From an uncultured Nitrososphaerales archaeon (GTDB lineage Archaea; Thermoproteota; Nitrososphaeria; Nitrososphaerales; Nitrososphaeraceae), in contig CAVOHZ010000006.1 in the NCBI GenBank assembly GCA_963695855.1, forward strand, positions 96,001-160,000: a stretch of 64,000 nucleotides of DNA, written 5' to 3'. The notes beneath the pieces were generated by a model. The model worked only from the letters and a program-made list of their open reading frames with translations, ran no database searches and was not told the origin of the DNA. The stretch's first letter is position 1. Every line of letters starts with the position of its first letter. Made by a program: the position numbers and the translations under genes. Of the stretch, positions 1-64,000 are shown piece after piece.

Positions 1-304
1 GGTTTTTTTCCAATAAATATTTCATTATTATGTTCGTGCCATCCTCCTTTACCTTTATCTTTCCCAGAATCTGTAGACAAATTGATATAAAAAATTAAGA
101 CAGACGCGTATAAAAGGCTGTATTATTACATATGTTTTAGATTTATAGTAAATTTAATACCAAGTACCTGCTTGAATACTAAATTTGATATGAAAATAGC
201 ACTATATATTTTTTATAAACTAATTATTCTGTCTGATGTTATTAGACGCAGTCAAAAAAAATTCAAGCAATAATAATAAAAATTATTAATTACTTAATAT
301 AGAT

Positions 305-500
305 ATGTCCACAAATGATGATTATAACAAATTCCTTTATACTTTTACTAAAAATGTATTGAATTCAGACAAATCTATAAGATGGGTTGGTATAATAGAT
401 AGAAACGGGATTATTATAAATGAACATTATAGAGAAGGACTAAAACCATTACTAACTAAAGAAGAGAACCAGGAATCTGCAATCAATACAATAGCCGTAA
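305..500 (+). pseudogene. N-terminal fragment of a thaumarchaeal DUF6659/roadblock-like protein
   Basis: VLNSDKSIRWVGIIDRNG...YREGLKPLL is typical of the family; after ~aa 63 the ORF runs out of frame into the ynfA locus. Confidence 0.55.
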
Positions 501-518
501 AGGAGAAGAAAAAACAAT

Positions 519-861
519 ATGGCAATCGAAGAAATAAATCCATTTGTTTCAGGGATGTTATTCTTTGTTGCAGCCCTGATGGAAATAGGTGGAGGTTATT
601 TGGTTTGGTTGTGGATACGAGAGAAGAAGACAATTGTATTGGCATTACTTGGTGGCATTATTCTTTTTGTATATGGCATAATTCCTACTCTTTCAACCAG
701 CCAATTTTGGAAGAGTCTATGCTGCATATGGCGGAATCTTTATTTTATCATCTATAGTATGAGGGATGGTTGTAGATAAAAAAAGACCTGATAAATATGA
801 GATAATAGGCTCATTTGTTGCTGTTTTTGGAGCAATAATAATATTTTATTCTCCTAGATAA
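519..861 (+). pseudogene. ynfA: YnfA (UPF0060) family small membrane protein, disrupted
   Basis: LFFVAALMEIGGGYLVWLW, frameshift near 693, then [38 protein letters not shown]...YSPR* with an internal TGA. Confidence 0.85.
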
Positions 862-940
862 AGTTGCAAATTATTTATTTAGTTTTCTTGATTTATTAGT
901 ATTTGTTAAATTACAGAGAAGATAAATGTAAACGATTACT

Positions 941-1078
941 TTGAAATGTGCTGACTGTATTTGTGATATAGAAGATTGTAAAGTAAGTCAATCATTATTT
1001 GAATGTCCTAGTTGTATTTTCGAAAAATGTTGTTGTTGGGAAAATTTCCATTTTAGTGATGATAGTAATTTTATCTAA
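941..1078 (+). CDS. 45-aa Cys-rich micro-protein (putative metal-binding)
   Basis: TTG start; KCADCICDIEDC...ECPSCIFEKCCCW, 9 Cys; below the ORF-track cutoff. Confidence 0.45.
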   Translation: MKCADCICDIEDCKVSQSLFECPSCIFEKCCCWENFHFSDDSNFI

Positions 1079-1249
1079 TATAGTGAACCCGAGAAAAGTA
1101 CAGACTCAAGGGAGTTGAATAGTCATGGTTTCAATGTTCAATATCATAAATAGAATTTAATATTACTAATTTTTAATTAGATATTTTATCTACATGTAGA
1201 CGTATTTCCTATCAATCTTTATCTTTTACCATTTGTCTTTGTATAATAA

Positions 1250-1393
1250 ATGGCATCTTTCAAATGTAAAATATGCAATATGAACTTTGAAGATAAGAGA
1301 CGTTTAGAAAATCATAAAAAAGTACATGGAAGAAAATCAAAAGTGTCTGAATATGGTGATCCTGATTTTAATATAGATCGTCTAAGAGGATAA
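1250..1393 (+). CDS. C2H2-type zinc finger micro-protein (47 aa)
   Basis: MASFKCKICNMNFEDKRRLENHKKVHG fits F-x-C-x2-C-x3-F-x5-L-x2-H-x3-H. Confidence 0.8.
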   Translation: MASFKCKICNMNFEDKRRLENHKKVHGRKSKVSEYGDPDFNIDRLRG

Positions 1394-1604
1394 AGATATA
1401 AGAAAATGACGAATAATATCTAAAGTTATTGTATTGCACAAACCTCGATAGATAAATGGCAATTATGAGAATATCTCGTCAGGTTGCGAGGTATTTTTGC
1501 CTACAATTCCTACTAATACTATTAATCCCAAAGCCTGTACCTATGGCCGTGGATTAAATCTATTAGAATATTTAAATCTTGGATGATTATCACATCTAAA
1601 TTAG

Positions 1605-2339
1605 ATGGGCTATAACTCAGTTTTGAAGACTACATCTGAGGTGATAGAGGCTGAACAAGGTCTTCGTAGACTTCGACTTTTTCGACATCATTCGCAAATC
1701 AAATCTTGGGACACATATAAAATGATTAAAAAGCTTAGTAGTGCAAACAAGGAATCTTTTGTATTGGATGTAGGATGTTACGAATCTCCTATTTTACCTA
1801 TGTTAAAAAGATTAGGATTTATCAATCTTTATGGTTGCGATCTAGTATTGAAATCATCATCAGATTGCAATTCAAGTTTTACTAATAATAACAATTCTTT
1901 CACGTATCATGAAGATTATGAACCTATAGCCAAAATGTACAGTGACAGATCATATCAACTTTCAATTAGAAACATAGAAGATATAAAGTACAAAGATCAG
2001 ATGTTTGATTATGTGACTTCTTTATCTGTTATCGAACATGGAGTTAATATTGAAAAATACTTTAGAGAAATGAGTAGAATTATAAAAAGTAATGGTTATC
2101 TTTTGACATCTACAGATTATTGGCCTGATAAATTAGTTAACAATAAAAATGTCCTCTCTAAAGGAACACCAGATAATATTTTCAGCAGAGATGAAATTGA
2201 AAAGTTGGTAGAGGTTGCAGATAAAAATGGATTAAAACTAATTGAACCAATAGATTTTGAATATAAAGATAAGGTTGTTCGATGGAATTCAATAGGTTTG
2301 GACTTTACTTTTATTTTCTTTGCTATGAGAAAAGATTAA
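1605..2339 (+). CDS. Class I SAM-dependent methyltransferase
   Basis: VLDVGC motif I, FDYVTSLSVIEH, SRIIKSNGYLL. Confidence 0.9.
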   Translation: MGYNSVLKTTSEVIEAEQGLRRLRLFRHHSQIKSWDTYKMIKKLSSANKESFVLDVGCYESPILPMLKRLGFINLYGCDLVLKSSSDCNSSFTNNNNSFTYHEDYEPIAKMYSDRSYQLSIRNIEDIKYKDQMFDYVTSLSVIEHGVNIEKYFREMSRIIKSNGYLLTSTDYWPDKLVNNKNVLSKGTPDNIFSRDEIEKLVEVADKNGLKLIEPIDFEYKDKVVRWNSIGLDFTFIFFAMRKD

Positions 2340-2398
2340 ATGAAATTTTTTTGAAAAGTTGTCAAATTCTTAAATAATATATTTATTATCACTTCATA

Positions 2399-2635
2399 AT
2401 GAAAACAACAATATCTTTCAATGCTATGATCTTAATAATGACTCTTGGAATTGGTATAATAGTTGGAGGATTAACAGGATCAGCACTTGCACAAACAGAT
2501 AATCAAACTAAGGCAGAACAAGGTAAAAATAATACGGAGAGAGGAAGTGGTATAATGGACAAAATTGGTGATATGGCAAAAGAGAAAATAAGTCAAGGTA
2601 TACAAGATATTATAGGTGGAGGCGGAAGTCAATAA
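2399..2635 (+). CDS. Small secreted hypothetical protein
   Basis: Hydrophobic N-terminus ending ALA-Q followed by a hydrophilic tail. Confidence 0.65.
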   Translation: MKTTISFNAMILIMTLGIGIIVGGLTGSALAQTDNQTKAEQGKNNTERGSGIMDKIGDMAKEKISQGIQDIIGGGGSQ

Positions 2636-3042
2636 TAAATGATGGTAATTTGATGATGTTTACTCAATAATATTTCTCAAACATTTTTAGATTTTATAAT
2701 TAAAAATTATAAATATAAGTTAACTTTAGATTAACGCCAAATAGATATTTAATTCTCGGATTGGGATTCTAACCCTTATCCATCAAATGTGGGTTCTACT
2801 ATCAACTATTAAAATATTTATTATATCAATGTTTAGACAGGATCGATGGTTTCTTTTCAAATTTTTATTACATCTATATTTTTGGTTCTTATAATTTGAT
2901 CAAGAAATAAATGGTAGAGTTACTATTGCTGCGATCATTATCATACATTTTATTATCATTTAACATGATTCATTCATACGGTATAAGTTTTTTTGATAAT
3001 AAACCAATAATGCAAATAATTTTTAATCAACCAATCAATCAA

Positions 3043-3330
3043 TTAATCAAGACCTAACCTTTTTCTAATCTTTTCAACAGGAAAAAAAAGGCAAATCTCC
3101 TATAACAGATCTTGCATATTCATTTTCAATATCTCTAAGCAGATTTTTCTATTTTTTCTTTACCTTCTTTTGTTTTAAGAACTTGTAGTGGGGTCATATT
3201 ATCAAAAGATGGTATCTTCATATTAATCCAGTCCTCATAGTATTTTTCAAAAAAATCATCTATTTGTTTAGTAACTGAAGGTGGAATCTCATCATCTTCA
3301 ATAATATCTTCTATTTCTTCTGCTCCATCA
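3043..3330 (-). pseudogene. C-terminal remnant with an MbcA/ParS/Xre antitoxin-like (DUF2384-type) motif
   Basis: YYEDWINMKIPSFDNMTPLQVLKTKEGKEKIE..LLRDIEN...KIRKRLGLD*, read across homopolymer frameshifts. Confidence 0.5.
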
Positions 3331-4423
3331 TTAATTGTCTTTTGTTATTATTATCTTTAGACTCTTGATGCTCAATATCAAGACATCTTTTAATAATGAT
3401 AAAGTTTATGATATAATATCTAGTCCAGAAAACTTAACTATAGCAAAACAATCTGCTTATTCCGTAATATATGAAAAGAACTTTGTTCAACCAAATCCCA
3501 ACCTAAAAATAACAGGTCCCTACAAGAAAGCAGAATTCCTTGCTATGTCTACCAATTCATATAGGATGATGAAAATGACCCTACTTTTAGACACCTTTTT
3601 GGCTTTTGAAGAGATACTTCCCTTATCATTTAACGATTTCCGCCTTAAACCTGCCTTCCTTCATTTTCAAATCTTGTCTTAGATTCGTTCTAGCCAAGTA
3701 AATAGGTTGTATGCTTGCTATCTTATCTACATATGCAATTATCTAAACTGTATGACAATAATATCAAGTTAATGTCAGAATACGTATATTATGAGTGATT
3801 ATTTGCCAATTCCACTTAACAGTGGAATTTTGAAGTGTTAAGAGCAGGATATACTTTTTCCTTTGGTTTTAAATTGGAGGCTGTGAATATCTGTTCTCAA
3901 ATATTTTATTGAATCAATATTACTACTTTGTCCTGCCAACTGCCAACAGCAACAAAGATTATATTAATAGTATTTTACTTTGTCTATATCGAATTTAAAT
4001 AAATGCTGAAATAGCAAATTTATAAGGAGAAATTAGCAGGGGGCAAGAATTTAGAATTCATAAAAAAAACGGGAATCTAAATATGGTAAAAAAGAAGATA
4101 AAACCAAAGCAAGAAAAACAAATTGTTGAGAGGATATCTATTTCCACCCTTTGTCTCTGAAACGATGATCGATCATAAATTTTTTATATCATTGTGAATT
4201 CATGAATTCAGCAGTTGCTTTTTCTGAATATCAGATAATTTCAGGATGTAAGACTTGGGCACATGTTAACGTAAGAGTACTGAGCTAAAGCTCTTTCTAT
4301 CAAAGTATCTTGATAACACTGATACAATATTGATGAAATATGAGATACTTAGTCTGGGTATCTAATAAAACAAATTTTCAAAAAATCTTTTTTCATAAAA
4401 CAATGAATTTGTAATGCGACATG

Positions 4424-5146
4424 GGTGCTGTTAACTTAAGGAAAGAGCTATAGCTGTGAAGGTTCTATTCTAACAATATATGCTGTTAAGATTTGTCAGA
4501 AATAGAACATCCACATGTATAGTAATGTATTCTTTGTATTTGTACTTTCTTGGTCTCAGTCTACGTAATTCATCCAAAGCATTGGAACTGTTTAAGGACC
4601 AAAAAAGAAGTTATGTTGCTGTTTGGAAATGGATTCAACGATTTGGTTCATTACAGATTTACAAGAGAAAAAGAGTATCAGCATTCATCATAGATGAAAC
4701 TATAATTCAGATTGGTAATCAACATTTCTGGTTGTGGATCTGTATTGAACCTGTTCACAGATCTGTGCTTGGGATCTACATCTCAGAAGAGAGAAACATG
4801 TTTGTAGCAGAGAATTTTATCCGATCTCTTGTATCCAAATATGGTAGACATACAGTATACACAGATGGTGGTACGTGGTATCCACAAGCATGTAACTTTT
4901 TAAATCTGAAACATCGATTACATTCACCCTTAGAGAAAAGTCTGATTGAAAGAATGATGCAGTATTTCAAGGATAGGACAGAATCTTTTGATGATTACTA
5001 TCCATGTATCAACAACCAAAAGAAAAATTGTGATCTACAACATGTATACAATTGGATCAAGTTATTCATATATCTGTATAATGCAAAAATCAGAAAGAAA
5101 TTTCTATTCGAAATTGGAGGTGAAATAATCTTAAGTTAACAGCACC
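4424..5146 (+). mobile_element. IS6-family insertion sequence (723 bp)
   Basis: 17-bp perfect TIR GGTGCTGTTAACTTAAG at 4424-4440 and 5130-5146; 8-bp direct repeat GCGACATG at 4416-4423 and 5147-5154. Confidence 0.95.
4480..5139 (+). CDS. IS6-family DDE transposase
   Basis: [12 protein letters not shown]-like segment; IIDET, YTDGG, LIER DDE motifs. Confidence 0.9.
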
Positions 5147-5168
5147 GCGACATGTACGAATATTTCAA

Positions 5169-5310
5169 ATATATTTGAATTGTAGTTCATGTAAGAAGGA
5201 GTTTAATAATCTTGTTGAAGGAGTAAATTATTCCAGGTCAGTCATAGGGTATTATATCATTTTGTTCAGATAACTGTTGTAAAGCATATCTTAATGAAAA
5301 ATTGAAATAG
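5169..5310 (+). pseudogene. Inactivated copy of the TRASH/MYM-like zinc-binding micro-protein
   Basis: Start ATG changed to ATA and one extra base (GTCATAGGG vs GTCATGGG) relative to 10107-10247. Confidence 0.7.
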
Positions 5311-5545
5311 TTAAATTTCTTAATATCAATAAAACCAATAATTTTACAATAAATAAAAATTATTTATTAAAATTAAAAATATTGTTAAAAAAAAGAATAC
5401 AAAATGTTTTTATAAAGAAAGATAAACAAATTGAAAGGATATACATGTAAGATAAACCAAGAAAAGAATATGGAAAAATAAAAAAATATATTATTATTTA
5501 ATATAACTAAAAATGGTAATTAACTTAATCTTAAACATTGGCAGT

Positions 5546-5686
5546 TTATTTATCTTCATATTGTTCTTCTTCCACTTTATCATCTTCCTCCTCCTGTTTA
5601 TCATCCTCTAGATGATGAGTTTCATCCCTCATTTCTTCTCTTTCAGTTTGATCACTATTTTCCTCTCTTTCAGATTTATCACTCAT
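5546..5686 (-). CDS. Small, highly acidic hypothetical protein (46 aa)
   Basis: MSDKSEREENSDQTEREEMRDETHHLEDDKQEEEDDKVEEEQYEDK; coding-like purine bias. Confidence 0.55.
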   Translation of the reverse strand: MSDKSEREENSDQTEREEMRDETHHLEDDKQEEEDDKVEEEQYEDK

Positions 5687-5955
5687 GATTATAATGATAG
5701 AAGTGTAGCTAATAACTTTAATTATTGTTATGTTTTTTTATATTTTTCGAATCTCTGTATTTAGCATAGAATATCTCATTCTAGCTATCAGTACTCTATT
5801 CCCAACAATTTTGAATAATAAAAATATTATAATACTTTTATGAATGCCTAATTTATTTCAAAACTATTAGTAATAAGATTGTTTAGAAGTTTATGTAGAG
5901 TATGTATACTTTAATTACAATATGTTATTATAGTTGATAAAAAATTAAATTGAAT

Positions 5956-6600
5956 TTATTGTATTATCAAAACAGGTTTACTAATATGATTCATTATTTT
6001 TCTGACATCACTAAATAATGAGCTAAACCATGAATCTATATGATAAGTTAACATAACGACCAAATCATAGCTATTATTATTAATTTCATTCACTATTTCG
6101 TCAACTACATTACCAGTTAGAAATTTATAAGAAATTTTATTTTGACATCCAGCTTCTTGACATTTCTTTATTTTTTCTTCCATAGCATCTATTACATCAC
6201 CTTTGATATTTCTATGAAACTCTTTTTGATTATCCTTTTCTGATTTCTCATATGAGCCTTCTAAGGAAACATTTCCAAATTTTTCAAAATCGTGTAATAT
6301 ACGAAGTATAATTAATTCTGCTCCAGTGGAATTGGATAAAGAGACAGCATAATTAAGTGCTTTATTTGATATATCTTTTCCATCATCAGTAACTAGTATT
6401 TTCTTAAAAGAAGGAAGGTTATCTTTTGAAATTGAATAATCTTGTAATTCCCTGGATTTATTTCCTAATTGTGATTGTTGTTCTTCTTGTTCTATTTCTG
6501 GTGTAACACTTCCGTCAGGATGAATTGATTCACTTACTTCCATATCTAAAAGATTTTCTTTAGCATCTGAAGATATAGAAGGAGCTTTATCACTACTCAT
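5956..6600 (-). CDS. Universal stress protein (Usp domain)
   Basis: FKKILVTDDGKDISNKALNYAVSL...GNVVDEIV...YDLVVM...KPVLII. Confidence 0.9.
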   Translation of the reverse strand: MSSDKAPSISSDAKENLLDMEVSESIHPDGSVTPEIEQEEQQSQLGNKSRELQDYSISKDNLPSFKKILVTDDGKDISNKALNYAVSLSNSTGAELIILRILHDFEKFGNVSLEGSYEKSEKDNQKEFHRNIKGDVIDAMEEKIKKCQEAGCQNKISYKFLTGNVVDEIVNEINNNSYDLVVMLTYHIDSWFSSLFSDVRKIMNHISKPVLIIQ

Positions 6601-6687
6601 AATATAATGGTTGATTACAAATATATAACTATATTTTAATTCATAAAAATATAAATCCTAATTATTTTATAATACATACAAAATAGA

Positions 6688-6981
6688 TCATTGCAATTTT
6701 ATGATTTCATCCCATGTTCCAGATAAAGAGAGCATATAAAATTTACTCTGATCTGCACATTCTAAATTTATAATATCTGCAGCTGATAGTTGAATTTGAA
6801 ATAATTTATTTAAGAACTGCAGAAAACTGGGTCCTGCAACTATACTTTTAGCTTCTTTTTCAAGAGGTAGGTTATAGTATTTTTGCAACGCTTCCACTAG
6901 ACCCAAACTACTAATTTCTCCTACTAATTCTGCCAGATCTAAAAATTTTGAATTTCTTTTGTATACTTTAAGCCTAGCCAT
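6688..6981 (-). CDS. Hypothetical protein
   Basis: 97-aa ATG ORF with protein-like composition; no recognised motif. Confidence 0.55.
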   Translation of the reverse strand: MARLKVYKRNSKFLDLAELVGEISSLGLVEALQKYYNLPLEKEAKSIVAGPSFLQFLNKLFQIQLSAADIINLECADQSKFYMLSLSGTWDEIIKLQ

Positions 6982-7060
6982 TATAAAATCATCCTTTGTA
7001 TTCCTCTACTCAATCCATAATATAATATTATCATTATTGTTTATCTATAACCAAGATATA

Positions 7061-8227
7061 AGTCAAGTGTCATCATGAATGTCGTTACACCATCTTCCAA
7101 ATCTCTTATCCAGATATTCTGATATTGCATCTTTTTGTTCTTCTATATTGGTATAGAATCTATTTGCACACACATCTGATTTTATCTTCTGGTTTACTTT
7201 TCTCTCATTTGGATTAAGGTATGGCGCCCTCTTTGGAAGGTGTATTATACTGAGCCAGTCTTTTTTCTGTCCATTGATATATTTTTTTGTCATCTTGCTT
7301 AGGTGAAATGAAGCGTTATCCCATACCAGTACAATTCTTTTCCAACCATTATTTTTCATTACATGTATCTTGAGATTCTCTAAATGGTTTATAGCATTGG
7401 TGGAATTTGATCTGTCATAGAAATCATACAACAGATTCTGTTCAGGCCATAGCATGGATATGTACATTGAGAATTTCTTTCTACTACCGTTATGCCTAAT
7501 TTTTTGTTGTTCACCTTCAAAACTCATTGACTTTCTTATACATGGCTTCTGTGTTACTATAGTTTCATCTTCAAAGACCAACATCACTTTCTTTTTTTGA
7601 GAGCTGATGCTACTTGTTTGTAGTTCTTTATCTGTTTCTTTCCCTCTTCATAATCAGCTCCATGTTCAAGTTCAAGCTTGGGTCTCTTACATCTGATACC
7701 CATGTCCTTCAGTATCCTTTGAAGGTGTTTGAAACTGATTGGAATGTCAAGTTCTTCTGTAAGACACTTTGCCAGTGACCTCAGACTCCAGGTGTTTCTG
7801 ATGTAACCAAAAATATTGGGATTGTTAAAAAGTACAGAAAGTATAGTCTCTCTATCCTCATCTGTTATACGGAATTTTGTACCACCTGGTTTCCTTATCT
7901 CCAATCCTTTTGTTCCTATCTGGAGATATGCCGATATCCATCTTTGAACTGACCTGATACTGACACCATGTTCCTTCCTTTGCTATATCTGCAAAAGTTC
8001 TACCGTTGCTCTTCTGAAGTATTGCCATTAATCTGCGATAATGCTTCTTGTCGGTACTATATTTCATCAACGACTTTAGACTGTTCTTCTGTCCTGTGGT
8101 GAGGTTGAGTTTGGTAGTAGAACCATGGTACATAGAATTATGATATTCAGGATACCTTAAGCTTTACCTATTCAATAATTTAGACCTGTTAGTTAAAAGG
8201 ATATGACATTAACCAAGCCACTTGACT
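7061..8227 (-). mobile_element. IS630-family insertion sequence
   Basis: Ends TA|AGTCAAGTG...CACTTGACT|TA (short TIR, TA target duplication) enclosing a DDE transposase. Confidence 0.85.
7063..8133 (-). pseudogene. IS630 transposase in three frames (one likely programmed frameshift, one inactivating 4-bp duplication)
   Basis: HTH pieces at 7858-8133 and 7584-7904; catalytic piece at 7063-7587 with FEDET, VWDNASFH and LPKRAPYLNPNE. Confidence 0.88.
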
Positions 8228-8244
8228 TATGAAATTGATTTAAA

Positions 8245-9620
8245 CTAAAGAATGAAATTATTATCATAATTGGGTTTCCAATAGTTGTGATTCCATTTGA
8301 TAAACTCTGGTTTTTGTTTGTTATCGTCATATTTTATTTCATATATCTCATTATGATCGAGTATTGTATTAATGAGTAACTCACAGTTAACATAAGATAT
8401 AGTATTGGAAGCTGAAATCCAAATATTGAATTTTCTGACTTCATCCTTTTTGGCATCAAGTTGATATTCATCTAATTGAATGATATATTTATTTTTCCAC
8501 AAACCGATCTCCATACTTTTAAATTGAAAAGTAGTAGCTTCTTCAACATTTCTTCTTATTTCATTAGCATATAACTTTTCAATCTGTAATAATGTCACTC
8601 CCTACTCGTTATTCCAATTAAGAAAATCTATACAGGCGTTTCTTGTTTTATGATTCTCCCAATCTTTTTCTATACGATGTTTTTCCATCATCATAATTCT
8701 AACACTTTTTGAATCTACGTTATCTTTACCTGACCTTCTCCTTAATCTTGCCTGATATTTTAGTAATGAAGTATTTGACTGTGACTTTAGAAACGTACTT
8801 GCCAACATTGTGTTTATAGAATCATAGTCGACAGCATATTGGAAAAGTGAACGATACATATTTTTCATTGATTCATCAAGTAAAATTATTTTCTGACCTT
8901 GATCTATTTTCTTTTTTAAACCAATTCCTTCATATCCGAAAAAAGTATCAAACGGGCCAGACAATTCAGAATCAATATTAATTCTATCAATCATTCCTCG
9001 TTTATCTACTGGAAAATTACTATTTCCAAAAATAGGGACAGCAGCGTTTGGTCTATTATTACAAAAATTAAATACATGTATAGACTTTTGATGTTTAACA
9101 AAGTATTCACCCAGATCCTGAAAGAATTGGCTACTCGTTTGTGATGGTAAAAGATGTTCTAATTCGTTTTTGTGTTTAGTAATAAAACTTTCATATGCAC
9201 TGAGATCCAATAGAATATGACCTTCATCACAAAGCTCACATAATCTTCTTACTATTACTGGTCCATTTCCCCAAACAGGTATTCCTACTAAGGATTTAGC
9301 ACTATCGATTTCAATTGCATCACCTCTTGCAATTCCTATTTTCAATGCTAAACAAGATTCTCCTCCTTTTAGTTGAGGAAATTCTGTATGTACTTTTAAG
9401 GCAAGTTGGAGAGGTAATAATGAGGAATCTTTCTTAAACCAGATGATAACTCCGTCACCTGTAAACACTGTTTGAATTTGTTTTTCATATGGAGATAAAT
9501 AATCTTTAATTACAAGTAGTAAATCTTTAATATTATCATTCTGTATATCGGTATCTTTTGAAGAACCGACAATATCAATACAAAAAAATCATACATCATA
9601 AAAATAATGACGAATTTCAA
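8245..9620 (-). pseudogene. Class III adenylate/guanylate cyclase-domain protein with two in-frame stops
   Basis: One frame reads YDV*FFCIDIVGSS...VFTGDG...LKIGIARG...VWGNG...RRLC; TGA at 9589-9591 and TAG at 8602-8604; ORFs 8602-9468 and 8245-8598 share a frame. Confidence 0.8.
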
Positions 9621-9846
9621 ATATCTAATCTTTACTATATGCTATAGTATAATTAGAGGGGAAAGAATAATTTATCTATATATGGATATTTTTAAATTAT
9701 CATTCTTTATTATTTTAGGTTAATCCATCTACATCAATTAGAAAAATTAAATTTCAAACATTAACATTGTAATAGTCTTAAATTTAAATACAGGATGAAT
9801 TTAAATATTTATTTAAGATACGTATGTATTATCCATTTTAGATGTA

Positions 9847-9862
9847 CTTTGTTGCACAACTA
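9847..9862. mobile_element. Solitary IS5-type terminal repeat
   Basis: CTTTGTTGCACAACT closely matches the IS5 left end CCTTGTTGCACAACT at 44017. Confidence 0.5.
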
Positions 9863-10028
9863 TGATTTTCGTTAATTTTGATTAAAAAATGAACGTACTA
9901 TCATATAAGGAATCTATTGTGACAATTTATTGTCATAATCTTGTATCATATTATCGAGATATTCATACTCGTGAGACAAAATAATAGATTGCAAGTTGTT
10001 ATGTTATCTATTAAAATGATGCAATACG

Positions 10029-10265
10029 TCTAATAAAAACAAACTTTCAGAAAATACTTTTTCAGGAAACAATGAATTAATAATGGCACATCTATAAATA
10101 TTTCAAATGTATTTGAATTGTAATACATGTAAGAAGGAGTTTAATGATTTTGTTGAAGGAGTAAAATATTCCAGCTCAGTCATGGGTATTATATCATTTT
10201 GTTCAGATAACTGTTGTAAAGCATATCTTAATGAAAAATTGAAATAGTTAAATTTCTCAATATCA
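10029..10265 (+). repeat. Copy 2 of the ~240-bp dispersed direct repeat
   Basis: Uninterrupted homologue of 4361-5328. Confidence 0.9.
10107..10247 (+). CDS. TRASH/MYM-like zinc-binding micro-protein (46 aa)
   Basis: MYLNCNTCKKEF...ISFCSDNCCKAYL; CxxC...FCSxxC pattern. Confidence 0.7.
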   Translation: MYLNCNTCKKEFNDFVEGVKYSSSVMGIISFCSDNCCKAYLNEKLK

Positions 10266-10555
10266 TTTCATCTAAAAGAATAGGAAATATAATATAATTT
10301 GTTGTTTCTATTGTTTAATATGAGAAATGGTGAAGTTATTGATTTTAGGATTGGAAGTCATTTTAGTTTTTAAATTGTTATAATTTATTTTTACAAAAAA
10401 AATTATTTTATATATTATTCTTAAATAGTTTAATTAGATATTTTATATGCTTAGCATAAATATATGATAACAGTCACAACCAAATGATAACATAAAATAA
10501 CAAATGATAGCAATGATGATATCATTTATTAACTGCTTTTTTATTGCAATCAACA

Positions 10556-10743
10556 ATGACTGAAATCATCAATAAATTTGGAAAAGAGAAAAAAGTTATA
10601 GAATTACATTTACAAGGTAAAACTATTCCTGATATTGCTATAGATGTTCATATTGTCATTTGGAGATATTTCAAAAAAATAAAGAATATGACAGAAAAAT
10701 AAGATTAGAAACACAAAATGGTCTATCGAATGGCATCATTAAT
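10556..10743 (+). pseudogene. Truncated HTH protein of a Nitrososphaeraceae-type family
   Basis: NKFGKEKKVIELHLQGKTIPDIAIDVH, then frameshift; ends just before IS481. Confidence 0.55.
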
Positions 10744-11796
10744 TGTTGTACTTGCTAACATAGGTTACAATTTCATTTACTGACATGGGTAACACTTTCT
10801 AGTTCTGCTAGGAAGTGTATAAAAAATAGAAATACAAACAAGATATAATTTAATTCATGAAAAAGAATGGACTGGAGATACGGTAACTGATATTTGTACT
10901 AGATATCAAATATCCAGAAAGATATACTACAAGTGGAGGAACAGGTACCTAAAGTATGGAATAAATGGTCTACATGATAGAAGTAGAAAACCACACAATA
11001 TACAACCTGCAAAAATAACAAAAGAGATAGAAGAAGAAATATTGGATTTACGTATAACAAAAAGATTTGGATGTAACCGGATCAGATTCAGGTTAAAAAG
11101 ACTAGAGGAGATGTCACTAAGTACAAGAATCATATACAAGATATTGAAAAGACATGGTCTGAATATCCTGGAATGCAAGATAAGGAATAAAAGAAAATGG
11201 AATAGGTTTGCAATGAAAAAACCCAATCAAATGGTACAGATGGATATTTTAGGTCCTTTTTATCTAGAAAATTGTGCTCAAAAGAACTATTTTATCAGTT
11301 GTGAAGACGATTGTTCAAGAAAGGTATCAAGTGACTGGTCTGAAAGAAAAAGAAGCATAGATGTATTGCATGTACTAGAAGACTATATTGTAGAGAATGG
11401 GAAACCAGAAAAGGTAATGCATGATAATGGTAAACAGTTTACATCCAGAATATTCAGACGTTTTCTACAACGTAATAACATTAAAGATAAATCCATACCT
11501 GCCAGATATCCGCAACTACAGGGAAAGATAGAAGCATATAACAAGATAGTAAAAAACGAATTTTTAGCAGCAGAAAATATTCCTAATGTAGAAGATGGAA
11601 AGAGAATGTATGCCATGTTTGTAAAAGCATACAATGAAGAAAGAGAACATGGTGGCATCAATGGTCACACACCATCTGAAATGTTTCTTAGGAAAGGAAG
11701 ATTAAATAATCATAATGGTAACAAGAAAATCAAGCAGATAAAAAGTGTTACCCATGTTGGTAAGTGAATCTGTTACCGATCTATGTAAGTACAACA
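10744..11796 (+). mobile_element. IS481-family insertion sequence (1053 bp)
   Basis: TGTTGTACTT...AAGTACAACA termini; subterminal inverted motif CATGGGTAACACTTT / AAAGTGTTACCCATG; 6-bp direct repeat ATTAAT on both sides. Confidence 0.92.
10815..11767 (+). CDS. IS481-family (rve integrase-core) transposase; 5' start out of frame by one base in an A-run
   Basis: Frame open 10823-11767 (YYKWRNRY..GINGLHDRSRKPH; VQMDILGP, MHDNGKQF, QGKIE, YNEEREHG); GTG at 10815 needs one more A. Confidence 0.85.
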
Positions 11797-12384
11797 ATTA
11801 ATCAAATAAAAAGAATTTCAAAATGTAGTAGATCCTATGAATTATTGTTACAAGGAAAGAAGCCAGTAGAAGTTGCAATTGAAATAAATTTATGTTATCA
11901 CGAAATAAGAAAACATTAGAGAGAATATTTGAGACTGCGAAAAATGAATGAGTTGTATCAGATATATATTGATAATGAATATCAGCACGAGCCCGTCGGA
12001 AGTAACACCAATAGAGCTGCAAAAATAAGAGTCTAATGTGATAGTATAATGGATAATATTTAAGAGATCATAGGTATTCTATCTTCACAAATATGGGCAA
12101 CTGTATCTGTAATTATCAAAGTTACAGAAATTAGTATAAACTTTAATAAGCTAGGCAAAATGCTAAAATAACAATTTTTAAATGAAAAATCTAGTCTATC
12201 AAAAAATGAATAAATTATCATACTATTTTTATTATGTTCATTAGGAAGTAACGATTGTAATTAAATTAAATCTTATTATCATTGTAACTATTTAATATAA
12301 ATTACTAACCATCTTCTCATTCAGGTGAATTGGCTCTTTAAAAGACATAAAGAGGTGTGTGTATAGATAATTGTTATTTGTTAT

Positions 12385-12921
12385 TTGGGGAAAAAAAATA
12401 ATATAAGTAATAATAGAATTTTCAATAGATTTCTTACTAATTTTTACAAGAAATATAGAGAAACTATTTTAATGAATAAGGATTTACTTATTGCTGGGAC
12501 ATTTGGATTTTTAGCTAGTGCTGTTATAGCTGAACTATATGCGATTTATTCTCCTAATGACGTATTAACTTCTACAGTAACAGTATTGGTTGGATTTATA
12601 ATATACAAGATAATTTTTATAATTCTTTTTCACATCGACAACAGACAAAAATATACCGATAAATTTACTAGCCAGATTAATTTCAATATTCTAAAACAAA
12701 TAATAAAGAAGATGGTATTTGCTTGGTCTATATTTGACATTGTTAACAATCTATCACGATGGATAATACTATTTGAATTATTATTAACAGGATTCAGACC
12801 CTTTGAAGCAGCTATGATATCTTCTATAACTGCTTCTTCTATATCTTATTTAGCAATAAATATAATCTCAAGACGTATCAAAATCTTCTCATCATTAAAG
12901 AAGAAGAAAAGACCAAAATGA
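12385..12921 (+). CDS. Hypothetical membrane protein (about 4 TM segments)
   Basis: 178 aa with several hydrophobic segments. Confidence 0.7.
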   Translation: MGKKNNISNNRIFNRFLTNFYKKYRETILMNKDLLIAGTFGFLASAVIAELYAIYSPNDVLTSTVTVLVGFIIYKIIFIILFHIDNRQKYTDKFTSQINFNILKQIIKKMVFAWSIFDIVNNLSRWIILFELLLTGFRPFEAAMISSITASSISYLAINIISRRIKIFSSLKKKKRPK

Positions 12922-13014
12922 AAATAATGCAAAAGATTTCTTATAATTTAAAATAAAACATTCCCAAGATGTCTAGAACTTATACAATAAACAAAGTGTA
13001 TCTACACAGAATGA

Positions 13015-13191
13015 TTATGCACTATATATTTTATGTTTTTGAACATGGCATTTTTCAGTACAAAAATAGTCTATGAATATATAACATAGAATTGGATTTT
13101 CCTGAATACTTTTTCCGCAAGTATTGCAATATAAAAATGTCTTAGTAACAAATACTTTATTATTAATGATATTATCTGTGAATTTCTGCAT
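13015..13191 (-). CDS. Small zinc-binding hypothetical protein (58 aa)
   Basis: LYCNTCGKSI...YFCTEKCHVQKH. Confidence 0.55.
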   Translation of the reverse strand: MQKFTDNIINNKVFVTKTFLYCNTCGKSIQENPILCYIFIDYFCTEKCHVQKHKIYSA

Positions 13192-13348
13192 TTATGTTCC
13201 AATCACTTCCATTTATCATTGAATCTGGTCCAAATACATAAAATCTACCATTTTCAACAGTAAGAAAAGTCTCATTTACCTTTGAATTATTATTACCATC
13301 ATAATCAGTTTTACTACAATGAAGGTTTAATAATCCTAAGATTCTCAT
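13172..13348 (-). CDS. Small hypothetical protein (58 aa)
   Basis: ATG ORF overlapping the start of 13015-13191 by 20 bp, operon-like. Confidence 0.35.
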   Translation of the reverse strand: MRILGLLNLHCSKTDYDGNNNSKVNETFLTVENGRFYVFGPDSMINGSDWNINAEIHR

Positions 13349-13439
13349 ATGATATACTTAATTTATAATTATTAAAGTTTTTTTATCCTTTTTTATATTA
13401 ACAACAATCCAAAGACAATAGACATCAAGGAAAAAATTG

Positions 13440-13465
13440 CTATTTTTTCGGCGCCGAAAAAATAG
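13440..13465. other. Perfect 26-bp palindrome
   Basis: CTATTTTTTCGGCGCCGAAAAAATAG equals its own reverse complement. Confidence 0.9.
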
Positions 13466-14261
13466 AAATAGAATATTTGATGACATTATCGAATAAGATG
13501 GAATGATATGGCTCAGATTCTACCCATCCTATTATCATTAGATCGTTTTTCTTTGTGTAATGATATAATTATATCGTATTTGTGTTATTTATGATATTTG
13601 GTAGTAAAAAATATAAAATATTTTTTCATTATATGTATTATCGATAATAATTTAGCTCACGTACAATCTATTGGGATATCTGTAGACCGATCCATCTCTT
13701 GTTTATTTGGGTATACATAGTATGAATTTGTCTCTTCGTAATTGGTACGATTCTAACACCATCTGCATGTTAGTCCAATAAAAGGGAGCGCTCCTATTAG
13801 GGCTATCCCTACAATCATCCCTATGATGCAGATGTTGAATTTTGTTAATTTGAACATAACTCTTTATTCTCTTTAGAATAAAAAAAGATTTTCCACATCT
13901 GAAAATAGAGTTGTCTGTAAAGAAGTAACGTAATTCAGAACTTACAAGTAAGAAGACCAATAGAGTTATAAGATACTGTATTTTGGTGTCGTGATTTCAA
14001 TCCATCAATATATTTAAATATGTTAGAATTGTTATTAGTATTTTACTAAATTTATGGTAAAAATTCTATTATTCGGGTTCACCTTTTATCAATAGGGTTC
14101 AACTACATATTCCGCAAGCTGGTCGGGAGTAGTGCCCTCCATGTAGTAGGGTTCTACTACATTCTATATAGCTTTTTAAGAATACATTTACACATTATTT
14201 TGATTAGAGATTTGAATTAATTAATTAAATCTCTATTTATACAAAAGGTCTAACAGTATCA

Positions 14262-14972
14262 TTAAAGCAATCTTACAATTGCAAAACCAATTATAAAGCC
14301 CAAGATTGCACCAAAAGTAGGAAGCCACTTTCTGTCTTTATGTGCTTTAGGTATCATATCATAAAAGAGCATATAAAAAATACCTCCAGCAGATAATGCG
14401 AATATCAGTCCTATCATATAATGTAATCCTTGTAAAAAAAATAATCCTATTAATCCAAGAATAACAGGAATTATAGATATAACACCAATCGCATAAAGAG
14501 CTCTTCTTGAATCCTTGAATGCTGTTTTTCCAGTTCTCATCTCTTTATACGCAGCAATACCCTCAGGAATATTTTGTATCCCAATAAGTAATGCTATTGC
14601 TAAAGCTGGACCAGCTGCTATTGAAGCTCCTATAGCTAAAGATTCAGGTAGTGTATCTAAACCAATACCAATTAGTATATCCGCTCCTCCACCTTTACGT
14701 GTAGCTATCACATCAGCAATTGTAAATATGATAGAGCCAAAAATGAAAAATAAAAATGTTTGAATTACTCCAATTGATTTTTCTGCCTGAATTACCATTC
14801 CAAATATAGCAGCAGATATTAAAATGCCTGCTCCAAATGCAGTTAAAAATAAAATAACGGATGTGGAAAAATGTACATACTTTCCAATTATTGCACCAAT
14901 AAATGAAGTTCCACCAGCAATTAATGTGATACCAATGACCATGAAAATATCAGTAAATGAAATAGCAGACAT
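14262..14972 (-). CDS. ZIP-family metal transporter (ZupT-like)
   Basis: AFGAGILI, LDTLPESLAIG, IQNIPEGIA, AGGIFYM...MIPKAH. Confidence 0.88.
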   Translation of the reverse strand: MSAISFTDIFMVIGITLIAGGTSFIGAIIGKYVHFSTSVILFLTAFGAGILISAAIFGMVIQAEKSIGVIQTFLFFIFGSIIFTIADVIATRKGGGADILIGIGLDTLPESLAIGASIAAGPALAIALLIGIQNIPEGIAAYKEMRTGKTAFKDSRRALYAIGVISIIPVILGLIGLFFLQGLHYMIGLIFALSAGGIFYMLFYDMIPKAHKDRKWLPTFGAILGFIIGFAIVRLL

Positions 14973-15337
14973 CTTATTCTAATAATTCAAATTAATATTA
15001 TATTATAAATTTAATTGGAAATAGTTTTCAAGTTAAAATTTACTAATCTATTTTTAGGTTATGATTTTACTTGATAACTTTTATCAAGAAATTATAGTCT
15101 AATGTGTTAGTAAAGAAGATAATATTAAAGATTTATGTTTAAATTTTGATATCTTCTCACGAGATAATAATGCCTTTATTTTATGAAAATACATTTGAGA
15201 ATTTCAATCCTTGAGCGGGAACATTATGCTCGCTTCCAATCCAACTGATTGATTTAGTCATAAGTTAAAATTCGACTATTATCAAGAAATAAACTTTTTG
15301 ATATTTTTAGTTCCAAAATTCGGTTTATAGTTTTCAT

Positions 15338-15565
15338 CTCGTAATCCTATAATAGTTCTATTAAAACTGATCCCATATAGACAAATATCCAGCAGTAGCA
15401 ACACTTCCAATCCTATAATAGTTCGTTTAAAACTATATTTCGAATTTACATTTGCGTAGCTGAATCTTGCTTTAAATCCTATAATAGTTCGATTAAAACT
15501 ACAGTTATGACCTTAAACTCTATGTCTTTAACCTCCTTTCAATCCTATAACAGTTCGATTAAAAC
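15338..15565 (-). CRISPR. Orphan CRISPR mini-array: 4 repeats, 3 spacers
   Basis: 30-bp repeats at 15338, 15404, 15470 and 15536 (exact 66-bp period), consensus CTTTCAATCCTATAATAGTTCGATTAAAAC, reverse complement GTTTTAATCGAACTATTATAGGATTGAAAG; three unrelated 36-bp spacers. Confidence 0.93.
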
Positions 15566-15622
15566 TTGAACACGATGAATTACGATTATTACAATTACAA
15601 TCCTTATCTAATGATTCGTTAA

Positions 15623-15835
15623 TTATTTATTTGGATCTTTAAAATCCTGTACAAATTCAAACTTGTTCAAGTCATAACTCATAAATTTGCTATAACAGTT
15701 AATACATAATTTTCTCTTATTCGCTACATCAATTTTTCCTTCGTTAAATCCCTTCCTGCAGTACCTATTGTCACATGTAAACACTTCATTATAATTTACC
15801 CAAATATCGTCAATTGACTCTGGATACATCGTCAT
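15623..15835 (-). CDS. Small Cys-rich hypothetical protein (70 aa)
   Basis: TCDNRYC...KLCINCY; ends 57 bp from the array. Confidence 0.6.
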   Translation of the reverse strand: MTMYPESIDDIWVNYNEVFTCDNRYCRKGFNEGKIDVANKRKLCINCYSKFMSYDLNKFEFVQDFKDPNK

Positions 15836-15912
15836 ATTATAATAAATTTATCAGACCAATTAAAAAAGTTTGTCTTAGAATTTTTTAATCCTAACCCAGT
15901 TAGCTAATAATG

Positions 15913-16390
15913 TCAGCAGTAAATTCTATAATTACTTTTGGAGCTATAGCACTTATCGGTTATATTCTTTATAATAAATTCTTTCCAGGTCAGGGTATTG
16001 ACCAGATACTTCAGGGTATAGGCTCTTATTCCTTTTGGATTAATTTTCCTAGATAATGTCACACTATCTGTTTGAGTTGGATACGTATTTCTATCCCTGG
16101 TTATTAAAAGTTCTCTTTCACTATTGTTATAGTCTCTCACTATTATCTTGTGTTTATGAATTATTTTTATAACTTCTTTATAGTGTACATGACCATCGTG
16201 GCCATCACGGTTTCTGTGGTAAGGACCATCCTTTGGTAGTGGTTTGCAGTTTTTGTCTTTTGAAGGATCACATGGGTGGGGTTGTTGGTAGTGTTGTTCC
16301 TGGCTCTGTCTCATCTGCTCCTCAGGCAACACCAAAAGGACCAAAGAATTCAGAAGCACTTACATCTTCTCCAGCAGTTGTTTCAGCAGC
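15913..16390 (-). pseudogene. Fragment of a low-complexity, probably secreted protein
   Basis: Pro/Thr-rich segment, CDPSKDKNCKP and KEVIKIIHKHKI read across frameshifts. Confidence 0.35.
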
Positions 16391-16394
16391 AGGA

Positions 16395-16592
16395 GAAGTA
16401 AATCCATTATTGTTAATGATTGTATATGCTCTATCTGTATCTGTTGCTTTAATAAGTGTCACAATTCTATCAGTTAAAGTAATTACTACTAATATACAAG
16501 ATAAAATAATTTATTATACTAAATATCTGCCAAAAATAAGTGCTATAATATTGGCTATTATGGCTATAGCATTTGGATTTGGTTTAGTTTAA
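16395..16592 (+). pseudogene. C-terminal fragment of a nickel/cobalt transporter-like membrane protein
   Basis: NPLLLMIVYALSVSVALISVTILSVKV...KYLPKISAIILAIMAIAF; no matching N-terminus. Confidence 0.5.
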
Positions 16593-16662
16593 TAACAATA
16601 TATATACACTTACTTTTTTATAGTAAATTTGAAATCTTTGGTTAGTGTATATGTTATTTAAT

Positions 16663-17058
16663 ATGAGTTCATTAGAAGCAGAAATTAAACGTAAACCTTA
16701 TACAGGAAAAGATCCAATGTCACCAGAAGAAATTCTCTCACATGAACCTACTGCTGTAAAACGAGATCCACATGATCAAATAATTGCGAAAGGAGGAAAG
16801 ACAGGGACTGATACAGAAGAAGCAAAAGAAATGTACAGAAAAAAAGGTATGACAAAAGTATATCCATCACAAGCAGAAATTAAACGTAAACCTTATACAG
16901 GAAAAGATCCAATGTCACCAGAAGAAATTCTCTCACATGAACCTACTGCTGTAAAACGAGATCCACATGATCAAATAATTGCGAAAGGAGGAAAGACAGG
17001 GACTGATACAGAAGAAGCAAAAGAAATGTACAGAAAAAAAGGTATGACAAAAGTATAG
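16663..17058 (+). CDS. Hydrophilic hypothetical protein made of two identical ~62-aa units
   Basis: ORF-track translation; in-frame internal duplication. Confidence 0.7.
   Translation: MSSLEAEIKRKPYTGKDPMSPEEILSHEPTAVKRDPHDQIIAKGGKTGTDTEEAKEMYRKKGMTKVYPSQAEIKRKPYTGKDPMSPEEILSHEPTAVKRDPHDQIIAKGGKTGTDTEEAKEMYRKKGMTKV
16676..17057 (+). repeat. 187-bp direct repeat x2 (period 195 bp)
   Basis: 16676-16862 and 16871-17057 appear identical. Confidence 0.92.
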
Positions 17059-17142
17059 TAATGTAATAGTAGTAATAGAAAATTTTAAACTTTCATGATA
17101 TTTTTTTGTTCAATTGAATTGATTGATAATGTCAAATATCAA

Positions 17143-17460
17143 GAGCCTATCCGAAAACTTCTCCTCTCTTATATGTGATTCAAGCACAGACAAAATGTAA
17201 TATCGCAATATAGTTATCTTCCTTCTTTTCCCATCTAATCAATAATCGTCTGAATCGATTCATCCATGAATATGTTGTTGTTGGGTATTTGCTGTAGATG
17301 ATGGTGGTGGTGGTCTGCAAACCACTATACTCTGAAGAGTTGCTTTTGTCATCTTCATATCATGTCTATTAGCACCATCTACAGTAATTCCAAGAGGAAT
17401 GCCCTGACCCTCTACCAAGAGACTGCGTTTGGTACCTGATTTACTCCTATCTGTTGGTAT
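17143..17460 (-). mobile_element. Internally deleted IS5-family remnant
   Basis: PTDRSKSGTKRSLLVEGQGIPLGITVDGANRHDMK; end motif GAGCCTATCCGAAAA. Confidence 0.8.
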
Positions 17461-17620
17461 CGTATGGAAATTTCAGTACAATCAGATTTTTATCAATTGT
17501 ATAAGAATAACTAGAGATTTATATACTCTTAAAATAAATATTTGAAAATATAGTTTAGCTGGTAATACTATTAATAGATTTTATATATACTAATAGATAT
17601 TATATATTATAGAATGTATA

Positions 17621-18262
17621 ATGCGATATTTTGATAATAATGGTACTAATCTTTTATCCAATGAACATATCATGTTATTGTACGAAGATAAGAATAAGCG
17701 TAATGATTTTATCATAGATATTATTAATGAAGGATTAAAAAATGGTTGTTTATGTATATACGCATCTGTCGAGATAGACAATTCTAAAAGTATTTCACTG
17801 ATAGATAGTTTATCTTCTAGAATAATAAATTATGAAGAAAATATCAAGAATGAGAATCTAAAATTTATCAATTCTAAACCTTATTATTAATCTGCACTAA
17901 AAGGAGATTTAACACTATTTGAAAAGTTGAAATCAGAATTAGAATATATATTGTATAAGCGTCTTTCTGAAGGAAAAAAAGATAAAATACTAATCGTTGG
18001 CGATGTAGCTTGTAATTTATATGAGACTAGACATTTTAAAGAATGTATAGATGAAGAAAGATGGTGGCAGGAAGTTCATGCAGACTGGAAAAGAAACAAC
18101 AAAGATATTACTGTAGTGTGTCCTCATCCTAACTATGTCTTTAAGGCAGAATCATTGCAACAGATAAAGAATAAAATTAGTGCTAATCATACTATTACAA
18201 TTGATATAGAAAATGAATATTCGTTGCAATACTTCAAATCTTTTTGGATATTGTCTTTTTGA
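17621..18262 (+). pseudogene. MEDS-domain sensor protein interrupted by an in-frame TAA
   Basis: EHIMLLYED...INEGLKNGCLCIYASV, TAA at 17888-17890, then same-frame SALKGDL...ECIDEERWW...VVCPHP. Confidence 0.8.
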
Positions 18263-18349
18263 TTCAGGTGCTTTTAATGCAAATAGAAAGTTCTTAACAG
18301 GATCGACATTATCCTCATAATTTTCTAATTCTGGTTGAATTTGCATCAA
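18230..18349 (-). pseudogene. N-terminal stub of a site-specific (tyrosine) integrase
   Basis: DPVKNFLFALKAPESKRQYPKRFEVL resembles the N-terminus of Nitrososphaeraceae integrases; lies ~40 bp past the tRNA 3' end. Confidence 0.6.
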
Positions 18350-18391
18350 TATTGTGTTGTTTTGGGCCTATATAAGTAGACATATATGACT

Positions 18392-18466
18392 TGGGCCCAG
18401 AGGGATTTGAACCCTCGACCAACTGCTCCGCAGGCAGCCATTCTATCCAAACTGAACTATGAGCCC
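18392..18466 (-). tRNA. tRNA-Arg(GCG)
   Basis: GGGCTCA acceptor stem, anticodon arm GCTGC-CTGCGGA-GCAGT, T arm GAGGGTTCAAATCCCTC; no intron, no encoded CCA. Confidence 0.96.
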
Positions 18467-18522
18467 ACATCTGATAATAAAACAGTATAAACATGAATAT
18501 TTATAATATATACTCACTCATT

Positions 18523-18975
18523 TCATTTCATTTCATTTCTTCTATCCCAACATTCTTTACAGAGTTGACCTTTAATGTTCCATTTTGGCTTTGGATAGTA
18601 TCTAAAAAATTTTAGAGATCTGCTGCATATTGCGCAATAATTTCTTTCTTTTTGAAATTCATTCTCTTTATTATCATAGCATTTTTTACACAAGATGCTT
18701 TCATTATTCATATTCCATTGCCATCTAGGCTTGAACTTTTTGGAATCTGTCCCTATGTCCAATCCACAAATTGAACATCTATTTGCTTCTTTTTTCTGTC
18801 TCTCCTTTTCTTCCTGCTCTTTAATAACAAACTCCTTTGTCTTTGACGTATGACAATCACCGCATATAAAGCCTTGAATCTTCCAATCTTTTGAAGGTTT
18901 ATACTTGTGTTTTAACTGAGTTTTACATACAGAACAAAATTCAATCTTTCTTTTCCATAAATGAAAAACTGCCAT
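18523..18975 (-). CDS. Cys-rich protein with three CxxC...P..W...CxxC repeats
   Basis: Three zinc-finger-like units visible in the translation. Confidence 0.8.
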   Translation of the reverse strand: MAVFHLWKRKIEFCSVCKTQLKHKYKPSKDWKIQGFICGDCHTSKTKEFVIKEQEEKERQKKEANRCSICGLDIGTDSKKFKPRWQWNMNNESILCKKCYDNKENEFQKERNYCAICSRSLKFFRYYPKPKWNIKGQLCKECWDRRNEMK

Positions 18976-19130
18976 TCACCTTGTTGTTATAGATATTATA
19001 TTTCGGCTTTATATTTATAAATCAATGTGGTTTACAAGTGTCTCAAACCAAAATGGAGAATTCATTTATTCTTTTTGGAGATTCTCTTTTTATCACCTGA
19101 TACATAAAGATAATATATTAAATACATACA

Positions 19131-19739
19131 TTGACTCTATTATTTTTGAATAAGGGTCGATTAATTGTATTAGAGGGAATGGATAAGGCAGGCAAAGGAA
19201 CTCAGTGCAAATTATTAAATGAATATCTAAATAAAAATGGTAAAAAAAGTCAGGTTTTAGATTTCCCTGATTATACTACCACTCTTGGAAAAGAAATCCG
19301 AAAATTTTTGGGTGGAAAGAATCATTTTCCTTTGGAAGTTCAGCATATGTTGTTATCTGCAAATAGGTGGGAAAAAAAGGAAACAATATTGAATATTCTC
19401 AATGCAGGAACTACAATTATTATGGATCGTTATTATCAATCAAATCTTGTTTATGGTCTCTCTAATGGATTGGATCTAGATTGGTTGGCCAATCTTGATA
19501 AAGGTTTACCTAAAGAAGATCTGGTTATAATATTAGAAATAAGTTCTAATACGTCTAATAAAAGAGTAATTAATCATAGAGATATTTTTGAAAAAAATAA
19601 TAATCTTTTAATAAAAGTGAAGAAAAATTATCAAAAGTTAGCCCATATTTATGGATGGTACATAATTGATGGCGAGCGAAGTATAAAAGATGTTCATCAA
19701 AACATATGTAACCTATTGAGAAGCGAAATAAATATATAA
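19131..19739 (+). CDS. tmk: Thymidylate (dTMP) kinase
   Basis: IVLEGMDKAGKGTQ P-loop, LLSANRWE, IMDRYYQS. Confidence 0.95.
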   Translation: MTLLFLNKGRLIVLEGMDKAGKGTQCKLLNEYLNKNGKKSQVLDFPDYTTTLGKEIRKFLGGKNHFPLEVQHMLLSANRWEKKETILNILNAGTTIIMDRYYQSNLVYGLSNGLDLDWLANLDKGLPKEDLVIILEISSNTSNKRVINHRDIFEKNNNLLIKVKKNYQKLAHIYGWYIIDGERSIKDVHQNICNLLRSEINI

Positions 19740-20562
19740 CATATTCTATTTTTATTATTTTGTATATACAATTTTGTATGTAGAATACAGATCTTTAATT
19801 TTCTGCAAATGCTATTGACACCTCCCACGCAAGATTTATCATTTTATTTTTAAAAATTCACGACGTTTTTTTTTTGCATCTTTTTTTATTTCTAGAAATG
19901 TTATATATTCTCTTTCGAGACTTCGTCTTATCGAATTGGCAGTAACTTCCTAATGCTCCTTTCAAAAGATCAAAAGAATTAGCTAGATAACTGAAAGAAT
20001 ATTGTTTTTAATTTGTATATTTCTAAATCATGTTTTCTCTAAAACTTCATATAAATTGCTCTCTTGCCTGAATTATATTCCGACAGAGAACCTTCGGGCA
20101 TAATAGACGGAATAAATTTTAAAATATTCCTCATTATTTAACATAAAGAAAGACCATTTTCTGACTTTCCGCGTACTGTAATTCAAATGCCACCCTTTGG
20201 CATAATCATTTATTAATAGATTCAAGAGTTTCTATTGGTTTTGTGAATAACACTAGTGACCATTGACATACAAATCCGGAAAATTTTGTTCACTAAACAA
20301 TTCTCTCTGCATCCAATTCTAAAAAATCGACTTTAGGTAATCGGATTTCTCTTTTGATGTACTAAATTCGTTTTAACATCGAAAAAAACAGTGACGATTG
20401 AGTAAAAATATTTGTATCACAATTTTAAAAAAGTAATTCATTATATCGATGCCAAATCTCTATTTTTAATACTCACTTGACTGTATGAATGATGGTGGGG
20501 TCTGACCGAAAAATGACACAATGACGTAAAAATGACGGAAAAATGACGATCGAATAAACTGT

Positions 20563-22224
20563 ATGACGATATGCGCAAAATATAAATACTTGGTTTTTTC
20601 TTCATGGGACAGAAACACAAGAATGTTAGATTACATAAAGTCATCAATTATTCAAGCATGGGCTATGGGAAAGCAAAGAGATTCAATCGCGTCAGAATTC
20701 AATGTCGCGACAGGTACTGTGTCGAACATTATCTCCGAGTGGAAAAATAGGATTGGTTATTACGACGCAGATAGTATTAGAGAACTGGCGATAGGTATGA
20801 AAAATGCAGAAATTACACCTGAAGACTGTCTTACAGGTTTGAGGATTTCATGTCTGATCGATAAATTTGGCATAGACCCAGAACAATTTGAATATTTCTT
20901 AAATAAAACATATGATGAATGTATTGCCCAAGGAGTACGTCCACAGGATCTAGCGAGACTCGTGAAAGAAATAAATTCCCTTCAAAGGATAAGCTACCAC
21001 TCGATTAACGACATTCCCAAAATTATCAAAGAGAGACTCGGCGAAAAACGCAAGCTAGATTTCCAAATTTATAAGAAAAGAAATGAAATCAATAATTTGA
21101 ACGATGAAAAAGTACGAAGGGAAAAAGATATAGAGGATTTGCAAAATCAGTATGAATCATGCAGGCAAAAGAATAAAGATCAGGAAAAAAATTTTTTGCT
21201 TTTAGAGGATATGAAAGACGAGTTACAAAAAAATAATATTCCTATACAGTTCTTAAAACCTATGATTAACTTAATGACGACTTTTAGGAACGATTTTAAT
21301 TTTCATCCTATGAAAATTTTTGACGCATTTATAAATATTGGAAATTATCAATTATACTGCAAGGACAAGAATAACGAATTAAAAGAGATAGATTCCAGGG
21401 TCAAACGTTCAGAGGCAATGCTTGCTAGGATTGTAGAAGATATATCTTCATACCAGATAAAAGAATTGGCTCAAATTGAATTAGAGAACATGGAATTTGA
21501 TTCATCAGATTTCAAAAGATTGTATCAAGTGATTCAAAAAATTGCAGATGATTACGGGAGAGACAAGGGACAAGTAAAAACCATATTATTTGGATTACTG
21601 TATGAAATCCGTGATCTATTTCGTTTACAAAAAATGAAAGTGGAAAAACAAGATGAAATTTCCGTTCTAGATAAGGATATAACTTCAAAACGAGATATAT
21701 TAAGTGCTCAACTCAAAGTATTTTCTATTTTCAAGTTTTTGCTAGAAAATGCAGTTACCGAAGATCAAATCCTGTCAATGTTAAATGTATTTATAAAAGA
21801 CTTTCAAAATCAAAAGACAAGGCCCAGCAATATTAACGAGTACCTTGAAGGTCTGTCAAAAGACTTGGAAAAAAATCAAACTGTAAAGAATACTTTAAGA
21901 AGTTTGAATTTTAAGGTGGTGTTTGAGGAATCCAAGATTAATAGATTATCTACATATAAATCCAATCTAGAAAGTTTTATCTACTTGTCGGTTATCGCTA
22001 TTTATATCCACTACATTCTATTAAAGTTACGAAATAGACAGATGCAAAAAAGGTCTATCGAAATTCTTTCTGGGCAGTACGTATGGTATTTACTTCTTTT
22101 CTATTATGTGACAAAAGCAAGTACAATTATCTCAAAGACAAGAATAAATGCAAAAAACAAAAATGGGAAAAAAATTGCAAAGAGAAAGAAGAATAAAGAT
22201 AATACTAAAAGAATCGTTGTATAA
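20563..22224 (+). CDS. N-terminal HTH plus long coiled-coil protein
   Basis: RDSIASEFNVATGTVSNII HTH, extended heptad-rich region, hydrophobic C-terminal segments; the true start may be the Met near 20623. Confidence 0.75.
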   Translation: MTICAKYKYLVFSSWDRNTRMLDYIKSSIIQAWAMGKQRDSIASEFNVATGTVSNIISEWKNRIGYYDADSIRELAIGMKNAEITPEDCLTGLRISCLIDKFGIDPEQFEYFLNKTYDECIAQGVRPQDLARLVKEINSLQRISYHSINDIPKIIKERLGEKRKLDFQIYKKRNEINNLNDEKVRREKDIEDLQNQYESCRQKNKDQEKNFLLLEDMKDELQKNNIPIQFLKPMINLMTTFRNDFNFHPMKIFDAFINIGNYQLYCKDKNNELKEIDSRVKRSEAMLARIVEDISSYQIKELAQIELENMEFDSSDFKRLYQVIQKIADDYGRDKGQVKTILFGLLYEIRDLFRLQKMKVEKQDEISVLDKDITSKRDILSAQLKVFSIFKFLLENAVTEDQILSMLNVFIKDFQNQKTRPSNINEYLEGLSKDLEKNQTVKNTLRSLNFKVVFEESKINRLSTYKSNLESFIYLSVIAIYIHYILLKLRNRQMQKRSIEILSGQYVWYLLLFYYVTKASTIISKTRINAKNKNGKKIAKRKKNKDNTKRIVV

Positions 22225-22306
22225 CTGGTTTCAAAGTATAACTGTTAGATACTTATCAATCATATAATAATGAAAAAGATTGTTTAAACGAGTTATGCAA
22301 CAAAGC
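22200..22306 (+). mobile_element. IS5-family right-end remnant
   Basis: ATCGTTGTATAACTGGTTTCAAAGTAT is identical to the transposase 3' end at 44933-44959; followed by a TIR-like AGTTATGCAACAAAGC at 22291-22306. Confidence 0.8.
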
Positions 22307-22445
22307 AGTAGTAAACTATCATTAATATTGTATCTTTTTCCTCATTGCGATTTATCATTTTCGTATCTCTAAAATTTCATATTCGACCCTTTTGTTCTCT
22401 TTTATAAGTATTTAACAGTATATAGTGATAACGTCATATTATAGA

Positions 22446-22622
22446 CTATAGACGAATGCCTGAAGCATACCAATTTCCGTGGGACGCTTCTTGAAATACT
22501 ATTATCACTTCTTCTTTGTTTACATGTAATATCTTAACTATATCATCCGTCAATGCTTCTGCAAGTCTATCTTTTTCTTTCTGTGTTCTACCACTATACA
22601 TTGATACTGTTATTATTGGCAT
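22446..22622 (-). CDS. 4-oxalocrotonate tautomerase family protein (58 aa)
   Basis: MPIITVSMYSGRTQKEKDRLAEALT...VIIVFQE...NWYASG; N-terminal catalytic Pro. Confidence 0.9.
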   Translation of the reverse strand: MPIITVSMYSGRTQKEKDRLAEALTDDIVKILHVNKEEVIIVFQEASHGNWYASGIRL

Positions 22623-23513
22623 AACTTAGTAATCAAAAGAGAAATAGATAAGAATTTTGTTCATTAAACTGAATAACGAAAACGAAAAATAAAGTGAGAA
22701 GTGATATAGCTCACTTTTAGTACTAAAAACACGCCATTTTCAAACAAATCAAAAATTAATTTTTTAGAATATATAAAAACTTTGATTAAATCATTTTATA
22801 ATTTTAATATGTGATGTAGGTCAGACTTAAAAGTTTTATTTTGGTTATGAATCTGGACTGTGTGACCATCCAAAGGAGAGCTGCAGTAAAATATTGTTCG
22901 TTAATATTTTTGAATGCAATAAATATTTCTCGAATAAATCATCTTCAGTTCTAATATGTTTAATTCTGAAAAATATTGATCTTTTAATGATTATTCTAAT
23001 AAGTAATATTTTAGATATATTTTAAATGTATTTGTATAATTTTTCAGTATCGGTATGTTACTAAATCGATATAAGGATTTGAAATGCTGAATCTGCCCTT
23101 TCTGGTATTCTGCCATTACCCAATTTTCATTAGGTTATAATACGACCAATAACTAGAATCACATCGATCAAATTTTCTTTTAAATTGAAATAATCTATTT
23201 TTTTTCAAATATTGTCTTTGATACAAGGCATTTCATTTATTTTTTCTGAAGGTTTGCTATTTAGTAATCATTATGATATCTTTACAAAAATCTTTTACTA
23301 TGATAATTTATTTAAACCCCCAATTAGGCTTGGCTTTTTGCCAGCAAGGACTGCTTTCAATCCTTATATTTTTAGTAGGTTGTGTTAATTTTTATAAAAT
23401 TTTAAAATCATATCCTTCAATGTTACCATTATGTGTAATATAATATATGACTTTCAGGAAAAAAATTATCTAGTCCTCTTATTTCCAATTCAGTTCGAAT
23501 TATATTAGATTTT

Positions 23514-24503
23514 CTATTCTTTTCCATCCTCATGATATTCTCCACCTGGTCTGAAAACTTCTTCGTGTCTGGTTACTATCTTATTGGGCTTATCAAAATC
23601 CTTTATGAATTTCTTCTCACATTCAGTCATTTGTGGTGGTCCTAACTCTTCTGCTGAGGCACAACCAAAAAACATATCACCTTTTTCTATAGTACCCAAT
23701 TCGGTATTTCTATCGAACGTAAATGGAACTCTTATTATATAACTTTCATCAGATGTATCCCCTGTTTTTTTCACCTCATCTTCAATATTTACTGTTTTCA
23801 TTTGATATTCTCCTTTGACCATTGCTATTACATTAAGCAGATCAACATCCTTTTGATCATAAATTGGGGTTATAACCGTGATTTTTACGTCACCAGATTG
23901 TTGGTTAGCTTTTGCAGGTAATTTGTTTAATTCAAGACTTTTTTGAAATTTCAACATTGTACCAAATAGGCGTGCTGTGCTGGCATCGGTACCCTCTATA
24001 GTTTGACCTTCATCACAATCATACGTTTTTATGGCGCTATAATTATTTGCTAATTTTGTTTGCCCATCATTTAGTACATAGCCACAGACAAAAAACTCAT
24101 CCGCGCCAATTGAAGAGATTTCATTAGTTTTATTGAATTCTAAATTTGAAGTCAAAACTTTATTTGTTATTGCACCCTTCTCTGTTTGTGGATTAAGATA
24201 TTGAATTTTTGCTTCCCCATTGACATATGCTACAATCTTTATCTTGTCTGTCTCTTTTAGTTGTATATTGTTTGTATTCATTTTAATGTGCAAATTGAAC
24301 AAATCTTTATTATCATCTTTATTATCATCTTTATTATCATCTTTATTATCATCTTTATTATAATCTTTATTATCATCATTGCTCTTTCCACTCACAGCAA
24401 ATACTGAAATTTGGTAATTGAAAGATAATAATAACAGGATAATAGAAAAAATAGAGAAAATCTGTGAATATGCAAAACAAGATCTATTTATAGTAACTTT
24501 CAT
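23514..24503 (-). CDS. Secreted hypothetical protein with an NKDD repeat and two similar Cys-containing domains
   Basis: Signal-like N-terminus; DEFFVC...YDCDE and DMFFGC...TECE duplicated pattern. Confidence 0.75.
   Translation of the reverse strand: MKVTINRSCFAYSQIFSIFSIILLLLSFNYQISVFAVSGKSNDDNKDYNKDDNKDDNKDDNKDDNKDLFNLHIKMNTNNIQLKETDKIKIVAYVNGEAKIQYLNPQTEKGAITNKVLTSNLEFNKTNEISSIGADEFFVCGYVLNDGQTKLANNYSAIKTYDCDEGQTIEGTDASTARLFGTMLKFQKSLELNKLPAKANQQSGDVKITVITPIYDQKDVDLLNVIAMVKGEYQMKTVNIEDEVKKTGDTSDESYIIRVPFTFDRNTELGTIEKGDMFFGCASAEELGPPQMTECEKKFIKDFDKPNKIVTRHEEVFRPGGEYHEDGKE
24303..24377. repeat. 12-bp tandem repeat x6 (ATCTTTATTATC)
   Basis: Directly visible; encodes DNKD repeats. Confidence 0.9.
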
Positions 24504-25107
24504 CTCAAAGACTATGTTTTTTATGATATTTATGGAATACTAGCTTTTATACTTGTAGATTTTACGATTTTAATTTTATATCTAATTTTTTACATCACTT
24601 AAATGTTTTAATTTATGGTAAAGACTAGAAATCTATGTAAAAAATGGATATTTTTTTTATTTTATAATATAATAAACTCCTAGCAGCGAATGAAATATTC
24701 GTGTTACGTTAGCTTACATTACATAACACATTATGATTTGATTTATTAGAACCTATTCTTCACAAAATTATTTTTCTTTTAAAATACCATATGAATTATG
24801 AAAAAGCATTGTACCTATAAAAACCAATTTTTTTTGTTAAGCAGGTTATAAAAGTTTAACGAGAGATATTGTTTCCAAAAAACATAGGTAAACAATAGCT
24901 TTTTATCCTGAAAAAACAATATAATTGAAAATTATTCAAGAATTTTTCATTTTTTTATCCAAACCATGTCTGTCAAACACATACGCGTATGTTATGAAAA
25001 TCATGATTACTTTGATTCATAATTTTTTAATATACCTAAGATATTATAAGTTAAAAAAGATATTGAAAATAAATAAATAAATAAATAAAAATATCTAGAT
25101 TTATTGC

Positions 25108-26724
25108 TTGGATTTTAGAAATGCATTTGATTCATCTCAAAAAGTATACCAATTCCTGACTTTATTGTCTATTATATTAGTGTCATCTTTCCTTCATTTA
25201 TGGAACTTGGATGGATTTCCAAGCATCTACAGGGATGAAGATCACTATTTAAGAAAAGCGATGTATATATTGGATGGTAAAGGGCTTCAAGAAGGTTCAG
25301 ATGATCTGATAAGCATTCCTTCTCACAAATACGATCATCCATATTTTGGACAGATCTTTATTTCCTCATTTTTATGGCTTGTAGGATTTCCGCATTCATT
25401 GAACCTGTCTGCAGATATAAATTCTATTTCATTGATATACCATATTCCAAGAATTTTAATGGGATTACTTGCAGTTTTGGATACATTTCTCATATACAAA
25501 ATCGGTCAAGTAAGATATAATAGAAATGTAGGTTTTTTATCTGCAGCTATTTTTGCAGTAGTTCCCATGACATGGCTTCTAAGGCGAATATGGCTAGAAC
25601 CAATTCAATTGCCATTCATCTTGGGTTCAATATTGTTTGCAATATATTTTAATAAACAATTTACTGAAGCTAGACTTAGCAAATATTTCTTTCACAAAAA
25701 ATTAATGTTTTTAATTTTTTCTGGCATATTTCTGGGAGTTTCAATTTTTACAAAACTCCCAGCATTTACATTCATTCCATTAGTGGCTTTTTTAATTTTT
25801 TCGATGGACAAACAGAATTTAAAATACGTAGGACTTTGGTCTATACCTGTAATACTAATACCTTTAATATGGCCTGCTAATGCGTTATATTTAGGAGAAT
25901 TGGATGACTGGTTTAATGGTTTATTCTGGCAATCGGAAAGATCAAATGCGGGTATATTCGGAACAGTTCAAAAATTATTTATAATTGACCCAATTTTTAT
26001 TACTATTGGTCTTATAAGTGTAGGTTATACAGTTATAAAAAAGGATTTCTTTATTCTATTAGGTATAATACCTTTCATTATGTTCAGTTATTTAATCGGT
26101 TATGTATCTTATTGGCATCTGATTCCTGTAATTCCTATATTATCTATATCTATATCTTTGATGATCTTAGATCTAACCAAAATATTCTTTCAAACAAGAC
26201 AGCGTAGAGTAGTTCAGCTTATTTTTATACTCGCAATAATTATTCCTAGTTTCATAATCAGCACAAATTTGATAATTAGCTACACAGATAATTTTCATTT
26301 CAGGGTAATCAGTGCTTTATCTAAAGAGGTTAGGAATTTCGATCAAGCTAATATAAATAATTCCTTAGAGCTTGATACAGATGATCAAAATATTAAAAGC
26401 AAATTAACAATTATTGGGAGTAACTATTGGTTGTGGATTCCCAAATACATATTTGATGAAGGAGAGAATTTTTACAAGAACTATTTTATTGCTGAAGATA
26501 TGAAAACAGATAATATCCTACTCGTAGCTGGTGAAAATTTTATTAAAACAATGACTAGAGAAAACAGTACAAAGGTTAACATCATGAAACTAAGAGAAAT
26601 TTATTCCAAATCTGATATAATTTTCGAACTAGAACAAAATATAACCAAACCTATGGAATCACATGGTATTATTGATCTCGATCCCAAGGGGTCTAAAAAA
26701 ATAGAGATACGTAAGAATTACTAG
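25108..26724 (+). CDS. GT-C fold glycosyltransferase (family 39/ArnT-like)
   Basis: DE motif in the first loop (YRDEDHY), YDHPYFG, many TM helices, GVSIFTK. Confidence 0.85.
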   Translation: MDFRNAFDSSQKVYQFLTLLSIILVSSFLHLWNLDGFPSIYRDEDHYLRKAMYILDGKGLQEGSDDLISIPSHKYDHPYFGQIFISSFLWLVGFPHSLNLSADINSISLIYHIPRILMGLLAVLDTFLIYKIGQVRYNRNVGFLSAAIFAVVPMTWLLRRIWLEPIQLPFILGSILFAIYFNKQFTEARLSKYFFHKKLMFLIFSGIFLGVSIFTKLPAFTFIPLVAFLIFSMDKQNLKYVGLWSIPVILIPLIWPANALYLGELDDWFNGLFWQSERSNAGIFGTVQKLFIIDPIFITIGLISVGYTVIKKDFFILLGIIPFIMFSYLIGYVSYWHLIPVIPILSISISLMILDLTKIFFQTRQRRVVQLIFILAIIIPSFIISTNLIISYTDNFHFRVISALSKEVRNFDQANINNSLELDTDDQNIKSKLTIIGSNYWLWIPKYIFDEGENFYKNYFIAEDMKTDNILLVAGENFIKTMTRENSTKVNIMKLREIYSKSDIIFELEQNITKPMESHGIIDLDPKGSKKIEIRKNY

Positions 26725-27001
26725 AAAATGATCTGAATCTTATTCGGATAAAATTTATAAATTGCTTAATTGTCTTTCTTTCTGCTTTTAGTAAAGTAGT
26801 AATGATTGAAAAAATATTTTGATTAAATTAAAATTCTGACCGTAAAAATACCCGTGTTTTGAAATGAACTAAAATTTTTATTGCATATTAATTTTTCTAA
26901 TTTGATGGTCTAGTGTGCCTCTTGGTGTATATTGAGAAATTAAAAAAATAAAAATTATAATAAAATTTTATTTTGAAACTATATTTTTATTTTATATTTA
27001 T

Positions 27002-27484
27002 TTACATTTTGTATCCGATCCTTCTAAGAAATTGTTTTCTTTCATCTTCGTCTTTTTCTGTTTCAATTCCCTTGGACTTAAAGCCGTCAACTATTCCAAT
27101 TATGGATCTCCCCTGGTCTGTTTCATAAAGTATTACTTCAATAGGGTTTGCTGTTGCACAGTAAACATTTACAATTTCAGGAACTTCTTTCAACCTAGGC
27201 AATACATTAATTGGATAAGCATTCTCAATGAGGACTAGAAGACTATGACCAGCAGCAATATCATAAGCATACTGAGAAGATAACCTTCTCAAATCTAAAT
27301 CATTACCAGTATGTCTAACCAAGCATGGACCGCTCGCCTCACAAAATGCAAGTCCAAATTTTATGTTTGGAACACAATTTATCAAACATTCGAAAACATC
27401 TTCAACTGTTTTTATGAAATGACTTTGTGCTAGAATAATCTGAACACCTTCTGGAGGACTGATCTTTATAATTCTATAATTCAT
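27002..27484 (-). CDS. Adenosine-specific kinase (DUF355 family)
   Basis: QSHFIKTVED, FCEASGPCLVR, YPINVL, CATANP, GIVDG. Confidence 0.92.
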   Translation of the reverse strand: MNYRIIKISPPEGVQIILAQSHFIKTVEDVFECLINCVPNIKFGLAFCEASGPCLVRHTGNDLDLRRLSSQYAYDIAAGHSLLVLIENAYPINVLPRLKEVPEIVNVYCATANPIEVILYETDQGRSIIGIVDGFKSKGIETEKDEDERKQFLRRIGYKM

Positions 27485-28457
27485 ACATAAATTAATATTT
27501 TTATGATATTTAAATATGGGTCGTATCTTTACATTATTAAAAGTTCTTAATTAAAGGAATATAAAATGCTCAGAATATAACTGAATTAATTACTCATCAA
27601 TCAGATATTTTCAAACAATTAGATTGTTACCCCTTTTAAAAATAATTTTGAATTTGATAAACAGAGACTTAAATATATCAAAAGATTTCTATTTTAAATT
27701 CTTTTATTAGCTTATTGTATTTAAAAACATATTTTTACTTTTTGATCAGCATATTCTTTACAAATATTTTTTAAATAAGTTGCTTCAATTTTAACTTTTT
27801 TTTATCAAACAGGGATCTACTCACAAATATGAAATTTTCATCTGTTAATTTTTTATTTGTTAACCTTATTTTATGTTTTATCAATCTGATATTTAAATTA
27901 AGAAAAAATGAAGAAAGTCTTTGAATATTTAATTTTTTCACGATTTAAGATAATTATAACTGATCGAAGCTTGAACTACTTAACATTTGAAAATTGAAAA
28001 GATATAAAACAGGTTATCCTTGAGACTAATTCTCTACATTAATTCTTTTTACAAGCCAGGAAATTGATTTTAGACTTTCTCCGATTTGATGCTTGACAGT
28101 TTTTCAAGATAACGCTTGGATAAAGTGTGTCTCGTTAACGTAAATACTTTCGTATATTTATTAAATTCTTTTTTAATTTTTACTTACCTTGTTCGAATAA
28201 TTGTTCCATTTTTAAGAAATTATAGTATTAAATCATTATTAAGAGTGTTATTATTTCGTTAAAGGATTATTAGTAATATCAAATATTTGGAATACGAAAT
28301 ATTTTCTAGTTAGTATCATATCTAGTTAATGTAAATTATAAATGACTGTGAAAACATGTCAATTTATTTTCAGGTGCAATTTCTACTGTCATTATCAAAA
28401 CAAATAGTTGTATATTAAGAAAAGTAGAATAACTTGTACTCATATAATACTAATAAA

Positions 28458-28727
28458 TTGTCAAATTCTAAACATTTTACCAAAGAGAAAGATAGGAAAG
28501 TGGGCGAGACACTAGGTGTTGACCGGAATAAATTCGACATAGAACAATTTAGAATGGGTTTGGATGAGGAATTATAACATCGAATAAGCAAGGAACATAC
28601 AGATGTTACTTATGACGACGAGATTATTACTGGCAAAATTGCACTTGCACATTTGAATGAATTTCCGGATTATTATTCACGATTAAAAAAGATGGAAGAT
28701 GAAGCAAGGGAATTTTACAACAAATAA
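28458..28727 (+). pseudogene. DUF5661-family protein with an in-frame TAA
   Basis: FDIEQFRMGLDEEL*HR...TDVTYDDEIITGKIALAHLNEFPDYYSRL; TAA at 28575-28577. Confidence 0.8.
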
Positions 28728-28983
28728 TTTTGTCCAGAGTTGGAAATGGATATCGGAGAGTTTTATAATATTAGTAATTATCATTTGATTTTAATAATCG
28801 ATTACTGAATATTTTTTCCGAATATACAAGTTTTAACAACATGAGTGTATATTATCAGATTTTTAATCAATCATAAAAAGTAATATATCTTGCCAAAAAT
28901 TATTGCAAGAACTGGATGTTTATTATCATTTTTCTAAATCTCTAAAATAATCTTTAATCTTTATTTTAAAAAAAAGGGATTAT

Positions 28984-29931
28984 TTATTCCAAACGAAGTT
29001 TTTTACTAATTTGCTTAACAACTGCCCTGATTGTAACTTCTGAAACTCCTGCCGCATCCGATATTTGTTTTTGCGTAATTCCTTTCTTCATATTGTTTTT
29101 GTTACTGTATGGAAGAGATATATAAATAATGGCGCCCGCTATTCCCATTGGGTCTCTTCCAGCACTAAAACCAGTGATTTCGAACCTCTTCATTAACTGA
29201 AGTGCCATTCTTATGCTCCTTTCCTCCAAATCTGCATTTCTTCCGACTTTTTCTATAAGTTGGTATATGTTTTGCTGAGGAATCTTCTGGTCCAGATGTA
29301 ATACAATCTGCCTGTATACTCTAGAGGTTTCGTTGTATTTACCATTATTTGCATTAATGACCTCCATAAGGGTTCTAGGTATACCAAATTCTCTGCATGC
29401 TACGTACAACGATGCTCCTAATACAGTATTTATTTTCCTTCCCTTTACTAGTCCATCTTCTTGGACTCTTCTGTATATATAAGCAGCTTTTTCAATTACT
29501 GCAGATGGTAGGTTAAGTTTATCTTTTAAAGCGTCTAATTGTCTGAATGCTATACTCAAGTTTCTAGAAGATTTATGTATTTGAGACCTTCTATCCCAAT
29601 TTCGAAGTCTATTAAACCTTACTTGCATTCTGGAATCAATTATGTTGCCAGTTGAATCTCTTTGAGTGCGGGCGATAGTAGTAGAAAGTCCTTTATCGTG
29701 ACGCGCTAAAGATGAAGGATATCCGTTCGATGTATTTAGATGTTCATCATCTGCCTTATTCCAGATTTTTTTTGTATATTCTATACTTCTTTCGACTACT
29801 ATTCCACATTTAGAACATATCACCTCTCCTGCTTCATCATCTGTGATCATTTTAGCTTCGTTCGGATCACATGTTTGACATTGAATTATTGATTGCATAT
29901 TTTGATTTATATTTATTATAATTATAGGCAA
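28984..29931 (-). CDS. tfb: Transcription initiation factor IIB (TFB paralogue)
   Basis: CQTC...GEVICSKCG zinc ribbon, HDKGLST, two cyclin repeats, AAGVSEVTIR. Confidence 0.95.
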   Translation of the reverse strand: MPIIIININQNMQSIIQCQTCDPNEAKMITDDEAGEVICSKCGIVVERSIEYTKKIWNKADDEHLNTSNGYPSSLARHDKGLSTTIARTQRDSTGNIIDSRMQVRFNRLRNWDRRSQIHKSSRNLSIAFRQLDALKDKLNLPSAVIEKAAYIYRRVQEDGLVKGRKINTVLGASLYVACREFGIPRTLMEVINANNGKYNETSRVYRQIVLHLDQKIPQQNIYQLIEKVGRNADLEERSIRMALQLMKRFEITGFSAGRDPMGIAGAIIYISLPYSNKNNMKKGITQKQISDAAGVSEVTIRAVVKQISKKLRLE

Positions 29932-30400
29932 ACAAATATATAAATATTATACTATTATATATAAAATTTTTAACGGTTATAACATCCAAAATAAATAATA
30001 GAATTCTATGATCCACCAATTAATCCCGATATTAATATCTAGTACGTTGTCTTTAAACTCGAAGTAATTAACAACCTTGTTGAAAAAGGTTTTCATACCG
30101 AATGATTTAAGTTCAAATAAAAAAATATAAACTTCTTTTATTAATTCCACTATATCAAAAAATTATATTCATGTTTTAGAAATCTAAAATGGTGCACATT
30201 GAAATTTTGTTTATAGAATTTCAGATATTATATGATACGTAACGAAAGACTTTATTTTGTTAATTTTTATGTGCACTATATTTCCAGTTATAATAATCAA
30301 TTGTAATCAAATCTAAAAGTATAATAAAACTGTTATTCAAAAGCAATATAACATATAATAATGGCATTGAATGACTACTTAATACAAAGGTAAGCAATTA

Positions 30401-31285
30401 ATGATTGGTAATAATGAATTTATTACTGATTTCAGATCATTATTAGATAAGAAAAGATTTGAAGAACAGATAATTGATGGACAATCTGGATTTTATGATA
30501 AGATAGAAGAAGTTTTTATTCCTGAAAGTGCGTTTGCTAATCTTTTTAATAACATAGGACCTAAATATCAACCATCCAACATAGAAATTCAAAACATGAT
30601 CGAGAGTAGTCGCAAAAGAGTGTCAAACACAATAAAGGATATCCATCAGAATACAAAGGATTCTTACGCTCAAATATTATTGTCCTATTTATCTCATAAA
30701 TTCCTTCTTGAAAACAAGAAACAACCCAGAGATATGATAATTCTCTATATAGATCTGGTTGGTTCTACAGCACTAACAGCTATACTGAATGCTGAAGAAT
30801 TATCCATGATCGTTAGAATATTTTGTCAAGAAATTTCAATTTGTATATCAAGATATTTCGGTTATGTGTTAAAATATGCCGGTGATGCAGTAATTGGTTA
30901 TTTTCCTGAGGGATCGAAACTATCGAAAGGAGATCTACATGAACATGCAATAAAATGTGGGTTTTATATGCAGAAGTTGTTAGATGAATCTATTAATGAA
31001 ATTCTATATCAGAATAAATATCCTAAGTTAAGAAGTCGAATAGCAATTGATGTTGGGAAAAATCAGATAGTAGTGCTTGGATCAGAACCAGATCTGTTAG
31101 GTCATGTGATAAGCAGAGCAGCCAAAATCATGGGTAAGGTCCCACCTAACAATATCATAATAGGAGAAAATGTTTTTAGAAATCTCAATGATAATACTAA
31201 AGAAAAATTTCCTCTACAGGATAAATTTATGCTATTTGAAACAGGAGAAATTTATTCAACACATATGACAAATAAAAAGAAATAA
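30401..31285 (+). CDS. Class III adenylate/guanylate cyclase-domain protein
   Basis: LYIDLVGST, VLKYAGDAV, RIAIDVG, DLLGHVISRAAK. Confidence 0.9.
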   Translation: MIGNNEFITDFRSLLDKKRFEEQIIDGQSGFYDKIEEVFIPESAFANLFNNIGPKYQPSNIEIQNMIESSRKRVSNTIKDIHQNTKDSYAQILLSYLSHKFLLENKKQPRDMIILYIDLVGSTALTAILNAEELSMIVRIFCQEISICISRYFGYVLKYAGDAVIGYFPEGSKLSKGDLHEHAIKCGFYMQKLLDESINEILYQNKYPKLRSRIAIDVGKNQIVVLGSEPDLLGHVISRAAKIMGKVPPNNIIIGENVFRNLNDNTKEKFPLQDKFMLFETGEIYSTHMTNKKK

Positions 31286-31335
31286 TTAATTTCAGAATTG
31301 AAAGTTTTATTACTTTAAGAAATAATTTTATTGAT

Positions 31336-32781
31336 ATGGAAAGAATAGAACCAGATTCTGGACTGGAGGATATTCACAAGTTTATTACAAATGAAAATAA
31401 ATCATTATTAATTAGAGGGAAATCTGGTACCGGTAAGGCCACTCTGGCTCTAGAAATAGCAAAAACTCACTCAAACAGATTCGAAGTAATATATATTTCT
31501 AGAAATATTTCCGTAAATAATATTTACAATAGATTTCCATGGACCAAAAACCTATTAAAATCATACAATATAGTGTCTATCAATACCAACCCTGATTTTA
31601 TGTTATCTGAAGCGTCAGTCATATTAAATAGTATAATGAATACACTATCAAACAGAATCCAAAAAATTGAAAATCCGTTTGTACCTTTACAGGAAAAGCC
31701 TAGGCCATTTATAATATTGGAGATATGGGATAACTTAGCAAAAGAACTAGACAACAAAGATATCATAAGAACACAAAAAATATTATCTTCCCTAATAGAT
31801 AAAAATGGAGGTTTTATCATTTTTTTGACTGAAGATATGTACAATACAGATCTTGATAATTTAGTCGATGGAATCATTACTCTTGATCAATCTTTTTATA
31901 AATCGTACCGTCTTAGAGAAATGCAAATATACAAACTTAAAGGAACTGGGATAAATAGATCTAAAATAGGATTTACGTTAACAGACGGGCGGTTTAGAAC
32001 ATTTTCACCCATCTCCCATAAAATTAATTTTGATAAAACAAATAACTATATTTTTTTTCCACATTCAGAAAAAACATTCTCTACAGGAAATCAAGGATTA
32101 GATAATAAATTAAAAGGAGGTTTTAAAAGGGGTAGTATAATCTCATTGGAGATAGAAGAAGAAGTAGATAGATTTGCTTTTGTTCCCGTTTTCGTTCCAC
32201 TGGTATTAAATTTTATTTCGCAGAGTTATGGGGCATTAATAATCTCAGCTTGGGATCAACATATATCATCGGTTACCCGATACATCACACCGTTTGTAAA
32301 TAAGAAATTATTGAATAAATATTTCAAAATAATAGCAAGAGAGAATGTGATTAAAAATGATCTTAAAAATTGTGAAAGTCATCCATACATCGTACCTGGG
32401 ATAGAAATAGATTTTATAAATACAATCAAAATATGGAATAAAGAATATGATGAATTACTAACTAAAACCAATGGATGTCTTGTAACAATAGATTTTAGTT
32501 TTGTAGAAATACAATATCAAAATGAACTTTTAGATATTCAAAAAGCCATTGTTAACTTTTCTAGCAAGATACGTTCCTCCAATAACTTACTTATAATGGT
32601 TTCCAGACCCACCTATAAATCACTAGAAGTAATGAAAAGCGTCAGTGATATTCATTTGAAATTAATGGAGTTCAATGGTGCTGTGATGTTGGCCGCTATT
32701 AAACCTCAATTCTTTCTATATAATATACAAACTGATCCACACGCAGGATATCCAAAGTCACATTTTATAAATAGTTCCTAA
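31336..32781 (+). CDS. GvpD-like / KaiC-RecA-superfamily tandem P-loop protein
   Basis: SLLIRGKSGTGKA Walker A, LDNLVDGIITL...LREMQIYKLKG, FTLTDGRF; degenerate second domain STGNQGLDNKLKGGF. Confidence 0.82.
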   Translation: MERIEPDSGLEDIHKFITNENKSLLIRGKSGTGKATLALEIAKTHSNRFEVIYISRNISVNNIYNRFPWTKNLLKSYNIVSINTNPDFMLSEASVILNSIMNTLSNRIQKIENPFVPLQEKPRPFIILEIWDNLAKELDNKDIIRTQKILSSLIDKNGGFIIFLTEDMYNTDLDNLVDGIITLDQSFYKSYRLREMQIYKLKGTGINRSKIGFTLTDGRFRTFSPISHKINFDKTNNYIFFPHSEKTFSTGNQGLDNKLKGGFKRGSIISLEIEEEVDRFAFVPVFVPLVLNFISQSYGALIISAWDQHISSVTRYITPFVNKKLLNKYFKIIARENVIKNDLKNCESHPYIVPGIEIDFINTIKIWNKEYDELLTKTNGCLVTIDFSFVEIQYQNELLDIQKAIVNFSSKIRSSNNLLIMVSRPTYKSLEVMKSVSDIHLKLMEFNGAVMLAAIKPQFFLYNIQTDPHAGYPKSHFINSS

Positions 32782-33099
32782 TAGCTATATTGAAAGACAC
32801 TGCTGAGTATATCCATTATATTATGAATTGAATCTTGTTTTTGATCGTTATATAGTATGAAGAACAAATAATTTGATCAAAAGACATAAATATTTATGTG
32901 ACTTTTTATTGCAGGCTTATTATTTATTCACAAATATAATACCAAAACATAAAAATACAATCCCTTCATTCATGTACATATTTTCTAATTTAATAAATTT
33001 CATTCAATCTTTTTTATTATATTTTAGTATCTTGTGACTATACTTTTAACGATAATAATTTCAATTGTACGAATACATAACATTTGAATAAAGATTTCT

Positions 33100-33890
33100 A
33101 ACTATTTGCAACTTCTTTCTAAGTATACGTACCTTCTTCGTAGGTATGGGACGGTTCTGGTAATTTGTATTATTCCTGCAACAAAGGATAGATGATATCA
33201 TTTACCCTTTTAGCTATCTCATTATATGGTTTTTCAAATCCATACATCTTTTTAATTCATCGATTCCTTGCTCAAATTTTTTTTACTGCCTTATCTTTTT
33301 TAATTTTGATTCGTACAGATCTATTACAATATTCTAAGATATGAAACCATATCTTTTTATGACCGGACCAGAGTCACCGGTAGTCAAAGATTTGTTTTGA
33401 GATTAGGTAAAAACATCTGATTGGCTAGTATCTATTACATCTTCTAATTCAGCAAAACATAGCCCCGTACTGTAGAACTGGTGAAAACACATGAAAGAAT
33501 TACCACAGCAAACGATTCATTTAAGACTGCATTCAGGATTTGTACATCATTGTTAATTTCAGATTGATGTGCTTTTTCTGAGTACAAGGCAAATCCATTT
33601 ATTGTGCAGTTATCTGATTTGCAACTCTTTCATTCTTATTTGCTATTTCAAGCTTTATGTGATCATCACATAGTTCTTTTAGTTTATCAAGATCCTGTAG
33701 GACTAAATCCAAATAGTCTTCAACACAAATTGTTGAATTAAACTTGAACTTTCGTTGTATCTACCAATGATATAGATGGTGCTTTCATCATCTTTGAAAA
33801 GTATGTGCAAGTGATTGTGCAGTATTTGTTACAGGAATAGAAAGTATAAGAAATAATATTATCAATGACTTGTGGTAGATTTTCAAAATT
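33100..33890 (-). pseudogene. Heavily degraded secreted-protein gene
   Basis: Signal-like start ending LAHTF, later LCDDHIKLEIANKNERVANQI, with many stops and frameshifts; boundaries approximate. Confidence 0.4.
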
Positions 33891-34115
33891 TATAATATCA
33901 TTAAATGAGAGATACTTTTAATGTTACACTATAATATATCCCTTTTACAACGTCATGAAAGAACGTGATAAATAATTCATTTGAAAGGGTAAATATATAA
34001 TACGAATAATAATGTCTTGCCCATCTTTGATCTTCTATATCGATACTACGATTTTTTTTATTTTATAGTGGGGTCGTATGTAAATTTACATATTTGGATA
34101 GCTCTTTCCACTTTT

Positions 34116-34375
34116 TTACGTTTTGTCTGCTGGCGGAGCATTTAGGGATATGTCTGTAGGGGTTGTGATACCAAGAGAGTCATGTTTTTGTTTTTCTTCT
34201 TCTTCGTGATAGGACAATGATTCTGATTTTATTCCTTGTTTTCTAAAAAAGCAATCATCACAAATCCAAGACCGATCAAGAAGCTTGCCCAATTTTATAA
34301 TTTTATCATGCTCCACTTTAAGACAAACTGAATCAGTTACCGCTGAACCACACTACGAACACTTATGTATAGATT
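34116..34375 (-). pseudogene. Small zinc-ribbon protein with an in-frame TAG
   Basis: HKCS*CGSAV...WICDDCF in one frame. Confidence 0.45.
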
Positions 34376-34526
34376 TCAAAATATAATATATTTGCTTATT
34401 AGGATATTAAAGATTATTTGGAGTAATTTCACATATTAAAATAATGATAAATTTCCTTTTTAACATATTTTACAAAAAAGATTTCTAAATTTGAGTGTAT
34501 TATATAAATAGATCTTTCATCAAATT

Positions 34527-34934
34527 GTGTTGATGAAAAACATTCTTCATCAGTTCCTCGCTCTTTCAATTGTTGGGATAATGTTTTTTTCTATATTATT
34601 CAATAATATTTACGGAGAAAGTTCAGAAGTCAGTGTGATTGTAAAAGTCGTAGATGTAGAAAAATTTAAGGGTCAAACTTGGAATATCAACGCTCAATTG
34701 AGGGATAAGACAAATGATTCAGAATTAGCTAAAGATAAAACTACTTTTACAGTCAATGAAAATCAGACAATACAGTTAATAATAGAATTATCAAACTCTA
34801 CAAAAAATATCAACAACTCGTATATATTTGTAGATGCTTCTTCTACTTTAGATGATATTGATGTTTTTGGTAAAATAGAATCGCCAAAGAAGGAAAACAA
34901 TTTAATTACTCTAAATCTGACTAAAGCAAGCTAG
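34527..34934 (+). CDS. Secreted hypothetical protein
   Basis: Signal-like N-terminus and beta-rich body. Confidence 0.65.
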   Translation: MLMKNILHQFLALSIVGIMFFSILFNNIYGESSEVSVIVKVVDVEKFKGQTWNINAQLRDKTNDSELAKDKTTFTVNENQTIQLIIELSNSTKNINNSYIFVDASSTLDDIDVFGKIESPKKENNLITLNLTKAS

Positions 34935-34989
34935 TAATAAAATCTTTTTTAGGTGGAACGATTTATTTTATTACCTTCTTTTATTTATT

Positions 34990-35916
34990 TTACCATGTCC
35001 TTCTGGATGTATCTCTAACATGGTAATATAAATATTGTTGGACATACCCTGCATATTCTCCAAAATATTCACGAACTCTGCTTCCTATAATGTTATATTG
35101 GTTATTAGTTGGTTTATTTTTAGAATGATACTTTTTTTTTATGTCCTCAAATAGCCAATAATAATTCTCCAATAAGGATCTATAAATCCAAACATCTATA
35201 GGAAAAGCATCTAGTTTTTCAAACGCAAATAAAAGAATACAGTCAGCAGTTTTATTTCCAATTCCCTTTAATTTTACTAACTCTTTTCTGGATTCAAAAT
35301 AATGTTTACTTTTTATTTCTTCAAAGTTTAACATTTTTGATTCAATGTCACTCGCTACTGATTTCACAAATTTAGCTCTATACCCTAAACCGCATGAAGT
35401 CAATTCGTTAATTGACGCATTGCTTAATTCCTTTGTATTAGGGAAAAGATAAAATTCTAATCCGTCAAATATTATCTTTGTACCAAATTTTTTGCAAATG
35501 TTTGTTAACATATGTCTTATTCTTTTAACATTTGTATTACTTGCACATACAAAAGTTATAATACATTGAAATGGGTCCTGCCTTAATAATCTCAATCCAT
35601 GGTATTTCTGATATATTCTAAAAATGAATTCATCTTTTGATAATGCTTTATATATTTCTTCATAATTATCATCTAACCTAAAAAAAAAGTTCTCCCAAAG
35701 TTCACTTTTAGGAAAGGATTGATATTCTACTTCATTTGTTGCAATTATTTTTTTATTATTGGTTGTTGCTTCTTTTATTACAGTAAATTTTAATATTTCT
35801 TGGCCATTTATCCCATACCATGATCCATTGGCATTTTTCCATAGGAATACTTGACCGCTATTGATACTTCTTATAGGATCAAATAATACTACTTTATGTT
35901 TATTGCTTCTTTTCAT
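34990..35916 (-). CDS. ogg: 8-oxoguanine DNA glycosylase (OGG1-like HhH-GPD)
   Basis: SGQVFLW, GLRLLRQDP, CGLGYRA, LKGIGNKTADC, FPIDVW, AGYVQQYLY. Confidence 0.92.
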   Translation of the reverse strand: MKRSNKHKVVLFDPIRSINSGQVFLWKNANGSWYGINGQEILKFTVIKEATTNNKKIIATNEVEYQSFPKSELWENFFFRLDDNYEEIYKALSKDEFIFRIYQKYHGLRLLRQDPFQCIITFVCASNTNVKRIRHMLTNICKKFGTKIIFDGLEFYLFPNTKELSNASINELTSCGLGYRAKFVKSVASDIESKMLNFEEIKSKHYFESRKELVKLKGIGNKTADCILLFAFEKLDAFPIDVWIYRSLLENYYWLFEDIKKKYHSKNKPTNNQYNIIGSRVREYFGEYAGYVQQYLYYHVRDTSRRTW

Positions 35917-35959
35917 AATCCTCTATGTTATAACAAATATTCATAAAATATGTCCGCAG

Positions 35960-36154
35960 CTAAATTTTCTCAAATATTTTACGCAAATCATTGTTTAATG
36001 TTTCTATAGTTTTCGGAATTTCTACCTTTGCACATTCTATACAAAAAGATTGTAGAGATAAAGGATAAGAGAAGTATCTATCATTTAATAAGATTTCTTT
36101 CTTGCAGGAAATACATTTTTTTAGTTTAAAAGGATCGGTATTTTTTGTAATCAA
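35960..36154 (-). CDS. Small CxxC...CxxC hypothetical protein
   Basis: CISC...FCIECA; co-oriented between core genes. Confidence 0.7.
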   Translation of the reverse strand: MITKNTDPFKLKKCISCKKEILLNDRYFSYPLSLQSFCIECAKVEIPKTIETLNNDLRKIFEKI

Positions 36155-36232
36155 TCATTATATGTTTTCTTCAAATCATTTTAAATTTATCTATTTATAA
36201 GTACAAAATAATATTTTTGAAATGAAAATATA

Positions 36233-37492
36233 TCATACTTCGTATGAATCTCCCAAGTTAGGAGCAAAGGAGTGATAACCATACTTTTCTGAGATTTCTT
36301 CCGAAAATCTTGTGCAAGAGTTGCCATCTCCATGAACTGTGAGTACAGTTGGATTTCCTTTTATTCTATCAAGTATTTCGAATAGCTCTTCTCTGCTATT
36401 ATGACCAGAAAATTCAAATTGTTTAACTTGAGCAAAACATTTCTTCATTTTTCCATTTAACTTAAAAGTTCCTTCCTCCAACAACCTTCTTCCCGGTGTG
36501 TTTTCTCCTTGATATGATACCAATGCTATGCCGTTCTTTTCATAATCCATCATATTTTGCATATAAAAAACTGCCGAACCTCCCACTAGCATCCCAGCAG
36601 GTGAGATTATCACGCAGGGTTCTCTAACAACCTTTTTTCTTCTCTTCCATTCTCTTACCCATTCTAAATTCTCTACCGCATTTTTAAAAAGTTCTGAATC
36701 CCTTAAAAATTCTGGATATTTTAACATTATTTCATTGACTTTCAAAGCCATTCCATCCATCACAACTTTATATTTGAAATTATGTGCTTTTAACACACAA
36801 GCAATTTCTTGTGCTCTCTCAACCGAAAAAGCTGGGACAAATAAAGTCCCATTATTTTCAATAATTTCGTATGCGAATTCCAGCAGTTCCCTTTCCGATT
36901 GTTCTCTAGGTTTTTGAGTACTTTGTGAATAAGTACTTTCCATAATCATAAGATCTATATCGTCAAAATCTAAATCTGCTGGTCTAAGTAATTTTGAGCC
37001 TCTTGTATTTACGTCTCCGGTATAGAAGATTTTCTTACCTTTATTTTCTATTATTATAGTGGATCCACCAATCACATGACCCGATTCATATAATGTGATG
37101 TTCAAATCATTGATATCATAAGAGTGTCTGTATTCTATGTTAGTATGATTTTTCATCATTTTCTCAACTTCAATATTTTCAAATGGTAGGTAAAAACCAG
37201 ATATTTTCAACATATCTTCAATCAATAACTGTGATAGCTCCATTGTAGGCATAGTTGATATGACTTCAATATTAGAAGATGACAAAAATAATGAAGGTAC
37301 ATAACCTGAATGGTCAAGATGAGCGTGAGAAAGAACCACGGCATTGATATCTTTGGGTTTTACATGAATTGGGAATTCAGGTTCTTTTTTCAACAAAACA
37401 CCATAATCTAATAAAATATTAGAAATCTCGCTCTTTACTAAAAAAGCGGAACGTCCAACTTCTTTTCCTGCACCTAAAACTCTAACTTCCAA
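36233..37492 (-). CDS. Metallo-beta-lactamase / beta-CASP ribonuclease
   Basis: GAGKEVGRS, SHAHLDH, GHVIG, YTGD, MESTY, FSGH, VHGD. Confidence 0.93.
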   Translation of the reverse strand: MEVRVLGAGKEVGRSAFLVKSEISNILLDYGVLLKKEPEFPIHVKPKDINAVVLSHAHLDHSGYVPSLFLSSSNIEVISTMPTMELSQLLIEDMLKISGFYLPFENIEVEKMMKNHTNIEYRHSYDINDLNITLYESGHVIGGSTIIIENKGKKIFYTGDVNTRGSKLLRPADLDFDDIDLMIMESTYSQSTQKPREQSERELLEFAYEIIENNGTLFVPAFSVERAQEIACVLKAHNFKYKVVMDGMALKVNEIMLKYPEFLRDSELFKNAVENLEWVREWKRRKKVVREPCVIISPAGMLVGGSAVFYMQNMMDYEKNGIALVSYQGENTPGRRLLEEGTFKLNGKMKKCFAQVKQFEFSGHNSREELFEILDRIKGNPTVLTVHGDGNSCTRFSEEISEKYGYHSFAPNLGDSYEV

Positions 37493-37541
37493 TTAGAAAT
37501 TCATTTAATCTGTGGTTACTTAAAGTATTGTTTATTGTTGC

Positions 37542-38396
37542 TTAGAAAAATTTTATCTCCCATAATCTCTTACCGTTAATTTTTTCAAGGAAACCAAATC
37601 CTAATTCGTCTAGAACCTCTTCAAATTCATAGGTGACAGATCTTTTAAATGCTTTTTCAGCTTCCGCTTGAGTCATTAATGTTTCTTTTATTACTTCTGA
37701 TTTTTTTCCATTTCTGCAATAAATATACCAATAATTGTGGCTTCCTCTGAGATCAGAGAGAAATTCTATCAATTTATTGTCAAATCCAGAATAATATTTA
37801 TTAGCAAGTGAGAAATTTACATCTTCCCAAGATGGAGTAATCCATTCAGCAAGTTTCTCAAACCCATGTCCCTCGTATTCTGCTGCCAAACTTAAACCCT
37901 CATCTAATGTAGTGATGATTATGTCTGTTTTTATTGATATTTCATCTCTAAAGTCCTCGCCAGGATCCATCCACCCAACAAAAACTATATCATAATCTTC
38001 ATACAAGCCGTATTTCGTGTCGTAAAAATCTATGTATTTTGGCTTTGATCTTCCTATTGAATAAAAAAGATTAATATTTTTTTCAATTCCTTTTGCATTA
38101 GGAATAAATTCTCTGATCTTTTCCAAAAAATCTCCATTTCCACATCCTACATCTACATATTTGATTTTCTTTTTTTCCTTATTTAGAGATTCGGCTATTC
38201 TAGAAATCCTAAGAGTATCTATCTTTCTATACGTGAAATATGTTCCACACAAATACGGGAAAAAATATCTTTCGTGAAACTTATAATTTGATTTTGATTT
38301 AAATTCCTTTAGTCTTTGAATTGCAAATTTAATATTTGATAAATCATAAAACATTGAATAGAATCTCGGTGAGTTATGATAATTTTCTAAAATCAA
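37542..38396 (-). CDS. Class I SAM-dependent methyltransferase-like protein
   Basis: YVDVGCGNG; YDIVFVGWM. Confidence 0.75.
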   Translation of the reverse strand: MILENYHNSPRFYSMFYDLSNIKFAIQRLKEFKSKSNYKFHERYFFPYLCGTYFTYRKIDTLRISRIAESLNKEKKKIKYVDVGCGNGDFLEKIREFIPNAKGIEKNINLFYSIGRSKPKYIDFYDTKYGLYEDYDIVFVGWMDPGEDFRDEISIKTDIIITTLDEGLSLAAEYEGHGFEKLAEWITPSWEDVNFSLANKYYSGFDNKLIEFLSDLRGSHNYWYIYCRNGKKSEVIKETLMTQAEAEKAFKRSVTYEFEEVLDELGFGFLEKINGKRLWEIKFF

Positions 38397-38445
38397 AATA
38401 TTATAATTTTGATCTTATTTCATACAATTATCTATACAAAAAAAG

Positions 38446-38721
38446 TTATGGACAGCCTTCCATTTTCTGAATATAATATCCCTTCTCTTGGATATCTTTT
38501 GCAACTGATGGAGGAGCTTCTTGTATGTGACAAAACTGACATTCTTCCTGAGTCATTTTCTGGTCTCCTTGACCTGCTTGGTCCAAAAATTCCTTTCCAT
38601 ATTTAATAGCTTTTTCATGTGGAGTACTTGCTTCCACAATTACGTCAAAATGCATAATTTTCCCGTCATTTTTTGTTACATATGTGTCATAAACTGCACA
38701 TTCCATAAGAAAAATATACAC
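38446..38721 (-). CDS. DUF2024 family protein
   Basis: AVYDTYV..DGKIMHFDVIV...ECQFCH...GYYI.KMEGC. Confidence 0.88.
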   Translation of the reverse strand: MYIFLMECAVYDTYVTKNDGKIMHFDVIVEASTPHEKAIKYGKEFLDQAGQGDQKMTQEECQFCHIQEAPPSVAKDIQEKGYYIQKMEGCP

Positions 38722-38872
38722 TTAGGAATATTTATTCTATTCACTTCTGTTTTCTCTTGACGTAGTAAAGGGATTTATGTATATTGCAAAATCATAAATT
38801 AAAAACAATTAAATAAGTACTAGTAATTTACTATAATCCATTCTCTTTAGGATTGAGGTTTAGTTTGTTAAT

Positions 38873-39160
38873 ATGAAGCTTAAAAAAGAAATTCGTGATA
38901 AAGAAAATATGGAAAGATTACAAAGTACTATGGATACCTTAGAATCATTTAAGGAGAATAAGGATCTTCCTCGTGTAATTAGAAACCAAATTCGAGATAT
39001 TTATGATATTTTAAAAGATGAGAAAAATGGTAGTATATCCGTTAGAGCTGCTAATGCTGTGAGCATGTTAGATAGTTTGACTCAAAACAGACATATGGAA
39101 TCGCATATTCGAACTACTCTCTGGCATGTTGTATCCAAGTTAGAGAGTATTAGGGAATAG
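38873..39160 (+). CDS. UPF0147 family protein
   Basis: LPRVIR, SVRAANAVSMLD, HIRTTLWHVVSKLESIRE. Confidence 0.9.
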   Translation: MKLKKEIRDKENMERLQSTMDTLESFKENKDLPRVIRNQIRDIYDILKDEKNGSISVRAANAVSMLDSLTQNRHMESHIRTTLWHVVSKLESIRE

Positions 39161-39449
39161 CTAATCAGATTATACATTCCGAATAATTTTTACAGAATTA
39201 ACGCCGGATTGAAACAATTCAATTTATAACATGCACATGACTAAATTTAAGGATTTAATAAATAAATAAACAACTATTTAAAGATTTTACTCATAAAGGA
39301 CTAAGCATGATATTATGAATCGGCTCTATAATCGTAATCCATCTTCTTGTTTTAACCTAATTAACAAAATGGAGCGAAAACCAAATCTTAATAGATGTTA
39401 GTTGTATTAATGAAAAATAAGAACAACAATTATTAACTTTTTAAAACAC

Positions 39450-40103
39450 ATGTTTCGTATGGATTCAAATACAAAAACAGAAGAGTGGAGTTATATTAAT
39501 AAGAATTTTCTTCTTCCCGGAGATCATATAGCATATATTGAAGAGTTTGAAAGCGGTAAAGATACTTACGTATCCGACGGTTCGGTCCGATCATCTGCTC
39601 TAGGATTAAGGGATTACAACTTAAAGCATAGGATGGTCAGCGTAGATAGAAAGAATAAAGCTAAATTCCCAAAAGTTGGTGATGAAATTATAGGATATAT
39701 TGAAATGTTATTCAGTAGTATGATATCTATAAAGATCTTATATTTGAATAATACAAAGGTAGGATCTGGCCTTTCAGCTATAGCTTCAACCAAAATTTCT
39801 ACTTCTGGTGGAATACATCCTAGGAGAGATAGAGAAAGGAGACCAAAATTAATTTACAGAGTAGGTGATATAGTTAGAGGACGAATATTTAGTTTAATGA
39901 ATTCTTCATCACATGCAACTATTGACGATAAAAATCTTGGAGTAGTTTATTGTTTGTGCTATAGTTGTGGAGGAGAAACTGTGAAGTTAAACAGCAGCAT
40001 TAAATGCATTGATTGTGGGATGAGTGAGGAAAAGAAGTTAACGTCGGATTTTGGTAAAGATGCATTATTAAGACTCGAGAACGTTATTCAGAATCGATCG
40101 TAA
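39450..40103 (+). CDS. csl4: Exosome RNA-binding protein Csl4
   Basis: LPGD..IEEF.SG N-terminus, S1 domain (PKVGD, VGDIVRG), LGVV..CxxC...CxxC zinc ribbon. Confidence 0.92.
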   Translation: MFRMDSNTKTEEWSYINKNFLLPGDHIAYIEEFESGKDTYVSDGSVRSSALGLRDYNLKHRMVSVDRKNKAKFPKVGDEIIGYIEMLFSSMISIKILYLNNTKVGSGLSAIASTKISTSGGIHPRRDRERRPKLIYRVGDIVRGRIFSLMNSSSHATIDDKNLGVVYCLCYSCGGETVKLNSSIKCIDCGMSEEKKLTSDFGKDALLRLENVIQNRS

Positions 40104-40234
40104 ATAGATAGACAAAATTTTAATTGGTAAATATTTTTAATTCTTTTATCAATATTTTTTGTTAAAACAGATTATAGCACATCTTGGTAAATTTCTGAAA
40201 GTGATTAAAGGAAGTTATTATAATTTCTGGTGAA

Positions 40235-42565
40235 ATGATAATGGCAGATACAAATTATGAAATTTATAAAAAGATTAGAAAATTTTCTACTTTACTTGTA
40301 ATATTTTTCTTTTTCACTGTCCTAACTTCTGGCATCATTCAAAATTATTCTGCATTTGGACAAGTTGGTAAATTCGGAACATTTTCTGGTTCCAACTTCA
40401 AATATATAAAAGATTCAGAACTATTTCAATTAAAGCAATTTTCTGTTGCATCTTGGTTTAAAACAAATTCTACTAGCAAGATTGTTTCTTTCATTGTTGA
40501 CAAAGGAGGAACAGGATCGGAAGCTCCTGGAGAGAATATGAATTTCGGGATGTTTTTGAATCCTCTTGGTCAAATTCAGGCGGGATTTGAAACATTAGAT
40601 GGATCAAATCACTTGGTGACTTCTCAAAATAAATTGAATGATAATAAATGGCACTATGGTACCGTCACGTACGACGGTTCAATCCTAAAATTATTTGTGG
40701 ATGGCGTTCTAATAAATGATAAAAATACCACTAATGCTGAACCTGATTATACTGGAAAAAATCGTATAACCATAGGGGCGAATTCTCTGTTTAAAGATAA
40801 GTTCTTTATTGGAGACCTAGATGAGGTTCGAATTTGGGATCGGGCTTTAACAAATGCAGAGGTCTATGATGGATTCTCAAACAACAAGTTTAATCTTAAA
40901 GGTCAATTAGTTTTTGTATCATTTGGAGATAACACTTTATGTAAACAAGAAAAACAGGTCAATGTGACATCGATAGGCAGTCAACAACAACATCCTGCAG
41001 TAGATGCAATAGACGCAGATCAGTCAACTAGATGGTCATATCCTGGTCTTAATTCTTGGATATTGTTAGACCTTGGCGGGGAGAAGGAAGTCTGTGATAT
41101 AGATATATCATGGTACAAAGGTGATAACAGAAAAATTAAATTTGTAGTTTCTGCTTCATCTGACGGTGAAATATTCAGCAACATTTTCTCTGAGACAAGC
41201 AGTGGTCTAACCGATGGTCCAGAAAGATACGATCTTCCTGATATCAAGACTCGATTCTTAAAATTAAGTATTATTGCAAATTCAATCAATGACTGGTCCA
41301 GTATTTCCGAGATAGATATCAATAACCCACGTGTTCCAGGTTCACCATCCCCATGTCAAGAATTATCTATATCTCCAAACGGTGTTACCTCCATAGGTAA
41401 TCAACCAGCTCATCCTGAGCAAGATGCCGTTGACGGAGATTCGAATACCCGATGGTCCAATTTTGGATTAGGTTCATGGATAGATATAGACCTAGGAAAA
41501 GAAGTGGATATTTGTGATCTAGGAATATCATGGTTCAAAGGCGATCTTCGCAAACTAGATTTCTTAATTTCTGTGTCTACAGACGGAAATGATTATAGAC
41601 AAATATTTTCTGCTCGCAGCACTGGAGATACTCCCGAATTAGAATTGTATGATATACCAGATACAACTGCTAAATTTGTAAGGATCACAGTTACTGGAAA
41701 TAGTTTGAATAATTGGTCAAGCATATCCGAAATAAAGATATTCGGTAAAGAAGTTCAATCAGATTCATTTCTATCTGTTTCACAAGTTGGAGTATTAACA
41801 AAGGTAATTAATAACAATGGTGGAGATAAACAGCCTAAAGACTTTATTATTTCTGTAACAGGAATGCAGGCTATTCCAAATTCATTTTCCGGAAATCCAG
41901 ATGGACAGATTGTATCATTGAAACCTGGAGATTATAGTGTCAATGTTTCCCAGTCATTGGGATACAAAACAATATATTCTGCAGGTTGCGTAGGTGTAGT
42001 TGGACCGGGAGAAAGTAAGGATTGCGTAATTACATTGGATGATATTAATCCTCCAATCCAACCAATAAATCAAACTTTGTCTGTACAACAAAAAGAATCT
42101 TTACAGAATACAAACAATTCTTTACAGAATACAAACAATTCTTTACAGAATACAAACAATTCTTTACAGAATACAAACAATTCTTTACAGAATACAAACA
42201 ATTCTTTACAGAATACAAACAATTCTTTACAGAATACAAACAATATTAAGAGTGATGAAAAGCGTCTAATATCAAATATACCAGAATTGAAGGTTATTGT
42301 AGAAGTATTAAATGTATACGGAGGAACTAAAAATCCTTCTGATTTTACACTGGTTGTTAAAGGAGAAAATCCTGTACCGAATACCTTTACAGGTAATTCC
42401 AATTTACAAATAGTGTCCATAAGTCCTGGAAAATATGAAGTTGAGGTAAAGGATCTATTAGGATATATGGTTAATAGAATTTCAGGATGTGATGGTATAA
42501 TAGAAACCATAGATAAGACTTGTATAATAGAATTGATAGACAAGCCAAATAAAACAGGTCACTAA
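40235..42565 (+). CDS. Surface protein: LamG-like, two discoidin (F5/8 type C) and two prealbumin-like domains
   Basis: WHYGTVTYDG...LDEVRIWDRAL; two AxDxDxxTRWS...W..LDLG units; two VxNxxGGxKxPxDF units. Confidence 0.88.
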   Translation: MIMADTNYEIYKKIRKFSTLLVIFFFFTVLTSGIIQNYSAFGQVGKFGTFSGSNFKYIKDSELFQLKQFSVASWFKTNSTSKIVSFIVDKGGTGSEAPGENMNFGMFLNPLGQIQAGFETLDGSNHLVTSQNKLNDNKWHYGTVTYDGSILKLFVDGVLINDKNTTNAEPDYTGKNRITIGANSLFKDKFFIGDLDEVRIWDRALTNAEVYDGFSNNKFNLKGQLVFVSFGDNTLCKQEKQVNVTSIGSQQQHPAVDAIDADQSTRWSYPGLNSWILLDLGGEKEVCDIDISWYKGDNRKIKFVVSASSDGEIFSNIFSETSSGLTDGPERYDLPDIKTRFLKLSIIANSINDWSSISEIDINNPRVPGSPSPCQELSISPNGVTSIGNQPAHPEQDAVDGDSNTRWSNFGLGSWIDIDLGKEVDICDLGISWFKGDLRKLDFLISVSTDGNDYRQIFSARSTGDTPELELYDIPDTTAKFVRITVTGNSLNNWSSISEIKIFGKEVQSDSFLSVSQVGVLTKVINNNGGDKQPKDFIISVTGMQAIPNSFSGNPDGQIVSLKPGDYSVNVSQSLGYKTIYSAGCVGVVGPGESKDCVITLDDINPPIQPINQTLSVQQKESLQNTNNSLQNTNNSLQNTNNSLQNTNNSLQNTNNSLQNTNNSLQNTNNIKSDEKRLISNIPELKVIVEVLNVYGGTKNPSDFTLVVKGENPVPNTFTGNSNLQIVSISPGKYEVEVKDLLGYMVNRISGCDGIIETIDKTCIIELIDKPNKTGH
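42098..42244 (+). repeat. 21-bp tandem repeat x7 (TCTTTACAGAATACAAACAAT)
   Basis: Directly visible; encodes (SLQNTNN)7. Confidence 0.95.
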
Positions 42566-42743
42566 ATAATTTTTTTAAAATATTTATGCTATGGGTTTTT
42601 TATCAATACTTTTAGAACTTTGAACCAGAATTTTAAAATATGAAAAAGTAACAAATATATTATATATTAAAATTTTCTAAACTTTTGTTACTCGCTGTAT
42701 TAATACTAAAAAGATATAAGATGTAAAGAGGAATATACACCAA

Positions 42744-43328
42744 ATGAAATTTCTGACGATACTATTTCTTTTATCCGTTATAATGATATCTCTGATCTCT
42801 AATACCGAAAATTATAATCAATTGTTTGCTCAACCAACAAAAGCCAGTAAAGTAAATACAACAGATATCGACACGGCTATAGTTGATATGCTTAACAAAA
42901 TAAGCCGTGGAAATGTGATTGATAATACTCTGAACTCGATAGTTAGCGGTATGAATGTTGGCACGACTCAGACTAATCTATCCTTGCCACGTTCTTCGAA
43001 TGAGGCAAATTCTATTATTTCTACTAATTCGATTAATACTAATAGTAAATTAGCTCCTTCGCAATCTGGATTTTCTGATCTTAATAAATTCATATTGAAG
43101 ATAATAAACCAAGATAACAATACAGAAACAATAGTAGCAAGCAATTCTTTGATAGACTTCAATAACAAATTAATAAAATTCTGTACGACACTATCATTAT
43201 CATCATTTGAATGTATTTCAACTCTTAAGGATTCGATAGAATCAGTTGAATTTACAAGTTCTTATATGGGACCAACAAAATTGATAACTCATGTAGACAA
43301 TTATAAATTAGACTTGGAAATAAAATAA
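42744..43328 (+). CDS. Secreted hypothetical protein
   Basis: Signal-like N-terminus; Ser/Asn-rich. Confidence 0.65.
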   Translation: MKFLTILFLLSVIMISLISNTENYNQLFAQPTKASKVNTTDIDTAIVDMLNKISRGNVIDNTLNSIVSGMNVGTTQTNLSLPRSSNEANSIISTNSINTNSKLAPSQSGFSDLNKFILKIINQDNNTETIVASNSLIDFNNKLIKFCTTLSLSSFECISTLKDSIESVEFTSSYMGPTKLITHVDNYKLDLEIK

Positions 43329-43426
43329 TGTTATTTATATTTGATATTTTTATAATCAAAAAGTTGCTACAGAATTTGTCTACACTTTGTGACTTTAAGC
43401 AACTTATATTTTTTATATTTGTTCTG

Positions 43427-43813
43427 TTACATTGTAATTAATTTAACATGGTCTAGTTTTTTATTTGTTTGAAAGTTCTTTGTCATATTTCTAATCAACT
43501 CAGCATCTCCCTTTAATAAAAACACTTCCACACATCTGTCGATATCTATTTTACTATGGAGATGTGTAGTGATGATTTCTTCATAATCATGTCTCATCTT
43601 CGTTACCTGATCGTCATCTCTTTCCTGATGAATTATCAATAATAAGGCACTCAATTCTCCATGCAGAGATTCTCTCTGTTTTTGTTCTGCGAGGATACTT
43701 CTCAATCCAGCTCTCACAATTTCAGAGCGACCAGAAAATCCCAAATCTTTTTGCAATTTATTTATATCATTTATAATATCATCATTTAGAGAAATGCTTA
43801 CTATTGGCAACAT
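43427..43813 (-). CDS. nikR: NikR-like CopG/RHH metal-responsive regulator
   Basis: IVSISL...GFSGRSEIVR RHH; HDYEEIITTHLH...CVEVF metal-binding domain. Confidence 0.88.
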   Translation of the reverse strand: MLPIVSISLNDDIINDINKLQKDLGFSGRSEIVRAGLRSILAEQKQRESLHGELSALLLIIHQERDDDQVTKMRHDYEEIITTHLHSKIDIDRCVEVFLLKGDAELIRNMTKNFQTNKKLDHVKLITM

Positions 43814-44015
43814 CGATAAATTATTAGTACAGATATAAAATTTTATGGTTAAAACAAGCATATTGATCTAAAGTTATGAAGTTAGGGATAATATTCTATT
43901 ACAAGATATGTGTTGATTAAGTATGTTAGATATAGACTATCCTTGCTTGCGATTATGGACTAATTTATTTGTCCTTGGTCAAATACTGAATAATAAATCA
44001 GAAATATTAGAATAT

Positions 44016-44975
44016 GCCTTGTTGCACAACTTGTTCTTCTCAACACATTTAGCTAACCAATTCTAGTCATATTATGTGAACTGGAGAAATTACAACGAAT
44101 CTCTTGTTAAACGTGGTGAGGTATTACTGGATTTTGATATTATAGATAACTGGAATACTGAACTAGAGAAGATGAATAAGGAAAAGGAAGGTAGGAAATT
44201 CGTATATCCAGATTCATTTGTCAAGTTATTGGGATACATGAGAGCATACTTTCACTTACCCTACAGACAAACTGAAGGAGTAGTAAGAGAACATGCTTCA
44301 AACACTTTGCCATCAATTCCAGATTATAGTAACATTAGCAGAAGAATAAATAGACTGGATATCAAGATTTCTGATGATATAACCAAATCTAACTTGCATG
44401 ATGATAATTTTGTTATTGCAATTGATTCTACCGGTATAAAGGTATCTAAGAGGGGTGAATGGATTAGACACAAGTGGAATGTAAAAAGAGGATATCTAAA
44501 GATACATTTAGCAGTCGATATAAAAAAGAAGAGAATTCTATCATTAGATGTTACTAGTGAAGAAGTACATGATGTAAAAGTACTTCCAAAATTGGTTGAT
44601 TATATAGCAATAAAACAGAATAAGGTAATAGATACTGCTATCATGGATGGTTCCTATGATAGCAACAAGATCTTTCAGTTTCTATCATTTAAAGGCATAC
44701 AACCAGCAATAAAGGTAAGAAAGAATTCTAGATGCAGAAACAAGACCAATCATTACCTTAGAAACAAGATGGTGAAAATGCAGAAGAATGATTTGCAAGA
44801 ATGGAAAGATAGTGTACGCTATGGACAAAGATGGATGGTAGAATCTGTTTTTTCCTCTATGAAGAGAATGTTTGGTGAATATGTTACTGCTATCAGGTTA
44901 GAGAACATGATAAGAGAGATAATGTTGAAAGCATCGTTGTATAACTGGTTTCAAAGTATTAGAATAAACTAACTA
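44016..44975 (+). mobile_element. IS5-family element; left TIR present, right TIR not seen
   Basis: GCCTTGTTGCACAAC at 44016 upstream of the transposase. Confidence 0.85.
44076..44972 (+). CDS. IS5-family DDE transposase
   Basis: NWRNYNESLVKRG, AIDSTG, KIHLAVD, MDGSYD, YGQRWMVESVFSSMKR. Confidence 0.95.
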   Translation: MNWRNYNESLVKRGEVLLDFDIIDNWNTELEKMNKEKEGRKFVYPDSFVKLLGYMRAYFHLPYRQTEGVVREHASNTLPSIPDYSNISRRINRLDIKISDDITKSNLHDDNFVIAIDSTGIKVSKRGEWIRHKWNVKRGYLKIHLAVDIKKKRILSLDVTSEEVHDVKVLPKLVDYIAIKQNKVIDTAIMDGSYDSNKIFQFLSFKGIQPAIKVRKNSRCRNKTNHYLRNKMVKMQKNDLQEWKDSVRYGQRWMVESVFSSMKRMFGEYVTAIRLENMIREIMLKASLYNWFQSIRIN

Positions 44976-44981
44976 CAAAAA

Positions 44982-45299
44982 ATGGTTATATATCTTATTT
45001 GTCAAGTCAATTCATTGAGTTTTGAATCTGTTTCTCCAAAAAAGTTGGCTTTGGTTGTTGGGATTGCAGCAGTCGCGATAATATTAGCTCTATTGGGCTC
45101 GTCTGCAAAAAACCTATTCAGTGGAAGCATAACAGATGAAGCCATAGTAAAGATTAAAGAAGGATCTAACTGTATAGTAGAGGGGAAAGATAAAATCCCA
45201 AGAATGATAACAGATTGTTCATATAAAGTGAACGATACGGTTCTGATTACGTTTAAATCACAACAGCCGACTATCGAAAAACATGAGATCAAACAATAA
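44982..45299 (+). CDS. Small membrane-anchored hypothetical protein
   Basis: One TM segment, then CIVE...PRMITDC.Y; start uncertain. Confidence 0.6.
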   Translation: MVIYLICQVNSLSFESVSPKKLALVVGIAAVAIILALLGSSAKNLFSGSITDEAIVKIKEGSNCIVEGKDKIPRMITDCSYKVNDTVLITFKSQQPTIEKHEIKQ

Positions 45300-45461
45300 T
45301 TAATGCAATTATAGTAATTTATGAAAAGGTAAAAACGTTGAGTCTATCTAATTAGAATTGTGGAATATTATATCTTATTAGGAGAAATGCAAAATAGACG
45401 TCAGACAATAGTGTGTCTAAAATCAAGTTACAACGCCGTGGTACTAACAAATTACTTGAAT

Positions 45462-46180
45462 CTATCCCAAAATTAAGGTCTTGTAAACAGTTATACTACA
45501 TGCTAACTGGACAAGACCAAAATAATTCTCTTTTTTCTTTTTATCCCCTGTAAAAAATTTGCTAAATCTGTTAGACCATGAGTTTGTTCCCTCTACGACT
45601 CCTCTTCTTGCTGATTGATCTGGCTTGAAGATCTTTTTTTCTCTTCTATGTAGTATATGTGAGATGTATCTTCTACTAATTATTTTTGGTTCTACTTCTT
45701 TGGAATGATATATTTTATCAAGTGATAGATTCTGCTTTTTCTTTGATATATTTTTGTCTTTAGATTTCCTTTTGTTGGTAGTTGCCTTTTAATAGCCTGT
45801 ACTGACAGATTTTATAATAGTAGAAAGGGGAAATTCCTTCCTTATCTATTCAATTATCTCTTTTTGTGGCTAATTTTAGTATATAATTAGCATTATAATC
45901 TCTTATCACTGCCTAAAGGTGATTTTATAGATGTACGGGCAAGTATCTCTGATATCCATTTGACCCGTCTCTTGTCCGCGTATTTTTACTAATCTGGTCC
46001 GTATTTTGTCATATATATCGCATTGTATCGACTTTTGAAATCTTCTATCACATTTAATATCTGAACCATTTCGCTAGGTAACATTTTTCACGGACATCCA
46101 GTTCTCAAGACAAATATTATTCCATCAATGACTTCTCTGTAGGGAACAACGGAACGACCTATTGTGTTCTCTGGATTTTA
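45462..46180 (-). mobile_element. Heavily degraded IS5-family element
   Basis: Fragments TIGRSVVPYREVIDGIIFVLRTGC, RRFQ, SIKSPLG and VVEGTNSWSNRF...ENYFGLVQLAC; end motif CTATCCCAAAA. Confidence 0.8.
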
Positions 46181-46182
46181 GA

Positions 46183-46458
46183 TCAGTGACCTCTATTTGA
46201 CATTGCCCATACAAGATCGTCAAACATACTATTCATATGTTGAATTTTAATTTTTACACCTTCAAGTAAATTTACTGCTTCTGCAGTATGATTCGATTTG
46301 ACCAAATTGATGACATCATCGACATTAGTTGCCAATTGAGTATGAATAAATCTCATATGTTCCATCACTATATCTTCAGAACGTGGTTGAGCAAATACGT
46401 GCGGAATGAAAAGAATTCCAATTATCAGACTTATCGAAATTATATTCATATTGATCAT
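46183..46458 (-). CDS. Small secreted helical hypothetical protein
   Basis: Signal peptide ending VFA-Q; His/Met-containing helices. Confidence 0.65.
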   Translation of the reverse strand: MINMNIISISLIIGILFIPHVFAQPRSEDIVMEHMRFIHTQLATNVDDVINLVKSNHTAEAVNLLEGVKIKIQHMNSMFDDLVWAMSNRGH

Positions 46459-47071
46459 TATATCATATAATCTTTTAAACTTTTAGAATTAATTGTTAAC
46501 GAATTTCCACCTGATTCTGTTTTACTATCATGAATTTTTGAACAAACTTGTTTCATAAAATTATATTGATTTTTATTTTACAACTGGATAAAGATATGAA
46601 ATTCACTTCATATACTTAGAACATCTAAATTTTAAGGTGAAGATTGAGGCGAAATGTTCACAGACCTGATCTAAAATAGGAAAGCCCACTACCAATACCC
46701 TATTTCTGTGGACTCTCTACTTATTGGAATGGGAAATTTAGAGCTATATCTATGACGTTTAATTAACAGATTTTTTTATAGAGCGATCCTGAAAAATTCA
46801 ATGATAAATCGTAAAGTTCAGTAAAATTTTTGCTTGATGTTATAATCTATCTTTGGATTATAACAGTTTTTTAAGCTTTTTTTGCATATTTTGAATTGGT
46901 ATTATTTTTCTCTTGGTTAAATCCTCTTTCTGAATGAAATATGATATATTTTTTTTAAAATTCCTATTAAAATATTAATAAAAATTACTTTCTACCTGCA
47001 CCCGCTATTATTTTTTTCAGGAATAATGCATAATAAGTATAAAATATTTATCTGTCGGTGTATAAGAATAA

Positions 47072-48589
47072 TTGTTGACTGAGGATGGGATGAGTTTGTT
47101 AGCAGAACAAGATCGTACGATTGATAGTGAGAAAGAAGATCATGATTTCCTTTTCTTTAATCCGCTTGCTCAACCTACCTCTAAATGGTATGAATTGCAT
47201 AAACGTCTTAGCTTGTTTCCATGGTGGATAAGATATAATCTTGGATCTGCTAAGGAGGCGAATCTAAAGAACAGAATCTTAGAAGTCGGTAAAAATTTAG
47301 GACTCTCGACTGTTTGGATGAATAAGATTATAAGACATTCAATATCTGAATTTTCAAAGAAAGGTCTAGGATTTGACTATTATGGTTATCACAATATTTA
47401 TCATGAGTTAGAGGCGACGTACTTTACATTGCTTGCAACGAGCGGGCAAAATCAAGATAATAGATTTGACTTAAAAGATATCAAATACTTGTTTTTATCC
47501 GCGCTTTTCCATGATTATGATCCGTTGAAGAGTTTTGATAAACCAAATGAAGAGGAAGTTGAATGGTTTATAAGAAAAGATAAAAAAATAAGGGAATGGA
47601 TAGAGGAAGAAGGATTAAACATTGATATCATGATGGCCATTATTCATAGAACAGCGTATCCCTTTAGAGGCAAGATAGCGTCAGATGCAATTGAGAGGAT
47701 GAATCAGTTATTCTCTAAAGCCGGGATCCCAATGGAGGATGAAAAGACAAGAAAATATTATCACGATTTGGGTTGGTTTCTTTCAGTCTCTGAGCGTGTT
47801 GCTGGTTATGCATTAGGCAATTTTGATCGCGCAATTGAACTTGCTAGACTCAATGCTCATGGGCTTGGTTGGCATCCTTCTCTTATTAATCAAGAGTCTG
47901 TTAAGTACTTCAGTCTATTAAAACAAGAAAAAGAAATGTTATACAGAGTATTAAATTCAGTCTCTGAAAATTATAAACAAAATTTTGTCGAAAATATTTC
48001 AAAATTTAAAGAAGCATGGAACCAAGAAGTCGAAATCAAGAGATCGTTGAGAAAAAATGAAATTAGTTTAATTCCAGTCATAGAGGATAAAAATGTGAAA
48101 ATTGACCCAAAGATTGTTAATTCTATAATAGATATTCGAAATGATCTCAACGGTCCATTATTAGTATATAACAAGCAAGATTTTGCTAAATCCTTATCAG
48201 ATCCTGATACTATCCTTGTTACTCTAAGAGTAAAAGAGAAAGATAGAATTGTAATAGGTTTTGCAAAAGGTGGACCACTAGAACAATACCGGTTACGTAG
48301 AGGTACAAATGATGCAAATCATGGAAAGAAAAATACGGTATTTTTAGAATCGATGTATATTCGTTCTGGATACTGGGGTGAAAAAGGAGGCCATTTACTT
48401 CGATTGTATTTTTTAACCCGATCCAAAGAACTCGGATATGAATATGTTACCGGATATGTTCACCGAGATGTTTTATTACGTAGAAGTGACAAAGGAGAAC
48501 CCATTCAACTAGTCCAAAAATACGATCCTGATAAGCTAGATTATTATAGGATTAATTTAAACCGATTTAATTATGATCCACTCCTTTAG
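47072..48589 (+). CDS. HD-domain protein with a C-terminal acyltransferase (GNAT)-like region
   Basis: YHNIYH, ALFHDYD; C-terminal IVIGFAKGGP...VFLESMYIRSGYWGEKGGHLL. Confidence 0.8.
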   Translation: MLTEDGMSLLAEQDRTIDSEKEDHDFLFFNPLAQPTSKWYELHKRLSLFPWWIRYNLGSAKEANLKNRILEVGKNLGLSTVWMNKIIRHSISEFSKKGLGFDYYGYHNIYHELEATYFTLLATSGQNQDNRFDLKDIKYLFLSALFHDYDPLKSFDKPNEEEVEWFIRKDKKIREWIEEEGLNIDIMMAIIHRTAYPFRGKIASDAIERMNQLFSKAGIPMEDEKTRKYYHDLGWFLSVSERVAGYALGNFDRAIELARLNAHGLGWHPSLINQESVKYFSLLKQEKEMLYRVLNSVSENYKQNFVENISKFKEAWNQEVEIKRSLRKNEISLIPVIEDKNVKIDPKIVNSIIDIRNDLNGPLLVYNKQDFAKSLSDPDTILVTLRVKEKDRIVIGFAKGGPLEQYRLRRGTNDANHGKKNTVFLESMYIRSGYWGEKGGHLLRLYFLTRSKELGYEYVTGYVHRDVLLRRSDKGEPIQLVQKYDPDKLDYYRINLNRFNYDPLL

Positions 48590-48947
48590 TAAGGTTGCAA
48601 ATTTTTCAAAAATCTTTAAGAATTCAATATTGACAGAGCTAGGTACAGTTATTTTTCCACAAAATTTAATTATCTTGATTTATTTCTATTTGTGATAGAC
48701 TTACATGTTTTACCATTTTCACAAAAATATTAAATTCTGGATAGTTAATGTACAATCTCTTTTAAATCCATTGTTGAATAGATGGATCAATGTACAATTT
48801 TAATATGAAATAGAGATCTACTTTTATCTTGAAAAATAATTAAAGGAATCATTTTCAATAATAACATGATAATTTTCTTTGCTTCATAAATAACATCTAG
48901 GAAATATTTGCCGATAAATAAAAAAAAGAGTAATTGGTGTTATTTCT

Positions 48948-49160
48948 TCATTTATGTTCGATGCCAAATGCAATTTTTACACAAGCACGATATTGTGTTA
49001 TTTGGCCAGTAGTTGGATCTACTTTTGCTGTCATATCTGATACCTCTATTCCTGTTATTCCACGTATTGTTTTTCGTGCTTCATCGATAGCTACCTGTGC
49101 TGCCTCTTCCCATCCTTTTTCTGAACCACCAATAATCTCGACTATTTTTGCAATGTTCGC
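48948..49160 (-). CDS. Dodecin family protein
   Basis: KIVEIIGGSEKGWEEAAQVAI..A.KTIRGI...YRACVKIAF; start set at the internal Met. Confidence 0.9.
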   Translation of the reverse strand, partial: ANIAKIVEIIGGSEKGWEEAAQVAIDEARKTIRGITGIEVSDMTAKVDPTTGQITQYRACVKIAFGIEHK

Positions 49161-49459
49161 CATATCAATAGGTATATGTTTTTCTTGGTATAAAAGTTTA
49201 TTATTTATTATATATTCAATTGTCAAAAATGATTATATAAATCCATTTATCTTACAAGTTTAAGTGTCCATTCTATAAGATTATCCACATATAACGAAAT
49301 AAATCAATAATTGGGAAATGATGGAATGAATACTTTTTCATTACTATTTATTTTCAAAATACCGAACATGTACCTATTAGTATGTCATAGGTTTTTAATA
49401 ATAGTGGTGAATTGTTTATTTACGTATCTATATCTAAATACCTTTTCATATTTTAGGTT

Positions 49460-50707
49460 TCAAACCGAGTTACAAAAGATTTTTTCCAGAGCAGAAGCTA
49501 ATTTATCGATATCATCCTCATTGTTATAGAAATGCGGAGATATACGAATACCATTACTACGAGCTGAGACAATTATTTTATATTTCTTTTCTAATATTTT
49601 TATTATGTGCAAAGGTTTTCTATTTTTGGATTGAAATAGTATTATTCCAGATCTATTATTTTTATTTTCAATTGGTGAAAGAATTTTCAAATTGATGGAA
49701 TGAAGTTTTTCAATAATATATTCAGTCAACTGTAATATTCTTTGCTCTATATTTTTGATTCCAATTGTTGAAATATATTGTAATCCTGCGTTTAATGCAC
49801 TTATATTCGGTAAGTTTGGAGACCCTATCTCAAATTTTGTTGCTGTATTTGACATTAACAATTGAGTGTTAATGCTATATAGATTCCTATCCCTTTGGCC
49901 GGATTGACTAAAGAATGAGGGTCTGAATTGATTTGTTTGTCGTAAATATGTTCCTTTTATGTATAGCGATCCAATACCAAAAGAAGACAATAACCATTTA
50001 TGACCATTTGAGGTGGCAAAATCAATACCAAAATCTTTCACATTAAAATACATACATCCCAAAGACTGAGTAGCATTGACTACAAGGAAAATACCGTATT
50101 TTTTTGAAATCTTTGCAAGCTGCTTTAAATCTTGTTTGAAACCAGTAGAATATTGAACATGGCTTGTAACAATGGTTTTAACGACACTTTGACGCTTTAG
50201 AGAATTTGTCTTGTCTATCATTTCCACTATATCTTTTATTAGTACCTTATTTTGATCCCTTGCTTTAACAAATTTTAGATTTTCTCTGCTATCATTTTTA
50301 TTAACCCAAGGAAGGTTTGTTGCAGGAAACTCCAGATCATTTAAGATGACTATTCCTTTTTCTGAAAGCATATGAGCAATAATATTCATCCCCTCGCTTG
50401 TTGAATGTGTAAATGCAATCTCTTCAGGACCTGCAGCTCCAATAAATTTAGCATAGAGTTCACGGGTTTGCTCTATCTTCTTTTCCCATCTATTCCAAAG
50501 TGTACCCGCATGGTAAAGTGAATCTCGGTAAAATTTTGCTGCCTGCTGGTATACTGTTTTAGGTATAGGTGATATAGCTGCATTGTTAAGATAGGTATAT
50601 TTCTTTGTAACCGGAAAATCATCTCTATATTTATTCCAATCAGGGGACATCATTTGTACATGCACCAAACTAACATTATAAATATTAAGACTGCGACGAT
50701 AAAGCAT
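49460..50707 (-). CDS. Aminotransferase class V PLP enzyme (cysteine desulfurase-like fold)
   Basis: YLNNAAISP, NATQSLG, SNGHKWL, FEIGSPN, IRISPHFYN. Confidence 0.9.
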   Translation of the reverse strand: MLYRRSLNIYNVSLVHVQMMSPDWNKYRDDFPVTKKYTYLNNAAISPIPKTVYQQAAKFYRDSLYHAGTLWNRWEKKIEQTRELYAKFIGAAGPEEIAFTHSTSEGMNIIAHMLSEKGIVILNDLEFPATNLPWVNKNDSRENLKFVKARDQNKVLIKDIVEMIDKTNSLKRQSVVKTIVTSHVQYSTGFKQDLKQLAKISKKYGIFLVVNATQSLGCMYFNVKDFGIDFATSNGHKWLLSSFGIGSLYIKGTYLRQTNQFRPSFFSQSGQRDRNLYSINTQLLMSNTATKFEIGSPNLPNISALNAGLQYISTIGIKNIEQRILQLTEYIIEKLHSINLKILSPIENKNNRSGIILFQSKNRKPLHIIKILEKKYKIIVSARSNGIRISPHFYNNEDDIDKLASALEKIFCNSV

Positions 50708-50878
50708 CTTATTTGAAACAGATATGGCAATAATTTTGGCGATTTATAGAAAATATCCTTTCTGTTTTATTAAATCAATTCCAATTCCATTGATAAAAGG
50801 ATAAAATCTAAAAATTAACAGAATCAAATTGGATATATTTAGGAAATACGTAATTATGAGTTTCTATTATATTATGTT

Positions 50879-51184
50879 ATGTTAGTAAAAATTAACAACA
50901 TTAATACCGATAAGGTAAATGTTACACAGTTAGATATTGACGACTATGGATTTGTAGTACCTTTAAGAGAATTGGAATTAACCTTACCGCCATTAGAAAT
51001 CGACGATTCTGTATATAATATTTTAAAAAACATACAATATGCGGCGGTATTTACAAGACAAGAACTTGATAATGAGAATAAAATTAAAGATACTGTAATA
51101 ATACTTGCAAATCCATTCACATTAGAAGAACTTAATGCGGAAAAAAATCGAGTAATAGAAGGTTCGTATGAAAAAAAGAAATGA
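50879..51184 (+). CDS. Hypothetical protein
   Basis: 101-aa ATG ORF with protein-like composition. Confidence 0.65.
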   Translation: MLVKINNINTDKVNVTQLDIDDYGFVVPLRELELTLPPLEIDDSVYNILKNIQYAAVFTRQELDNENKIKDTVIILANPFTLEELNAEKNRVIEGSYEKKK

Positions 51185-51225
51185 ATCTTGTTTAATAATT
51201 TTTTGATTTTATTATTATGTTGAGG

Positions 51226-51588
51226 TTAAGGAATGTCAACAAAGATACCCCCATCCTTCTCTAATATCTTGTAAAGAGTTATATCCTTGGATTTCTTCCA
51301 TTCCGTGCTCTGGTCCATCCATTTATCTGGTATCTTCTCTAATTTTCCCGAAAAAATATCATATTCAAAGTCATGAAGATAACATACTATCCTATTCGAA
51401 TCACAGGATAATTCGCTTTTTGATAGCGAAGCACCTTTATGTGGACAATAGTTATCAAATGCAAACAAATTATTGTTTTTCTTACCTACCAAAAGATCTA
51501 AAGAGAGGTCATTTTTGTTGGTCTTAATAGTAAAGAGGTTAATTGTATTGTCACGAATAAAGCCAGAATCGCACACCCGATAGAGCAC
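51226..51588 (-). CDS. Rieske [2Fe-2S] ferredoxin-like protein
   Basis: CPHKGASL...CYLH.FEYDIFSG. Confidence 0.9.
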   Translation of the reverse strand: MLYRVCDSGFIRDNTINLFTIKTNKNDLSLDLLVGKKNNNLFAFDNYCPHKGASLSKSELSCDSNRIVCYLHDFEYDIFSGKLEKIPDKWMDQSTEWKKSKDITLYKILEKDGGIFVDIP

Positions 51589-51958
51589 ATTTTAGATCAA
51601 CCGTATTGGTTATAATAATTTATACAGTTAATAAAAGCATACCAGATATTTCATTTGAGAAAATTTGATACATTTATCTAATTTGAATAAGAAAAGTGCA
51701 GAATAATTCTTTCAAGAATAGTAATTTTGTATCTTATTTTTTATCTAAAAGGGATCACTTCGATTATCATTCTTTGACATTTCTGTCAGTATTATAGATG
51801 GACATTATTTTTAGAATTTGAACAGGATTAGGATGAATTTAAGATAAACTAAATAAACCGTAAAAAGTGAACTGAAAAGATGAGTTATAAACCGTAAAGT
51901 ACCTTGTTTATACTTTTTAGTACGAAGTAATAAATAATTTTGGTTTTATTTATAAAAT

Positions 51959-52120
51959 ATGAGAAGAAAAAAATCAATATACTGGACAATAGCATCATCT
52001 CAAGAAACCTTTATAGATCTAGACAAAGTTGCAAATTCCGAAGATCCTTTTGATGCAACAATAAAGGATATATCCAAGAAATTGAAGAGCAAGCGATGTA
52101 ACAATGAAATAAATATTTAA
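51959..52120 (+). CDS. Small hypothetical protein, possibly RHH/antitoxin-like (53 aa)
   Basis: TIASSQETFIDL...EDPFDATI loosely resembles a TI.IS.E.Y..L...ESF..I pattern. Confidence 0.35.
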   Translation: MRRKKSIYWTIASSQETFIDLDKVANSEDPFDATIKDISKKLKSKRCNNEINI

Positions 52121-52860
52121 TTTTTCATTTTTTCATTTTTATCAGTATTTCTATTAGAATATTTGATATCTGAAGACTTACGTATAAATCAGTATTAGAC
52201 AAAACAAGGTTGAGAAAAAAAAATCAAAAACCAAGTTGTTTGATCACAAATTTTTGGGACAATCATAACCCCGATGATTGTTTTGTGCAGAATCTCTTTA
52301 CCCTTTGTAATATTCCAAAGGTAGTCAGGTGATTACACCATGCCAACGAAATAATTTCGATTAAATCTTTTCAATTCATTACTCAAAATTTGTAGAAGAA
52401 TTACTTCTAATTCACTTTGTTAATGACATGTATTTTCACAATTTTGTTTTTAACCAGATTTGCTTGAGAATCTATCAATAATTATCTCTAGATTCTGTCT
52501 AAAAATTGACTATAATAACCTTTTTTTCAAAATCTTCTATCGTAACTAGTACATATTTTTAATTTCCGTCAATGAAACGATGATCATCTGTAAAATAACA
52601 ATTTACATAGAAAAGATTGCTTCGATCAACCACCTTGATCCTTGATTGTTTATTAAAATTTAACTTAAGAATTTAGTTTTAAACCCTAACGAATTACTTG
52701 AGCTATTCTTCATATTCTTGCAGGATTATTTTAACCAGATATTAATACATAATAAGTTTATCATTACTTATTATCTTGGTATAATGGTTTGAACCGATCT
52801 GTTTAAAATGGTTCGTATGATGTTCCGCATGTCGTGATGCTTTAAAAACTTTAAAATATA

Positions 52861-53490
52861 TCATTCTAGTTGCATTTTTGGATTAGAATTTGTTATAGAG
52901 AAAGAATCAAATATTTTTTCTGCTATTGGCAAAAAATCATAATATTTATCTGGATGTGTTCCAAATGAGAGCACATAAATCTTGTCATTATAAAAAAATA
53001 TTTCGTGAGTCATTACGATTTTTGTACTCATTGGGATCATACCGGCTACGTACGAATACGAAATAGTTCTGGATGGTAGATTATCTTCATTTGTTGTTTT
53101 ATCTGATATTAATTTGAATGCAGTGTATGTTTTATTAAATTGTTTCAGAGCATCATCTACATATTTTTTAAAAGTAACGTTTTGAGGTAGTTTATTTATA
53201 CTAAGAAGAAATTTTTCTTGAATCATATCCTGAGTATCTGAAAATGGGGTTATAATCTCAATATTAAAGAGGTTCTCCACAGATGCAGTTGGAATCTCTC
53301 TAAGATTCCAAGTACTAGGATATTCAATAGAAAAATTGAATCTATTATTATCATATTTTAAAAAAGGAGGCCTATCCTGAGAAAAGACAGGTAAGTAAGA
53401 AGTTAAACCATTCAATATGATAAAAAATAATACACTGAAAATAGATAATATGGTATAAAATTGCCTCATTATCATAAAGATGGAATACAT
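52861..53490 (-). CDS. PsbP-related secreted protein
   Basis: Signal/TM, then KYDNNRFNFSIEYPSTW...IYVLSF...IAEKIFDSFSI. Confidence 0.82.
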   Translation of the reverse strand: MYSIFMIMRQFYTILSIFSVLFFIILNGLTSYLPVFSQDRPPFLKYDNNRFNFSIEYPSTWNLREIPTASVENLFNIEIITPFSDTQDMIQEKFLLSINKLPQNVTFKKYVDDALKQFNKTYTAFKLISDKTTNEDNLPSRTISYSYVAGMIPMSTKIVMTHEIFFYNDKIYVLSFGTHPDKYYDFLPIAEKIFDSFSITNSNPKMQLE

Positions 53491-54269
53491 CCATCCATAA
53501 TATATTTATCTTGATAGAATGAAATTTTCATGATATTTGTTTATTTTGGAATCTGTTTATTTAGAAATCCAATATAAATAAATTTTTTTAATATTAAAAA
53601 TTGTCCTATCTTTTAGATTGAGGATAGTGTCTGCTCCATCCCAAATGGGTTTTCATCTTGTTATGTTAAAATCATTTAGCTATGGCAATATTCCTATTGA
53701 TTTTGGCGGATAATTAAGTACCATTTGAAATAAAATATATCCCATGAACACTAATGAAAATCCCGGAAAGATGTAAGATCTTAACCTTCGCAAAATAAGT
53801 AATGTATGTTCAATTGGAATTAGTATCTCTGACATGAAATAGGATAAATGATAAAGAATATTTGGTTTTCCGTACTATATTAGGTAAAAGTTATCTTCAG
53901 CAATATTATAGATTTTCCTTCTCGTAGATATTTCTTATATAGTTAAACTCAGATTGTTCAAGCACATTTAATAATTACATTTGGGCCACAAACTCTTCTA
54001 GATATATCTTTAGGTAGTACTAATCAAACAAGTCAAATATGAATAATCAAAAAATACATAAATTAATGATTCTATTTGCAATATGTAAATATTCGAAAAT
54101 GTAAAGATCACGTTTTATGTTATTTGGTGAATTTATCCCATGTTGAGTTTAGAAAAATTTAAGAGTGGATTTAAAAGAATTTTCTAAAATTGGACAAAGA
54201 ACATAATAGAAACTTGGAAGATCTCTGTTATTTTTTCAAGTTAATGCATCAATAAATTCTATATTTTTT

Positions 54270-56435
54270 TTAATGACTGGACCCTACTGGCTCATCTTCT
54301 ATTTTCCATATATAATCACCTTTCTGCTCATCTTTAGAAACGGTCCAGAAATCATAATTTCCACCTGTACGATCTCCTGCTTCATTAAGTTTTATTTTTC
54401 CAGAAATACCATCAAAAGATTCTGCGGTCTCTATCACAATATCTTTAAAAGTTTTCCTAATGTTTTTCGTATCAACATAGTTACTAGAACTATTCTTATC
54501 CAAACTTAAGGAGGAAATCCAGAAACAATCATAAGCTATCGCAGGATATGTTATTGATTCTGTATTATGTAACTCATTAGCGAGTTCTTCAATTAAAGCA
54601 TGAATTTTGGGATTTTTGATATCTATGGAATATAATGGATTAGAAAAATTGGTTTTAATTGCAAATAACGCAGAGTCTATATTCTTTGTAATGTGATGAT
54701 TTTGGGCTATACTATCACTTCCATACCATCTGACATTTCCAAGTGGATGATATATAGGAGATTGAATTAGTATTGGAGTTATTTCATCAAAAGAGACTAT
54801 ATACACCCCTACTGATTTACTATCGTATTTTTTTATCGCTTCAGCTACAATATTGTTTAATTTTTCAAGATCTTCATTCCACATAATAAAATTAATTCTA
54901 TGTAAGCTCGTAGCAAATTTTCCAGTATGTGGCTTGTAGTTTATTCCATCTTCCATTTTGCCTCCCAGTTTTTCAAAATGAAATTTGGTAGATTTGTAAA
55001 GTTCATTTCCATAGATATCCCCTCTCCATATTGGAACGACAACTTTTATACCATCTTTAATCATTCTTTCTGCAATCACTCTCCCTTGGTTAATGTCATC
55101 TGGTATCAGTCTTAGCAGATTGTCTCCTTTTATAGAAAGTAAGGGAGAAGTACTCGAATAGCTTAGCAATATAATATCATTGGTATCTGCATATTCTTTT
55201 ACCGCAGAAACGGCAGTACTGGTTGCAGGACCGATAATGATCTTTGCGCCAAGTGAATGAAGTTCTTTTATCGCTTCGAGAGAGTTATTTGGATCTGTTT
55301 TTGAATTAGCCATAACTAGATTGAATCTCGACGAATAATTCATTTTTTCAAAATACTTGTTTACATCATATTCGGCTTTTTCTAGGGCCACTTTTATTGG
55401 TTTCCCTATTGAAGAGAATGAACCAGTAAATGGTATAATAGCTCCAACTACAAATTCTTTATTAGTTTCTCCAATGGCAGAAAGAAATGAACTTTCAGCA
55501 TAATGATTTTTGTCAAGTACTAACGAATTTTTTTCACTACCATTGAATCCATTGCTAATGTAAAATCCAGAAAACAAAAGCAGCGAAAGAATAGTAATCG
55601 ATGTCATAATCATCTTCTTAGATATCCTCCTTTGCATTCCACCAACAAATTTGAAGATAAGATCTTCTGAATTCCATTTAATAGAATACCGTAAATACCA
55701 TATAAGACCACCAGCAATTAGTAAATAATGTGCCGAGAGCAACAAAGTAGAAATCCAGAGTTGCTCAACATATGTTGTTAGAACTATTATCGCAAACCAG
55801 CTATCGCCTATTACAATTGCTAAAAATCCCACCAATTCGCATACCCACGGGACAAGATGATGTTTATCGTTCTTAATACCAAGCAGAATTGTTACTGCAA
55901 GAACTGTCAATATCGAATTTAAAGTTGGATAAGCTAGTGTAACAATAAATAACATCAGACCTCGAAAGTTGGATGTTTCAGCAAGATCCAACGTCAAAGT
56001 TAGAATATAAATTAAGAATAATCCAGTTATAGATATTATTAGAAACATAATTTTTCTATCTATAACGTGACCGAGGTTCTTTTTTATTATCATTAATCTG
56101 TAAATTAAAAAAACATATGCAGACATCAAGAAAAAATCTGCAATGGAGGGTACAGGTGCTACAATATCCAAAACTACTTCATAATAAGCCCATATAATAT
56201 TGGCAATAAACCAGAAAACGAGTCCTATTGTTAAAAGAATATTTTCTTTATCGCCTGCAAGATTTTCTCTATTTTTAAGAAGAATATACGAAGAAAGCCC
56301 TGCAGCAATAAGAGAATTTATTATTAGGATCCAATTAGAATAGATTATTTTACTGTCTGATTCTGCAAAAATTATAATAGAATTTCCTATAGCTATCGTA
56401 AAAATGATACACAGGAAAAAATACAGCGGCTTCAA
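54270..56435 (-). CDS. Multi-TM membrane domain fused to a type 1 (LivJ-like) solute-binding domain
   Basis: About 9 hydrophobic segments (PSIADFF motif), then VGAIIPFTGSFSSIG, IIGPATS, STSPLLS, FDGISGKIKLNEAGDR. Confidence 0.85.
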   Translation of the reverse strand: MKPLYFFLCIIFTIAIGNSIIIFAESDSKIIYSNWILIINSLIAAGLSSYILLKNRENLAGDKENILLTIGLVFWFIANIIWAYYEVVLDIVAPVPSIADFFLMSAYVFLIYRLMIIKKNLGHVIDRKIMFLIISITGLFLIYILTLTLDLAETSNFRGLMLFIVTLAYPTLNSILTVLAVTILLGIKNDKHHLVPWVCELVGFLAIVIGDSWFAIIVLTTYVEQLWISTLLLSAHYLLIAGGLIWYLRYSIKWNSEDLIFKFVGGMQRRISKKMIMTSITILSLLLFSGFYISNGFNGSEKNSLVLDKNHYAESSFLSAIGETNKEFVVGAIIPFTGSFSSIGKPIKVALEKAEYDVNKYFEKMNYSSRFNLVMANSKTDPNNSLEAIKELHSLGAKIIIGPATSTAVSAVKEYADTNDIILLSYSSTSPLLSIKGDNLLRLIPDDINQGRVIAERMIKDGIKVVVPIWRGDIYGNELYKSTKFHFEKLGGKMEDGINYKPHTGKFATSLHRINFIMWNEDLEKLNNIVAEAIKKYDSKSVGVYIVSFDEITPILIQSPIYHPLGNVRWYGSDSIAQNHHITKNIDSALFAIKTNFSNPLYSIDIKNPKIHALIEELANELHNTESITYPAIAYDCFWISSLSLDKNSSSNYVDTKNIRKTFKDIVIETAESFDGISGKIKLNEAGDRTGGNYDFWTVSKDEQKGDYIWKIEDEPVGSSH

Positions 56436-56566
56436 TTTTCTCGTTTTCCTTATGAGTGATAAGATCGATTATAAAATCGTTCTTTACTAAAAAAAATGGA
56501 ATAGTCTACTTGTAAAATACCTCGTAAAGCACAGTGGGCCCCTAAAAAGTCTGAATGCACATTGTG

Positions 56567-59500
56567 CTATTTTTCGGTTTTCCTAGGTTTGTTGGTGATA
56601 TCCCTATATCTATCCATTTCAAGTAAGCTGTCTCCAAGTCTTTTTTCATTTTTAATAAACAGCAGTGTAGTTAAAATTAATCCAATTACTATCAACGGAC
56701 CGAATATATCACCAAATCTCACTTTAGAAAAATCCTTACCAAATATGTTGGTTAACCTTTTATCTTTATTCTTATCAGATTTTATTGATAAGGTGTTTTC
56801 GTCAGTATTTGATTGTTCATTTGATGGATTAAAAGTTGTTGTGATCTTCCCCAAGGCATTACCCCTCTGTTCTGCAAACCATATTTCACCATCAGAATCG
56901 GAAATGACGTATTGAACAAAGGATCCTTTTTTGGGTATATTGATATTCATGGTCTCTCCTGTTTCTGGTTCCAATACTGCTAAGGTGTCTGAAACATGCT
57001 GGGCTATCCATAAATTGTCATATTTATCAGATGCGATTCCAAAAGCCAGTCCGTTTACATCAGTTAGTTTATATTTTGTAAATGTTTCTAGAAATGAATT
57101 AAAATGCAATATCATGTTATTTTTATGGTCACTAATAAATAAATTTGAGGTCAAAGGATCTAAGAACAAGAAAGTAGGTTCTGACATAACTTTACCATCA
57201 GAGAATATATCATTTGGATATTCTGTGATATTGTTGGTTCGAATATCTATTTTCCCCAGTTTACCTGCAGATTCAACAAACCAGATGTTCTCGTTATCTT
57301 GATCAAAGAGCAAGCTGAGAGGTTTAGAATCGTTAGTTGGAATGATCAGTGATTCAAATTTATTATTCTTCAAATCATATTTTAAGATAGAATTATTTTC
57401 AATATTACTTAACCATAGATCCTGATTATCGTCTATTGCTATACCAGATATAATACCTTCTTCAGGAATTTCAATACTAGTATACTGTCTAGTAACTATA
57501 TCATATTTTCCAATCATATTGGAAGTTGGATCGATAAACCATAATATCTTGTTATCATGGGGATCGAAAACAGACAAAGTAATAAGATTGGTTCCATTTA
57601 TCCTATGTTTGGTAAAGGTTTTAGTGTCTAAATGAAATTCCCACAATTGTCCACTTCCAGGTTTAGTATCGCCTACCCAAATTGAATTACTTTGAGGATG
57701 ATAAACTGGATATAATGGGAGAGTATCAACTGGAAATTTATATTCTGTTACGTTGAATTTAAGGTCATTCAATTTGGGTTTTATATTTATATTAAAGGAA
57801 GATACAGTGTTTGGAATACCTGTTTTCGACGTTTTTCCCTGAAACTCCACATTCCATAATCCCAACGTACTGAATGGAATATTTCCAGAGAATACACCAT
57901 TAGAATGTTCATTCATTTCGACCTGGATAGGTCCAATACCTTTTTCGAGCTGGAGTAGTCTCACTGTGGCCGCCTCTATGTTTGTATCTATCTTTCCATC
58001 TGAAGTTGCAAAGGATGCCGATATCTTGTTTTCACCAAGTCTGGCGGGATCTAAAGTTACAGAGATCTTTTGATCATTTGAATAAAGAGTGGTTGAAAAT
58101 ATGTTACTATCCTGTATAGGAGATCTTGTATTATAAATATTTTCATCATAATTTGATAATTGAAGTGAAGAGAATTCTCCAGAAGGTAGTACCATGTTAG
58201 CCATCAAAGAAACGGTAAATAAAAGAAGTATACCGATACAAGATTCTATTTTTAGACTTGATGCAAATTTATTTAGAATTAGAGAGTTTACAGGTATCGG
58301 ATCCACACCTCCAACTGTTTTCACTAAAACAGTATTGACCTTTTTGTGAGTGACAAATTGATGATAAGATCCCAAAGCTATCATTATTGAAGCTAGAATT
58401 AATTTGCAAATCAAGATTTTTCCATAAAGAGAAGAAAGAATAATTGGAAAATTATTTTCAAGAGAATATAACAATGACGGTCCAGTGATTATTGTGAGCG
58501 CAATGGTCGGTAGAATAATTCTTGAAAATCTAGGAATAATAATCGATATCAATTTTACCTTTAGTTCTTCGACTTTAATGGATGAGGATGAAAGTGTAGG
58601 TACTAATATAAATCCTAGAAAAATCAGGCCTCCTATCCATATGGAAGCTAAAATTATATGAAAATAATCTACCAATATGGGGACAAAATTGTCTAGAGCT
58701 GCAGCATGGGAAATCAGACTGTGAGTAAAAAGGAGGATGAATCCAAAAATCATAATATATGCGATATTTCTTGTATTTAAATCAGATTGCTTTGTGTTTT
58801 TTCTGTATAAAAATACGATGAAAGCTAGTAGGATTGTAGATAAAATGAGTCTGACAAGAACCATTGTTCCAAATTCAGTAGATATTACATCGCCAATTGT
58901 TCCACCTATTGATATCGCTTGAAAAAGCATCAGCAAAATAATTGAAAAAATAACAAGCGAAGCTGAAATTATAGATAATATCAGCAATTTTCTTTTGACA
59001 GTAAAAATATCTAACTTAAGAATCTCAAGTAACCATTTGAAATTTCTAATAGGTTTTGTTATCCATAAGAAAATAAGAGGTGCTCCAATCAGAACTACGT
59101 GACCAACATAACCAAAAATATTTGCCAAAGAATTTTCAATTGACAATAGATCGAGTAGACTTTTTGAAGTAATATTTCCTTGATCAAATGTGACACCTCC
59201 CTTTCCAATATTGAATACAACTGAATTATCTACTACATGTCCATCTACCGCAGAGAGAACTTTAGTTATGACAGTATAGGTTCCGGAAGTCAGATTTTCA
59301 TTCAACGGGATACTCAGTGATGCTAAATCACCATTTACGTTAGATGGCGTTCCCCTATCCACTCGATCTCCCCCAGAGTCTAAAACAGAGATCTGACTGA
59401 ACTTCAACACTATTGGTTCACTAAAAAAAACGGAGGCCTTGTTTGGTGCTGAATCAAGTGATTGGAATTGTTTTGGGTTAGAATCTATAATAACTGGATG

Positions 59501-59635
59501 TGCTGAGGCCTCACAGGTAAGCCCTGCCAATACCAGGATTGAAAAGGTAAAAACTATGATACGTAAACATTGTAAATTTTTAATCAAATACAGGAAATAG
59601 AGACAACTAAATGTTATAATAATTTTGTTGAACAA
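56567..59635 (-). CDS. Copper-handling fusion: CopC + CopD + YtkA-like + Vgb-lyase-like beta-propeller
   Basis: AHPVIIDSNP...VLSAVDGH (CopC); SHAAA, DYFHIILASIWIGGL, PRFS, YGKIL..K (CopD); repeated IWFxE propeller blades; C-terminal TM. Confidence 0.88.
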   Translation of the reverse strand: MFNKIIITFSCLYFLYLIKNLQCLRIIVFTFSILVLAGLTCEASAHPVIIDSNPKQFQSLDSAPNKASVFFSEPIVLKFSQISVLDSGGDRVDRGTPSNVNGDLASLSIPLNENLTSGTYTVITKVLSAVDGHVVDNSVVFNIGKGGVTFDQGNITSKSLLDLLSIENSLANIFGYVGHVVLIGAPLIFLWITKPIRNFKWLLEILKLDIFTVKRKLLILSIISASLVIFSIILLMLFQAISIGGTIGDVISTEFGTMVLVRLILSTILLAFIVFLYRKNTKQSDLNTRNIAYIMIFGFILLFTHSLISHAAALDNFVPILVDYFHIILASIWIGGLIFLGFILVPTLSSSSIKVEELKVKLISIIIPRFSRIILPTIALTIITGPSLLYSLENNFPIILSSLYGKILICKLILASIMIALGSYHQFVTHKKVNTVLVKTVGGVDPIPVNSLILNKFASSLKIESCIGILLLFTVSLMANMVLPSGEFSSLQLSNYDENIYNTRSPIQDSNIFSTTLYSNDQKISVTLDPARLGENKISASFATSDGKIDTNIEAATVRLLQLEKGIGPIQVEMNEHSNGVFSGNIPFSTLGLWNVEFQGKTSKTGIPNTVSSFNINIKPKLNDLKFNVTEYKFPVDTLPLYPVYHPQSNSIWVGDTKPGSGQLWEFHLDTKTFTKHRINGTNLITLSVFDPHDNKILWFIDPTSNMIGKYDIVTRQYTSIEIPEEGIISGIAIDDNQDLWLSNIENNSILKYDLKNNKFESLIIPTNDSKPLSLLFDQDNENIWFVESAGKLGKIDIRTNNITEYPNDIFSDGKVMSEPTFLFLDPLTSNLFISDHKNNMILHFNSFLETFTKYKLTDVNGLAFGIASDKYDNLWIAQHVSDTLAVLEPETGETMNINIPKKGSFVQYVISDSDGEIWFAEQRGNALGKITTTFNPSNEQSNTDENTLSIKSDKNKDKRLTNIFGKDFSKVRFGDIFGPLIVIGLILTTLLFIKNEKRLGDSLLEMDRYRDITNKPRKTEK

Positions 59636-59699
59636 AGAAATTATAGTATCATATCATCTTATATCTTGTAAATAATGAGTAGTGTTAAAACAAAAAAAG

Positions 59700-60467
59700 T
59701 TATTGAAGGTTAAATTTAGACGTAATCTGATCTATCGGTTGAAAAACTAAACTAGTAATAATTATTTCTGCATAAGGGGACTTGTAAAAATTATCGAATT
59801 TGTAAGATGATTGTTCAACTCCCCATCCAGAATGTCGTGGAAATCCTTGGAAAATAGTTTTACCGTTTTGGTCCTTGATGGCAAAGATATAATCTACATG
59901 TTCATAGTTGTTCTTACTCTTAGAATCAGTGAAAATAATTTTGAAATTTACAGTATTATTTTTTATATCCTTTGGTGTCCAAGTTAAATCTACATTCACA
60001 CCATTCAAATCTTTCTTTATAACATTATCCAGATCATCTGTAACTTTAATTATACCTTTCATCCAAGGAAATTTTGGAGAGCTGAAGGTAAATGTTCCTA
60101 GTCCTTCAAATTTATATTCAAAGTCTTCATTTGGTGGGATTTTTCCAGATTTTGCTAATGTTATATTATCTTGAGATATATCTATGTCATGGGAAATATT
60201 GTCTGCGTTATTCCATGCTATGGAGGTACCGGCTTCTACGGGATAATACGTGATATCAAAGAATCTTTCCCTATTTTGATCACTTGATCCAGGAACTATT
60301 GTGATTATTTCTTCAGCAGTGACAGTGTTAATACTGAGAAGAATACCGGTAAGTGATATGAACAAGATAACAATTAAAGTTTGGTTTATGTACATAATGA
60401 GAATTCGCGGATTATGTATATTTTTATCTTTCTTTTCCTGATGTTTCTTTGAAACGTACTGGCGCAT
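59700..60467 (-). CDS. Cupredoxin/plastocyanin-like secreted protein with a degenerate copper site
   Basis: GTSIAWNNADNISH...GTFTFSSPKFPWMKG, then a second beta domain; likely start at MYINQ. Confidence 0.75.
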   Translation of the reverse strand: MRQYVSKKHQEKKDKNIHNPRILIMYINQTLIVILFISLTGILLSINTVTAEEIITIVPGSSDQNRERFFDITYYPVEAGTSIAWNNADNISHDIDISQDNITLAKSGKIPPNEDFEYKFEGLGTFTFSSPKFPWMKGIIKVTDDLDNVIKKDLNGVNVDLTWTPKDIKNNTVNFKIIFTDSKSKNNYEHVDYIFAIKDQNGKTIFQGFPRHSGWGVEQSSYKFDNFYKSPYAEIIITSLVFQPIDQITSKFNLQ

Positions 60468-60479
60468 TAAAATATTATT

Positions 60480-60971
60480 ATGCTTTATATTGAAATAATA
60501 ATTAACGCTATTTTCATGTATAAAACAATTTTTTTAATTTTACTATTTTTACTTGTGTTTAACGTGAACAATTTCCATATGGTTGATTCCGATATACCTG
60601 AAAATGCTCCAAATGTAGTTGTAAAGAAATTGGACAATTATAAAGTACTTTTCTTAACCTGTCCAAAAGAAGCTACCAAAGGTGACAATACTTAATTACT
60701 AAATTTGAATATTGTAGATGAAGGTGGCTATCTTAAAAATATTTATTCTTCTGTTATTATTTTAAACAAGAAAAATGGTTTGATAATATCTCGAAAACCT
60801 TTTAAATTTTATGTGATAAGCGATCTCAGCATTCAATATATGTTCCTTAAAGAAGGAGATTATGTGGTATATTTACTAACAAAAATAAATGGTGATCCAA
60901 ACTATGAGTCAAGTCCAATAATAGCAACCTGTGATCTAAAAGTCAAAGATAAAAAAAGAGTCAAGGCATAG
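60480..60971 (+). pseudogene. Secreted beta-domain protein split by an in-frame TAA
   Basis: ORFs 60480-60695 and 60705-60971 share a frame: KGDNT*LLNLNIVD...SIQYMFLKEGDYVV. Confidence 0.6.
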
Positions 60972-61535
60972 TATACTGAATAGAATTTTGGGATATTTCA
61001 AATGACGACATCTAGAGTTATTGAAAGCAAATTAATAAACAAAAAAGACATTGGATTTAACAGTTAAAAATTTACAAATCTCGGTAATCTTTAGTGTTAT
61101 ATACTGTATAACATAATTGCCCTAATCTATTGTTCATTATACTTACGATATCCAGATCGAATCTTGTTGTTCTGTAATAATAGGAAATTCTATCTTTTAG
61201 ACAACTAAACTTAAGATAATAAGTACAAAGCAAATAGTTGCTGCACTTGACAAATTGTAAAATATTGCTATGCAAGAGAATAGTCTAGATGCAATATCCG
61301 TTATTGCAGATCGCAATAGCCATCCAACGAACGAAGAACAAGTAACATATTCTGCCACAATCGTTGTATAGGAGAATTACCTGAGTTAAAGAAATAAAGA
61401 ACAACAGACACAATAATAATCCTCTTTATTTCTAACTATTTTTATAAAACCAAAGAGAATAGAACAACATCATACGGTACCGCCTTAATCCTGTGCTCAT
61501 GATTTACCTACAGATTTTTTTCATTTATCGTTTAT

Positions 61536-62132
61536 TTATTTATTTTTCATCCAATCTCTTTCTTCCAAGTATTCAATAAGTACTATCATTTCTTGCAATC
61601 TTGCGTTGCCCCCAGCTTGATTTTTGCATATCTCATAATGCTTCAATAACATTTCATTTTCCTTATCTGATATTACGTTTCTTTCATTTACTTGGTCAAA
61701 GAATTTATCCTCTTTTCCTGTATGATCATCGATAAATATTGCGTATGTTCTTAAGAATCTGGCTACGGGCTCCACGGCTGTCGTATCGTATTTATTTGTT
61801 GCCTGTGAGGCTTCTTTGATCTTGCTTTTCCATTCATTTAATTCTCTTCTCAACATAATTGCTACCCTTCTTGCAAATTCATGTTCAATCAAGAATTTTC
61901 GGACCTCTTCTGCAAATCCATTCTTGTCTTTTGTATCTGGAAAATATGCTTTCTCTTCCTTTCCATGATGGAAATGATCTACAAATTCTTCTATTATTAC
62001 AGAAATAATTTCTATATCTTCTATCGGTACATATTGGTTCGCATATAGTTTGTTTGAACACGTTTGAGCAATCTCTTTGACTCTTCTTATTGTAATATGA
62101 TCATTCTTGAGGTTCTGTGTTGCACTCATCAA
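61536..62132 (-). CDS. Hemerythrin-domain protein
   Basis: LKNDH, DHFHHGKEE..YFP, LIEH, DDHTGKED.FF. Confidence 0.9.
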   Translation of the reverse strand: MMSATQNLKNDHITIRRVKEIAQTCSNKLYANQYVPIEDIEIISVIIEEFVDHFHHGKEEKAYFPDTKDKNGFAEEVRKFLIEHEFARRVAIMLRRELNEWKSKIKEASQATNKYDTTAVEPVARFLRTYAIFIDDHTGKEDKFFDQVNERNVISDKENEMLLKHYEICKNQAGGNARLQEMIVLIEYLEERDWMKNK

Positions 62133-62552
62133 TAAATTAGATCAAATACTTCAGTAATAAATTTGAATTACCTCTGATAACAATAAACCAAGAAGATCTG
62201 ATACAGAGAGACATGTAAAAGCAAATATAATGATAAAAATGAAAGAAGCAAGACACAGATCTTAGCTTTTTACAAATTTCCTTCTTGCCAAATAATTCCT
62301 TGTTAACCCTTAACCTTCTCATTTTTTGTTGTTGATTTTACTTTCTAAAAAACTGAATAGTTATTATATATGAGGTGGGAAAATTATACTCGCACTATAT
62401 CATGGTTATTTAATAAGAATTAATTTTATAAAAGTTATATTTTACTACTATTGCGATTACTTTATGCACATCAAAAAGAAATTATATTTGGTCTAGAAGT
62501 ATGATAGAATAATTATGTATAATTATAATGATATTAAAAAGTGTATTTTAAG

Positions 62553-63323
62553 TTATTTTATGGTTAATATGTAGCTAGTCGTATAATTCCAACCTATAGG
62601 TCCAGCGAATTCGTCTTCGTCTGGACTGCCATTTGTTTCATTATTTTTAGTTTTAATGTTTCCCTTAAATTTAATTTCGTAATCGCTAGGATATGGAGGC
62701 TTTAAAAATACCCAAATTCCATCAGAAACTGCTTTGGTAGTTTGTGGTGGCAAATTTAAAATGTTCTTTTCAGGTAAAGTAAAATTAAAAATATCTGATT
62801 GAATGCGATAATTTTCTAGATTTGGTATTTTTACACTATTAAGTGTTGCAAACTCTGGAACTGTTGTATCTTGAATTTTTTTAGCACAGGTACTTAATTC
62901 CTCTTTTGTATTCAAGCTTGGGAACTCAGCCAATGAACACTCAGAATTTAATATAGGAAATAGTATAGCTACACCATAAGGGATTTCACAATATCTAATA
63001 ACTGAGTGTTGATAGGTACCTGGGAAAAACCAGACAGGTGCTTTCTGACCCTCTTTACAGAATTTTCCAGTATCATCATATGCAGGATGAATATTTTGTG
63101 GAATTGAATATGCCCATTGCCACCATTTTGCAGTCCATTGAGGATATGTAAGATTAAAAGGACTTGAATCAGGCTCAAAAACTAAATTAGCTACATCCAA
63201 ATTCGTATTATTTGTTTTAGTAGTTTGATCAGAAGGGCCCTCACTATACGAAACCAAATTATTTGAATCTAGCAGAATTATAACTGTAATAAATAAACTT
63301 AGAAGTAAGATAAATTTTATCAT
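62553..63323 (-). CDS. Secreted hypothetical protein
   Basis: Signal-like N-terminus; WTAKWWQWAYSIP...DDTGKFC...PVWFF...SDGIWVFLKP. Confidence 0.8.
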   Translation of the reverse strand: MIKFILLLSLFITVIILLDSNNLVSYSEGPSDQTTKTNNTNLDVANLVFEPDSSPFNLTYPQWTAKWWQWAYSIPQNIHPAYDDTGKFCKEGQKAPVWFFPGTYQHSVIRYCEIPYGVAILFPILNSECSLAEFPSLNTKEELSTCAKKIQDTTVPEFATLNSVKIPNLENYRIQSDIFNFTLPEKNILNLPPQTTKAVSDGIWVFLKPPYPSDYEIKFKGNIKTKNNETNGSPDEDEFAGPIGWNYTTSYILTIK

Positions 63324-63727
63324 ATTCCTATTTTTTATTTCAATAAATGTTAAGAATCTTTCTCTGATGTTAATAAGATAATCTTAAAAAATAATATGAT
63401 TTTTCTGTATCATTATCATTTCTAGGATTTGTTTTTGTATATGTTGTGAATAGGATATTAAGGAGATATGCAGGATACTAACTTTCATATCTTGGAGCTT
63501 CAATCGTAAGAGAGCTCAAACTAGCCTTACTCTCTCTATCACTGCATCGAATATTACATGAGGACAACAGATGGCATTAGCACTAGTTAATTCCACGGCC
63601 AGATAGACGTTAGTATGGACGTTAAATAATTATAAAATTTTTTTAGAAGCATAGACTAATACAACCTAGAATTTATTTCAGATATGTTATTTGATTATTA
63701 TTGTTATAAAGTTGAAATTAGTATTAT

Positions 63728-64000
63728 ATGTATATGCATGTTGTTATAAGACCTATAAATAAACTCGATAATGATCTTTTAAATTTTTTAAAAGGCGCCT
63801 TGTCAAAGGAATTTGATTATGCCAATGTTACTGTTAGTAATACACCAAAAATTGATATTGAAGATTTTATTGATGGCAGAAGAAATCAAATAAGATCATC
63901 TGAATTGTTACATTGGGTATTAGAAAAAATGGAACCGACAAGAGAAATGAAGATCCTAATCATTTGTGATACGGATGCCTATACAGGAGATTTGAACTTT
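63728..64000 (+). CDS. Archaemetzincin family Zn-metalloprotease, 5' part (runs off the window)
   Basis: Frame open to the window end; RRNQIRSSELL...KILIICDTDAYTGDLNF; the HExxH motif is not within the window. Confidence 0.7.
   Translation, partial: MYMHVVIRPINKLDNDLLNFLKGALSKEFDYANVTVSNTPKIDIEDFIDGRRNQIRSSELLHWVLEKMEPTREMKILIICDTDAYTGDLNF

Follow-up and report, generated by a model that had tools for sequence, protein, structure and literature searches.

A short orphan CRISPR array, probably a decaying relic, in a tRNA-Arg island of an uncultured Nitrososphaerales archaeon

Is a four-repeat CRISPR array with no cas gene beside it a working set of guides, or what is left of one? The question is raised by a stretch of 64,000 nucleotides (hereafter the window), positions 96,001 to 160,000 of contig CAVOHZ010000006.1 (here C6) in assembly GCA_963695855.1, from an uncultured archaeon of the family Nitrososphaeraceae. 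The original prediction offered two readings of this locus: an element-borne mini-array served by Cas in trans, for competition between elements or gene regulation, or else a relic. The evidence favours the second. We put the probability at roughly three in four that the array is a non-functional, decaying orphan relic of the family's type I-B-associated arrays. Orphan, degrading arrays are already known as a kind: those in cas-less genomes have been described as shorter and perhaps degrading genetically (Bernheim et al., Nucleic Acids Res 2020, PMC7145637), and stand-alone arrays have been inferred to derive from cas-linked ones through cas loss (Krupovic et al., Environ Microbiol 2019, PMC6563490).

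Structure and repeat family of the array

A repeat search of the window located four repeat copies, at positions 15338, 15404, 15470 and 15536, with start-to-start spacings of 66, 66 and 66 bp. On the minus strand, each 30-nt repeat opens with GTTTTAA, and the set runs from the leader-proximal R1 (15536..15565, 3' end GGATTGAAAG) through R2 (15470..15499) and R3 (15404..15433) to R4 at the trailer end (15338..15367). Between them on the same strand lie the spacers S1 (15500..15535), S2 (15434..15469) and S3 (15368..15403), which are 36 nt apiece and mutually unrelated. The search thus bore out the predicted architecture of four 30-bp repeats, a 66-bp period and three unique 36-bp spacers. Relative to the 30-nt majority consensus, R1 and R2 carry one mismatch each (that of R2 within its 3' ATTGAAAG part), R3 carries two and R4 carries four, leaving agreement at 26-29 of 30 positions. 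All four repeats are distinct, as had been noted. The mismatch counts, with the worst copy at 15338-15367, and the trailer comparison described below both agree with the proposed minus-strand orientation, in which the degenerate repeat marks the trailer end. The T reported after each repeat on the plus strand is present in the window, but it is unconserved in the arrays of relatives and was given no weight.

In its regularity (equal-length direct repeats, a fixed period and unique spacers) the locus has the structure of a CRISPR array. Its shortness might still raise the suspicion of a tandem repeat that arose by chance or from coding sequence, or of an assembly artefact, as might the silence of Tandem Repeats Finder, which did not call the array (as expected for unrelated spacers), and an Rfam scan that matched the tRNA alone and no CRISPR-DR family. 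The chance of this explanation is negligible. It is refuted by the exact 66-bp period between unrelated spacers, by the match of the repeats to the one that forms arrays of 13-32 units beside the cas operons of relatives, by a reversed-pattern control with 0 hits, and by independent contigs that contain the array. When contigs from four DNA runs were compared with the array, X1 and X2 (from two soil-metagenome runs of one study, possibly of the source sample) were found to carry it, spanning it with 0-1 differences, and a further metagenome contig, L105, contains a variant. By structure and by ancestry, the locus is a genuine CRISPR array.

The ancestry is apparent across the family. When up to three mismatches are allowed, 55 of 238 family genomes, from 14 of 18 genera, contain the repeat, a count that takes in the unpublished genome G216. 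Because the same pattern read backwards had 0 hits in the 238 genomes, this occurrence in relatives is not due to chance. One relative, G143, has a variant of the repeat with two mismatches, and 32 copies of it form an array that directly follows seven cas ORFs on their downstream side. These ORFs make up a complete type I-B operon, and each exceeds its NCBIfam cut-off: Cas3 (238 bits), Cas5b, Cas7/Cst2 (179 bits), Cas8b1, Cas6, Cas4 and Cas1b (465 bits). This adjacency assigns the window repeat, by sequence similarity, to the family's type I-B-linked repeat, a link that had been suspected from the form of the repeat. Type I-B Cas7 was found in 13 of the 238 genomes, and comparing the two tables places it in 9 of the 55 repeat-holding genomes, leaving 46 without it.

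Cas genes, leader and repeat drift

The window's genome (G000) is assembled to 3.55 Mb in 11 contigs and is 99.87% complete. HMM searches of this genome returned 0 matches each for Cas1, Cas6_C, RAMP, Cas2, Cmr2 and cas3_HD, while the eight matches to cas3_core are to generic helicases, all of them below the cut-off (best 79.4 bits versus 102.45). The seven Cas proteins of G143 had no tblastn match anywhere in G000 at E<=1e-3. With 15 ORFs of G143 as queries, matches were returned for one transposase and one unrelated ORF only, and a tblastn search at E<=1 for Cas remnants beside the mini-arrays of G000 gave nothing but noise. The orphan status first claimed from the lack of cas genes in the window is extended by these searches to the whole assembly.

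A similar picture emerged for the genus. Among its 25 genomes, I-B Cas7 and Cas1 were each detected in 0, and Cas6 in one (G200), where it is a pseudogene with in-frame stops. These searches cover known Cas families, and G000 is in 11 contigs, of which C4 ends within a related array; an unassembled or extrachromosomal cas module is conceivable. As a side observation, the G200 pseudogene (L087, G200:C70:4745-5410) shares 36% identity with a second Cas6-like ORF, located beside cas3 in G143, and its end runs directly into a repeat-spacer-repeat unit on the same strand.

The repeats themselves differ from those of cas-linked arrays. Relatives with such arrays have identical repeats throughout (32/32 in G143, 23/23 in G088 and 13/13 in G019), whereas the window has four distinct repeats in four, which fall short of near-identity even with the terminal repeat excepted. 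The consensus repeat has weak end-to-end pairing (-4.5 kcal/mol, with 14 of 200 shuffles folding as well), and this only predicted pairing is lost in R2, R3 and R4.

Upstream of the first repeat, the window has no conserved AT-rich leader with a promoter. Seven of 14 upstream flanks in relatives have in common the leader motif TTTATAAA...GGAGGYTGACC, which is absent from the upstream flank of the window. This flank (15566..15622, minus strand) is the 3' region of a small ORF and no native CRISPR leader. The ORF (15623..15835) encodes 70 aa, is Cys-rich, matches no family and lies just upstream on the same strand as the array. Copies of the ORF region occur at C6:90866-91322 (91% identity), in G200 (96%) and in L105, and the array-less paralogs of the flank (C6:90866-91322 and G200) begin precisely at the repeat edge.

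The array has also been duplicated together with its surroundings. A 2.15-kb segment (15123..17276), all three spacers included, recurs on contig C5 at 97.9-98.3% identity; an insertion sequence splits the C5 copy, and the right edge of the segment abuts a transposase fragment. Aligning the C5 copy with that on C6 shows 3 differences in 120 repeat positions, 1 in 108 spacer positions and 25 in 1172 flank positions (Fisher p=0.74), a comparison with very few substitutions. From these small counts there is no sign of constraint on the repeats, which drift at the rate of the flanks. The variant in L105 is a third version of the locus. It keeps the degenerate R3 and R4 along with an identical S3, so the core of the array has been frozen since the C6, C5 and L105 copies diverged. 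Spacer lengths differ by 1 nt among the three: S2 has a 1-nt indel in L105, where it measures 37 nt, and S3 is 35 nt long in C5. S1 is missing from L105, whose first repeat is a perfect consensus. Either the loss of S1 by deletion in L105 or its old, polarised acquisition in the G000 lineage could explain this difference.

The window array therefore lacks several marks of a working array: it has neither cas genes nor a leader, and its repeats are not uniform and not conserved. We infer that it no longer functions. It resembles the orphan arrays described by Bernheim et al. (PMC7145637) in being short, in residing in a genome without a cas cluster and in having repeats that can be assigned to a subtype by similarity. 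Unlike that survey, which concerned bacteria, the host here is an archaeon whose genus has no working cas set in the sampled genomes, and unlike the arrays as described there, this one was duplicated along with its flanks. Some features count against a relic, among them the perfect first repeat of L105 with its missing S1, and the co-orientation of the array with the ORF upstream.

Spacer targets, island setting and alternative roles

The spacers had been proposed as leads to elements infecting ammonia-oxidising archaea. No search returned a target. The suggested blastn-short comparison of S1-S3 with their own genome recovered the arrays themselves and, beyond these, only 16-19-nt noise at E>=1. 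Public collections were scanned for exact matches: S1, S2 and S3 had none in viral contigs, S1 had none in metagenome contigs and S2 had none in genome contigs. The one exact match of S3 in metagenome contigs is the variant of the same array in L105 and no protospacer. A mismatch-tolerant scan of family genomes covered S1 and S3, and neither occurred at three or fewer mismatches in 237 genomes. Blastn of the whole array gave three noise matches (E=0.2-0.7) in a phage collection and no match in a plasmid collection, and a spacer of the C2 type was without match in viral contigs. Since no spacer found a target, the window locus on its own is an ordinary orphan array that offers no usable lead to viruses of ammonia-oxidising archaea. 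The wider pattern of arrays in genomes without cas genes also serves as a warning that the activity of such arrays should be checked before they are used to link hosts with viruses.

A role other than targeting could be imagined from the position of the array. Because the array is co-oriented with the 70-aa ORF and begins 57 nt downstream of it, read-through transcription from the ORF is possible. Such transcripts might yield crRNA-like or repeat RNAs that regulate genes or soak up the Cas proteins of invaders, and crRNA-like regulators and repeat decoys have been described (bioRxiv 10.1101/2023.03.03.530964; PMC11656645). The crRNA-like regulatory mini-arrays of the former source likewise have few repeats, some of them degenerate, but as described they are inside cas loci and act via Cas, whereas the window has no cas locus. 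Moreover, no partial spacer match in the genome is notable, the best being 16-19 nt at E>=1, and the repeats are not conserved above background. We find a regulatory or decoy role very improbable. In a variant of this idea, the array would block the uptake of CRISPR-Cas, and Almendros reportedly described such anti-cas orphan arrays in 2016. When 28 spacers of the genus were compared with 199 kb of cas loci from 10 genomes, the best score (32.2 bits) was within the range spanned by 20 shuffles (26.3-38.2 bits), and the anti-cas reading was rejected.

The tRNA-anchored island in which the array had been placed was supported by comparison with a relative. The 3'-terminal 22 nt (18391-18412) of tRNA-Arg(GCG) (18391..18467, minus strand) recur as an exact direct copy at C6:89860-89881, 24.5 kb away and 6.1 kb left of the window start, making a putative att pair. 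In the closest relative, G197, the right flank is 95% identical to that of G000 and the site is nearly empty, with the tRNA about 245 nt from the homolog of C6:88058-89333. This near-empty site implies that about 24.5 kb (C6:89882-114390, including window positions 1..18390) is extra in G000, and the island is not present in G197.

The island is a decayed one. Its insertion sequences are IS6-like (4480-5139), IS630-like (7058-8230) and rve-type (about 10735-11805), and the remaining content includes gene fragments, a Usp, a methyltransferase and a piece of a ZIP transporter. No tyrosine integrase was found in the island, all 13 hits for that family in G000 being elsewhere, and searches for replication or conjugation genes identified none, nor any mobile-element hallmark besides the insertion sequences. 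Comparing the island's ORFs with PADLOC and PHROGs returned nothing but one weak ZorA-like coiled-coil match. A transposon bounded by terminal inverted repeats around the array was considered and rejected: the IS630 terminal repeat occurs at 7059 only, and no convincing inverted repeats flank 15123-17276. Pairs of 23 nt and 19 nt involving S2 are at chance level by a rough estimate. Among minor features, two adjoining short ORFs at 17621-18262, just within the tRNA end of the island, have a MEDS-domain match that is weak and falls short of the cut-off (E=2e-4), and they resemble pieces of one broken gene. A 137-aa ORF at 16645-17058 matches no family and was formed by a 195-bp tandem duplication (16670-16862 and 16865-17057, 99% identical), of which the C5 paralog has more copies.

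The island setting bears on whether the array could be a functional mini-array, in which Cas supplied in trans loads three guides against competing elements. The Cas would come from a visiting integrated element, plasmid or virus that bears a type I-B system. Consistent with such a role, the island is lacking in the closest relative, S1 varies at the leader end, cas-less sister species have pristine arrays with wholly turned-over spacers, and another genome of the genus (G213) has a one-spacer array on a multi-copy IS630-type element. There is also published precedent: CRISPR-Cas of type I-B in two soil members of the group is described as sitting on integrated mobile elements, and stand-alone arrays as occurring on conjugative elements (PMC6563490). 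However, no Cas was detected in G000 or its 24 congeners, and the repeats of the larger arrays in G000 are unrelated. All four window repeats are mutated, three of them in the 3' end that encodes the handle. There is no leader, no excess conservation of the repeats over their flanks and no protospacer found, and the island is without integrase, replication and conjugation genes. Viral contigs do not contain this repeat, whether sought as the exact consensus or as a degenerate pattern. We therefore consider the role first proposed for the array unlikely.

The window array has in common with the integrated-element arrays of Thaumarchaeota (PMC6563490) the phylum-level setting, an I-B-related repeat family and a location in a putatively integrated island. 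The stand-alone arrays described there have 69-96 spacers, reside on conjugative elements and match a host array with cas genes, whereas this one has 3 spacers, degenerate repeats, no cas genes in its host and a decayed, integrase-less island. With the mini-arrays of Sulfolobales viruses (Medvedeva et al., Nat Commun 2019, PMC6858448) it has in common a count of one to few spacers and a putative carrier element without cas genes. The repeats of those mini-arrays are reviewed as being the cas-linked repeats of their hosts, with spacers against related viruses (PMC11656645); in contrast, the window repeats match no cas-linked host array and no spacer match was found.

Origin of the array and other arrays of the genus

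The flank on the trailer side suggests where the array came from. This flank (15200..15337, minus strand) is a paralog, about 70% identical, of a 113-nt trailer found both on contig C4 and in G197. The window flank closes with a decayed piece similar to the tRNA-Thr 3' end (about 15200-15262), where neither ARAGORN nor Rfam called a tRNA. The sequence that follows the last repeat, over roughly 110 nt, is seen again next to other mini-arrays. On C4, a related array (G000 C4:134571-134876) with at least 2 repeats before the contig end points its trailer end towards an intact tRNA-Thr(CGT), whose 3' end is 113 nt away. G197 (L053/L100, G197:C51) has the same arrangement at tRNA-Thr(CGT), with 7 repeats of which 6 are identical and with the same mutated terminal repeat, and on the far side of its array synteny with G000 extends for 13.7 kb (95% identity). 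Although the site is orthologous and its flanks are about 95% identical, the G197 array has no spacer in common with G000. A copy on contig C2 is identical to C4 across 246 nt, the final 15 nt of the tRNA among them, and another degenerate copy is at C10:836731-837002.

Other observations concern the sites and edges of arrays. The C4 and G197 arrays each have an internal duplicated spacer. A second array site is near tRNA-Thr(GGT): G195 (L054, G195:C14) has an array of 12 repeats, 10 of them distinct, about 900 nt from that tRNA, and G000 (C10:822922-824897) has one repeat-like remnant with 6 mismatches about 1.9 kb away. The edges of mini-arrays can also coincide with breakpoints in homology, as at L052 (G200:C76:1896-1995), a repeat-spacer-repeat unit positioned where the homology of a metallophosphatase-like gene stops, and at window positions 15566 / 16025, with the paralogous segment beginning at the first base after R1. 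Such breakpoints would fit recombination between dispersed repeats that reshuffles their flanks.

Judging from these sequence comparisons, the window array is probably a copied array end. The terminal repeats, the trailer of about 110 nt and a piece of tRNA-Thr would have been copied from an array locus adjacent to tRNA-Thr, either by recombination between dispersed repeats or by carriage on an element with a tRNA-Thr-like attachment site. The copied end would then have landed in the present 24.5-kb island at tRNA-Arg, which is overrun with insertion sequences. A rearrangement with its breakpoint exactly at the first repeat may have removed the leader, and a later, further duplication would have produced the C5 copy. 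In a cell with no Cas6, Cascade or Cas1-Cas2, transcripts of the array would be neither processed nor used and the array would gain no spacers, while its repeats and spacers would gather substitutions and 1-nt indels at the neutral rate.

Arrays elsewhere in the genus complicate this relic reading. Two cas-less sister species have pristine arrays of the window class, with 6 of 7 repeats identical in G197 and 3 of 3 in G194. Because these arrays are pristine and the spacers of G197 and G000 are unshared, Cas activity in the lineage may have been recent or intermittent. In its boldest form, the CRISPR memory and machinery of the genus would be on separate mobile carriers, with arrays read and refreshed only when an I-B cas module visits. 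The window array would then be an old member of this pool, possibly loadable via its one nearly intact repeat. We regard this as a long shot. It draws on the dispersed settings of arrays in cas-less genomes of the genus, which include tRNA-Thr sites, islands and the cargo of an IS630-type element. If cas modules do come and go on mobile elements, this would bear on how CRISPR immunity is kept up in soil archaea with very mobile genomes. The value of the window array is as a data point in a family where the repeat class is present in 55 of 238 genomes and I-B Cas7 in 13, and in a genus whose arrays span pristine to decayed with no working cas set in 25 genomes.

More interesting than the window array are the pristine arrays of the cas-less sisters and the array-bearing element of G213, a genome of the same genus. 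This IS630/DDE_3-type element is 1.74 kb long with 61-nt terminal inverted repeats (L081:410-2144, G213:C249; loci L071-L084), and G213 has 8 complete copies of it besides several partial ones. Its cargo, which starts about 150 nt in from the left end, consists of two perfect repeats of the window class with a 37-nt spacer between them, and a second copy of the left terminal repeat is at 889-915. The cargo was found in none of the 24 other genomes of the genus. In the 8 clean copies of 11 (L076a, L076b and L078 were dropped for truncated or non-homologous flanks), the repeats have 1 substitution in 480 positions versus 48 in 3804 for the flank (p=0.038), and with all 11 copies the repeats set against the spacer give p=0.0026. 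This is a weak hint that the G213 repeats are under constraint, and the copies are non-independent. The G213 spacer had no exact match in viral contigs and no notable match in G000. A limited literature search found no report of insertion-sequence-borne CRISPR arrays or of thaumarchaeal mini-arrays.

Lastly, other repeats also form arrays in G000. Two loci (C8:550856-551614 and C10:1185517-1186396) hold 12 and 13 copies of a 30-nt repeat that is unrelated to the window repeat, and a third (C8:198147-198403) holds 4 copies of a 37-nt repeat. All of these arrays have perfect repeats, and none is adjacent to cas genes. Beside the C10 array there are, among others, a HerA-like DUF87 ATPase and a metallo-beta-lactamase/RMMBL nuclease, and a copy of IS630 is inserted right at the end of a C8 array. 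The load of insertion sequences is very high in the window and across the genome: the IS6-like element (window 4424-5141) and another at 44015-44959 are each repeated dozens of times over the 11 contigs, several of which end in them.
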